The notes beneath the pieces were generated by a model. That model was not told the DNA's origin and did no database searches. It saw only the letters and a program-made list of their open reading frames with translations. Both the position numbers and the translations under genes were made by a program. This document shows, one piece after another, positions 1 to 64,000 of a stretch of DNA of 64,000 nucleotides. Source of the stretch: Squalus acanthias. Lineage: Eukaryota. The stretch lies in NCBI GenBank assembly GCA_030390025.1, contig CM059427.1:20088001-20152000 (forward strand), written 5' to 3'. Numbering within the stretch: position 1 is the stretch's first letter; each line of letters opens with the position of its first letter.

Positions 1-1574
1 GCTTCATATGCTACATCTCAAGTTATTTTTACATTTTTATTTTGCTGCTATGAGTTTTGAAACATATTTCTGCTTGCGGTTGTTTTCATAGTTTAGTACT
101 GTTTATCATTGCCTGTGGCATTCATTTCTACTTATGAGCACAATTGGACCAAAAAGAGTGTTCACTTCTTGTGAAAGCATGTGCATTTTGTGCTTGTATT
201 GCTGAACACCATTCCACCTTATTTTTGTACCTACCATTTCTTGAAGCATTTTCATCAGTTGTAGACTTCATCAAGCAACTCACCTAGTCAACATTTGTTT
301 CCACACCTGTAGTATCTCTCATGGCCAGTGCTTTCATCCACCTCTAAGGTAAACAACAGAGGTCACCTGCTGCGCACACTATGGAATTCCACTATAAAAT
401 GACTATACTTTCTTATTAAATACAGGTTTTTTTGTTAAACAACTTAATATGTTATAACTGTAAATTTATTCAGCAATAAAGCATTGTATTTAAACATTTT
501 GTTTGGATTTTCTTGAGTTAAAAGTTAGGTCTCCTCTTGCAGTGGGTTCACTTTTAAGATTTTTTACAGAAAACTGGATGAAAGATGAAAGTTTTTAGTC
601 TATGTCAAATGCACCTAAAATAACTCAAGCATACAGAGACACACTGATTTTCAAATGGCAAGTTTGTGCCTTGGCTTTTCATTATTAATGCCAGTCATAC
701 AATTTAAAACCGGATCTCCTTTCCAGGATATAAAAAGGTTGAAGAAATTATATCAAAGACCCAGTGGCATATTGTCACATTTGGTTTCCCTCAAGAAGCA
801 ACCCCAGCTCAAAGGCCCATCCTTATTGAGTCTATTTTAAGTAGGCAAGTACACTTTGGGGCAGCAGCCACATTTTATGCAATAGTTTCTAAACCAAAGA
901 TCTAATGGCTTCACAATGGACCATTAATGAAGCCAAGAAAAGACCTGGTACTTTATTTTGATAATACTGAGAACAACGCCACCCTTATTACTATTGATGC
1001 AAGAAAAAAATTAGGATAAGTGTTAACTGATTTAGCAATTTCAGCAAAGTACCTCATGCTGGGCAATATATATGCAAAGGAAATAAACAGGTGCTGGAGA
1101 AATATCTAGTATTGCTACACTTAGAGTAAGTGAAGGTTAAACAATTCATCTTCTGAAGAGATGTCTACCATTTACTGTAGCATTTCCAATAATATATTTT
1201 ATTACTGATTATTTTCACTAGTTTTTAATTTCACACTTCATGTCACCTCATGGTTCTAAAATCTAATCACTTTAATGCACCATTTAGAAAGCCTTTCATC
1301 TTGATATATATACATGCATTCATCTTAATCTTGAGAATTTGCAAGAGAAGAACTAAATCTTCATTTTGTTCAATGAATGCCATTTTCTCCCATAGAATTT
1401 TGCAGATTGTTTTGAGGAAAAGGACATGGGAGTTTTCCTCAGTCAAGTGAATTGCACTTCTTTAGCATGTGGCCAGCATGCTGGGTTGCCCTTTGGACAA
1501 CATGAGCTATTGTTTTTTTATTTTGTCAGTCATGATTTAATATCATGATTAATATTTTGTCTTTTGTTACTCAG

Positions 1575-2459
1575 ATTACAAAGTGCAAAGCATAGATAGT
1601 CAGAGCATAACAACTTCTGGAAAAGCTGTAGAGGAATCCATCGCTTCAAAGACTTTTGAAGTATCAGAAATGCATGTGGAGTCCCCTGTGACCTTAAAGC
1701 ATACAAAGAACTATATAAAGGAAATCAGTTTACAGCAAGAACATGCATACAATGTTCAGATGTTTGAAAGTATTTCCATGAGTTCATCGAGCAAGACAGT
1801 TTCCTCTGAAAGATGGGAAGAATCCCAAAAGATTGCCAAGACAGAAACAATCAGAAGTGGCTCTCAAAGTTCGCCGAAAATCCTACAAGATATGAATAAT
1901 GTCACAGTTTTGTTAGGTGAAACTACATCTCTAAAATGTCAAATTCTAGCATTCCCAAGACCTGAAATAACATGGTATAGAGAAGATCAAGAAGTTGTGG
2001 AAGTTAAGAGAATAAAAATTGTATCTATAACAGAAGCTGAAGTTTTAACATCATCTGAGATAATTATACAAAATATCCAAGAAGAGGACACAGGAATTTA
2101 TAGATGTAAAGCTGTAAATCCTCATGGCGAGGCTGAATGTGAAGCTGAAATAACTGTTACTGCAGCCAAACCTGTCCTTGAAGTGCCCATGATTCTCCTT
2201 GAACTTAGTGATCTGAGGGTGAAAGCTGATCAGATGGCACAGTTCATCTGTTCTTTTAGTGGGGAATCTTTTTCAGAGGTCATATGGAGTCACAGAAGCA
2301 GAAGACTGGAAGAATCAGGAAGACTGAAGATTTCTCAGAATGGAAATGTTATGTCTCTTACAATCCTTAATGTGCACATAGAAGATCAGGGACAGTACAG
2401 CTGTACTGCAAGAAATGAAGGTGGAGAAATGAAGACTACTGCTGTACTAATAGTAGAAG
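1575..2459 (+). CDS. TTN: TTN Novex-2-like exon (human exon 46 homologue): unique sequence plus 2 Ig
   Basis: Acceptor ctcag|AT (in-frame alternative aaag|TG at 1584), donor G|gtggtt. VQSIDSQ..YNVQMFESIS and EESGRLKISQNGNV..DQGQYSC resemble human Novex-2 as recalled. Confidence 0.85.
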
Positions 2460-5400
2460 GTGGTTGTTTATTATTTTATTTAAAAAGAACATCCTGAACC
2501 ATCCACTTCATTGTTTCTTTTCCAAAATAGTTTTAGTATCTTTTTTAAGAAGATCCTAAATTTACCTATTAACAGTAATATGTTTTGTTTAAAATGTTTA
2601 GCTAGTGATTTATACAAACCTTAACACTAAACATTTCATCACACTAGTCTGCATAAATTATTGCAAACATTACTTCTTGCTGTTATATATTTTTCAAGTA
2701 TTTGCTTGCTGAAATTGCTAAATCAGTTAACACTTATCCTAATTTTATTCTTGCATAGCTGAAGAAACAAAACCCAAAACAGGTGCAAAAATTCCCACTG
2801 ATAACAGTTCAGATAGCACTAAAACTGAAAAAAGGCCATATATCACATCTGATAACAAACAAGAAGTACTAAAGAAACCATCAAGTTCACCACCGTCTTC
2901 AACCAAAAGACCAACTGGAACAGAGAAGCCACGAAGCCGAGACTATTATCCTGACGTAGTGCCCTGTGACGAATTGATAGACACTGGAGCCATGGCACCG
3001 GCATTCTTAGAAAGATTGCCTCCAGAAATCATTGTACAAGATGGAGAAGATGTTTTACTGTTTTGCATTGTAAAAGGTGTACCATCGCCTTGTGTACTTT
3101 GGCTGTGCAACCAACGCATAGTTGAAGAATCTTCATTGTGTTCCATAAAACATGATGGGTTGCTATGCAGTTTAAAGTTACAGAAAGTCAGCCAGAGTCA
3201 CACTGGCACTTATACATGCAAAGCGGTTAATTCTGCTGGAGAAACAGCGTGCAACACTCTACTTAGAGTGACAGGTTGGCAATTGCATGCTTTGGTCCTT
3301 CCCAATGTGACTCTATCATGCATCTCAGTACAGCTCATGGAAAGAATCTTTGTGGAAAGTTACCTTGTTGCCCTGTGGATTATTGCATTCCTTTTTCCTT
3401 AAATCAGATTAGGCATGTCAAGGCATGTTTGATATTTTGATACAGAGCAATACGGAGAATGAATCATTTTTTTTACAAAATCCTGGATTGTCTGAATTAG
3501 CTTTGTGATTCAGTCAACCATTTGCTTGGTAAAGCCTTCTGAAAATCACAATCAACAAATACATTTTAACTTTTTTGCATGTATGTTTTGTATGTTTTTG
3601 CAGATTTCATGTATTCCTAGTTTCATTTTTCTTTTTGCATTTTGTATATATGAATTGGAAAAATAGTGCTACATTTCTGCAATTATATTGAACATTATTC
3701 ATTTTCATTCAGCCGTAGAAAAAAAGATTCAAGACAAGATTGAACAGCAGATCGAAATGGAAGTGAGAGGTAACATTTTTATTATTTTATTTGATAAAAT
3801 TTGTTTAATTCTGTATGAAATGCTAGGACCCAACTACTTCCATTTCTTCGGTATTTTGACATCTGGATAAGTTGTGCTGTATTATAAAATGTCAAAAATC
3901 GCATGTTGTCTGTGTCAGTCTGATTTGTTTACAAATCAGGTTTGTTGTCATCATTTTCATTGTGATGTAAACAAAAAATCCTTTAACATCAATATTTATT
4001 TTACAGGCAACTTTACTTTTTACCAGTATTAGTTCCTCATATTTCAGCTGAATTTCAATTTGGATTTGCTTATCATAATTGATACACTGCAAAAGGAATA
4101 CATAGAGATACATGTTGTATCTTCTTATGAAGGATATAATGAGAAGTGTTTAAATGAACTCTCAACTATTTATTGTTTAATGAATGAATCCCAGAAATAT
4201 ATTTTAATATTTTATTTTATGATTACTTGATTGAGTCAGTAGTTTTGTTGGTCTTATTTATTTCTGAGTTCCTAATAAGCTCTACAATAAGAATTGCACC
4301 TGGTATTTAAAGAACTTGCAGGCAATATTTTGTTAAAGGATATTTGATCAGGATATTTTCCATTTGTGCATTTATTTTCTCCATTTACATGACATCAGTC
4401 TATCTTCATGTATTTACACTGGCTTGCAGATAGCAGTATGTGTTCATGTGTGCTGGCTTTTTTTTGCATAACACTGTGAATCTAGCAACTGTATTAGTTC
4501 GAATAAACGCCTTCTCATGCAATTTATGAAGGATTACAGTTATGGATGAGTTTATTTCTATCTATAATGATTAAAATTCTTAAAACTATACTTATCAAAC
4601 TGGCTGAAAAATTTATCTACTATCGAAAGGATCAGAAAGGGCGTTTATTCTGCTGTCTGCAAGTCAGGTAAGAACTTGTAATAATCTAGATATCCCCAAA
4701 TCATTACAGGGACAGATTTTACATTAAAAAAAATAACAAAATTCTGTCATGAGATCACTTTATGCTTTTTTCAAAATATACATTCTAATATGATTTTTGA
4801 GAAGAAATTGCTACAGTCTGAAGAAGGAACAAAGAACGAGCGATTTTCCTGCTCAGAATCTTTAAAAAGAAAATGGTCTTGCGTTTATTCGAACAAATAT
4901 GGTGAGTGAAATTTTTATAGTATTTGTGAAAAAAGCTGATGCATAAAGTTTGTCATTTCATTATGTTTCAGATTTGTACTAAATTTAATTCTTAAAATGT
5001 TTTGAAGTGATTTTTAAGAAACTTCATACAAATTTTTTTTTTTTGCAGAGTTGTTTTTTGGTGATGGGAGAGAATATTTGGAAAATCGAGAAAACCTGCG
5101 GGATGCATTTTCTGATGCTGAAGATTATTTAGATCAGGGTCTTGTTTCTGCTGATCGTTGTGCAAGCAGAACATCTTCTATAAGTTCCTGGTCTGAGAAT
5201 TTCAGACCATCTTTCACGGAAAAGCTAAAATTCAAATCCGTAATGGAAGGAGAGCAAGCTGCTTTTAATTGCAAATTGGTTGCCAGTCCAGCACCAAAAG
5301 TTGCATGGTTTCATAACAACAGACCTATACGGAAAGATTCAAGAAGGATTATTAAAACAGAAGGCACATTGCACATTCACAGCCCAAGTTTGGAAATCAA

Positions 5401-8400
5401 TAATGTAGAAGAGAAAGATTCAGGGAGTTACAAAATATTTGCAATAAACTCTGAGGGTTCAGCAGAATCAACTGCATCTTTGCTTGTTGCACTTAAAGAA
5501 GAACAAAATGCAAACTATCTGAGCTTTGTGAAAAGATCAGAGATGGTTCACAAAAGTATAGACTCTTTAGTTAAAAAACGGGATGCAAGACTTAAAGTTG
5601 ATCTCAAACATGTTGGGTCTCCCTTTGATAAGAAATATGTGGTTCCAGGAGCTTTGCGTAAACAGTCAAATTCTAAAAACAGACTGATGCGTACAACGTA
5701 TTTTGAAAGGAGATCTGCAACAACAAAACATGATGATCTGTTTATTACTGGCTCTGCAGAAATACAGTCACCTAGGTTATATGGGAGGATTCTCGACAAG
5801 GATAGCTTGATTGATGAAGACATTAAAATTAAACTGCAGCTTTTACGTGAAGCTAAACGGAAAAAAAGATTTTCTCTTGCACTCTCTGAAGCTTCATTTG
5901 ACCTAGGTACAGCATCAATTGAAGACCATCTGAAGTACAATTATGCTTATTTAGACAGAGAGCGCAGCAGAAGTGTGGGAGACCTTGATCGCATGGATTT
6001 TGAACATAGTAAATCTTATTTTGTGCAAGAACAGATACAGTCTCCTGGTGACTATTTTCAGAAAGAGTCTCCTGAATTTCAGCGTCGAATGGAACGGATA
6101 GTAGGGCTTCCTTCACAGGAAGTAGAACCACAAAGAGCCCCTGAAGAGAATATTATTGAAGAATCTTCCAGAACAAAAGTTATGAAGTCATTAAAAGAGC
6201 AATTTCTGAAAGGTGATTTATCTCAAGAAACCGAACAGTCACATGACAATCAATACTGGTTGGAAGAACAGGAAACTGATGAATGTTATTTTCAGAAAGA
6301 ATATGATACAAGACAAGAACTAGAGAGTGAACTTTGTGAAGAACCCGAGGCACTTTCTGACCAATGGTTTGGAGGCGTTATTACTATGCAGAGGGATTTA
6401 CTAACACAGAGGCCTGGAGAGATGCTTGACCCTTCCACATCAGCAGTCAAAGAAACAAATCTAATTAAAGAAGCAGTGCAGTATGAAGACAGTGTCGAGT
6501 GTGCAGAAATTTTATTGAAGGAAAAAGAATTCCCAACATTTGTCAGAACCCTGATAAAGCAAACTCCAGTGGAAATAAAAGAATCTCCAAGTAAGTCTGA
6601 GTTTAAGGAAGACCATGAGGTACTTTTTGATCAGTGGTCCGAAAGTTTGATAAGTATGCAGAACTCACCAGCAAAGAAAACTGAACATAGCCATTCGATG
6701 TTTGACCATTCCAGAGCAACGGAAATAAATGTATCCAGATTCAGTGAAAAGGAAGACACAGTGAGAGAGTATACACAAGAACTGATGCCTTCTCCTTTAC
6801 CAGAGAAAAAAGAAGCCTCAGCCCTTTTCAGATCATCATTGGATGATAACGCAATAAAAATAAGCAAAACCTCATGTAGAGATGAAGTGAAAGAAGACCC
6901 TAATACACCTCTTGACCAATGGCCTGGAAGTGTCTTACTAAAACAGAAGTCTGGATTTGACCATAGAATTATTGATCAAACCGAATCAGCATCCAAAGAA
7001 AATGACATAAGTGTCTCTAAAATCAACCAAAAAGTAGCACAATATGAAGGCGAAGTTAAAGATTATACCCAGATGCTGATATCCTCTACTTTACCAGAGA
7101 AAGAAGAAACCTCAAGTTTTGTCAGTTCTTTGATGAAAGAAACACCAGAAGAAATAAAACAAATTCCATATAAATCTGATGTTAAGCTGGACTATGAGAC
7201 ACCTCTGGAACAATGGCCTGAAAGATTCATTAGTACACAGAGGGATTTACTAACTCAGAAACCTGAAGGTGGTCATAAAATATCTGACCAATCTACATCA
7301 GTAGTGAGGCAGACAGAGGCGATTAGTATGTCCAAAATCAGGCAAAAAAACTCACAATATGAAGGACAGATTATAGATTCCATCCATGCAGTGAGACATT
7401 CTCCCTTGACAGCAAAAACAAGAGAAACATCAACTTTTGTCAGAACAGTAATAAAACAAGCTCCAATGGAAATAAAAGAGCCTCCATATGAATTTGAAGT
7501 TCATGAAGAACATGAGTCAACTTCTGATAAAAGGCCTGGAAGTTTTATTCATGTGGAGCAGGACTTTCCAACAGCAATATCTGAAGATACCCATGGAATC
7601 CAAATGCCTGATCAATCCAAGTCGGCAGTAAAACAGGCGTCGGTGATTAGTGAGTCTAAAATCAGCCAAAAAGAACAGCATAAAAGCAAAGCTAAAGACT
7701 TCACTTCAATACTGAGACCTAGTATATCAGAGAAAAAAGAAACCTCAACGTTTGTCAGTTCATCAATGAAAGAAACAGCAGCAGACGTAAGAGAACTTCC
7801 ATATATATCTGAGGTTAAGGATGGCCACAAGACACCTCCTCACCAATTCACTGGAGGTTTTGTTAGTATGATGAGGGACTTTGTAACAGAAAAATCTGAA
7901 GATGCCCATGGTGTGCCCAGTAGGTCCACACCAGTAGTTAAACAAATAGAGGCAACCAGCATATCTAAAATCAGCCAAAAAGAGCCACAATGTGAAGACA
8001 AGGTTAAAAGCACCACCCAAATAATGCAACCTTCTTTACCAGACAGAAAAGTTGCATCAACCCTTTTAAGTTCATTGATAAAAGAAACACCAATGGATGC
8101 AAAAGAACCTCCATATGAATTTGGACTTATGGAAGACTATAAGACATCTTATGACCAGAGGCCTGGAGGTTTTGTCGATGTACAAAAGGGCTTTCTAACA
8201 GAGAAACTAGAAGAGGGTCATGAAATGTATGACCGATCCAAATCAGCGGCAAAACAGACTGAGATGATTAGTGTAACTAAAATCGGACAAAAAGAACAGC
8301 ATAAAGACAAAGCTAAAGACTTCACTTCAATACTGAGACCTAGTATATCAGAGAAAAAAGAAACCTCAACGTTTGTCAGTTCATCAATGAAAGAAACAGC

Positions 8401-11400
8401 AGCAGAAATAAGAGAACCTCCATATATATCTGAGGTTAAGGATGGCCACAAGACACCTCCTCACCAATTCACTGGAGGTTTTGTTAGTATGATGAGGGAC
8501 TTTGTAACAGAAAAATCTGAAGATGCCCATGGTGTGCCCAGTAGGTCCACACTAGTAGTCAAACAAATAGAGGCAACCAGCATATCTAAAATCAGCCAAA
8601 AAGAGCCACAATGTGAAGACAAGGTTAAAAGCACCACCCAAATAATGCAACCTTCTTTACCAGACAGAAAAGTTGCATCAACTCTTTTAAGTTCATTGAT
8701 AAAAGAAACACCAATGGATGCAAAAGAACCTCCGTATGAAGACCATAAGACATCTTATGACCAGAGGCCTGGAGGTTTTGCCCATGTACAAAAGGGCTTT
8801 CTAACAGAGAAACTAGAAGAGGGTCATGAAATGTATGACCGATCCAAATCAGCGGCAAAACAGACTGAGATGATTAGTGTAGCTAAAATTGGACAAAAAG
8901 AACAGCATAAAGGCAAAGCTAAAGACTTCACTTCAATACTGAGACCTAGTATATCAGAGAAAAAAGAAACCTCAACGTTTGTCAGTTCATCAATGAAAGA
9001 AACAGCAGCAGAAATAAGAGAACTTCCATATATATCTGAGGTTAAGGATGGCCACAAGACACCTCCTGACCAATTCGCTGGAGGTTTTGTTAGTATGATG
9101 AGGGACTTTGTAACAGAAAAATCTGAAGACGCCCATGGTGCGCCCAGTAGGTCCACACCAGTAGTTAAACAAATAGAGGCAACCAGCATATCTAAAATCA
9201 GCCAAAAAGAGCCACAATGTGAAGACAAGGTTAAAAGCACCACCCAAATAATGCAACCTTCTTTACCAGACAGAAAAGTTGCATCAACCCTTTTAAGTTC
9301 ATTGATAAAAGAAACACCAATGGACGCAAAAGAACCTCCATATGAATTTGGACTTATGGAAGACTATAAGACATCTTATGACCAGAGGCCTGGCGGTTTT
9401 GTCGATGTACAAAAGGGCTTTCTAACAGAGAAACTAGAAGAGGGTCATGAAATGTATGACCGATCCAAATCAGCGGCAAAACAGACTGAGATGATTAGTG
9501 TAACTAAAATCGGACAAAAAGAACAGCATAAAAGCAAAGCTAAAGACTTCACTTCAATACTGAGACCTAGTATATCAGAGAAAAAAGAAACCTCAACGTT
9601 TGTCAGTTCATCAATGAAAGAAACAGCAGCAGAAATAAGAGAACCTCCATATATATCTGAGGTTAAGGATGGCCACAAGACACCTCCTGACCAATTCGCT
9701 GGAGATTTTGTTAGTATGATGAGGGACTTTGTAACAGAAAAATCTGAAGATGCCCATGGTGCGCCCAGTAGGTCCACACCAGTAGTCAAACAAATAGAGG
9801 CAACCAGCATATCTAAAATCAGCCAAAAAGAGCCACAATGTGAAGACAAGGTTAAAAGCACCACCCAAATAATGCAACCTTCTTTACCAGACAGAAAAGT
9901 TGCATCAACCCTTTTAAGTTCATTGATAAAAGAAACACCAATGGATGCAAAAGAACCTCCGTATGAATTTGGACTTATGGAAGACCATAAGACATCTTAT
10001 GACCAGAGGCCTGGAGGTTTTGCCCATGTACAAAAGGGCTTTCTAACAGAGAGACCTGAAGAGGGTCATGAAATGTATGACCGATCCAAATCAGCGGCAA
10101 AACAGACTGAGATGATTAGTGTAGCTAAAATCAGACAAAAAGAACCAGTATATGAAGCAAAGGTTCTGAATTCCACATGGATGGTGAAACCTTCTCCTTT
10201 ACCAGAGAAAAAAGAAACTGCAACGTATGTAAGTTCATCAAAAAAGCAATCTCCAGTAGACATAATAGAATCTCCTTGCAAGGCTGAATTTAAGGAAGAC
10301 CATGAGACAGCTCTTGAAAGTTTTACCAGTATGCACGAAGACTTCCTGACAGAGAAACTGGAAGGTGGCCATGGAACATCTGATCAATCAGCAATCAGAG
10401 AGACAGCAATGATTAGCATATCTGAAATTAGTCAGAAAGAACCGCAACATGAATGGAAAGTTAAACGTTCCACCCAAACAGAGAAAAATAAAACTTCAAA
10501 TTTCTTCAGTTCGTTAATGAAAGAGACACCAACAGAAGTTCAAGAACATCAATATAAATTTGTAGCTGCAAAGGAATCTCCAAAACAAGAGACTCCTACA
10601 ATTAAACTCAGACAACATTGCCCGCCTGTATTTTTCCATCATGTTGCATCTCCTGAAATTAAGCAAGGAGATGTGTGTGTGCTTGAGTGTCAATTTCATG
10701 GGCACCCACAACCTACTGTAACTTGGTACAAGGATGAACACCCAATTCCACGAAATAGGGATTATGATATTCACTCCAGAGAAAACATATCTACATTGAC
10801 TATCAGCTGCACTTGCAAAGATCATGCAGGAGTGTATACATGTGTAATATTCAACCAATATGGAACTGCAACAACATCTGGCATCCTTACAATACAAGGT
10901 AAGATTCATCATACTTTAGTTATGAAATTATTTTCTTAAAATATGTTGCAATAAGATATTTATCAAATTATGATTTTCATTTAAGTAAAAAAAAAAATTT
11001 CATTTTCCAGAGCCAGAGCTGCTTGAAGAATCTTTGAAAAAATTTGATATACATGTGACTGAAGCACTAGAGGACTATACTGAAGATGATGATCTTGACC
11101 AGCTGGTCGAAAAGGAAATTGAGTCTTATTTTGCACCATTTACTGTAATAAAATCCACCTTGCAATTACCAAAAGTTGCATTACCACAACCATGTCCTAT
11201 AAGTTCATCTTTGCTTTCTTCACCTGTTGAAATTAAAATAACTGCTCCGACTCCAACACCAGAGCAAGATGAAGAACGGAGAGAGTTACTTCAAGTAGAT
11301 GAATTTGATTCCAAGCATCCATCTCAAGAACCCTCCTCTCAGACTACAAAATATAAATTTAAATTCTCTTTTGATGTAATTTCTGAACCTCCACAGGTTA

Positions 11401-14400
11401 TAAAAGAATTAGATAAGATTTGTTGTACAGAAGGAGAATCAGTGATGTTTGAATGTTTAATTTCTGGAGAGCCAACACCTGTTGTTACATGGATCCAAAA
11501 TGACAGAGTTTTAACTTGTGATAGTAGCAAGCACCGATTTGAAGAGAGTGGAGGAAAGTATAGATTATGTATTGATGGTGTTTCAGCATCTAATGTAGGG
11601 AACTATAAATGTGTTGCTAAAAATAAAGATGGAGAAGCACAGAGTATATCTAGTCTTACAATAGAACCCGCAGTGCATAGTTTTATTTGCCATCCGAAGG
11701 ATATTGAGCCATCTGATGAGGAAGCAGAGTCATCTGTTAGCCGTTTTCTACTTAATCTAAGTAAAATGGGACAGGGAGAAGACATTGAGCAGCAAAAACA
11801 ATTATCAGTACAGGAAGGAAACAGGGATATTTCTCCTTCATTGAACATAAAAGAAAAACCATTTAGTTTTATTTCTGAAGCTGGAGGCTCTGTGACTTCC
11901 ACTGCAGATGAACTTTCAAGTAAAGTTCCATCTTTAAAGGAAGAGAAAACTGAAGCAGTGATAAACTCAGTGACTTCCTTTTCTGATCAATTTTTAAGTA
12001 ACATTTCATCTTTAAGGGAGGAAAGCAATAAAATAGTCACAGACTCAGTGACTTCCTTTGTTGATGAATTTTCAAGTAAGTATTCATCTTTAGAGAAGGT
12101 TAGTAATAAAATGGTTACAGACTCAGAAGTGACAGGACAAAAAATGCCAGAAATAGCAGTAGAAGAAACATATTCTGTCAGCCAATATTTACGCTCTCTT
12201 GATAAAAACCAGAAGTTATCTGAAGTTTGGAAGATGGAAGAAGAAACAGAACCAGAAGGAGACAAATGTGCCTTTGTAAGAGAAATGTATGAGGATAGTA
12301 TATTTCCAGAAACTGTAATTAAGCAAATTGCTGAAAGTAATAGAGAAGCGACAGAAGGACATGTGTCAGAAGTGGAGTTAAGTGATGACTCAACATCTCA
12401 TAAAACTATCTGTGACGTAAATGTAGATCCAATAGAAACAATTTCTAAGAAAGATGAGGGAAGTGAGAATGTTTCCATTGCACAGTATCTCCTCACTGCA
12501 AATCAGGAAGAAGCACCAGTTCATGAAGAGGCAAATAATGAGGCATTTGGGTATGATGAATCTGGAATAACTTCGATGGAGGTTGAGGAAGTAACATTTG
12601 CTGCTGTTTATGACTACTATAATCAAAATGAAGAATGGACACGCTCCCTTTCTCCTGAGTCTGAAATGTCAATTGAAATCAGCAGTACAATTAGTGATGA
12701 AGTAGTAGAGAATGAAAGATTTTATACACCACCCTTGGCTTCTGAAAATTTCAGATCTGCTGTGTCTGCAGAGTCATTTCATACCCCACCTCAATCTCCT
12801 GGCTATGTGACTCCTCCAGAAAGATTGCCTTCAGTTAATGCTGTAGGTAGGTCTCCTTCTGGTGCTTTACTAGAGAGGTTTTATACACCACCAGAATATT
12901 TCAGAACACCAATAGATGAGGGTATTGAAACAACACCTCTTGAGTATGTAAGTCTAGCTACTGAACAGCAAAGATCAGAGCTATTTTCAACTCCTCCGCA
13001 GGAAGCCGAAGCAAAAGGAAATGAAATGCCGCCTGCATTTATCAAACCACTTGCCAGAAAAAGGATCTATGAAGGAGGCACACTTACATTTATTATTGAG
13101 GTAATTGGTTGCCCTATTCCAGATGTTAAGTGGTATAGACGAAAGTCATTATTAGAGCCAAATCATAGAATTAAACTGGAAAGAGAAGGAGATTTGTGTA
13201 TATTAGTAATTCATAGCATGCAGAGAGAGGATGAAGGAGAATATATTTGCAATGCTGTAAACATCATAGGAGAAGCCAAAAGTATTACTCAGGTGGATGT
13301 TTTACCACAAGATGGAAGGTCAGTTGCATTGCCACCACCAGTGACTCATCAACATGTCATAGAGTTTGATGTGCAGCAAGGCCAAACATCAAGATCTCCT
13401 TCACCTCAAGAAATTCTTCTGGAAGTTGAACTTGATGAATATGAAGTGAAGGAATTTGAAAAACAGATAAAGATTATTACAATTCCTGAATTCACTCCTG
13501 ACAATAAAAACATGATTATCTCTCTGGACGTCCTCCCTATGATGATTGCTGATGAACATAATGTAGACTTTATAACAAAAGAAAGTGAAGATGTGAAAAT
13601 TGACTTTGAAGTCACTGAAATGCCCCCACGATTTATTAGCCATATTTTTGATCTTGAGATTCCAGAAAACACTGATGCAGTCTTTGAATGCTCAGTGACA
13701 GGTATTCCTACCCCTGAAATAATGTGGTTCAAAGATGAAACACATATAACTTCGGATGGCAAGAAATACATTCGAACAGATAATTCTAATCATAGTCTTA
13801 AAATAACCAATGTTTGTCCTTCTGACAATGGCATATACAGTTGCAAAACAGTGAATAGTGTTGGAGAAACAACATGCAGAGGTTATCTTGCAGTGACAAA
13901 TTCAAATATGGCACTTACAAAAGCAGGTGGTAGAGCTGTAGCTGCTGTATCACTGGGTAGTGCTCAAGAACATCCCCAGGAATTAGATGTTGTTGTTGGT
14001 GATTCTTTGCTGCATGGCAACCAGAGTTCAGAAATTGAGGTTGAGTTTGAATTTGAGCAAGGTAGAGATGATTCTCAGAAATCGGTGAAACTCATAGCTG
14101 TAACAGAGAAGGGAAATGAAGAAAAAGGAGAGAAATGTGTGAACATTAGTTTTGATGTATTTGCTGAGCCTGCCAAGGAGGAGACTATTCAGTTTAAAGC
14201 AGAGGCTTCTGAAACCTGTTCGTTTGAATTTCAAGTGACAGAAACGCCACCAAAGTTTGTAATATCCCTCCTTGACTGTAACACAACTATAGGGAGCTTA
14301 GCATCTTTTCAATGCTTTGTGACTGGTACTCCAAAGCCTAGTGTAATATGGTATGTGGATGACAGAATACTTGAAGGTGCCAACTACATCATTGAGGAAA

Positions 14401-17400
14401 AAGACTCCGGACACCATTATTTGAACATTGCAAATGTTACAGAAAGTGATGCTGGAGTGTACAAGTGCAAAGCTATTAACAAAGCTGGGAATGCAGTCAC
14501 AGATGCTGTTTTAAAAGTACTTTGCGTATAAAACAGTACTTCTGAATGTCCTGTGACATACTTTGAATAATAAAGAATTTGATGCTTGTAGTTTTTTTTA
14601 GATTTAAGGTACATTCATGAATTTTCTAAATTCAAACATGAACATTTAATTGGTCTTATTGCTAAGAACGTTGTTTAACGTTGCTGAAAAAATGGTTCAT
14701 TTTTAGATGATTTTTGTCGATTTCTATTAGTTTTACTCTGGAGTGGTTTATCAGTAGTGAAGCTTTGATTTTTGATGTTCAAAATATTAGCTGAAAAGTA
14801 ACTAGTGTAAAAATAGTGAATGTTTTGGACTAGGAATATAAAAAGGCCTGGCTAAGGTCAAGACTAGGGCGTTGAAAAGTATTGATAACTTGAGGGGGTT
14901 TACATCAAGCAGGTTAACTATTACTGGCTTGATTGACATCTTTAAACATAAAGTGCTATTTATACATGTGGTTACATTGACGACCTGTCCTGTTGAATTA
15001 ACACAGCACTTTTTAAGTAAACTTAGCCAAAATCCTCATCTTAGATGTACTTGATAATTTTTGCAATTCTTTTTCTAGTGTATTCTCCTTCAGATATGAC
15101 TTTCCCTGATTAATTGTATGATCTGCTTCAAAGACACTGTCCAAACTCCTCTGAAAGTGCTGTAGTGATGTAGGAAAATTCTGTCATTCTGAATTACCTT
15201 TCCTTTGGCCCAATACCTTGCTTCTGCATGAAGCTGTGTTTGGAAACTCAATTGAGTTCCACAATTCTCTACGTGTAGAGGCCCAGGTACTAAGTTCATC
15301 AGAGGTTTGCATTCAAACACCTATCCTTCAGTATCAGGTACAGGCATTAATGTGCTTTCTAAAGGTATTTAATTCAAAATACATGCCTGTTTCCATTGAA
15401 AGATTAGTTAAGACATTGAAATCTTATTACGAGAGCCTTTATCCTACTTGGTATACTATAGCTGAATATTTTTGTTAACATTTAGTATAACTAAAGATGT
15501 GAGCTAACATACAAAGAATGGTTTATTGTTAACCCTTTGAGGACTCTGATACTTTTTTGTGGCAGAAAGCATTACATAATGCACATTTAGCTGGAAAATT
15601 CAACAAAGGAGAAATGCATTGTTCCAAAGAATATTTTTAAGATTTTAATTTGTAATATTAGAAGTAAAAGTATAGTTTGACAATTATAAATAAAGAATAC
15701 AGTGCAGAGTCCTGTTGGATACAAAGTGCATTTGACTAAATTACACTCGAGCCCTGAAGTTGTGAGTAAGTTCCGATGCCACATACCTGAATTATTTAAA
15801 GATTTTTCTGTCTGGATCCTGCTCTGTTTCCTGTTTTGTACCATGGTGGATTTGGACATAAGTGTGGGTTAGAAAGTATTTTCATTTAAAGGCTAGAAAT
15901 TCACGTTCGGAATACTAGTGGACAATCACTTAACATGCTTATATGACGTTCCTCTGCCCACTGTTTTAATGGGATTGTAAGATCTTAATGATCTCTGAGT
16001 TCTTGGACAAGACACCAATAGGCAGCAGTCAGTTTGTTTGAGCAATAGGATAATTAATACTTAATATTCGGCGATAGTTTTAACGAGTAGCTCGCAGCCC
16101 TTGGCCTCTGGAACCTCTCGGACACAGATGATGTCGTCTTAAGTCTGTTCCTTTGTCCTCGCAGTACGTCTGTGTGAAGTTGTTCTTTGAGTATCGAGGT
16201 TTTAACCCTTTTCTTATCAAAAGTTGGTTTGGCCAGTGTCCATATATGGTCTTTAACAAAATCATCTTTTTTAATTGGTTCTAATGGTCAAAATACCATT
16301 GTCACTCAGACTAAAGTAGCATCCCGCCTTTCCAGTATTTTTCCACCAACTTTGTCATGTTCAGTGTTATCTTGTTTATAGTTTTTCACCCCATTGGAAT
16401 TTACTTTATCTCTTTCATTTCTAGCTTCCCTGGTACAAGGCCTTTCTATACCAAGGGCCCATATCAGCGCTGTTTCACTAGTCTTGAGGTATCCAAACTA
16501 TCTCACTCTAATCAACCAGATAAATACTTTATCTCCATGATCTCTCTCGTTTTATGTCCTTATACTAATTATTTTTAAAATATCGTTGCAATTAGTTTTG
16601 TTAAGCGAATTCTAAGTTCTATACAGCATGTTATTTAATGATTTAACCTTCACTCGCAGTCTGTAGCTGTTTGTTATCAAAACTTAGTCAAAACTGCTTT
16701 TGACTGTGCAGCTACATTTTGAACAAGTCTTAGCTTTTTAGTTACCCAGGAGTAATTATGGGTAATATTATTTGGTCAATGGCTACTATTGAAGTTATAC
16801 ATATATGATTCTCGTCTACAAAAATATCTTTAAATATCAGCCTTTCGTACAAGTCCCCACCTCGAGGATGAAATGTTTTAAACATTGATTCCTCGACTAC
16901 TTCAATCTATTCTCTGACTAGCGTTGCTGCAAATTGGAGTCCTCTAATTGAGGGGAACGGAGCGCTTCACAAATTAGGTTTTATCCCCTTTTCATTATAG
17001 GCCTGGGTGCTAACTATGACACTCACAGGGGCCGACCGCCTATCCTCATGGTTGGGGGACACCCCGGGGTCTCCCCAACCATCATGTCGGCCGTGCTGAT
17101 ATGTTGGAGAACATAGGGTCTGATGAAAGGGAGGAACTAAAAGAAATCAGTATTTGCAGGGAAATGGTGTTAGGGAAATTGACGGGATTGAAGGCCGATA
17201 AATCCCCAGGGCCTGATAATCTACATCCTAGGGTGCTTAAGGAAGTGGCCCTAGAAATAGTAGATGCATTGCTGATCATCTTCCAACATTCGATGGAATC
17301 TAGAACTGTACCCATGGATTGGAGGGTAGCTAATGTTGCCCCACTATTCAAAAAGGGTGGTAGAGAGAAAGCGGGGAACCTGACATCGGTAGTGGGGAAA

Positions 17401-20400
17401 ATGCTGGAGTCCATTATAAAGGATGTAATAGCTGAGCACTTGAAAAACAGTGACAGGATCGGACAAAGTCAACATGGATTTACAAAAGGTAAATCGTGCT
17501 TGACTAATCTACTGGAATTTTTTGAGGATGTAACTGGGAAAATAGATAAGGGAGAACCAGTAGATGTGGTGTATTTGGACTTTCAAAAGGCTTTCGATAA
17601 GGTCCCGCATAAGAGATTAGCGTGTAAAGTTAAGGCACATGGGATTGGGGGCAAGGTATTGACTTGGATAGAGAACTGGTTGGCGGACAGAAAGCAGAGA
17701 GTAGGAATTAATGGGTCTTTTTCCGAGTGGCAGGCAGTGACTAGTGGGGTACCGCAGGGTTCGGTCCTTGGACCCCAGCTATTCACAATATACATTAATG
17801 ATCTGGATAAGGGAACTAAATGTAATATCTCCAAGTTTGCAGATGACACAAAGCTGGGTGGGCGTGTGTGCTCCGAGGAGGATACTGAGAAACTCCAGGA
17901 TGATTTGGACAGGTTGGGTGAGTGGGCAGAAGCGTGGCAACTGCAATATAATGTGGATAAATGCGAGGTTATCCACTTTGGTGTCAAAAACAGAAAGGCA
18001 GACTATTATCTGAATGGCAATAGATTGGGAGAAGGGGAAGTGCAACGAGACCTGGGTGTCCTTGTGCACCAATCGCTGAAGGTAAGCATGCAGGTGCAGC
18101 AGGCGGTGAAGAAGGCAAATGGTATGTTGGCCTTCATAGCGAAAGGGTTTGAGTATAGGAACAGGGATGTCCTGCTGCAGTTGTACAGGGCCTTGGTGAG
18201 ACCACACCTTGAGTACTGTGTGCAGTTTTGGTCGCCTTATCTGAGGAAGGATGTTCTTGCCATGGAAGGAGTTCAGCGAAGATTCACAAGGCTGATACCT
18301 GGGATGGCAGGAATGACGTATGAGGAGAGATTGGGTCGATTGGGCTTATACTCGCTGGAGTATAGAAGAATGAGAGGGATCTAATCGAAACATATAAAAT
18401 TCTGACAGGTCTGGATAAACTAGATGCAGGAAGAATGTTCCTGATGGTCGGAGAGTCCAGAACCAGGGGTCATAATCTAAGGATAAGGGGTAAGCCATTT
18501 AGGACAGAAATGAGGAAGAATTTCTTCACCCAGAGAGTGGTGAACCTGTGGAATTCTCTACCACAGAAGGTAGTTGAGGCCAAGTCATTAAATATATTCA
18601 AGAATGAGTTAGATATATTTCTTAAAGCTAAAGGTATCAAGGGATATGGGGAGAAGGCAGGTACAGGGTACTGAGTTTGGATGATCAGCCATGATCTCAT
18701 CGAATGGCGGAGCAGGCTCGAGGGGCCGAATGGCCTACTCCTGCTCCTATCTTCTATGTTTCTGTGTTTCTATGTCTTGCCTTCTAGCGCTTCCCAGTCT
18801 ATCCTTTCTCCTCCTCCTGCTGCTCCTATTGCTGCATCATACGATCTGGCAGCAACGGCCCTGACCTGACCCCTTACTTAAATTCAATTCACTGTTCCAA
18901 TGTTCCAATTCTGCCCCGCCTGGGGTATCCTCTGTTTCTTCTGTCTTTCCTGATGTTACCCCGCCTGGGGTCTCCTCTACGTTGCTTAGGATCTTCTCTT
19001 TCGGTGTGCTCAATTAATTTGTTCGTGCTGGTTAGTCATAGGCATGAGTATACAATTGGCTTATGTATCAAAGTCTTACTACATAGGTTACACATATATC
19101 AAATACACTGTCATTACAAGTTGGAGAACTACCAGAGCGTGTGAAATAATACGAACCTAAGGGTGTGCTGATGTATTAAGCCCAATATCCTACCAGTGTG
19201 ATTCGTCCCCATTGCTGTCAATTTCAATATCTATTCTCGAGTTGTCTTTCTCCAAAACATAAAATTGCTTTAGGGAGGAGTTCAGTCGCATCATGAGCTC
19301 ACTGAAACCCTCAAACAACAGGGGAATGTTGTATCCTAATTGTGCCACATAATTGTGCAGCTCATACTTAAGTATCTCATTTACTGTCAGTTTCACTTGA
19401 GCATAGGTTTTGACATTGAGTAAAACGTGTTGGTTGATGGGACAGGTCCTGTTAGACCCGTAAAGCATGGTAGTTGCGGTAGTAGTGACACAGGAGGCGC
19501 CACCAAAACCACCTCATACTGGATTCGTACTGATTTTTCCCATGCTCTGTTACCTACAAAACACAATTATTACAGTCACAGTAACTGGTCTAATGCTTCA
19601 ATTAAAATACCCTGCAGAGGAATGTCATATTAACATGTTAAACATTCATCTGCTAATATCACCAACAGCAATTTCTTGCCTAATATTTTAATATTGGCAA
19701 ATTGGTACCTGACAACTTTGAACTATGTGGAAATGTCATCTCTGGATACTGTCTGATGCTATGGAGGGAAGATCAAGCCAAGGGATTGTGATAGAGGGGC
19801 CTGAAAGAGATACTAATGGTCATATGAAGGACTAGGATGGATGCTTTCATAATTGTGAGCCACGGTTCTTGAATGGAATCTATGCCTCAGGACAGAACTA
19901 CTGCAGGGGACATGACAGGATAGTTTCTTGTGACTATAATACGGAGGGATTCTCAAAGCTTTGGTAAGTCTGATTTCATTTATTATATACTCCCACTTTT
20001 ATTTTATTTTTCCTTATCTTCTTTTAGGTCCCCCATGCATGCACTATTTCTCAGCTAAAATAGAGAAGGACCTACCTGGTCCCAGATCTTTATAGCTAGA
20101 AAGTGCACAGAGCCCACGTGACTCTTTTTACCTGACTTTCCTATCTTACCAATGAGAAAGTGCTTGGCAGTCCTGATTTGCCTTCCTGTTATCTTTATGA
20201 CTGAGGTCAAAAACTTGTTGTGTAGGGAATCCCATGTATAAACCACATCCTGCCACTCTGTGGCATAGTTCATTAGAACATCTGTGTGCTACATCACCAC
20301 ATAGGCTAGCCGTTCAAAATGTTCAAAGTTTGATTCATTCAGTGTTTTTCTTGTTACCCTGTTGTATTTGTTAACTTTAGGGCCAGTGTTTGGAGGTCAG

Positions 20401-23400
20401 AAAGGCTTGAGAGATTGTTCAGGGCCAGAAGTGTTGGATTATGAGTACTATTTCTGGAGCTGCAGGACACACTGCTATGTGTTGCCACAGTTGCTGTTGG
20501 AGGAAGTACACCATATACCACAATGGATTTTAATGTGTCCTGAGAATTATTAGCTCGTCAGTCAGTTGAATCTTCTGAGCAGTTTCCAAAATTGTGAAAG
20601 TAGAGTAGTAAAAATTTATATTCAGTGGGTCCAGAGACTAAAACCATGACATAATATAGATGATTTCAGAGTAATTCAGTCTTCAATGAGTTTGCAAATA
20701 ATCAAATTGCATCTGTATGTTTGGGTCACATCTTTGATTATCATTATCATTTTAATTCTTACTTTCTAATTTGTTAATTTTACATTTAAAATGAAGTTAT
20801 TCTATTGTAATGAGTGTTTAACATTTGTCCAAAATATGTAAATTGTTTGGTAGTAAAGAACAAGCTTTAGTGGTTTGAATTTTACAAGTACATGGTCAAT
20901 TTATTGATATTCCAAGATTTAAAAAATGCTATCTTTCATGACATAAACATAAATTAATGTTTTGATCAATATGTTTCTGTCAATTATGTTATCGCAAGTA
21001 TAACAATCTAGTTGTGTGAAAGCATGCATTGTTTTCCATATTTTATCTGCCACATTTGACATGATTTAAGGCATGATGAATGAAAAAAGTAAGACTTCCA
21101 TCTTGGTGAGAAGAAACTCTTTAACACTGACATCATTCATTCCTTGTACAGGTTTCTGTTGCTATATGTTGTATTTATTATATAACGTTCTAATGCTGTG
21201 TAGCCTAATGGACGATAGTACCTCTGGTTTTGTTGTCAAGTAATAATGTGATTGATATGTAAGGTATATTTTCTTTCGCTTAACCCTCCTCTCCGGAAGA
21301 CAGTAGTTCATGATAAGATGCAGTTCCAAGGTAGTAGTGGCTCCCTGGTATCTTGCCCAACTGGTTGTTCCACAGTGGACAGTGCGTGTTGCTAAATTAT
21401 TTGACTGTGGGGCCAACACAGTGAATGTTATCCTGCACTTAACTGATATCCACACACATACTTCCAGTTGCAATCAGGAGCAGGAACCTTGGCTGTTTTT
21501 CTTTTGCCATAGCCTGAAGATGCTGAAGCCAATTTTCGCACCTCATTGCTACCTAGTTAAGAGAGGTTTACTCAGCATAAATCAGGGATTGAAGCTGGGA
21601 TCTGCCTGCTTTGTATGGTACAGCGCTATACAAATGTTGCATTTATCCTCTGCACCACTGGAACAGTCCCTGGCTTAGTAAGCTGTTTTTAACCAAGTAA
21701 GCCAAAGTTAGATATTGGTTTAACCAGTCATAGTTTAGGCAACTTTGGGTTACCAGTAGATTGACAAGGTTTATAAATGATACCTGTGTTATTTTTTAGC
21801 CTGAAACTTAGCAAGCTATGAAAATTATAGTACTGATCATGCCATTACTAAGGTAAAAGTAGGAATGCATTTTTCTTTTAGCTTGCTTGTGGTACGACTT
21901 AATGTTCAAACCTGATTTATTTGATTGAAAAATATGTATTTCAGTGATGGAATAAAGTTTATATTAGAAATTATTCTCAAGCCTTTTCAAAATTTGTAGC
22001 ATGCAATACATTTTTGCATAGTAATAAATAACATTTACCAGCATGACTGCCCTAGAGTGGAATTGTGTAATGTTCCCATTTCAAGATTCCATTCCATTCC
22101 ATTCCACCAAACCTCATTCTACAGAGTTCCTTTTTACCCACTTTGAATAAGAAATGGAGAATATAGATCTGGCATTAAATCTTTTCATTGTAAATAATTA
22201 CTCTGGTTCTTCAGAAAACACACATTTAGCATCTACAAATCTCAATAAATATTATTTTAAATAGTTCAGTTTTAACTTGAAATATGAAGTCGGGTTTTTA
22301 AGTTGCTGGTGTGATGTTAAAAGTAGCATTAGGCAAAAAATGTCCTCCCCCTTTGTCTGACCTAAGTGTATTCACAATCAATGGATCCCATTACATGTAT
22401 AGATTGAAGATAAATATTTAAAGAAGACTATTACAGAATTTTATTCATTTGAAGCAAAAAGAGTTTCGCACGCAAAGTTACACTACTAATTTTTGTGATT
22501 TTTTTCAGTTTGCAGTATTAAGAAGCAACACTCACAATCAACATGCTTTCTAAATTTAACCATCTTATTTCTTATGCAGAATTTTCTAGCTCTGTTACCA
22601 TCGCTGCTGAAGATGAGAGGGAAGATTTCTACAGCAGTGACCTTCATGTGTCAGATAAAACATTTGAACTCAAGCCTGAAACTGCAGTTCTTTCTAGCAT
22701 TTCGGACATAAAAACTGATGCTAAGCCGTTAAAAGCAGTGCCAGTATTCATCAAACATATTTCTAGTATTGAGGTAGTTGTGGAAGATGTAGCTAAATTC
22801 TCTGTCACTATTACTGGATTCCCAAAACCCTCTATTCAGTGGTTTTATAACCGTAAAAAATTGACTCCTTCATCAAATTACAAGTTTGTTTATGATAGGG
22901 ATGAATATAGTCTAATTATATCTTATACAAAATTTACAGATGAGGGAGAGTATACCTGCACAGCTACTAATGTACTTGGAGAGATTTCATGTAGTGCATA
23001 TCTGAAGATCAAACTAAAGGAAGGTATGGGAGGGTTTAGGAAATCATCTGCAAAACCTCCAGTTGCAAAACTATCAGAAAAAAAGATATGTAAAGAGGCA
23101 CTCTCAAAGGAAGCTGTGACAATGCTACAGGCAGAAACCATACCTAGGGGTCAGCCACCACATTTTTTCAAAGAACTTAAATCTTTGCAGTGCCCAAAAG
23201 GGCTGCCTGCTAGATTTGAGTATGTAGTGATAGGAGAACCAATGCCAGAGGTACTTTGGTATAGGGGAAGTTACCAAATTCATCAGAGTGTGCATTGCAA
23301 CCTTAGTTATAATCCTGATGGCTCAGGTTCATTAACTGTTAATAATGCACAGAAAGAGGATAGTGGCTTGTATTCCTGCAAAGCATTTAACCCATTTGGC

Positions 23401-26400
23401 GAAACAACTTGCACTGCAGAGCTAATTGTGTTCAGTGATACTTTTGCTTCTATTGAGCATACAAAGCAGGAAGTAGTTCAAAAGCACCATACTAAGACAT
23501 ACAAAAAATCTGTAAGTGATCACGCCACAGAGTCCCGTTTATTCATGGTAAAATTACCTGGTGATGCTCAGGCTGAATTACAGGACAGGGATCATTTGGT
23601 GTATACAATAGCCTCCGAAGATAAACATTCTGTCCACAGTGAACAGGCAGGCATGTTGCATGAGGTGGCTGTCTCTGCTGCAGAAGCAGCAATTACAGGA
23701 AAGAGACAGATGATAATGCATTCTCAAACTACACAAGAGAGTCTAGGCTTTATAGAGCAACATTATGAACCAATTGAAAGTCCACCAATATTTGAATTAT
23801 CAAGCACTGAAGTACAGCCAGACCCTGCCCTTTGTTTGCCCACAGTTGAAAAAACTGTAATTCCGAAGGAAGCCATCTTTAAGCCTACTACAGCTGCTAA
23901 AGCAAAGTCACAAGAAACAAGTATCTTGTACCCACTGTTGGCTGAGAAAAAACATCTAATTCCCAGCTCTAAGACGGCAACTCTTAATGTTGCAGAAAAA
24001 GAAATAATGTCAAAAACAGATTCAAAGTACTCTTTGCACAGTTACAAAGTTGAGGGACATCAAGAACCCCCCAAAGAAGCTTTGTTTGTTTTTGAAGTTC
24101 CCGAGTTACAGAAAGGTGAAATGCAAAAGAAAGAAAAATGGAGGTTCATACAGCTGTAGCAACAGAGAAGAAAAAAATAAGGGCTGAAATGACAAAAGAC
24201 ATACAAGCATTAGATGCAGCAAGAGAAGCAAAGTCATTAAAAGAATTACCAAAACCATTCTTGACATCTGTCACTGAAATTCAGAAATCATTACCAAAGG
24301 AATCTGTATTTAAAGTACAAAAAGCTGAAGTGCAACAAGCTTCATTTATGCAAGATAAACTTATGAAAACTGCTTTAACTGCAGAAGAAAAACAACAGCT
24401 CACAAGTGAACATACCGAAAAAATAATTGGGTTAGATAGTGCAATCTCATTGACATCAAAAAAAGAAGAAAAGAAGCCTTTGCATTTACAGATTGTCAAG
24501 GGACAAGACACTCTCCCCAGAGAAACAACATTTACTTTTGAAGTACCAACAGAAGAGAAAGCTGACATGAGAAAGAGTCCAACATTGCTACATTCATTAC
24601 TATCAGAAGAACAGCACCTTATACCTTACGAATACACAACTCAGTTATCTGATGTTAAAGATACCATCACAATTAAATCTACAAAAGAACATGTGTCTTT
24701 ATATCCTCATTCTGTAGAGACTATGGGCATCCTTCAAAAGGAAGGTAGACTACCTTATGAAAAACCAACTGCTCTTATTGCAGCACACAAACTTGAGAAA
24801 GCGTACAGCTATGCTTCTGCTGTGGAAGAGAAAACAGAACTGTCAGCGGAACAAACTAAAACCCTTGAAATGGAAGTTAAAAGTTTACAGTCTGAAGTCA
24901 AAACTGAGCCACTGCCACAAAAGTATCTCCCGTCTGTAACTGTACCAATGCAGATATCAAAGGAGAAAACTTTTACCGTTGAGGAAAAAGAACAGCGTGC
25001 AGTAATAAATAAGTTGGATCACACAGTCAAACAGTTCAGTACTATAACAGAGAGCAAGATAGTGGAAGATGGTTCTGTTGCCATTTTTAAAGCCCTAGGT
25101 ACAGCAACCTGTGAAGATAAATATGAACCAAAGCTACCTTCAGTTTCTGTGCAGGTTAAAGAAAAGGCAATGTCTGTAGAAAATACCAGTATGTTAGAGG
25201 TTGCAGAAGAAGATTTTGCAGCAAGAATCCAAGAGGGACAGTCAGTAAGATTTCCATTGTTGCTTCAAGAAAAACAACTCATTGAAGAGGAACATTCTTC
25301 AGATATTAAGAAATCAGAGCAAACAACTCTGAAGGTAAAGAAACAGCCAGATCAAGCCCTACAGGCTCATGCAATACAAGAAAGTGATGCATTCCGTAAA
25401 GAACTGGCATTTAAGGTTGAAGTTCCCAAAGCAGTCACCTTAGATGCAGGTATACAGATTAAGAAAGCACTGCAATCTGCTTTAGCAAGTGAACCTCGTG
25501 TTCTTTCTTCTATCTTATTGGGCAGCATAGAAGAGGTGGAGATTAAGGAATTAAAAGTTCAAAAAGAACCTAAGTACACTTTATATACATACCAGATTAC
25601 TAATGTCAGTCCTCCCATAGATATAACTCTGTCTTTTGAAGGAGAATACCCTCAGAAAGCTGACTTAAGAAAGGAATTGACAGCTGCTTTCCATTCTATT
25701 ACTCACGAACAGCAGCATGCTTTGATGGCTGAGCAACTAGGTACAATTCCAGTGCCAACTGATAGACTAGAAAAATTGTGCATCAGCATTACTCCTGCCA
25801 AAGAGATGACCTCACCTGTTGTTGAGACTGTCAACATTGGTGAAAGCACCTTGGATGTGGCTAGGTATGGGATGCATACAGCTGAACTGAAAACGCAGAC
25901 AATAGAGTTAGTACAAGCTACAGTTACCCAAGAGCACCCTGTAATCTCAAAGAAAGCAGTACCTCGAGCACAGATTGTAGATGTTCCATCCAAAAAAGAG
26001 CTGGAAACTACCCTGTTTTCTCATACAATGAAAAAACAGATCAGTGGGGAATTTGTGGAGCATATGTCCAAAGAGGAACAGCATCTGGCTAAAATGAAAA
26101 GCCAGTCTAAAACTCTTGTACAATCTTTCATTGGTGCAGAGCAGATGGTAATGCAGCATGCTGAAGAGGTTAGGGATGATGAAGCATTGCTAATGCATTT
26201 CAGTAAAGAGGCTCAGGCAGTAAAAGAGCAACATGCAACTTCGTATACTTCAGTTTTGACAGATAAATCAGCGTTGAGTCAGTCAACTGAAGCTATTTCT
26301 CAGAAATCAAAAACTCAAGAAATGACAGTAACCACTGAATCAGAGGGTTTAATTCAGGAGTTTAAATCTGTAGAAACAGTTGGAAAAGTGGCAGTAGTGA

Positions 26401-29400
26401 GTCACATAAGAGATGTTGGTGGTGCGATAATTACTACAGATGCCCCTTCAGCACCTGTTCCAGTAGAACAGCCAACGGAAATTCTCAAAAAAGAGAAGAA
26501 AATGGAGGAAATTATAGTTACTAGCGTTTCTAAACCGAGAAAGCCAGGCAAAACACTAATAAAAATTGCCAAAGACAATCCAGTAATTACTGAAGGGCTT
26601 ACAGATATCACTGTAGATGACGGTAGCAAAGTAAAATTTAGCACAGTCATAACAAAAGTTAAAAAGGTAAATTGGTATATCAATGGGAAGCAAATCACTT
26701 CAAAAAATGAGTTCAAATGTTTGCAAGAACTTGACACTTACTCACTTATAATCAACAAAGTACAGAAAGAGGAGCATCAAGGAGAATATGTCTGTGAGGC
26801 ACTGAATGAAGCTGGAAAAGCAACTACTTCTGCAAAACTCACAGTTGTTATAAGAGGTTGGATTATGGGGATAGAATCTTTGTTAATATGAACTTCAAAA
26901 GCTAATACATTGAACTAACTATATAGTTAACTTTTGGTATTAGTTTATGCTAATAAATTAACATGACTAAATCCTTCCTTCCTTCCTTTCCTGTCTTCCT
27001 TTTTCCTCCTCCTCCTCCCTTCCTTATTTTAAAGGTAAAAGAGTGATTGCATTACCTAGTTGTCTATCTAGATACTATGCAGTCAAAGCCTGATATGACC
27101 ACATCAGTTAATTGCACAAATATTTTACATCACAAATTTTAAAACTTAATATCATTGCTATAGAAAATTTAATAAGGTTATGTATTACTTTAAATGAAAA
27201 TTACATTCTGATTTGATGATGCGATCTTCACATGCTTTCACTGCCGATAATAAGTAGCCTTTAAAGCTTAATGCTATGTTTAAAACTTAATGCTATGTTT
27301 AAAACTTAATGCTATGTTTAAAACTTAATGCTATGTTTAAAACTTATTGTGAATATATTATTCCCTTTTGCCCTCTTGTACTTTAAAATTAACTATTGAT
27401 TAACATCAGCCATGTTTTTTTAAGTTTCTACTAACATAACTAATATTGCATTCATCCCCATATCCACATTTGAGGAGTTGCTAGATTTTTGTCATTATCA
27501 CCACTTTGTCATAACGATAAGACAACTGAACATTGCATTTCTTCCTAAAACTTAATATCACCTTTTTGTCATCTACTTTTTCCTAGGAAAAAACATTTCA
27601 TAGATGTATCAATTACTTGCATGCTTCAACGGGCACCACACATGTCAATAAATCTTGAATTTCATTCATTGAAGTATGACCATTTACTACGTTGAGCACA
27701 ACTACTGGTCAGCTAACATCTTTAACAATCATTTCTTCTCCACAGTCACTCCTTGGATTGTTAGTTTCTGTCACCCTTCCCTCCTCCATCCTTGAATTTC
27801 AGGGGGCCACGTCTAAACCCTGTGCTAAAAAATTACGGTTTACTGTTGCAATCTTCTTACAATTTTTTTTTAATATTTAAATCTGTAGTGCCTCCAGCTT
27901 TCAAGAGGAAGATTGAATCACTGGAGGTGATAGTTGGACAGGCTACTCAGTTTGAATGTGAGGTTGACCCTATTCCCGATGTGAGGTTCCAGTGGTTCCG
28001 AGCAAGAGCTGAACTTCGTGATAGTGAAAAGTACAGCATTGTGAACGAGAAATATATCTCCATCTTGAAGCTTTTGAAGCCGCAGCTAATTGACTGTGGT
28101 GAATACACCTGCAGAGCGTCAAACCAGAGTGGCAGTGTAAGCAGCACAGCTAAACTGATGGTGACTGGTAAGTAGATTATGCTCTAATTGGTGTGTTTCA
28201 TTTTAACAATTCATTTTCAATTTGATTGGTCTTAAAAGGTTTGGATGGTTTCACACCTCTATGTACTTTACATGCGCACAGAATGATTGTTCACTTCCAA
28301 AAGTAACCACATACTTTTTGACATTTTTTTTATGGTTTAATTATTGAAAATGTTTACTTTTTGCAAGGCGTTTTCATATTTAGTAATTATGCCCATCATC
28401 TTTTGCACTTTGTTTTTATAAATTCATTGTTGTGTTCTCTTATACTGACAAAAATGTCTGCTTCACTTATGAAACAGAATGGCCTCAGAATTTGCGGTTG
28501 GGATGACGGTAAACTGGCAGCTTTCGCCATCATTCCGTCTTTGAAACTGACCGCAACTTCGGGATTTGGCGCAGGCGCTTGCGGAAAACCCAAAGTTGCG
28601 ATCGCATCATTGACAGCTCCGAAACAGGCTACACTGTGCACACTCCCCCCCCACCCCCACCCCGCCCCGCCACCCCAACAGAGCCAGCAATCTGTTTAAT
28701 CAGCCAAGTCATTGAAACTGACCAAAACTTCAGCTCTTCCACAGTAAATTCCCCACTAAAAGTTAGACCCAAAGTGATTAGGTGTAATTGGGGTTTTGAC
28801 AGTGTTGTTACTGCTAAACAAATGTTAAGGGCCTAGAAAATGAATTTTAATTTTGCACAGCGTGAAATTTGTCCAGTTTAATAAAAATTTACATTTTTAA
28901 GAAACTTTACAAAGAATTTTTTTTTTTAAGTTTGTCCATCTTTATTGTCTTTTCCCCATGTGAGAGCCCTAATCTATCTTTTGCTCTCTAACTATTTAAA
29001 ATGTTACAATTTTAAGAGCTAACTCACTCCCTTATTTGCTGTCTGTGAGAATTCTGCGTTTTGATTGGCTGCTCAGACAGCCTGTTGACATCACAGCAGT
29101 TCACACAAGGGGATTCCCCACTACAGTCCGTTGAATTGAATTGAAGGTCGGAAAACCCGAAGTTCTCGACACAGGGATTGCAAGATCCTTGTGCGAAGCG
29201 TACTTCGGGGCCAGCAGCGAATGCATTTGCTTCGCTGCTGACTGCAATTTCTGGGCCAATGTGCCTAAATCGTTGTAACAAATGAATAGGTCTCTTTAGC
29301 TGTTTCAGTAGTGTAATAATCTTTTTTTTAAAGACATATGAATTTTGAAATTAAACTACAAAAATTTCTGTCCCTCCATATGTATCATTACTTCACCTTT

Positions 29401-32400
29401 TTAAAGAAAAATATTTCACTTTGAATTCATATGTTCCTTCAGTTATCTCACAGTAACACAATACAAAGCGATGACATCCAAACCTATTTTTGCTACCCAG
29501 ATAAAATTGTTTTGAAAGTGAGTTTGCTTAATTTTTTTTTTTGACGGTTAACTATACGAATGCTGCAACAAATGCAGCAGAGAGTATCAATGTCATCTGG
29601 TTTCTTTTGTCTTTCTTATTGTCTTTTAAGTAAATTGGGGCAACATACCAGTCCTAAATGAGTACTATCTCAAAGCTTAATTCTTTCAGTAAATGAAAAT
29701 CCTAACCAAGATGTTTCTTTTGTAGAACTTTCCCCACCAAGCTTTATAACTAGACCGGAATCAGTTACAACATTTGTGGGTAAAACTGCAAGACTTCAGT
29801 GCACAGTGGCTGGATCACCTGTGATCCATACCATTTGGCAGAAGAACGGTGTTGATGTTACTGAAGAAGAGAACTACAAAATATCAGCCAAAGATAACAA
29901 GCGTGTTTTAGAAATTAATAACTTAAATGTTCAGAACAAAGGAACCTATTCCTGCAAAGTGACCAATGACTGTGGCACTGATATCTGCAGTGCTGATCTG
30001 ACTGTACTTGACAAACCATATTTCACGAAGCGTCTTGAATCTACTCAGACTATAATTAACAGCAGTACACATCTTGAATGTCAAGTAGACGAAGACACAG
30101 CAGTAAAAATATCATGGAAAAAAGATGGATTAGAACTTCACTCTAGCAAAGATTATAAAATTACATTTGAAGACAAGACAGCGGTTCTAGAAATCCTGAA
30201 AACCAAACTGAAAGATGCAGGGAATTATGTATGTACAGCTTCAAATGAAGCTGGAAGTGATTCCTGCTCAGCAACATTAACAGTAAAAGGTAAGGAGTGT
30301 TATAAGTTGCAAACTGCTGGTAAGCAAAACTGATGGTTACTTTATATAAAACTACTGACCGTTCTTAAAGTTTTTATTAGAGACAGAGGGCTGGATTTTC
30401 ATTGACCCGTGGAGGCGGGTTTGGAGGCATGTGGGGGGTTAAAGTTGCAGATTCGGGGGGTCCCGAACCCATCTCGCCTCCATGCCAGTTTCGCTGGAGG
30501 CGGGTACCCGACCTGTGCTGGGACCCGCCTCCCCGAGGCGGGAAGGGGATTAGTGGCAATAAACTGCCTGTTAACAGGTAGTTAACAGGCAGTTTTTTGC
30601 CTAATCCCTATTTTGATGCGTGAAATGTGGGCTTCCCGACAGGTGCCAACCACGCCAAGTTAGCGAGGCGGACCGTGGGTCTGCAGGGGTTGGAGGGGTC
30701 GATATGTCCGGTGGGTAGGTGAGTGATGGGAGCATGTGTGCAGAGGTAAGTGTGTAAGGTAAGTGTAAAGTGTGGGTAAAAGTTTTACTTACCTTAACTT
30801 CCTGCTGCAGGTGTCAGCCCTTCAGGTCTCGGGAGTCAGAAATCTCACCAGCACAGAAAGCAGAATGGCCGTTGACCTGTCAAAAACTGCAGTTCTGTTT
30901 TCTGTGCTGGAATGATTTCTAACTCAGCCTGAGAGGAAGGACTCAAGTTAGAAGACAGATTGTCAGTGTTTGACAGCTTCACAGAGCTGTCAAACGCTGA
31001 TATTTCATCTGTCAAAAGCTCTTGACAGATGAAATGTCAATCTGTGACGTCACCTGTTGCCGGGTGGCCCTTAATTGGCCTGCTGAGCTCGCTGGGCGGG
31101 CTCAACAAGGTCAATCAAGTGGGTTGGCCACAAGTCGATGGAGGCGGGACTACAACCCAAAAAGTGGGAGTCCCGCCTCCATCACGTCCCCAGTATCAAA
31201 ATCCAGCCCAATGTTTCTTGTTGCAAGGTTAGACAGCTAAGCCTAATTCTGGTTAATTCAAAGAATATTTTTGTTAATCTTGTTTTGCATATTTTACATA
31301 TACACAATCATATTTATTACATAGCGCTTTGATTAAAACAACCTGATTAATGGCTGTTTTCTAAAACAGCTGATTCTTATTTATGATTACCTTATTTTCG
31401 TCATTTATGGAAGCTGTATGCAGCCATTTCTTTATATATCTTTACTTAAGGATATTTTTCCATTTTGTCATATGTAATATTCAAGCAATTACAAATTCTA
31501 TATAACTGATAAATTTACTATGCTTTATATGTATCACTTTGTGAAGTATAGTTATTTTATGCTTTTCTTCAATAAGTGAACACAGATATATTTTGATTAT
31601 AATGAAATCTGTCCTTATGATCATTTTAATTAAACATGCATTTATCTTAAATATCCACTGCTTCTCAAAACCAGATAGTTTTAAATTTGTCTAAAGACAA
31701 TCTTGACCTTGATTAAATATCTGCCCCATTACATAATGAAAGATGTTGAGTAAAGAGGACAAGTTAGTAATGTAAATTAGTGGAATCAATACCTGAATTC
31801 GGCAGCTGCTCGTTCAGTATAGTCAAGCTGACTGTAAAATTACCGTGCGGTTAGGTTTGTGACATCATTCTTTTCATTTGGATTCAGATTCACATAATGG
31901 CCCGTATTTTCCGATCCCTATGGGTGTGTACGAGGTGTCACCCGTAGGGACCTCACAAATGCCGGTTTCAGGCATGCAAAGCGCATGCGCTGAAAACCGG
32001 CATTTCCGATCTGTCAAGAATCCTCTTGACAGATCGCACGCTTGCCCTGGAGAAGGGCCTCTGCGGGCGGAGAGTTCCGCTTTCTGCAGAACCTCCGCCC
32101 GCTGAAATCACTTAAAAATCTTACGGCTGGTAAAAGCAAGCGTAAGGCCTGCTTTTACCAGCATAAGAGTTTAAAAAAGTTTAAAAAAAATGTTTTCACT
32201 CATTTATAATTTTAAAATACTTTTTTAAAAAAAAGGTAAGTTAATTTTTAGCCCCGTAAAAAACTTTAATTTTTTTGTCATATTTAATTTAATGTAATTT
32301 TAACTAATTTTAAAAATGTGATTAAAAAAAAAATTATTTAATGTTTTGATGTGTTTTTGGAGTGATCTCCATTCATACTTTTGACATGTCTAAGCTGTCA

Positions 32401-35400
32401 AAAGTATGAAGGGAGATTCCCTTCTCCCATTGGTTCCCCATGGTCCACGTGATTCCAGGGATGCTTGCGAACCACATGCGCCCCATGGATACGTGGGCCC
32501 TGCGCATTTCGTCGTGGAGAGGCCCAGGATCGGAAATGGCCGGACCTCTGGAGCCCTCAGGTAAAGGCGTAGATTTTTTCCAGATTGGAGGCCTCCGCAC
32601 ACAGGAAGCCTCCGATCAGGAAATACGGGCCATTGTATATAAAACATTTTGGTCTCATTCTGAAGGTGATAGACAAGCAGGTTCTTTGTGTTTCTTTTAC
32701 CCTTTGCTTACCTCTGCTTATTTAATTGAACTTTACAACAGAAAACATTACATATAGAAAAATAAATATCTGGAAGTGAGATACAAAGCAGTTATTAAAT
32801 CAAGGGTTCTGTTGATCACATAAATTATGAAAACAAAACCCACGTGACCCAAAATGTTATCAGAGTCTCACCAATTCAATTGCTGCTTTATATCTGACAC
32901 CAATTTAACAGTAAAATAGATGTTATTTTGTCTTTACCTTTTTGATTTGTTGTTAGTTTAAGAATTTAACCTTTTCTCAATTATCACTAGCGATGATTAA
33001 TACTTTACATGCCACATCTTTTCTTTAAAAACTGTCTTAGTGATATTAGTTCTCTTTTTGTAAATGCCCTTTCTTTGGCATTTCTTAAACTGTTTCTTCA
33101 AACCTTTCTTCAGAACCGCCATCATTCCTTAAGAAGCTAGAACCATCATTGCTGTTCAAACAAGGTGATTCAGCACACTTGAAGTGCCAAGTGAAAGGGT
33201 CACCTGAAATCAGTGTTGCCTGGTACAAGAACAATGCGATTCTCAATTCCTCAGAAAAATACAGGATATCATTTATTGATTCTACAGCTGTCCTTGAGAT
33301 TAATGATACAAATGTAGAAGATAGCGCGGATTATGTGTGTGAAGCACAAAATGAAGCTGGTACTGATAGCTGCAGCTCTGTCATTACAATCAAAGGTCTG
33401 TACGATGTTGACATTGGTTTCATAGTAGGCAACATCTTTGTTACTTCTTTATAACCATTTTGGAAAAAAATAACAGTTTGAAATTGAATTTTAGTCTGAG
33501 ATTTTTTATGTGTTCCTTTGTAGAGCCTCCCTCTTTTATCAAAGCATTTGAACCTACTGAAGTAGTAAAAGGATTCAATTGCACTCTTGAATGTGAGCTG
33601 TCTGGCACAACTCCATTTGAAGTTATCTGGCATAAAGACAGAAAGCAGATACGGACTAGTAAGAAGTACAAGATGATCTTCCAAAACGCTCGTGCTTATC
33701 TCCACATTAGCTTCTTTGAGTTCTCAGATGTCGGTGATTATCAATGCACCGTTTCTAATGAAGTAGGAAAATGTCTCTGTGGTGCAACAGTAAAGATAAA
33801 AGGTTAGTAATGTTTTCAGAAAGTGAGGGAAATAGTTCATAATGTACTGTCATAAATAGACGTTAAAAATTTAACAAAGATCATTTAATGGATGGACCAT
33901 AAAATACATATTCTGTCATCTGTATATTCATTTTAAATTAGAACCACCGTCATTTGTGAAGAAGATTGAAAACACTACTGCACTTTTGGGAAGCTCAGCT
34001 GTGTTTCAATGCAGCATGAAAGGCTCACTTCCTATCACTTTAACTTGGCTGAAAGATAAAGAAGTTGTCACAGAGAGTAATAATATCAAAATGACTTATG
34101 AGAACAATATTGGTACTCTTCAAATTGCTGCTGTTGAAATGAACAACAGTGGGAGATACTCCTGTCAAGCAGAAAATGAAGCAGGAAGTCAAAAATGTCT
34201 GGCAACATTAACTGTGAAAGGTCAGTTGGAGAATGTATTGGCCCATTTTATGCAAACCTCATATTTTATGAAATGACAATGCTTTACACTACTAAGTTTT
34301 GTTAATAGTAACCATTTCATTTTGCCATAGAGCCTGCAAATATCCTAGAGAAAGCAGAGCCAATTAGTGTGACTGCAGGGGACCCAGCAACTTTGGAATT
34401 CATAATAGCTGGCACACCAGAACTAAAAATTAAATGGTTCAAGAATGGCAAGGAACTGATATCCAGTAGAAAATGTAAAACAAGTTTTTCAGATAAGGTC
34501 GCCAGCCTAAGGATTATTTCTGCAGAAAATGAGGATAGTGGTGAATACTCTTTTGAAGTCAAAAATGATGTGGGCAGTTGCAGTTGCAAAACCTCTATTA
34601 CTGTTCTGGGTTAGTATATAATTATCTAATTTCATATTTATATTTCCTTTGCTCATTGTAATTTTAAGCATAATTTTAATTTTGTTCTGGTAATCTTACT
34701 GACTTGTTACTCTGTCTTGGACAGATCGTATGATTGCTCCATCCTTCACTAAAAAATTACGGAAAATGACCAGCATCTTGGGTGCTTCCATTCACATGGA
34801 ATGCAAATTCGCTGGTTCTATCCCAGTCAGGACTTCTTGGTATAAAGATGACAAAGAGTTATCAGCCAGTGATAAGTATACAATGTCATGTCAAGACAAC
34901 ACAGCTGTTTTGGCGTTTAATCAATTAGAGATTGCAGATGGTGGAACTTACTCCTGCAAAGCTACTAATCCTGCAGGAAGTGATGAATGCAGTGGAGTCT
35001 TAAGTGTAAAAGGTTTGAACAAATAATTTAATTCTGCTTCTGCACTGATATCTTTTCTCTTGCTGTTTCAATTTTCATTCCAGATTTTGCAAACCCATTT
35101 TATTTTCATTTAAAGCATATTCTTCATTGATAAGTGTGTTCAAGTTTGGCCAACTTTTTGTTGCACTTGTTTGCAAGTTACTCTCCGATGACTCGATGTG
35201 TAAATGCAATAAATGGTGTAGTATTAAGTTGTACGGATCAGTATCATCCCAGGCTTTTTTGGGCCATTTTTCTTTGCTCTCTTCCTCTCTTGAAGTTGTT
35301 GATTCCACGCCAAGGCATAATTCCTTGGCACCTTCTGGTGCTTTGCCCAGCTATCCAATACTCATGTATGAGCCTTGACGGAGAAAGTCGTTGGGATATT

Positions 35401-38400
35401 CAACTGCAGCGGTCATCCCTGCAGAGTTGAATCCTATCTTTGCTCAATGTCCATATGCACACACTTCTAGCCAGAGATTGGGAATGGGAACACTGTCTAA
35501 TTGTTCCCTCTCTAACCATGGTGCTCAGACTAATTGTAATGAAACATCATCTGCCCTGGCTATGATCAACTAACTCAGCACAAATTAGCAATTGAACCTT
35601 GTATGTTGTTGGTCTGTATTAGTTAGCTACTTGCCAGATAAACTTGCTGAGCCATCAGGGGAGCCCCTGCAATGTCCCAGAGTTAATTGCTAAAATGTGT
35701 TGAGTTATCTGATCTCAGTTAGCTGAGGTACCAGTGGACTGCTAGAGCCATGACACTGTACCCCAACATGAATCACTGCTTATGGGAATGGAAGGAATAA
35801 ACAGGGAGAAAGCTTACTTGCTCCATATATTCATTCATTATACATCATTCATATGCTTTTTTTCTGAATGTCTTTTAGAGCCGCCAAGCTTTATAATAAA
35901 GCCTGCATCTGAACAAGTTCTACCGGGTTCAACGGTGAAGTTTAAGACTGTTGTGAATGGAACACCTCCAATGTCAATGAAATGGTTCATGGGTAACACA
36001 GAGCTCGTGACTGGTGGCTCCTGTTTCATTATGAAGGACATTTCTACAACTTTTCTTGAGCTTTTTTCAGTGAAACCTTCTGACATGGGCGATTACACTT
36101 GCGAAATCAGCAATGATGCTGGAACAATTTCCTGCACAACAAACCTTTTTGTAAAAGGTGATTCTTTTTTTATATATGGTGGTAATATTCTTATCACTTT
36201 CTTTGTTCATTCTATTAAAGTATCTCTAACATTGTAGGTTATATGTTTTTTAATAGGAGGAATTGAAGTTTTCATCACTGAGAAGATGCTTTTATCTTTT
36301 TCTTTGTCTTCCTTTATGACTATCTTTTAAATGTATTCTTTATGACATCTTGATTTTTATAGAACCACCAGTGTTTATCAGGAAACTAGAGCCATCAAAA
36401 TTACTGAAAAGTGGTGATTCAGCTCGGTTTGAATGTGAAGTGACTGGCACACCTGAAATTAAAGTTACCTGGTATAGGAAAGACAAGCAAATTCATCCCA
36501 GTGACAAATACAGAATGTCATTTGTTAACTGTGTGCCAGTTCTTGAAATTCTTGCTAGTGATGTGGAAGACAGTGGAGAATACAGTTGTGAAGCTAAGAA
36601 TGAAGTTGGTAGTGAGAGTTGCAGTGCTACTGTAACAGTTAAAGGTCTGTGAAGATATCTTACTTCTAATTTTACGAATTTAGGCTGCATTTACAAGATA
36701 TTTGTGGCATTTAACTTTTTTGGATCTAAGTGTAAAATTATATGTTTTAGATTGAATTTGTTATTTGTTCCTTTGTAGAACCTCCATCTTTCAGAAAAGA
36801 ACTTGAATCTCTTGAGGTGCTCAAAGCCTCTGACATCATTCTTGAGTGTGAAGTGGCTGGTACAGCCCCATATGAAGTTTCTTGGTATAAGGACAATAAG
36901 CAAATAAGGCCTAGCAAAAAGTACAAGGCGATCTGCCAAAACTCTTTAGTTAGTTTACATATTCTTAAATGTGATACCGTAGATGTCGGTGAATATCAAT
37001 GCAAGGTATCAAATGAAGTGGGAGATTGTTGCTGCAGTTCTGCAGTGGCTTTGAAAGGTTAGTAAAGACTTAGCAAGTGCTTCTGTTCCATTATATCACA
37101 TTCATTTTGTTTCACACTAATTATCAGTTGATTTTGCAATGATTAATCAGAGAAATCCTATATTTATTATATTTCATTTTAAAAACAGAACCTCCATCAT
37201 TTGTTAAGAAGATTGAAAATATTACTGCGCTTTTGGGAACTCCTGCTATGTTTCAATGCACTGTGAAAGGTTCAAGCCCAATTTCTATAACCTGGCAAAA
37301 AGATAAAGCTGATGTCACCGAAGATGATAACACTAAGATATCTTTTGAGAAGGATATAGCTACACTGCAAATTGGTTCTGTTGAAAAACATCATGGTGGG
37401 AAGTTCCTTTGTCAGGCAAAGAATGACGCAGGAATCACAAAGTGTATTGCAAATTTGGTAGTGAAAGGTTGGTTTAAAGATTATTAATGTGTGTGTTAAA
37501 ACTTCAATTATTTAAAAAATTTAACTGCTCTAAATGTTTTAAGTTGTTTTAATTCCATAAAGGCTGTTTTGAAGCAGTTGAAGCAAATACAGCACAGTAT
37601 GGTTAGACCGTAAAAAAGTCTTAAAAAAAATTGGGGGCTAGAAATTGCTGGGAAAATAATGGCGTGTTCATGGCACCCGCCATTATTAGCCTGTAAAAAA
37701 ACCAGCAATTTATGGCAAGGAAGAGATACACCATTAGTTGCGAATCGCCACGAATTGCTGGACTATTTGCGCCGCTCTGCTGTTAGCCTCACAAAAATGG
37801 GAGCTTGCCGTTCCTCTCTGAGTGTCAAGAAATTGCTGGATTTGTGCTGTAAATACGAATTAATCTCGCCACAGACATTTAGGGCTGGTATTTCATGTCA
37901 TAAGGACACTGTCAATACTGTGATTTATGATCCTGACATGAAACTCAACCCTGGAGGCCAAGAAAGAGAAAAATTGAAACTATCGAGTCTTACTCCTGCA
38001 GGTAGTAAATTTTTCAGAGGTTTTTAAAATTTAAAATTTTAATTTTGTTTTCTGTCTCTTTATTTTAATCTCTCGCTTAACCCAATCTTTCTTTCCCTCT
38101 TTATTTCTCTTTCTATATCTAATTTGTCTCTAATTGACCCTATTTCCTTCTCCATCGTTCACTCTGTTTCTTTGTCTATCCTTAAATTTAATTGGTTAAT
38201 GGTTCAGGAGGTCCCAGATGCCCCGTTGACATCGCCGCACCAATTATCAATTTGCATTTCCAGCAATTTGCAACACAAAAATAATACGATCTGAAGGGTG
38301 AAGAAAAAAATTGAATTCACAGCACTCGCTGCGAGATGTGCCGCTCCAGCAATTTCTGAACCACTCTCCAGAGAATAGAGAAAATGGAAGAAGAGTATAG

Positions 38401-41400
38401 TACAACAATATTTAGAGTCATGAGAATAACTGATTACATTAATGTGAAGTTGATGCAGTTATTAGAACTGTGACCAAAAGAAAGAATAACTCTGAAAGAA
38501 TTTTGGCATTGGTTCTTAATGCAGACAGGTGTAAAATTGCAAAATTGTTAATGCATGCAGTTAATATATTATTTTTTTAATTAAATAAAATGGAATTGGA
38601 TGAATATTTGTTAAATGAGAAATTAGAACAGTTGCATAGCCAGAATTTTCCAGAACTTGAGAAAGGCATTAACAAATACAGGAAACTTTCGTTTATCCGG
38701 CACCCAAATATCCGGAATTCTCGCTTAACCGGCAAAAAGCATCCTCCGAAAACTCCTCTCAAATAACCGGCAATGTTGCCGAGTCGCAGTCGAGTCTCCG
38801 CGAACGCCGAGTGCTCCGAAAAATCCTCTCAAATAACCGGCAATGTTGCCGATCCCGAGTCAGTAGGGGTACTTTTCAAAAGTGCCACTACTCGGCCTCC
38901 TGGCGCTGTCGCAAGTCCGAAACATTGCAGTCGCTTGAATAGATTCTCCCGTGCTGCTTGGAGTCTCTTTGTTAAAAATAGCCTCGGTAGATATAACTCT
39001 CTGTTATCCGGTACTTTCGATAAACCGGCACCACGCCGGTCCCGTCGATGCCGGATAAACGAAAGTTTCCTGTAGTATAGTTTTTACAAGCAGAGTTTGT
39101 GGAAATATGTCTATAGTTCTGTGATATATTGACTAGCTTGGCTCAAGGAAAGAAAATTAGGTGGGCCAAAATGGCCTTTTCTTGTTTCTTATATTCTTGT
39201 GTTCTAATATTCTTTTTTTGTCACAGAACCTGCAAATATTATAGAGAAAGCAGACTCTATTAGTGTAACTGCAGGCGAGCCAGCAACGCTGGACTGCAGT
39301 TTTACAGGAACACCAGAAATTAAAGCCAGGTGGTTTAAGAATGGCACAGAGTTGACGACTGGTAGAAAATATAAAATCAGTCTTACAAATAAGGTTACAA
39401 GTTTAAAGCTTCGGACTACCGAGAAGGAGGATAGTGGTGAATTTACTTGTGAGGTCGAGAATGATGTTGGTAGCAGCAGTTGCAAAGCTTCTATTACAGT
39501 ATTGGGTTGGTATTCTTACTCTTCTATTTCATTGCATTTACTGCAATATTTAAAAGAAACAGAAATTATTTTGAAAGAAATTATAGCCTTTGCTTTCCTA
39601 CTATGTGTTGGACAGATCGCATAGTTCCACCGTCATTTAAACGAAACTTAAAAAATATGGATGGCATCAAAACTTCTTTTATTAAGATGGAATGCAAGAT
39701 CTCCGGTTCTCTTCCAATGAGTGTGCTCTGGTATAAGGACGATGAAGAGATAACAGCTAATGAAAAATATAAATTTTCTTATCATGATAACATGGCGCAG
39801 TTGGAGATTCATCAACTAGAGATGACAGATGGTGGAACTTACACTTGCAGAGCAACAAATGCTGCCGGAACTGACCAGAGCAACGGTGTCTTGACTGTGA
39901 AAGGTTTGAAATGTTGTCACAAATCTCTTAATTGCTTACAAGAGTTAACTAGTTCAGCTAATATCTTCTTTTTAGTTACCACAAACATTACTTGTTATGC
40001 ATCTTAGTTTGCTACATTGACAAACATGCTGAAAATACCATACGTTATACTTACATATTTATTCTTGTACTCACTTATTTTGGCATACCTTTTGAAAGAA
40101 AAGTACTCTATCTATTTTCCTTTTATGTTCTTGCCATAACTGCAATTTTCCTCTGGAAATTTTAGAGCCTCCGTATTTTACTATGAAGCCTTTGTCCCAG
40201 GATGTTGTGCCTGGTTCCAAAGTACAGTTTAGAAGTGTTATAAGTGGGACACCTCCAATGACGATAAAATGGTTCAAGGACAATAAGGAATTGGCGTCTA
40301 GTAATTCATATTACATTTCAAAAGAAGGCTCAACAAGTTTGCTACAACTGCATTCAGCAAAAGTCTCTGATACGGGTGACTACACTTGTCAAGTCAACAA
40401 TGAAGTTGGCACAGAATCGTGTGCTGCAAATCTTTTTGTCAAAGGTGTGGATTTTCTTAACAATGTTTCTATATAACATTGTGCACAGTTTTATTTTACT
40501 ATGTTTCTTAAAAACATTGTAAATCTTTATCTGATAGCTCCATTTCTCTTATACATTTCTTTCTGTGTCTGTTGTTTATGTAGCCTGTCTTTATTTTTAT
40601 TTGTTACTTTCTATGATCAACCTGAATCTTCCTTTAGCATTAATACTAATTTCTGTGTCTTATTTTTCTCAGAGCAATGAAAATGTGTTTTTTTTTGTTT
40701 CCAATGGTTTTGGTTTTTATGTCATGATGTGACAGTAGGCTACAATGATTTTTGTATGGATTTTTAATTATGTATTTGGTTTAAATATATATTAGAACTG
40801 GGTTAGCCAAACTAAGGCAGGTGAGCCATGTGCAATCTTTGAGATCCAGGAAATTAGTTTCTGTTTGAATTCCACAGGTCTTAAGGTTTAGAAAAGGTTC
40901 TCATTGCTACTCCCTTATTGGTGGATAAATCCTAAATTTGAATACCACGATCTGTTAGCTTGCTAGTAGCTTGACATAGATCCAAAATTAATTTAAACCT
41001 TATATGTGGCTTGTATGTAACTGCCCCTCAAAGACAAAATATTGAGACTTCTGTTATTGAAGATTGTTTTTAGGAAAGATAGCAGTGCTTTTCAACTTTA
41101 TCTTTTAAACATGACAACAATGTGAATTTAGGTAGGGTAAATTGAACCATGTAAATTCCTTCCAGCAGTACATTCTCTTTACCACTCTGGTGTGTGTAAT
41201 GCAATTTGCAACAGCCTTCCTTGTTATATACAAGAAACTCTCCTTTAAACGGCACCTAAATATCCAGAATTCTCTATTAACCGGCAAAATTCATACTCCG
41301 AAAACACCTCAATCACTGGAAATGTTGCCGAGTCCGAGTCCAAGTCTCCCACGGTGGCCGAGTTAGTCACTGGGGGTAGTTCTCCAAACTGCCACTACTC

Positions 41401-44400
41401 GGCTTCTTGGCGCTGTTGGAAGTCCGAGCACCTCAATAACAGGAGTCTGACTCTTTGTTTGTTAAAAATAGCCTCGGTAGATAACCCTCTCCGTTATCCG
41501 GAATTTTTAATCAACCGGCACCATCCTGGTCCCGTAGGTGCCGGATACTAAAGAGTTTCCTGTACTTCTTACTGTTTCTCTGAGTTAGTGCAACATTTTT
41601 TGTGTCTAATAACAAGGGTTTTTAAATTCTTGCCCAGATATCCATTATCATTTTTAGAGAATCCAAATTCATATGTGGCAATTCATTCAGTTGTCTGTGA
41701 GAGTGCTGGTTTTTTCATTGCTACCTTTAACAACTCATAGGCGTATCACCTATTTTGAATCCTTTGTTAAGTTATGATAATTTTTCCAGACTTGCTCCAT
41801 GGTCCTCACAATGGTTGCTCTTAAGTTCATGTGGTCTGTCACAAATGGTCATGTTTGTTGTGTCGAATGTAATTTTGTAGACCACCCCTTAATCTCTCCA
41901 GCCCAAAAGAATTCATTGTGTTTTTCAGTCATGACCTTCATGTACGAGACATAAGAACATAAGACATAGGAGCAGGAGTAGGTCATTTGGCCCCTCGAGC
42001 CTGCTTCGCCATTCAATAAGATCATGGCTGATCTGATCTTGGCCTCAACTCCACTTCCCTGCCCGCTCCCCATAACTCTTGACTCCCTTACCATTCAAAA
42101 ATCTGTCTATCTCCACCTTAAATATATTCATTGACCCAGCCTCCACAGCTCTCTGGGGAAGAGAATTCCAAAAATTCACGACCCTCTGAGAGAAGAAATT
42201 CCTCCTTGTTTCCGTTTTAAATGGGTGCCCCCTTATTCTGAGATTATGCCCCCTAGTTCTTGATTCCCCCACGAGGGGAAACATCCTCTCTGCATCTACC
42301 CTGTCAAGAGTCAGTGAAATGGTCTTTCCTTAATCTTCTTCGTACCACTTTGGAAAAGTTTGTGCATTCTCTGACAATAGATGAATGAAATGCTCATCAT
42401 TTGTGCTGGTTAAATGACAATTTAGCTACTTGGGAAGTGTTAAAATAACATCATTGTAGGTGCCATGTGATCATTCAGTTTTCTTTTGCTCCCATAATAG
42501 GATCATATTATAAGAAATCATCTGCAGCAATATTGCATGCACTTATTTTTTGTCCACTGGCATCATTGGAAACAAAATAATGAATTATTTGGGAAATATA
42601 GCCCTAGCTATTTTTAAAGATTAAATTTGATGATGTAATACGTATTTTGGTTTTGAGAAAGTAGTAGGATAAAGCCATATTCTTCTTTGGTGCTATCTTC
42701 TACTGTGAGTACTTACCTCTGTAGTCAGGAATAAGCTGAGTGACAGTTGCGCCTGGTGGTGAGTCCCTGTGGAAAAGCCAGCAGTTACAGAAGAGAAGAT
42801 AAAAAATTGTGGGAGAAAGAGGAAAAAAAATCATAAGATGTGAAAAATAAATCACTGGAAATGAACTGTAATTTCTGGGTCCACTTATATAGATAAGTAT
42901 ATAGACTCTGAAATTCTGCAGGGGTTCCATCTGTCACCTATTGAACATATGGCTGGAGAAATGCAGAACCCCCAGGAAAATGGCGTAAATAGTTGAAAAT
43001 GACCATTTGCACCATTTCCCTGAGGTCCCACTAGTCTCCTGCTGGAATCACCATGGGGGACTGGTAGAACCCTCATGGAATCTTAGAGCCATAATAACGA
43101 ATTAATGTTCCATGGCATTACACATGGGGAGTCAAGTATTGTCTTCAGCTGAAGCTGGGTTAGAGGAATAATTGGACCAGAGTGTACTGATGTAATTCAA
43201 TCACATTTTAAAGTCATACATTCTGCTCTTATTTTTATATTTGCTAAATTGTCATTTTTATATTATAGAAGTTACTATATCCACATTTATAATGGAAATT
43301 GCCTACGTAAACTTGTCACTTTGCAATTACACCCTCTCGCCATTGGTGTTGTAATACACCCTTAATTGGCAGGAGAGTGTAATTAGAGTGTGACAAGGTT
43401 ATAAAGACAGTGTCCATTATAAATGTGGACATTTTGGCCCTGAATTTCCAACCGGAGGCTTCCTGCGGGCGGATGCCTCCGATCGGAAGAAAATCTACAA
43501 ACTTACCTGCTGGTTCCGTAGATCCCGAGGCTTGCAATCCTGGGCCTTTCCTCTTCGAAATGCATAGAGGCCCTGGGATCACGTGGGCCAGGCGAACCAA
43601 TGAAAGAAGGGAATCCCCCTTCATACTTTTAACAGTTCCGTACGGACAGAACTGTCAAAAGTATGGATGGGGATCACATTTAAAAACACACTAAAACATT
43701 AAATAATTTTTTAAATTACATAATTAAAATGAATTAAAATGCCATTTAATTAAATATTTTAAACAAAAATTTAATTTTTTGATTTTTTTTTAATGTTTTT
43801 ACAGGGCTAAAAATAAATTTACCTTTTTGAAGAGTATTTTTAATTTATAAATTAGTTATCAAATTTCATTTTTCTATTTTTTTAAACTCTTAAGCGTAAG
43901 AATTTGACAGGCTTTAAGCGGGCGGAAGTTGTGCAAAAAGCGCAACTCTCCACCCGCAGAGACACTTTTCTTGGGCATGCAGATGATCTGTCAAGAGAAT
44001 TCTTGACAGATCGCAAGTGCCGGGTTTCAGCGCATGCGCTTCACATGCCTGAAACCAGCACTTGCGCGGCCCCTATGGGCACGTATGCACCTCGTACGCA
44101 CCCGTGGGGGTCGGAAAATCCGGCCCATAAATTTATAATGTAAAAAGTTGACAGGAAGTGCATGCAGACATAAGATTGTTAAAATGTTACTAGTTATTCT
44201 CCCGTGGTGTTGCACACAGGGAGTCAAGATCAAATGTAGTCTTATGTAGTCTTGTGTAGTCAGGTGAAGTGTGTTTAGAGGCTGATGGAGTTATAATTGG
44301 ATTAAAGTGCACATTCATAATTTAGTCCCCATTTTAAAGTAATAAATGCTGTCCTTATTTTTATGTTTTCGCTATAAGTTCCTGGGTCCGCATTTATAAT

Positions 44401-47400
44401 GGAAACTTCCTATGTATTCTGTAATTACACCACCTTCTCTCTTTTTCATATCCCATTTCTCTCTCTTTCACTCAACCGCCTCTCTCTTAAACTTCTCCCT
44501 CTCTAACCTCTTCCATCTCAACCCATTTTCTCTCTTTCAATCCATCCCTCTCTGAACACCCTTCTCTCAATCGTTCTTTTCTCAAACCCTTCTCTCTCTC
44601 TTATACCTCTCTTAACCCAGCTTTCTCTGAACCCTAGTCTCTCTTAATACCCTTCTCTTTCTCTCTCTCACCCCCAAATTTGCGAGGTCAGTGGGAGGGC
44701 AACTTAATCTGCATGTGGCAGGCACGCACAACCACCAATCCGAGTGCATCTCTGGACCATGCCCTGCCCATGCCTCATGCAGCCGTGTCCCCTTTGGTGA
44801 GGTCCACTTCCACCCACCTGGATGCTGGTATACCTCACCTCATTGGCATAGTGGCCACCAGTACTACCCTGGGGCTAGAATGAGCTAGGAAAACAGGAAC
44901 TCCTGGCTCCACCCCCTGACAACATTTGTCTTATAAGAGTCTGGAAAATCCCAGAAATGGCAGAGGCTTGGTGCATCTGGATTTACAATGGAACCCCAAC
45001 AGATTTTTGGGGACAACTTTCTTTTTAGAAAAAAAGCATTCAATATTAATTTGATCTCAATTAAGCTTTTGAAATTTGCCCTCTTGTTATTCAAAATTAT
45101 TTGAAGGAAAGCTACTAAAAGTTGAAAAGCTGAAGAGAAATATCACATCAGTAGAGTTTAGTTAGATACACTCCATATGCTCAAACTGCATAATCCAAAT
45201 TCTGCTCAGAGTCACAGGTCTAGGCACAATTATCAATTCTAAGCCCAGGTTTTTGGGAGAGGCTGAGGCATTCAAGTGAAAACTATAATGAAGGCATTAA
45301 AAGATGCAAAAGACAATTCAGTGGCTAAATTCAACCATGTTATTGTGAAATATCTAATTTTTTATTTTTTTAAAGTTTTTGTAAACCCTAATTTTGGACA
45401 TTAGAAATTTTAGTTGCTGAAGAAAGAAGTGACTGCTGAAAAAAATTCAGAATACATTTTGAGAGAAGTGTGGGAATGCAGTGGCCAGATTACGTAATCA
45501 TTGACTAGTTTATATAGGCAAAACCCATTAGAAATGTAGATATCACAATATAATGGAAAAAGTTGACACAAAATGTGTGGGAAATACATGACAACTAGAA
45601 GTCAAGTGTTGCAGATAGGAAGTGTGCACACAGTTAAGTTTTTAATATATATTATGGATAGATATATGTCTGTAAATAGGTGATAAGGCAGTTATACTGA
45701 TCAAGCAGATAATGTGTGAAATGTAACCTCAATTAGACTCAATTTATTTTTGAACAAGATATTTTTGACGTAAACATTTTTGGAGCTAGATTTTGCTCTA
45801 TTTATGAAAAAAGACGCTCACATATTTGAATGAACATGAATTTCCTGATATTGTTCCAAGATGTCAATAGTATGATAGTTGTTAGTTATGTGATGAGTTG
45901 TCAAAGTGTAATTTTTCAGGGGACTTACAGAAGTATTTAATTAAGCTGTTTAAAAATAAGGTCAATTGGAAATCAATAACAGATAATGTGTTTTCTCCAT
46001 AATATATTTGTGATGACTTAGAGGTCATACTAGTTATCACTAGTTTTTTTTACCTTCAGTTGAGTGCACATAAAATCTTTTGGGTTTTTTCTCATTCAAT
46101 TCGGTACATTTTGATTTTATAGAGCCTCCAAACTTCATTAAGAAGCCAGATCATACAATATTATTGAAAAAAGGAAGTTCAACATGTCTTGAGTGTACAG
46201 TAACTGGCACACCTGAGATCAAAATTACCTGGTACAAGAAAGAAAGTGAAGTTCAGCCAAGTGACAAATTCAGGATGTCGTTTGTTGATTCTATATCAGT
46301 CCTTGAATTAATTGATGCCAGTGTGGAAGACAGTGGACATTACACTTGTAAAGCAGAGAATGAAGCTGGTTTTGACAATTGCAATGTTACAATTACAGTT
46401 AAAGGTGTGTAGCCAAAAAATGTAATAATGGAACCAATTTTGACAATTTGCTTTTTAAATGTTTTCCAGTTTGGTCAGTTTCTAAATTCTTTTGCTTTAC
46501 TTGCTTTTTTTTTAGAACCTCCTTCTTTTAGAAAGAAACTCAAACCTGTTGAGGTAATAAAAGGCAGTGATATCACTCTTGAATGTGAAATGGACGGTAC
46601 AAGCCCATTTGATGTCACTTGGTATAAGGACAATAAGCAGATTCGATCTAGTATAAAATACAAGATGATCTCTGGAAAATCTTTAGTTAGTCTTTTTATT
46701 CAAAAAGTCGATAATTCAGATGCTGGTGAATACCAATGCGAAGTAACAAATGATGTGGGAAGTTGTTCTTGCATTGCTGGAGTCAGATTAAAAGGTCAGT
46801 TATCAAATGCTGATCATTTTCTTCTTTGATATTTTCAATAATCCCATTTCGCAGTTCATTCTTACTTGGTTTTATTACTTTAGCATGAAGTGTCTGATCT
46901 TATATCTTGTATCTAATTCACACAACTCTTAACTCTTAACTTCAAATCAGAACCCCCTTCCTTTGTGAAAAAGATTGAAAACATTACAACATTATCTGGA
47001 GATCCAGCCACTTTTGACAGTCAAATAGAAGGCTCAGCTCCCATATGTGTTACATGGATGAAGGACAAAGATGAAATCAGAGAAGATGACCACATTAAAA
47101 TATCTTTTGAGAACAGTATTGCTGTACTGCAAATTGCTTCTGTTGAAGCAAATCACAGTGGAAAGTACACATGTCAGGCCAGGAATGATGCAGGAACTGA
47201 GAAGTGTTTTGCCACCTTGTTAGTAACAGGTTAGTATGAGACACTTGACATTTGTGAGTTTCAGTAAAGTGTCAAGTATGCAAACAATATTTCTTACTTC
47301 ATCGATTGAAGAAGTATGGTTTTTCTTGCAGAACCTGCACAAATCATTGAGAAGCCAGAGCCATTAAGTGTTACTTCAGGAGCCGCAGCAATTTTGGAAT

Positions 47401-50400
47401 GTTTTGTTGCTGGTACTCCAGAACTGAAAGTTAGATGGTTCAAGAATGAAGCTGAATTGACATCCAGCAGGAAATATAGAATGACTTTTCTCAATAAGGT
47501 GGCAATCCTAAAGGTTCTATCTGCTGGTAAAGATGATAGTGGGGAATATGCTTTTGAAGTCCAGAATGAATTTGGACACAGCAGCTGCACAACTTCATTG
47601 ACAGTACTAGGTTGGTGTTTTTTTAATGTGTTGAAACCTTTGATAGCACATCTCAAAAAAGAAGCTGAAAGGGAAGGGCCCCGTATAATTTTAACATACT
47701 TAGAATGAGAAAATTATATTTTAAATGTTCGGAAATCATATTTGTGTTTTCATGTCATCCTATTGTCTTCTAAATGTGTGCAATTGGTTATAGACAACTT
47801 CTTAGTAACAACTTCAGTTCCTTCTTGGTTGTGTAATAATTGTCTTCATGCCTTGAGCAGCTAGTGGAATATTACAGGGCCTTTAAGAAAAACATGCCAA
47901 AATTTTACGGGTGGATTTTAACTATTGGGTGGCCACTTGGTGGAGTGGGTGGGCCAGCCACCCAATTCTGCAGGCAGGAGGCCCAGTCCATGGTCCATTT
48001 TAAGTGCCAGGCCTCATTATCATGCCACCAGCGTGCTGCATTCCCCAAACAGGGGTCGTTCTGCAGCTTGCTGGCTTAGAGATAGCGCAATATTGGGTGG
48101 CCTGTCGGCTGACCCAACTGGCAGAAGGGTAGGTCCAGAGGAGAGGTTATAATTGCAGAGGTGGGGAACCCAGGGTGGCAGCATCCCACATTATTCTCGT
48201 GGAGCCCGGAGGAGCACCCCTGAGGCTCCTGGCCCTACAAAAATAATTTTTGCTCTTAGCTCTTTAGGCTTCATCTGCTGTACCACCAGGTGTTCCGGAG
48301 CAGAGCATGCACACCGCACCTCGTGCGTAGTAGCCCATAAAATTGCATCAGTGTCCTAAGTACATCATAAGGCCACAATTTGCATAATAAGGCACCTGCT
48401 TATTTCCGATGTGCACATCAGCCGCCCTGCAGAAGTTCATGGGAAAAATGGTAGTGGAGTGGGAACGGGGCGGGAAGTCCACCAACTTCATTTTAACTCC
48501 ATTACCACCCTGTTTCCGCTGGGCAGAGTGAGCTAAAATCTCTCCTTTGATATGTTAGCTGACAAGCTATCTTTGTTGTTCTGTGTTGGACAGATCGAGT
48601 AATTGCTCCATCCTTTACAAGAAGTTTAAAGAAAATGGATAACATATTGGGGACTTTGATGCACATGGAGTGCAAAGTATCTGGTTCTCTTCCAATCAGC
48701 ATTTCTTGGTATAAAGATAACAAAGAGATAATGACTAGTCACAAATACAAAATATCATTTGAAGAAAATACAGCATTTTTGGAGATTAAAGAACTTGAAA
48801 TCACAGATGGTGGAAATTACTCTTGCAAAGCAACAAATGCTGCTGGAATTAGTGAATGCAGTGGATTCTTAACAGTAAAAGGTTTGAAGATCACTTTACT
48901 CCAATCCACTTCTATTTTAAGACGCATCAAATGCTGATTTTCCAGTTGTAATATTTTCTGTTTCTTCTTTTCTGCAACAATAGAATATCTAGATAAATTG
49001 TACGTATTTCCACTTCCTAAAATATTTAAATTTGTTGTGATCAGTAGTAAAATGCTACAGTAATGTAACTATTTTCAGAAGTTTTATTTTTATTTTTACT
49101 TTATCTGACCTTACTAAACAACATTTTCTTAAATGACTTTTAGAACCACCAAACTTTATAGAAAAACCAATGTCCCAAGAGATTGTACTTGGATCTACAG
49201 TACAGTTTAAGAGTGTTGTGAAAGGAACTCTTCCACTGTTTGTCAAGTGGTTCAAAGATAATAGGGAACTGAATGCTGGTGCAAGACGTTCCATTTGGAA
49301 TGAAGAAACAACGCACTTCTTTGAGCTAATTTCAACTAAAGTTTCTGATGCTGGCGTTTACAGCTGCCAACTCAGCAATGAAGCTGGTTCAGTTACTAGT
49401 ACTGCAGAAGTATTCATCAAAGGTTTGCATTTCTTGTCAATCTTATTAGAAATTAAGTTTTGTGTAACATTTTTAACAGTGTGATATTTCTTCCTTAGTT
49501 TTCTTCAAACCAAAGATCAGTAACTTTTATCTGAGGGTGACTTTTAGTCTCTTGTCTACTAATCTATTGTTCATGTTTCCTAACTTTACTTTGTAATTCC
49601 AGTATTCAGGTTTATTGCATTTAATTTTCTCAGAACCTCCAAGTTTTGTTAAGAAGCCGTCTCCTTCAGCAGCACTGAAACAGGGAGAATTTGCACGTTT
49701 TGAGTGCAAAATAACTGGTACACCTGAAATCACAGTTACATGGTACAGAAATAACCATGATATTAGTACCAGTGACAAATGCAGGATATCGTTTCAAAAC
49801 TCATTGGCTGTTCTTGAGATTGCTGATGTAAGTGTGGAAGATAGTGGGGATTATTCCTGTGAAGCACAGAATGAAGCTGGTAGTAATAGCTGCAACTTTG
49901 TCATTCAGGTTAAAGGTGGGTAAAATAATATCTTAAAGACAGATTTCGCTTTTGGCATTTGATTGATTCCTAAGCCACATTGTTGTGTTTACTCTTTAGA
50001 ACCTCCCACATTTACAAAGAAACTTGAACCTGTTGAGGTAGTAAAAACCAGTGATTTCACTTTTGAATGTGAGGTGGTCGGTTCAGCTCCCTTTGAAGTT
50101 ATGTGGTATAAGGACAATAAACAAATTCGACGCAGCAAAAAATACAAAATGATCTTTGAGAATTCTTTAGCCAGTCTTTGCGTTCTAAAGTCTGATAGCT
50201 CAGAAGTTGGCGAATACAAGTGTACAGTAAAAAATGACGTGGGGAGTTGTTCCTGCAGTTCTACAGTCAGTTTGAAAGGTCAGTAGTAGTATGTTGCGAG
50301 ACCATATTTTTCTTCTGCCATTTATCGTGCCACTTTAGTTATCTTGTTATCCATTAGAGAATGCAGTGCTCAGCTATTTGTGGAAGCATTCTACTGTTTA

Positions 50401-53400
50401 AATTAAAGAATTTTAAAACCATACTAAAAAAACATTTGTTTTAAACTAGAACCCCCAGGATTTATAAAGAAGATTGAAAATATAACAACATTGTCAGGGA
50501 ATTCTATTGTATTCCAATGTCAAGTAAGAGGCTCAAAGCCTATTTATGTAACTTGGATGAAAGATAAAGATGATATCCAAGAAGATGGTAATATTACATT
50601 GTCTTTTGAGAATAATATTGCTACTCTTCAAATAAATGATGTTGGAGAAAATCATGCTGGGAAATATACGTGCCAGGTCAAGAATGATGCTGGAACTGAG
50701 AAGTGTTTTGGCACATTGTTGGTCGCAGGTCAGTAGGATATTGATTAGTTTAATAGTACCCTCCCCTCCAAAGTTTATGCTAATTACGAGTGAATTCAGA
50801 TTCCTTGTCATACATCAACTAAAATGAGAGTTATACCAGTAATATATTGAAGAGATTTTTTTTTCCTCGTAGAACCAGCAAAAATCACAGAACAAGCACA
50901 GTCACTCAGTGTGACCGCAGGAAATCCCGCAAACCTGGAATGTACTGTAACTGGTACACCAGAACTGAAAGTTAAATGTTTTAAGGATGGTAATGAAATG
51001 GTACCTAGCAGAAAACACAAAATCAACTTTGAGAATAATGTGTTCAGCCTAAAGATTCCTTCTGTTTCTAATGATGATACTGCTGAATATACTTTTGAGG
51101 TCAAGAATCAGTTTGGAACCAGCAGCTGTAAAGCTTCATTGACAGTATTAGGTTAGTGTTTTATTTGCATTTAGAATTTGACGAATTTAAATATCTAGTG
51201 TCATTTGCAAATTTTGTTTGCCCGTAAAGAAATCCTGATCACATTGACCAAAACCATATATAAAGGCTTTTATTGTTATAATGTTCTTTATGGAGACCAG
51301 TAACGATGGGAGTAGACAGATCAGCTGTGTTGGGAGTTTTAAAATAAGTTTTGTTTTGGATGGTCTCAGTAGGTATATCCTAATAAATATGAAAAATCTT
51401 ATTGTAAACAATCACAGTGGATTTGATTCATTTAAAGCACTTCCACATTTTTGCTGTTTGAGTTGATTGGCTGTGCTTTTGTCACTTTATCTTGGACAGA
51501 TCAACTAATTCCCCCATTGTTTACAAGAAAATTACGAAAAATGGACAGTGTTTTAGGATCTTTCATACATATGGAATGCAAAGTTTCTGGTTCTCTTCCA
51601 ATGAGCTTTTCATGGTATAAAGATTACAAAATAATAACAACTAGTGAAAAATACAAAGTGTTATGTCAAGATAACACACCAACTTTGGAAGTTAATCAAC
51701 TAGAGATTTCAGATCATGGAACTTATATTTGCAAAGCAACCAATTCAGTGGGAAGTGATGAATGCAGTGGTATCTTAAATATAACAGGTTTGAAAGATGA
51801 ACTTGCTTTGTTTCAGTTCCTAATATAGCTTTTGCATATATAAGCACTTGTTCAATTTCTGATTTTTGCTTGTTGCCCTAAAAAGATAAATATATTTAGT
51901 GTTTAAAATTTATTATGCAGTTTATAGTAAGTTCTCATTTTAGCTCTGCTCTGCCATTTTATTTTTGTTGACATCTTACCCAATGTAAACTAAGTACTAT
52001 AGGGATCCAATTCTATTATTTTTTTTCACCTGAATTTTAGAGCCACCAAGTTTTATAGAAAAACCTGTAGCCCAGGAAAGTCTACCTGGTTCCGCAGTGC
52101 AGTTTAGAAGTGTTGTGAAAGGAACTGCTCCACTATCTATAAAATGGCTGAAGGATGGCAGGGAACTGATGTCTGGAGCTGATTGTTTCATTTTAAATGA
52201 AGGTTCAACAAGTTTACTCGAGTTGTTTTCAGCTAAAGTTTCTGATTTGGGTGACTATACTTGTGAAGTCAGCAACAAGGTTGGAAGCGCCACTTGTACA
52301 ACAAGACTATTTATCAAAGGTGTGGAATTTAGGTTCACTTGTTAAACCATTGTGAAACACTGTTAAAAATTCAGACTTTTTCATTTTGAAAAGTTTACAT
52401 GTCTGTAAAGTTATTTTTCTTTGGTTTGTTATACACTTTTCTCTCGTTTGTTATTTTTAATGTTGCTATCGTGCTGTGTGTTATCTTCCTTTATATGTTG
52501 CATGTGTTTCATTGTTCCTTTTTATGTTGTATGGGTTTGTTTCAGACTTTTACATTTATAATTAAGTTTACTACATTTTTTTCTCTAGAACCTCCTTATT
52601 TTATTAAGAAGTTAGATCTTACAGCAATATTTAAAAAAGGAGAGACAGCAAGTTTTGAGTGCAAAGTAACTGGCACACCTGAAATCAAAATCACTTGGTT
52701 CAGCAACTATCGTGAAATTAGAGCCAGTGAAAAATACAGAATGTCATTTGTTGATTCAGTGGCAATATTTGAGATTGCTGACATAAACCTGGATGACAGT
52801 GGGAATTATTCCTGTAAAGCACAAAATGAAGCTGGCAGTGAATCTTGTGACATTAAAGTAACAGTTAAAGGTGTGTAAAAATTCCTAGTTACATTTTACA
52901 ACATAAGTTAACTGGTCTTTCTAAAAATGTTGCAAGTGCCTTGTGTTTAATTATGGACTATTTGGGAGCCTATTTTAAGTTTAACATCACTTTAACAGCC
53001 TGTTTTTACAGCTAGTTTTTCATTGGCCAATAAAAATTATCATTCAATTGCCACTAATTCCTTAGTTCAAACTGATGAATGAAATGTAATGTAAACATTT
53101 TACTAGAACATTTTAAATTCGACTCCAAAGGACCGATTTTAATTACCAGTGGGAAGCTGGCAGATGCAGACCGTGCAGGTGTCTTCATCGGAGGCTCCGG
53201 CAGATTTGAACTGCTAGGCCTCATTTGAATGCCAGCGTTCAGCTGCTCACCCGTTTTGAGTAGAATGTGGCAGCTGGCTAGTGGGGGAAGGTGAATATAT
53301 CTGCCCTGTAGCACTAGGAAATGGCAGAAAGTGGCAACAAGGTAAGTCTGGGAGTGAGACTTTCCAAGGGTCTCACTGCTGCTTAGGGGAGAAGCCCAGG

Positions 53401-56400
53401 GCATTGAGGCCCAGACATTCTTTGTAGGGCCAGGAGGAGCTCTCATGCTCCTCCTGGTCCCATTGTAGAAAGATGTTTAATTTGTCTTGAAGACCACGCT
53501 ATCTTCCCGACAACTTTACCTGGCGTGCAGCCGTGGCAGGCATCCCGCTCAGAAGGACATTAACGTGTCTTTTCCATCCCATGTGCATCATGGACCCCAA
53601 TTTTCATTTATTGGTGAGGTTCCTGCTGTTGTCCAATGGACATCTCAATCGCCGCCAAAACCAGTTGTGTTAAAATGGGGAATAGGCGGGAACAGAGTGA
53701 GAATTGGAGATGCTCCATTTTAACTGCTCCCTCTCTTCTTTCCTGCTGGTTGGGGAGATTTAAAGTTCCCCGTTTAATTCTTTCTAAATGCTAGAGTCAT
53801 GTGCAACTAGGCAAAATTATTAATGTTGAGGGCTGATAATGTCATTGAAAATTGTAGATATGTATAAAAAAAAATGAAGAGTATTTATTGGAGTATTTTA
53901 CTAATCTGCATTAAATAATAGCTGTAGGAGAAAACATCTGTGTGTTGGTTTGTCTCCCATGATTAGTTATCACACCTTAAAATAAGAATCACGTAAATAT
54001 TTTTTCATGTCAATGGTTATTGTTGGGAGTCACTGTGCAAAACCTGAATTTAGTGGCCTGTGATTTGTAAACCATGTTAATGTGTTTACTCTTTAGAACC
54101 TCCCACATTTACGAAGAAGCTTGAACCAGTTGAGGTAGTAAAAACCAGTGATTTCACTCTTGAATGTGAGGTGGCCGGTTCAGGTCCCTTTGAAGTTATG
54201 TGGTATAAGGACAATAAACAAATTCGACACAGTAAAAAATACAAAATGATCTCTGACATTTCTTTAGCCAGTCTTTGCGTTCTAAAGTCTGATAGCACAG
54301 ATGTTGGCGAATACAAGTGTTCAGTCAAAAATGATGTGGGGAGTTGTTCCTGCAGTTCTACAGTCAGTTTGAAAGGTCAGTTACAATCCAGTTCTAGTAA
54401 GTGGTTTCACCTGGATGTTGTGTGGTATCTGTTTCGATATCATGTTCTTATTAGGTATTATTGAAGTGTTGAAGCATAATATTTTTAATAATTGAACGTT
54501 GGTTGTATAATTGTAAATTATAACAGGGTATATTCTCTTTACTTTAAACTAGAACGACCAACCTTCGTACAAACAATAGAAAATGCAACAGTATTTTCTG
54601 GAAATTCTGCTGTATTTCAATGTCTTGTAAGAGGCTCAGTTCCTATAGCTACAAGCTGGAAAAAAGATGGCAAACATGTCAAAGAAGACGATAATGTAAA
54701 AATCTCCTTTGAAAACAATATTGCCACATTACAGATTATTAAGGCTGAAGAAAATCACAGTGGAAATTACATATGTCAGGCAAAGAATGATGCGGGAACT
54801 GCAAAATGCTTTGCTACATTGGCCATAATGGGTTAGTAGGAAGTAATAAGCACAAGTATTGTCCACAAATTATTGATCTATGTCTCATAATATTTACTTT
54901 TCCACAGTAAAATTATTTTAATGTTTTTAAATTAATTCTGTGATCATCAAGGTGAGGAATGTTATAATTGGCAGTGGGAACATTTTCCATGTCGAGCTGC
55001 CATTGTCAGGAACAAACAGTCAGTGTGCCACAGTTAAATGCAGGATATAGCTCCCTGTACTCTACCCCCAAAATATGCCTCTGGCAAATCCTCAGAAGAG
55101 CATTTCCTCTGTATCTGTGTGACATTTTTTCAATTTCCCCCAACATCTATTTTGTGAGGTCCCTGAATTAGATTGTTAACTTAATGCCCAGTTAGGGACG
55201 GTTTAGTGCCATTGGGAGCTGGATTGAGACTGCCCAAACTCATTTCACACGGAACACTTACAACAAGCATGCAGAAGAGACTTTGATTGCAGCAGTCTTG
55301 ACTGGATTTGAACTCAAGTCCATGAAGTATCAAACCCATTGTGCAGTCTGTTTCCCCCCAAATCTATTATCTTAAAATAGCAATCCGAGCATAAATATTG
55401 CATCGTTTTCCTGATGTAAATGATCTAATTTTTCCCACAGAACCTGCGAATATCATAGAAAAAACTGAGCCACTCACAGTGACTTCAGGAAACCCAGCCA
55501 TTTTGGAATGTACTGTAGCTGGTACACCAGAATTAAAAGTTGCATGGTTCAAAAGTGGAAACCAACTGGAATCAAGTAGAAAATATAAGATGAGTTTTGT
55601 GAATAAAGTGGCCAGTCTAAAAATTCTGGCTGTTGGAATGGATGACAGTGGTGACTATACTTTTAAGGTCCAGAATGAGTTTGGAGCCAACAGCTGCAAT
55701 GTTTCTTTGACAGTGTTAGGTCAGTGATTAATTTGTGTTGATGGCATCGATTTCATAAAGCATTTCTTTTAAAACCAAAGCTTATCACAAAGTTTAAAAT
55801 AATTGACACTTTTTTATTGATGTTTTGTGATTTTTTTCCCTTTATATTGGACAGAACAAATAATTGCTCCATTGTTTACAAGAAAACTAAAGGAAATGGG
55901 CAGTATTTTAGGATCTGTTGTACGAATGGAATGCAAAGTTTCTGGTTCTATTCCAATGACCGTTACTTGGTATAAAGCAGACAGTGAAATATCAGCTAGT
56001 AACAAATACAAGATGTCATTTCAAGACAACATGCTGTCTTTAGAGGTCAATGAGTTAGACTTTTCAGATGGTGGAATTTACACTTGCAAAGCAGCAAATT
56101 CAGCAGGAAAGGATGAATGCAGTGCTGTCTTAAGTGTAAAAGGTTTGAGACATTGCTTTGCTACATTTCTTTCTCATCAGTACTATAAGCAAATACTTAT
56201 TTTCTTCATTTATATTTTTTGTTTGCTACAATAGTGAAGTAACTAAATAAACCTTTCAACCATCTCTATCTTCTTTTTGTTAAGAGTTCTTAGATTTTTG
56301 AAGGATATGTTAGCATGTGTTAATCATAAAGTTGTCTTTAATCTGATCATGTCTTCCAGTTTGTACATACATCTGAGTTAATTAAATGCTTTTTTCTTGT

Positions 56401-59400
56401 GTGAATTTTAGAGCCCCCAAGCTTTACAGACAAAGTAATGTCCCAGGATGTTGTACTTGGTTCTACAGTGCAGTTTAAGAGTGTTGTGAAAGGAAGCACA
56501 CCACTCTCTACAAAATGGTTCAAAGGGGACAGGGAATTGATGCGTGGTGTGGCATATTCTATTTGGAATGAAGGCTCAACATATTTTCTAGAGCTGTTTT
56601 CAGCTAAAACATCTGATGCGGGTGCTTACACCTGCCAAGTCAGCAACGATGTTGGCACAGATGCCTGTTCTGCAGAATTGTTCGTTAAAGGTGTGCATTT
56701 CTGGATTTTTGCTGCAGTTCTCTTTTATATAAAACTGTTTTCCCTGCTTTGCTATCTTAAAAGTTTAGAAACATTAACTTGTTTTCTTGATGGTTGGTCA
56801 GCTCTAGTGGTAGAACGTTACACTGCCAACCATGGAGAGGGGCCAATGGTGGTCATCAGGCATTCAAATCTGGGCTGACAGTCAGACGCAATGTTGTTTA
56901 TTCGGAAACTCTACAGTTTTGCTATGAACTGCTAGGTGGAGCATCAGGTAATGGTGGGGAATTCTCTCTCAGTTCGAGGAAAACTGGCAAACCCAAGAGT
57001 CCTCACTGAAATTGATTTGCATCATCTAATCATAAAATGGCAGTGATGGCAACTTTGAGGACGTTCACAGTCTGGAATGCCCTACCGCCAATATTGAGGG
57101 AAGAACCATTTTGGTGGAGGCGGCAACCTGATGAAAACCATATGAAAAAAGAAATGCTGTTTGCTTTACCATACACAGAGCTCAGTTTGAGTATTAAACT
57201 ATGTTTTTTTTAAATTTGTAAATTTGGTCTGTAAATGTTTCGTAGCCAATTATTTATATCTAAATATTAGTTTGAATTGCTTTTGATGATCGTTTAAATT
57301 TATATTGAAATTTATAATATTTTGGCTTCTAGAACCTCCTAGCTTCATTAAAAAGCTACATTCTTCAACAATACTAAAGAAAGGAGATTCAGCACGTTTT
57401 GAGTGCACTGTAACTGGCACACCTGAAATTAAAGTTACTTGGTACAAAAACGGTCATGAAATTATAGCCAGTGGCAGATGTATGATGTCATTTGATGGTT
57501 CTGTGGCAATTCTTGAGATGATTGATGTTATTCTGGATGACAGTACATGCTACATCTGTGAGGCACGAAATGAAGCTGGCAGTGACAGCTGCAGCACTGA
57601 AGTTGGAGTTAAAGGTCTGTAGTAATGTCTTCTTTAGTCAGTAACAATATATATATGTTAGTTTCTTGAACAGGGATACTATTAGTTCCTGTATTGTGGT
57701 TGATTTGGATTTCTTTATTCTGATTACTTTATAGAACCTCCCAGTTTTAGAAGGAAACTTCAATCTGCTGAAATAGTTACAACCAGTGATTTCACTCTTG
57801 AATGTGAGGTGGCTGGTACAGGGCCCTTTGAAGTTATGTGGTATAAGGACAATAAACAAATTCGACGCAGCAAAAAATACAAAATGATCTCTGACATTTC
57901 TTTAGCCAGTCTTTGCGTTCTAAAGTCTGATAGCACAGATGTTGGCGAATACAAGTGTTCAGTAAAAAATGAAGTGGGGAGTTGTTCCTGCAGTTCTACA
58001 GTCGGTTTGAAAGGTCAGTTGTAGTATGTTGTCAGATATATTTTCCTTCCGGTGTTTATAGTGCCATTTGAGTTATCTTGTTATCCATTAGAAAATTCAA
58101 TGCTAAGCTATTTGTGGAAGCATTCTACATTTTACATTAAAGCATTTTTAGAACCATAATGAAAAACAGCAAAATATATCCACATATTCATATTACCATT
58201 TGTTTTAAACTAGAACCCCCAGGATTTATAAAGAAGATTGAAAATATAACAACATTGTCAGGGAATTCTATTGTATTCCAATGTCAAGTAAGAGGCTCAA
58301 AGCCTATTTATGTAACTTGGATGAAAGATAAAGATGATATCCAAGAAGATGGTAATATTACACTGTCTTTTGAGAATAATATTGCTACTCTTCAAATAAA
58401 TGATGTTGGAGAAAATCATGCTGGGAAATATACGTGCCAGGTCAAGAATGATGCTGGAACTGAGAAGTGTTTTGGCACATTGTTGGTCGCAGGTCAGTAG
58501 GATATTGATTAGTTTAATAGTACCCTCCCCTCCAAAGTTTATGCTAATTACGAGTGAATTCAGATTCCTTGTCATACATCAACTAAAATGAGACTTATAC
58601 CAGTAATATATTGAAGAGATTTTTTTTTCCTCGTAGAACCAGCAAAAATCACAGAACAAGCACAGTCACTCATTGTGACCGCAGGAAATCCCGCAAACCT
58701 GGAATGTACTGTAACTGGTACACCAGAACTGAAAGTTAAATGTTTTAAGGATGGTAATGAAATGGTACCTAGCAGAAAACACAAAATCAACTTTGAGAAT
58801 AATGTGTTCAGCCTAAAGATTCCTTCTGTTTCTAATGATGATACTGCTGAATATACTTTTGAGGTCAAGAATCAGTTTGGAACCAGCAGCTGTAAAGCTT
58901 CATTGACAGTATTAGGTTAGTGTTTTATTTGCATTTAGAATTTGACGAATTTAAATATCTAGTGTCATTTGAAAAAAAAATTTGCCCATAAAGAAATCCT
59001 GATCACATTGACCAAAACCATATATAAAGGCTTTTATTGTTATAATGTTCTTTATGGAGACCAGTAACGATGGGAGTAGACAGATCAGCTGTGTTGGGAG
59101 TTTTAAAATAAGTTCTGTTTTGGATGGTCTCAGTAGGTATATCCTAATAAATATGAAAAATCTTATTGTAAACAATCACAGTGGATTTGATTCATTTAAA
59201 GCACTTCCACATTTTTGCTGTTTGAGTTGATTGGCTGTGCTTTTGTCACTTTATCTTGGACAGATCAACTAATTCCCCCATTGTTTACAAGAAAATTACG
59301 AAAAATGGACAGTGTTTTAGGATCTTTCATACATATGGAATGCAAAGTTTCTGGTTCTCTTCCAATGAGCTTTTCATGGTATAAAGATTACAAAATAATA

Positions 59401-62400
59401 ACAACTAGTGAAAAATACAAAGTGTTATGTCAAGATAACACACCAACTTTGGAAGTTAATCAACTAGAGATTTCAGATCATGGAACTTATATTTGCAAAG
59501 CAACCAATTCAGTGGGAAGTGATGAATGCAGTGGTATCTTAAATATAACAGGTTTGAAAGATGAACTTGCTTTGTTTCAGTTCCTAATATAGCTTTTGCA
59601 TATATAAGCACTTGTTCAATTTCTGATTTTTGCTTGTTGCCCTAAAAAGATAAATATATTTAGTGTTTAAAATTTATTATGCAGTTTATAGTAAGTTCTC
59701 ATTTTAGCTCTGCTCTGCCATTTTATTTTTGTTGACATTTTACCCAATGTAAACTAAGTACTATAGGGATCCAATTCTATTATTTTTTTCACCTGAATTT
59801 TAGAGCCACCAAGTTTTATAGAAAAACCTGTAGCCCAGGAAAGTCTACCTGGTTCCGCAGTGCAGTTTAGAAGTGTTGTGAAAGGAACTGCTCCACTATC
59901 TATAAAATGGCTGAAGGATGGCAGGGAACTGATGTCTGGAGCTGATTGTTTCATTTTAAATGAAGGTTCAACAAGTTTACTCGAGTTGTTTTCAGCTAAA
60001 GTTTCTGATTTGGGTGACTATACTTGTGAAGTCAGCAACAAGGTTGGAAGCGCCACTTGTACAACAAGACTATTTATCAAAGGTGTGGAATTTAGGTTCA
60101 CTTGTTAAACCATTGTGAAACACTGTTAAAAAATTCAGACTTTTTCATTTTGAAAAGTTTACATGTCTGTAAAGTTATTTTTCTTTGGTTTGTTATACAC
60201 TTTTCTCTCGTTTGTTATTTTTAATGTTGCTATCGTGCTGTGTGTTATCTTCCTTTATATGTTGCATGTGTTTCATTGTTCCTTTTTATGTTGTATGGGT
60301 TTGTTTCAGACTTTTACATTTATAATTAAGTTTACTACATTTTTTTCTCTAGAACCTCCTTATTTTATTAAGAAGTTAGATCTTACAGCAATATTTAAAA
60401 AAGGAGAGACAGCAAGTTTTGAGTGCAAAGTAACTGGCACACCTGAAATCAAAATCACTTGGTTCAGCAACTATCGTGAAATTAGAGCCAGTGAAAAATA
60501 CAGAATGTCATTTGTTGATTCAGTGGCAATATTTGAGATTGCTGACATAAGCCTGGATGACAGTGGGAATTATTCCTGTAAAGCACAAAATGAAGCTGGC
60601 AGTGAATCTTGTGACATTAAAGTAACAGTTAAAGGTGTGTAAAAATTCCTAGTTACATTTTACAACATAAGTTAACTGGTCTTTCTAAAAATGTTGCAAG
60701 TGCCTTGTGTTTAATTATGGACTATTTGGGAGCCTATTTTAAGTTTAACATCACTTTAACAGCCTGTTTTTATAGCTAGTTTTTCATTGGCCAATAAAAA
60801 TTATCATTCAATTGCCACTAGCTCCTTAGTTCAAACTGATGAATGAAATGTAATGTAAACATTTTACTAGAACATTTTAAATTCGACTCCAAAGGACCGA
60901 TTTTAATTACCAGTGGGAAGCTGGCAGATGCAGACCGTGCAGGTGTCTTCATCGGAGGCTCCGGCAGATTTGAACTGCTAGGCCTCATTTGAATGCCAGC
61001 GTTCAGCTGCTCACCCGTTTTGAGTAGAATGTGGCAGCTGGCTAGTGGGGGAAGGTGAATATATCTGCCCTGTAGCACCAGGAAATGGCAGAAAGTGGCA
61101 ACAAGGTAAGTCTGGGAGTGGGACTTTCCAAGGGTCTCACTGCTGCTTAGGGGAGAAGCCCAGGGCATTGAGGCCCAGACATTCTATGTAGGGCCAGGAG
61201 GAGCTCTCATGCTCCTCCTGGTCCCATTGTAGAAAGATGTTTAATTTGTCTTGAAGACCACGCTATCTTCCCGACAACTTTACCTGGCGTGCAGCCGTGG
61301 CAGGCATCCCGCTCAGAAGGACATTAACGTGTCTTTTCCATCCCATGTGCATCATGGACCCCAATTTTCATTTATTGGTGAGGTTCCTGCTGTTGTCCAA
61401 TGGACATCTCAATCGCCGCCAAAACCAGTTGTGTTAAAATGGGGAATAAGCGGGAACAGAGTGAGAATTGGAGATGCTCCATTTTAACTGCTCCCTCTCT
61501 TCTTTCCTGCTGGTTGGGGAGATTTAAAGTTCCCCGTTTAATTCTTTCTAAATGCTAGAGTCATGTGCAACTAGGCAAAATTATTAATGTTGAGGGCTGA
61601 TAATGTCATTGAAAATTGTAGATATGTATAAAAAAAATGAAGAGTATTTATTGGAGTATTTTACTAATCTGCATTAAATAATAGCTGTAGCAGAAAACAT
61701 CTGTGTGTTGGTTTGTCTCCCATGATTAGTTATCACACCTTAAAATAAGAATCACGTAAATATTTTTTCATGTCAATGCTTATTGTTGGGAGTCACTGTG
61801 CAAAACCTGAATTTAGTGGCCTGTGATTTGTAAACCATGTTAATGTGTTTACTCTTTAGAACCTCCCACATTTACGAAGAAGCTTGAACCAGTTGAGGTA
61901 GTAAAAACCAGTGATTTCACTCTTGAATGTGAGGTGGCCGGTTCAGGTCCCTTTGAAGTTATGTGGTATAAGGACAATAAACAAATTCGACACAGTAAAA
62001 AATACAAAATGATCTCTGACATTTCTTTAGCCAGTCTTTGCGTTCTAAAGTCTGATAGCACAGATGTTGGTGAATACAAGTGTTCAGTCAAAAATGATGT
62101 GGGGAGTTGTTCCTGCAGTTCTACAGTCAGTTTGAAAGGTCAGTTACAATCCAGTTCTAGTAAGTGGTTTCACCTGGATGTTGTGTGGTATCTGTTTCGA
62201 TATCATGTTCTTATTAGGTATTATTGAAGTGTTGAAGCATAATATTTTTAATAATTGAACATTGGTTGTATAATTGTAAATTATAACAGGGTATATTCTC
62301 TTTACTTTAAACTAGAACGACCAACCTTCGTACAAACAATAGAAAATGCAACAGTATTTTCTGGAAATTCTGCTGTATTTCAATGTCTTGTAAGAGGCTC

Positions 62401-63905
62401 AGTTCCTATAGCTACAAGCTGGAAAAAAGATGGCAAACATGTCAAAGAAGACGATAATGTAAAAATCTCCTTTGAAAACAATATTGCCACATTACAGATT
62501 ATTAAGGCTGAAGAAAATCACAGTGGAAATTACATATGTCAGGCAAAGAATGATGCGGGAACTGCAAAATGCTTTGCTACATTGGCCATAATGGGTTAGT
62601 AGGAAGTAATAAGCACAAGTATTGTCCACAAATTATTGATCTATGTCTCATAATATTTACTTTTCCACAGTAATATTATTTTAATGTTTTTAAATTAATT
62701 CTGTGATCATCAAGGTGAGGAATGTAATAGTTCGCAGTGGGAACATTTTCCATGTCGAGCTGCCATTGTCAGGAACAAACAGTCAGTGTGCCACAGTTAA
62801 ATGCAGGATATAGCTCCCTGTACTCTATCCCCAAAATATGCCTCTGGCAAATCCTCAGAAGAGCATTTCCTCTGTATCTGTGTGACATTTTTTCAATTTC
62901 CCCCAACATCTATTTTGTGAGGTCCCTGAATTAGATTGTTAACTTAATGCCCAGTTAGGGACGGTTTAGTGCCATTGGGAGCTGGATTGAGACTGCCCAA
63001 ACTCATTTCACACGGAACACTTACAACAAGCATGCAGAAGAGACTTTGATTGCAGCAGTCTTGACTGGATTTGAACTCAAGTCCATGAGGTATCAAACCC
63101 ATTGTGCAGTCTGTTTCCCCCCAAATCTATTATCTTAAAATAGCAATCCGAGCATAAATATTGCATCGTTTTCCTGATGTAAATGATCTAATTTTTCCCA
63201 CAGAACCTGCGAATATCATAGAAAAAACTGAGCCACTCACAGTGACTTCAGGAAACCCAGCCATTTTGGAATGTACTGTAGCTGGTACACCAGAATTAAA
63301 AGTTGCATGGTTCAAAAGTGGAAAGCAACTGGAATCAAGTAGAAAATATAAGATGAGTTTTGTGAATAAAGTGGCCAGTCTAAAAATTCTGGCTGTTGGA
63401 ATGGATGACAGTGGTGACTATACTTTTAAGGTCCAGAATGAGTTTGGAGCCAACAGCTGCAATGTTTCTTTGACAGTGTTAGGTCAGTGATTAATTTGTG
63501 TTGATGGCATCGATTTCATAAAGCATTTCTTTTAAAACCAAAGCTTATCACAAAGTTTAAAATAATTGACACTTTTTTATTGATGTTTTGTGATTTTTTT
63601 CCCTTTATATTGGACAGAACAAATAATTGCTCCATTGTTTACAAGAAAACTAAAGGAAATGGGCAGTATTTTAGGATCTGTTGTACGAATGGAATGCAAA
63701 GTTTCTGGTTCTATTCCAATGACCGTTACTTGGTATAAAGCAGACAGTGAAATATCAGCTAGTAACAAATACAAGATGTCATTTCAAGACAACATGCTGT
63801 CTTTAGAGGTCAATGAGTTAGACTTTTCAGATGGTGGAATTTACACTTGCAAAGCAGCAAATTCAGCAGGAAAGGATGAATGCAGTGCTGTCTTAAGTGT
63901 AAAAG
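1575..63905 (+). CDS. TTN: Titin/connectin, partial multi-exon gene (I-band: Novex-2 to tandem-Ig region); extends beyond both window edges
   Basis: About 50 phase-1 exons encoding I-set Ig domains (PP.F...W.K....D.G.Y.C.A.N..G), plus recognisable Novex-2, Novex-3 and N2B peptides in the human TTN order. Confidence 0.97.
2759..3274 (+). CDS. TTN: TTN additional exon: K/T/S/P-rich linker plus 1 Ig
   Basis: ttgcatag|CT acceptor, G|gttggc donor, 516 nt, open and phase 1-1, complete I-set Ig (PAFLERLP...HTGTYTCKAVNSAG). Confidence 0.8.
3713..3769 (+). CDS. TTN: TTN 57-nt exon (human exon 47 homologue)
   Basis: ttcattcag|CC ... G|gtaaca; encodes VEKKIQDKIEQQIEMEVR, like the human IEQEIEMEMK preceding Novex-3/N2B. 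Confidence 0.9.
5049..10898 (+). CDS. TTN: TTN Novex-3 part 1 (Ig, expanded unique/repeat region, Ig)
   Basis: T-rich tract+gcag|AG; ELFF..RDAFSD..SSWSENFRPSFTEKL..AINSEGSAESTASLLV matches the Novex-3 start; donor G|gtaaga. Confidence 0.92.
7655..10143 (+). repeat. Coding tandem repeat: 4 copies of a 621-bp (207-aa) unit; copy 2 is 606 bp
   Basis: AKDFTSILRPS starts at 7691, 8312, 8918 and 9539 (spacing 621/606/621); copies nearly identical in DNA. Confidence 0.97.
11011..14531 (+). CDS. TTN: TTN Novex-3 part 2, terminal exon (4 Ig, stop TAA)
   Basis: cattttccag|AG phase 1; ITSMEVEEVTF, ALPPPVTHQHVIEFD and PSPQEILLEVEL are Novex-3 hallmarks; in-frame stop at 14529-14531. Confidence 0.92.
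11889..12127 (+). repeat. Degenerate coding repeat, 3 x ~26 aa
   Basis: SVTSTADELSSK / SVTSFSDQFLSN / SVTSFVDEFSSK at 78-nt spacing. Confidence 0.75.
14569..14574 (+). terminator. Polyadenylation signal of the Novex-3 isoform
   Basis: AATAAA 38 nt after the stop, followed by a GT/T-rich downstream element near 14585-14600. Confidence 0.7.
17098..18775 (+). mobile_element. 5'-truncated CR1-clade LINE (ORF2 reverse transcriptase plus 3' UTR and microsatellite tail), inactive
   Basis: Motifs KSPGPD..HPRVLKE, LDFQKAFDKVPH, GVPQGSVLGP, KFADDTKLG; tail ttctatgt repeats; YRPVS missing after KAGN; frameshift near 18380. Confidence 0.95.
21335..21672 (-). mobile_element. Degraded SINE-like relic
   Basis: GC-richer island resembling the 35265-35668 element (actcagcataaat / actcagcacaaat), tRNA-like end on the minus strand. 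Confidence 0.35.
22580..26856 (+). CDS. TTN: TTN cardiac N2B exon (2 Ig, unique sequence, Ig); 1-nt frameshift at ~24120-24156 as assembled
   Basis: ttatgcag|AA; EFSSS, YKFVYDRDEYSLII, PPHFFKELK, AARIQEGQSVRFPL and HQGEYVCEALN match human N2B; donor G|gttgga; length 4277 is not a multiple of 3. Confidence 0.92.
27267..27346. repeat. Perfect 19-bp minisatellite, about 4.2 copies
   Basis: (cttaatgctatgtttaaaa)x4 + ctta. Confidence 0.95.
27889..28167 (+). CDS. TTN: TTN exon 50 homologue (1 Ig)
   Basis: ctgtag|TG..G|gtaagt, 279 nt; PAFKRKIESLEV..VRFQWF..DCGEYTCRASN. Confidence 0.92.
28481..29257. mobile_element. Non-autonomous DNA transposon (MITE-like)
   Basis: Imperfect TIRs ggcctcagaatttgcggt / actgcaatttctgggcc, AAT on both flanks (3-bp TSD), GC arms around an AT core. 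Confidence 0.7.
29726..30289 (+). CDS. TTN: TTN exon 51 homologue (2 Ig)
   Basis: ttgtag|AA..G|gtaagg, 564 nt; TTFVGK..DKPYF..HLECQVDED. Confidence 0.92.
30388..31209. mobile_element. MITE-like element
   Basis: Perfect 12-bp TIR gggctggatttt / aaaatccagccc; no ORF of note. Confidence 0.7.
31899..32631 (+). mobile_element. MITE-like element (same family as 43436-44126, opposite orientation)
   Basis: TIR ggcccgtattttccgatc / gatcaggaaatacgggcc; internal palindrome gatctgtcaaga..tcttgacagatc; strand is arbitrary. Confidence 0.75.
33114..33395 (+). CDS. TTN: TTN Ig exon, super-repeat 1 position A
   Basis: AG/GT, 282 nt, phase 1, I-set Ig. Confidence 0.9.
33524..33802 (+). CDS. TTN: TTN Ig exon SR1-B
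   Basis: AG/GT, 279 nt, I-set Ig. Confidence 0.9.
33942..34220 (+). CDS. TTN: TTN Ig exon SR1-C
   Basis: AG/GT, 279 nt, I-set Ig. Confidence 0.9.
34331..34609 (+). CDS. TTN: TTN Ig exon SR1-D
   Basis: AG/GT, 279 nt, EPA.I.EK start. Confidence 0.9.
34725..35012 (+). CDS. TTN: TTN Ig exon SR1-E
   Basis: ttggacag acceptor, 288 nt, DR.IAP linker. Confidence 0.9.
35265..35668 (-). mobile_element. Degraded tRNA-derived SINE-like element
   Basis: Minus strand begins gggctcccctgatggctcag (A-box-like) with ggttcaatt (B-box-like) downstream. Confidence 0.45.
35879..36157 (+). CDS. TTN: TTN Ig exon SR1-F
   Basis: AG/GT, 279 nt, PGSTVKF..GTPP. Confidence 0.9.
36363..36644 (+). CDS. TTN: TTN Ig exon SR2-A
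   Basis: AG/GT, 282 nt, I-set Ig. Confidence 0.9.
36779..37057 (+). CDS. TTN: TTN Ig exon SR2-B
   Basis: AG/GT, 279 nt. Confidence 0.9.
37189..37467 (+). CDS. TTN: TTN Ig exon SR2-C
   Basis: AG/GT, 279 nt. Confidence 0.9.
37634..38362. mobile_element. MITE-like element
   Basis: Imperfect TIR ggggctagaaattgctgg / ccagcaatttctgaacc. Confidence 0.6.
38679..39072. mobile_element. Tc1/mariner-pogo type MITE
   Basis: Perfect 24-bp TIR caggaaactttcgtttatccggca, TA duplication on both sides. Confidence 0.88.
39227..39505 (+). CDS. TTN: TTN Ig exon SR2-D
   Basis: AG/GT, 279 nt. Confidence 0.9.
39616..39903 (+). CDS. TTN: TTN Ig exon SR2-E
   Basis: AG/GT, 288 nt. Confidence 0.9.
40166..40444 (+). 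CDS. TTN: TTN Ig exon SR2-F
   Basis: AG/GT, 279 nt. Confidence 0.9.
41231..41562. mobile_element. Older relative of the 38679 pogo-type MITE
   Basis: TA|caagaaactc..ggcacc / ggtgccggatactaaagagtttcctg|TA; shared internal ttgttaaaaatagcctcggtagata. Confidence 0.8.
41949..42307 (-). mobile_element. CR1 LINE 3' fragment
   Basis: Minus-strand MFPLVGESRTRGHNLRIRG..NFFSQRVVNFWNSLP matches the ORF2 C-terminus at 18435; (acataaga)n tail. Confidence 0.92.
43436..44126 (-). mobile_element. MITE-like element, inverted relative of 31899-32631
   Basis: Reverse complement matches 31899-32631 along both arms (e.g. ggtttcaggcatg..gcgcatgcgctgaaa); ggccc-type termini. Confidence 0.75.
44432..44672. repeat. 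Low-complexity CT-rich tract
   Basis: Degenerate ctctct/accc repeats, almost no G. Confidence 0.7.
46123..46404 (+). CDS. TTN: TTN Ig exon SR3-A
   Basis: AG/GT, 282 nt. Confidence 0.9.
46516..46794 (+). CDS. TTN: TTN Ig exon SR3-B
   Basis: AG/GT, 279 nt. Confidence 0.9.
46951..47229 (+). CDS. TTN: TTN Ig exon SR3-C
   Basis: AG/GT, 279 nt. Confidence 0.9.
47332..47610 (+). CDS. TTN: TTN Ig exon SR3-D
   Basis: AG/GT, 279 nt. Confidence 0.9.
47909..48545. mobile_element. Degraded MITE-like element
   Basis: gggtggattttaact / agctaaaatctctcc termini; GC-rich island in an AT-rich intron. Confidence 0.55.
48594..48881 (+). CDS. TTN: TTN Ig exon SR3-E
   Basis: AG/GT, 288 nt. Confidence 0.9.
49144..49422 (+). 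CDS. TTN: TTN Ig exon SR3-F
   Basis: AG/GT, 279 nt. Confidence 0.9.
49634..49915 (+). CDS. TTN: TTN Ig exon SR4-A
   Basis: AG/GT, 282 nt. Confidence 0.9.
50000..50278 (+). CDS. TTN: TTN Ig exon SR4-B
   Basis: AG/GT, 279 nt. Confidence 0.9.
50450..50728 (+). CDS. TTN: TTN Ig exon SR4-C
   Basis: AG/GT, 279 nt. Confidence 0.9.
50873..51151 (+). CDS. TTN: TTN Ig exon SR4-D
   Basis: AG/GT, 279 nt; core Trp replaced by Cys (VKCFKD). Confidence 0.88.
51500..51787 (+). CDS. TTN: TTN Ig exon SR4-E
   Basis: AG/GT, 288 nt. Confidence 0.9.
52041..52319 (+). CDS. TTN: TTN Ig exon SR4-F
   Basis: AG/GT, 279 nt. Confidence 0.9.
52589..52870 (+). CDS. TTN: TTN Ig exon SR5-A
   Basis: AG/GT, 282 nt. Confidence 0.9.
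53130..53771. mobile_element. Degraded MITE-like element (duplicated at ~60893-61535)
   Basis: ggaccgattttaa / tttaaagttcccc termini; GC-rich island resembling the 47909 element. Confidence 0.5.
54097..54375 (+). CDS. TTN: TTN Ig exon SR5-B
   Basis: AG/GT, 279 nt. Confidence 0.9.
54553..54831 (+). CDS. TTN: TTN Ig exon SR5-C
   Basis: AG/GT, 279 nt. Confidence 0.9.
55441..55719 (+). CDS. TTN: TTN Ig exon SR5-D
   Basis: AG/GT, 279 nt. Confidence 0.9.
55855..56142 (+). CDS. TTN: TTN Ig exon SR5-E
   Basis: AG/GT, 288 nt. Confidence 0.9.
56412..56690 (+). CDS. TTN: TTN Ig exon SR5-F
   Basis: AG/GT, 279 nt. Confidence 0.9.
57333..57614 (+). CDS. TTN: TTN Ig exon SR6-A
   Basis: AG/GT, 282 nt. 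Confidence 0.9.
57735..58013 (+). CDS. TTN: TTN Ig exon SR6-B (chimeric)
   Basis: AG/GT, 279 nt, in frame (EPPSFRRKLQSAEIVTTSDFTLECEV...). Confidence 0.88.
58214..58492 (+). CDS. TTN: TTN Ig exon SR6-C (duplicate of SR4-C)
   Basis: AG/GT, 279 nt. Confidence 0.88.
58637..58915 (+). CDS. TTN: TTN Ig exon SR6-D (duplicate of SR4-D)
   Basis: AG/GT, 279 nt. Confidence 0.88.
59264..59551 (+). CDS. TTN: TTN Ig exon SR6-E (duplicate of SR4-E)
   Basis: AG/GT, 288 nt. Confidence 0.88.
59804..60082 (+). CDS. TTN: TTN Ig exon SR6-F (duplicate of SR4-F)
   Basis: AG/GT, 279 nt. Confidence 0.88.
60353..60634 (+). CDS. TTN: TTN Ig exon SR7-A (duplicate of SR5-A)
   Basis: AG/GT, 282 nt. Confidence 0.88.
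61860..62138 (+). CDS. TTN: TTN Ig exon SR7-B (duplicate of SR5-B)
   Basis: AG/GT, 279 nt. Confidence 0.88.
62316..62594 (+). CDS. TTN: TTN Ig exon SR7-C (duplicate of SR5-C)
   Basis: AG/GT, 279 nt. Confidence 0.88.
63204..63482 (+). CDS. TTN: TTN Ig exon SR7-D (duplicate of SR5-D)
   Basis: AG/GT, 279 nt. Confidence 0.88.
63618..63905 (+). CDS. TTN: TTN Ig exon SR7-E (duplicate of SR5-E)
   Basis: AG/GT, 288 nt. Confidence 0.88.
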
Positions 63906-64000
63906 GTTTGAGACATTGCTTTGCTACATTTCTTTCTCATCAGTACTATAAGCAAATACTTATTTTCTTCATTTATATTTTTTGTTTGCTACAATAGTGA

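Follow-up and report, generated by a model that had tools for sequence, protein, structure and literature searches.

A twelve-Ig tandem block in the assembled titin gene of Squalus acanthias: a probably old, homogenised pair and a third copy that may be a rare allele or an assembly error

The titin middle-Ig array

The window (the whole stretch of Squalus acanthias DNA that was analysed, 64,000 nucleotides) holds part of the middle-Ig array of titin. In the exon model, the assembled array comprises 60 exons of 279, 282 or 288 bp, all open and all bounded by AG/GT, with one Ig domain per phase-1 exon; three matches left without boundaries by the model lie outside the array. The exons fall into ten A-F sets, i.e., ten 6-Ig super-repeats (SR), and exon identity is 63% at a lag of six vs 31% at a lag of one, which gives a six-position periodicity. 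Adjacent Ig domains are 21-44% identical. Three Ig domains lie upstream of the array, and one 10-Ig repeat followed by two Ig lies downstream. Orthology to named titins is borne out: the domains are 67-85% identical to those of elephant-shark titin and 87-100% identical to those of sawshark titin, and the trees agree. SR1-SR3 together with exon SR4A (33114..49915, forward strand) are single-copy and 63-77% identical to other super-repeats. In the trees, they form one-to-one pairs with their orthologues from elephant shark and Mobula; two of the trees (A and B) keep off-target rows, namely elephant-shark upstream domains labelled SR4A and SR3B, as long branches.

Further along, a block of 12 exons, 7,763 bp and 1,124 aa is assembled in three tandem copies (A, B and C), all in frame and with intact splice sites. 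Copy A (exons SR4C to SR6B; 7,764 bp, 1,124 aa) occupies 50433..58196 on the forward strand. Copy B, the extra one (7,763 bp), extends on the same strand from 58197..64000 to 65,959 past the window and carries nine private differences in the three-way alignment. Copy C follows directly and lies wholly past the window end (L001:1960-9970). Exon SR6B (57735..58013, forward strand; repeated at 65,498, L001:1498) is chimeric according to the diagnostic columns and contains the old duplication junction: its initial ~40 nt are SR10B-like and the remainder is SR4B/SR5B-like. Other super-repeat pairs in titin are 63-80% identical in their exons, excepting the B exons of SR4-SR9, and the near-identity of the block is therefore far beyond chance.

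Most of what the initial annotation had read from this locus is borne out. It had proposed titin tandem Ig domains in units of two 6-Ig super-repeats and 1,124 aa, and the 12 exons total exactly 1,124 codons; it had also expected that more copies might follow, and the third copy lies beyond the window. The recurrence at +7763/+7764 extends to exons, introns and intronic repeats. All three differences that it named are present, plus 1-bp homopolymer indels: the A exon has N/S (NLDD/SLDD) at residue 66, one D exon has N/K (GNQL/GKQL) at residue 40, and the second D exon has S/I at residue 12. The start at 50,046 was placed too early, since near-identity begins at 50,433 and the exon at 50,000-50,278 shares only 91% of its sequence with its partner.

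Comparison of the three copies

Copies A and C differ at 11 of 3,093 exon sites (0.36%) vs 134 of 4,009 intron sites (3.3%). Their identity is a mosaic along the unit, with a divergence of 0-1.1% in 11 exons and 0-9.3% in introns. The highest value is reached in the intron at 56691..57332 on the forward strand (9.3%; 60 events in 56,891-57,320), and the A/B-type tail of this intron was used as copy-number marker. Copy C is devoid of 15-bp and 156-bp intron pieces and carries a C-specific, 824-bp old dispersed repeat which is 67-88% like its family. In copy B, the 156-bp piece stands at 60,941-61,096, some 3.2 kb beyond the chimeric exon at 57,735. Its homology stops within exon SR10B. In the long repeat-bearing intron (52871..54096, forward strand), A and C are 4.7% divergent, with indels besides, and contig depth is raised by other loci. 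This intron escaped homogenisation, and intronic repeats mark where homogenisation fails.

The comparison of A with B gives another pattern. There are 33 differences in 50,433-55,562 (0.64% over 5.1 kb), then none over the next 2.6 kb. A perfect-identity run of 4,176 bp joins 55563..59738 (forward strand) to 63,326-67,501 in continued numbering. In the three-way alignment, B consists of a C-type head and an A-type tail. The switch from C-type to A-type, the putative site of a recent crossover or mis-join, falls at 59116..60661 on the forward strand, in the longest substitution-free A/C tract (51,352-52,897 in A numbering; 1.5 kb). Judged from the alignment, either unequal crossover or a mis-join would produce such a make-up.

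Age of the A/C pair

Only copy B is recent; the duplication with its junction at ~57.78 kb is old and common to other species. The join from 58,190 to 50,433 was found on contigs of all four runs inspected (X1, X3, X5 and X6). The old junction is also present in another species, organism B, and copy-specific tails were seen in organisms C and D. These three organisms are 1.8-3.2% from this genome, and their collapsed contigs stand at about twice the single-copy depth (relatives' runs X6, 26.5 vs 16; X7, 10.2 vs 5.0; X9, 24.9 vs 12-15). More distant species were compared through fragmentary automatic gene models. In the sawshark titin model, the domains of the block are present twice, 99-100% identical mutually and 91-100% identical to S. 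acanthias (5 pairs), and both copies have in common as many as 7 residues per domain that are peculiar to the sawshark. Devil-ray (Mobula) models hold two sets which are 69-87% alike (5 pairs, one across two Mobula species).

Copies are thus closer within species than between species, both in the collapsed contigs of the relatives and in the sawshark (99-100% vs 91-100%); support for grouping by species in the trees is mostly below 95. The contrast between 0.4% in exons and up to 9% in long introns of A and C argues for concerted evolution, and homogenisation explains why an old duplication looks young. Very probably, A and C derive from an old elasmobranch duplication and have been kept near-identical by repeated gene conversion. 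As for the unit, the domain order in the sawshark would fit equally well with a unit of 6 Ig and with one of 12 Ig in which six exons are skipped, and independent duplications are conceivable.

Copy number in other animals

Seven of 23 runs were compared (X1, X3, X5, X6, X7, X9 and X16), as contigs which apparently come from samples other than the source animal; allele differences led us to judge that animal absent from the runs. Contig depth, being flat per contig, is a poor measure of copy number. In X1, depth is 28.1 for the shared part, 12.9 for the flank, 15.1 for the A-type and 14.0 for the C-type, and fits two copies. Two copies also fit X5, with 29.6 for the shared part, 14.1 for the A-type tail and 13.5-22.8 for the flank. 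By contig depth, the three copies of the assembly, a candidate number, therefore stand against two in samples S1 and S2. In X3, the A-type to C-type contig depth is ~2.6:1 at 53,568-53,880 vs 16:13 in X1, its sister run from the same sample; because of this inconsistency, X3 was left out of the copy-number decision. X16 (organism G, 5-6.5% diverged) is without a clear single-copy baseline. Apart from the X3 depth ratio, no read or contig of the animals examined supports three copies.

At least three of the nine B-private variants (52,019, 52,787 and 55,562) were seen as alleles elsewhere. Together with the two individuals that fit two copies, these ordinary alleles indicate that copy B is probably not species-wide. 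They are coherent and occur in other fish, so B is not polishing noise.

Two further observations concern the contigs around the array. The stretch 45,924-47,619 has almost no cover in X1, X3 and X5, possibly through a filter. The joints 47,576-51,123 and 50,990-47,537 were considered as rearrangements and are better read as a paralogous D exon that probably aligns piecewise.

Origin of copy B

In the view of the initial annotation, the whole repeat stemmed from a single, very recent duplication whose breakpoint lies at ~57.78 kb. The low A/B divergence and its difference-free 2.6 kb speak for such a single event, but the junction is present in organism B, the long introns of A and C are 5-9% divergent, and two copies are also found in relatives, sawshark and rays. 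On these grounds it was rejected and is hardly credible as the origin of the repeat; "very recent" holds for the extra middle copy and fails for the junction duplication. For the same reason, the check that had been proposed, reads over the 57.78-kb junction, cannot decide on B: it is positive in every two-copy animal, with the passage from 58,190 to the block start in 4 of 4 runs. It is also very unlikely that three copies are fixed in the source population or in a cryptic species, with S1 and S2 belonging to another lineage. In its favour, only 0.81-0.84 of the sampled words occur in S1 and S2, and these samples depart from the assembly at positions with one and the same base in A, B and C, e.g., 52,034. 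Nevertheless, one X1 contig is only ~0.2% from the assembly (5 of 2,466), and such B variants as could be compared also occur in S1 and S2 and are not new. Three copies throughout the species were likewise rejected, S1 and S2 giving no support.

A more serious rival, at just short of an even chance, is that the old homogenised A/C pair is real and B is an assembly artefact, a false haplotype duplication, with two copies per chromosome in reality. The heterozygous 3.6-kb block of the second haplotype would have been threaded in tandem through the loop created by A/C similarity. Consistent with this, a two-copy state fits two other individuals and three relatives, the array minus B has eight super-repeats, the whale-shark count (PMC12241362, in the part available), and the three B-private variants above occur elsewhere as alleles. 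A perfect repeat of 4,176 bp beside a block that differs by 0.6% is expected from a tandem-placed bubble arm, and the perfect run takes in the tail and the junction, both unique, in which X1 and X5 show 2-3 mismatches to the assembly in 355 sites. However, the array has no gap, and the 604 kb around it contain no Ns and no other head-to-tail duplication >2 kb at >=96% among the 12 matches examined, although a gap or break is not required in every case of false duplication. No haplotig of the region was found elsewhere in the assembly (19 of 19 matches on contig C3), and a crossover between homologues predicts every sequence feature equally.

The reading preferred here, with the evidence evenly poised, is that the three tandem 12-Ig copies are real, that the old A/C pair has been homogenised, and that B is likely a recent product of unequal crossover carried by few animals; that B is a rare copy-number allele is likewise an evenly balanced proposition. 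Copy A would have misaligned on C between homologous chromosomes, and a crossover within the 1.5-kb substitution-free A/C tract would have yielded the extra copy. This would bring a gain of 12 Ig domains, i.e., 75 middle-Ig domains instead of 63; if the added domains are spliced in, the spring of skeletal muscle would become longer and softer. A polymorphic spring length is possible in this species. We suggest more tentatively that sharks hold a live length polymorphism of titin tandem Ig, in which a duplication from before sharks and rays split, held ready for recombination by gene conversion, still yields alleles differing by 1,124 aa.

Significance

According to the part of PMC4660218 available, the misfolding argument requires neighbouring Ig domains to be dissimilar; the shark neighbours are 21-44% identical. 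The results suggest that the titin spring grows through an old pair of exon blocks rather than by one-off events: conversion keeps the pair near-identical, which leaves it prone to unequal crossover. If the polymorphism exists, spring length varies among wild animals in steps of a whole 12-Ig block. If B is real, natural shark alleles with 75 vs 63 Ig offer a direct test of tandem-Ig length against passive muscle stiffness. If B is false, the super-repeat count of the reference is too high, and titin expansions must not be dated as young on the strength of near-identity.

Comparison with known systems

In concerted evolution by non-allelic gene conversion, e.g., in tandem gene pairs and rDNA, paralogues within a species are closer than orthologues, and mosaic tracts are broken at indels. 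The shark block resembles these cases in both respects. In contrast to them, it concerns exon blocks inside one gene, and adjacent Ig domains stay at 21-44%. Haplotypic false duplication in diploid assemblies leaves an extra copy with allele-like differences beside an identical run. Here too an identical run is found, and at least three of the nine B-private differences are allele-like, but in an array without gap or haplotig.

Cartilaginous-fish connectin/titin is known to grow by 6-Ig super-repeats, six in the elephant shark and eight in the whale shark vs three in human and zebrafish, and transposons were proposed as triggers (Hanashima et al. 2025, PMC12241362, in the part available). The present locus shares the titin segment, the one Ig per exon and the growth in six-domain blocks. 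It differs by ten super-repeats in this assembly, a 12-Ig unit and a chimeric junction exon. The available part of PMC12241362 reports neither near-identical copies nor gene conversion or copy-number change, and "gene conversion" and "concerted evolution" have 0 occurrences in it. The literature searched, whose coverage leaves out most subscription journals, gave no report of concerted evolution, gene conversion or unequal crossing in titin or of shark copy number, nor did the passages of PMC12198301.

The segmental duplication of human TTN (exons 172-198 and 203-204) and the triplicate region (TRI) of NEB show recurrent copy-number gains and losses (PMC9142044, in the part available). As the initial annotation had stated, the comparable human TTN repeat lies in PEVK, not in tandem Ig: the block has nine PEVK exons and is about 1-3 million years old (PMC9142044; age from PMC12241362, both in part). 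The shark locus shares with both human regions its arrangement of multi-exon blocks that stand in tandem, in frame and almost identical, and its place in a giant ruler protein of the sarcomere. Unlike the TTN duplication, the shark block encodes tandem Ig domains, which are folded; it seems to be much older, its young look probably being due to conversion, and its three copies are those of the assembly only. Since the comparable TTN and NEB blocks vary recurrently in copy number, a real copy B is plausible (PMC9142044, in the part available).

Organisation of the middle-Ig array

The window lies within the I-band part of the shark titin gene (3.7-Gb genome G000, contig C3), and the nearest named proteins are titin pieces of sawshark and sevengill shark (87-100% identity). 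After a search of the own genome gave a match beyond the window end, 100 kb downstream were added, with numbering continued past 64,000. In the exon model, three Ig exons are followed by 60 exons arranged as ten 6-Ig super-repeats (SR1-SR10, 33,114-76,070), a 10-Ig repeat and two Ig exons, giving 75 middle-Ig domains in the assembly. All 60 array exons are open, with AG/GT at their borders. Super-repeat counts in print are three each for human and zebrafish titin, six for that of elephant shark and eight for that of whale shark (PMC12241362).

In all copies, the D domain of SR4, SR6 and SR8 (50873-51151) carries a non-canonical C at the core W position, a replacement common to sawshark, sevengill shark and ray. 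The A domain of SR6, SR8 and SR10 (57333-57614) has a D-x-G-x-Y motif without its G, also fixed in all copies.

Three copies of a 12-exon block

The recurrence at +7,763/7,764 described in the initial annotation was reproduced by self-comparison, and the amino-acid differences it listed (NLDD/SLDD, GNQL/GKQL, S/I in the D exon) are present. Its estimate of about 1,124 aa per unit agrees with the sum of the twelve exons, 1,124 codons. Its suspicion that more copies may follow was borne out by the own-genome search, with an additional 100% match at +7,763 past the window end. In-register alignment places copy A at 50,433-58,196, copy B at 58,197-65,959 and copy C from 65,960 to about 73,970 (the end of B and all of C in continued numbering).

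Copies A and B are separated by 33 difference events, all in the first 5,130 bp, and by none in the rest of the unit. B equals C at 24 of them, and nine are private to B. The stretch 63,326-67,501 is an exact letter-for-letter copy of 55,563-59,738. Copy B is C-type to 59,115 and mostly A-type from 60,662; this switch interval matches the longest substitution-free A/C tract (1,547 bp). Where B is mostly A-type, copy C has deletions of 15 bp and 156 bp and, further on, an 824-bp insertion. The insertion, confined to C, belongs to a dispersed repeat family whose other members resemble it at 67-88% (62 matches from 40 scored of 7,282 candidates).

Copy number in other animals

Two further samples, labelled as organism A, were compared as contigs, with contig depth as a rough measure of copy number. 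In contig set X1, the depths of A-type (15.1) and C-type pieces (14.0) add up to that of shared sequence (28.1; flank 12.9), as expected for one copy of each; with three copies, A-type depth would be twice C-type depth. Set X5 has 29.6 for shared sequence, 14.1 for the A-type tail, and 13.5 (852 bp) and 22.8 (508 bp, repeat-rich intron) for flank. Set X3 comes from the sample that gave X1 but does not agree with it: its depths are 14.3 for flank, 18.4 for shared sequence and 9.5 for the A-type tail, yet at 53,568-53,880 its A-type depth is 2.6 times the C-type; alone, those sites would favour two A-type copies. Copy B is probably not a species-wide state. At least three of the nine B-private variants (52,019, 52,787 and 55,562, A numbering) occur as alleles in other fish, two of them also in other species, so that copy B looks like the sequence of another haplotype.

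Origin of copy B

That copy B is a real copy-number allele is, in our judgement, an even call. Copy A on one homologue would misalign with copy C on the other, and an unequal crossover inside the A/C identity tract would follow. The predicted product is A, C-head/A-tail, C, in frame and with 12 more Ig domains, and this order matches the assembly exactly. Alternatively, the assembler may have threaded the second haplotype's arm through the A/C similarity, a probability that we place a little short of even. Threading would yield the same sequence as a crossover. An artefact is favoured by the 4.2-kb perfect repeat, which takes in unique sequence at the junction (other animals show 2-3 differences from the assembly in 355 sites there), and by the two-copy state of all animals whose depths allowed a verdict. 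A real copy B is supported, against such an artefact, by 604 kb without a gap or another tandem duplicate above 2 kb, and by a haplotig of the region not being found elsewhere in the genome.

Several public shark and ray annotations have small "titin-like" or misnamed models over the block (P0003, P0012, P0006, P0022, P0025, P0145, P0147, P0208, P0225), a hint that the region is generally troublesome for assembly or annotation.

Age and probable homogenisation of the A/C pair

Of 3,093 exon sites, 11 distinguish copy A from copy C, against 134 of 4,009 intron sites. Several short introns show no divergence, while the longest two reach 4.7% and 9.3%. The chimeric exon at 57,735 resembles SR10B over its first ~40 nt and SR4B/SR5B in the remainder; on this composition, it is the original duplication junction. 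Contigs that join 58,190 to the block start (50,433) were found in four of four runs (X1, X3, X5, X6), organism B among them. In organisms B, C and D, which diverge by 1.8-3.2% from the present genome, the block is nevertheless collapsed to long contigs. Their depth is roughly double that of pieces that are single-copy or copy-specific (26.5 vs 16.1-16.3 in X6, organism B; 10.2 vs 5.0 in X7; 24.9 vs 12.1-15.3 in X9).

In a sawshark model, six domains are each present twice. Five pairs were compared and are 99-100% alike, with 0-7 residues common to both members yet absent from Squalus; the sixth, a truncated B domain, reaches 77%. The devil-ray models XP_062908156.1 and XP_062908157.1, which are consecutive, contain two D-E-F-A sets that are 69-87% alike and finish in the same A-type domain as the Squalus unit. 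Elephant-shark pieces pair one-to-one in trees with SR1-3, SR5F and SR10, fitting an ancestral number of six super-repeats. The highest internal domain identity in any of 14 titin pieces from the elephant shark and from other vertebrates is 73%.

Judged by these sequence comparisons and by the divergence of the C-only insertion from its family, the A/C pair is old. SR4-SR5 would have duplicated once in elasmobranchs, giving eight super-repeats; gene conversion would then have maintained the A/C likeness in the present shark lineage, the copies drifting apart in rays. Separate duplications in different lineages may instead have occurred, as the sawshark and ray gene models are fragmentary and support is below 95 on most branches grouping by species.

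The exons at the B position of SR4, SR5 and SR6 (50000-50278, 54097-54375, 57735-58013) are 91-94% identical at six-domain spacing, their neighbours 67-77%. Conversion is likely also active in the 6-Ig register, at the B position alone. The closeness of SR4B and SR5B is seen likewise in sawshark and ray B domains.

Other repeats in the region

A tandem array of about five units, each some 200-210 aa long and made of two alternating ~100-aa halves, occupies 6750-10560; the units share 80-94% of their DNA sequence. The array is enclosed by a 1,973-codon open frame (5,018-10,936), a giant titin exon which, from its position, we take to be Novex-3-like, and is thus another coding repeat of young appearance in this gene. 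In the PEVK region (148,267-148,960), a 150-bp (50-aa) coding repeat rich in lysine, glutamate, proline and valine has ~4.6 copies at 90-93% identity. A head-to-tail pair of 1,039 bp (118,787-120,864; 98% identity), without a long open frame, separates the N2A-side Ig exons from the distal ones.

The dispersed 1.7-kb element at 17098-18775, with a 454-codon open frame, shares 97% identity with a copy lying 324 kb downstream and 93% with one in inverted orientation at 82,075-83,758; it likely belongs to a young transposable-element family. Upstream of the window, at a distance of 160 to 137 kb (L042-L045), a 2.0-kb element present three times (99.2% identity, one inverted) is likely a recently active transposon.

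Consequences and comparison with known systems

A folded Ig domain is about 4 nm long. If copy B is real and spliced in, about 50 nm of folded Ig chain would be added. The effect would fall mainly in body muscle, because most of this segment is spliced out in elephant-shark heart (PMC12241362). Identical neighbouring domains lead to longer-lasting misfolds (PMC4660218); adjacent domains here are 21-44% identical (41 pairs), and a block of this size thus keeps identical domains from lying side by side.

Block-wise growth of the middle-Ig segment in sharks is already in print (PMC12241362). Homogenisation of the block or a ten-repeat state was not found in the literature searched, which leaves out most subscription journals. 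The present analysis adds the third copy, together with a depth test against it. In human, a block of nine PEVK exons in TTN and one of eight exons in NEB are each present three times as near-identical blocks, and both vary recurrently in copy number (PMC9142044); copy B, as an allele, would be a comparable case in the shark.
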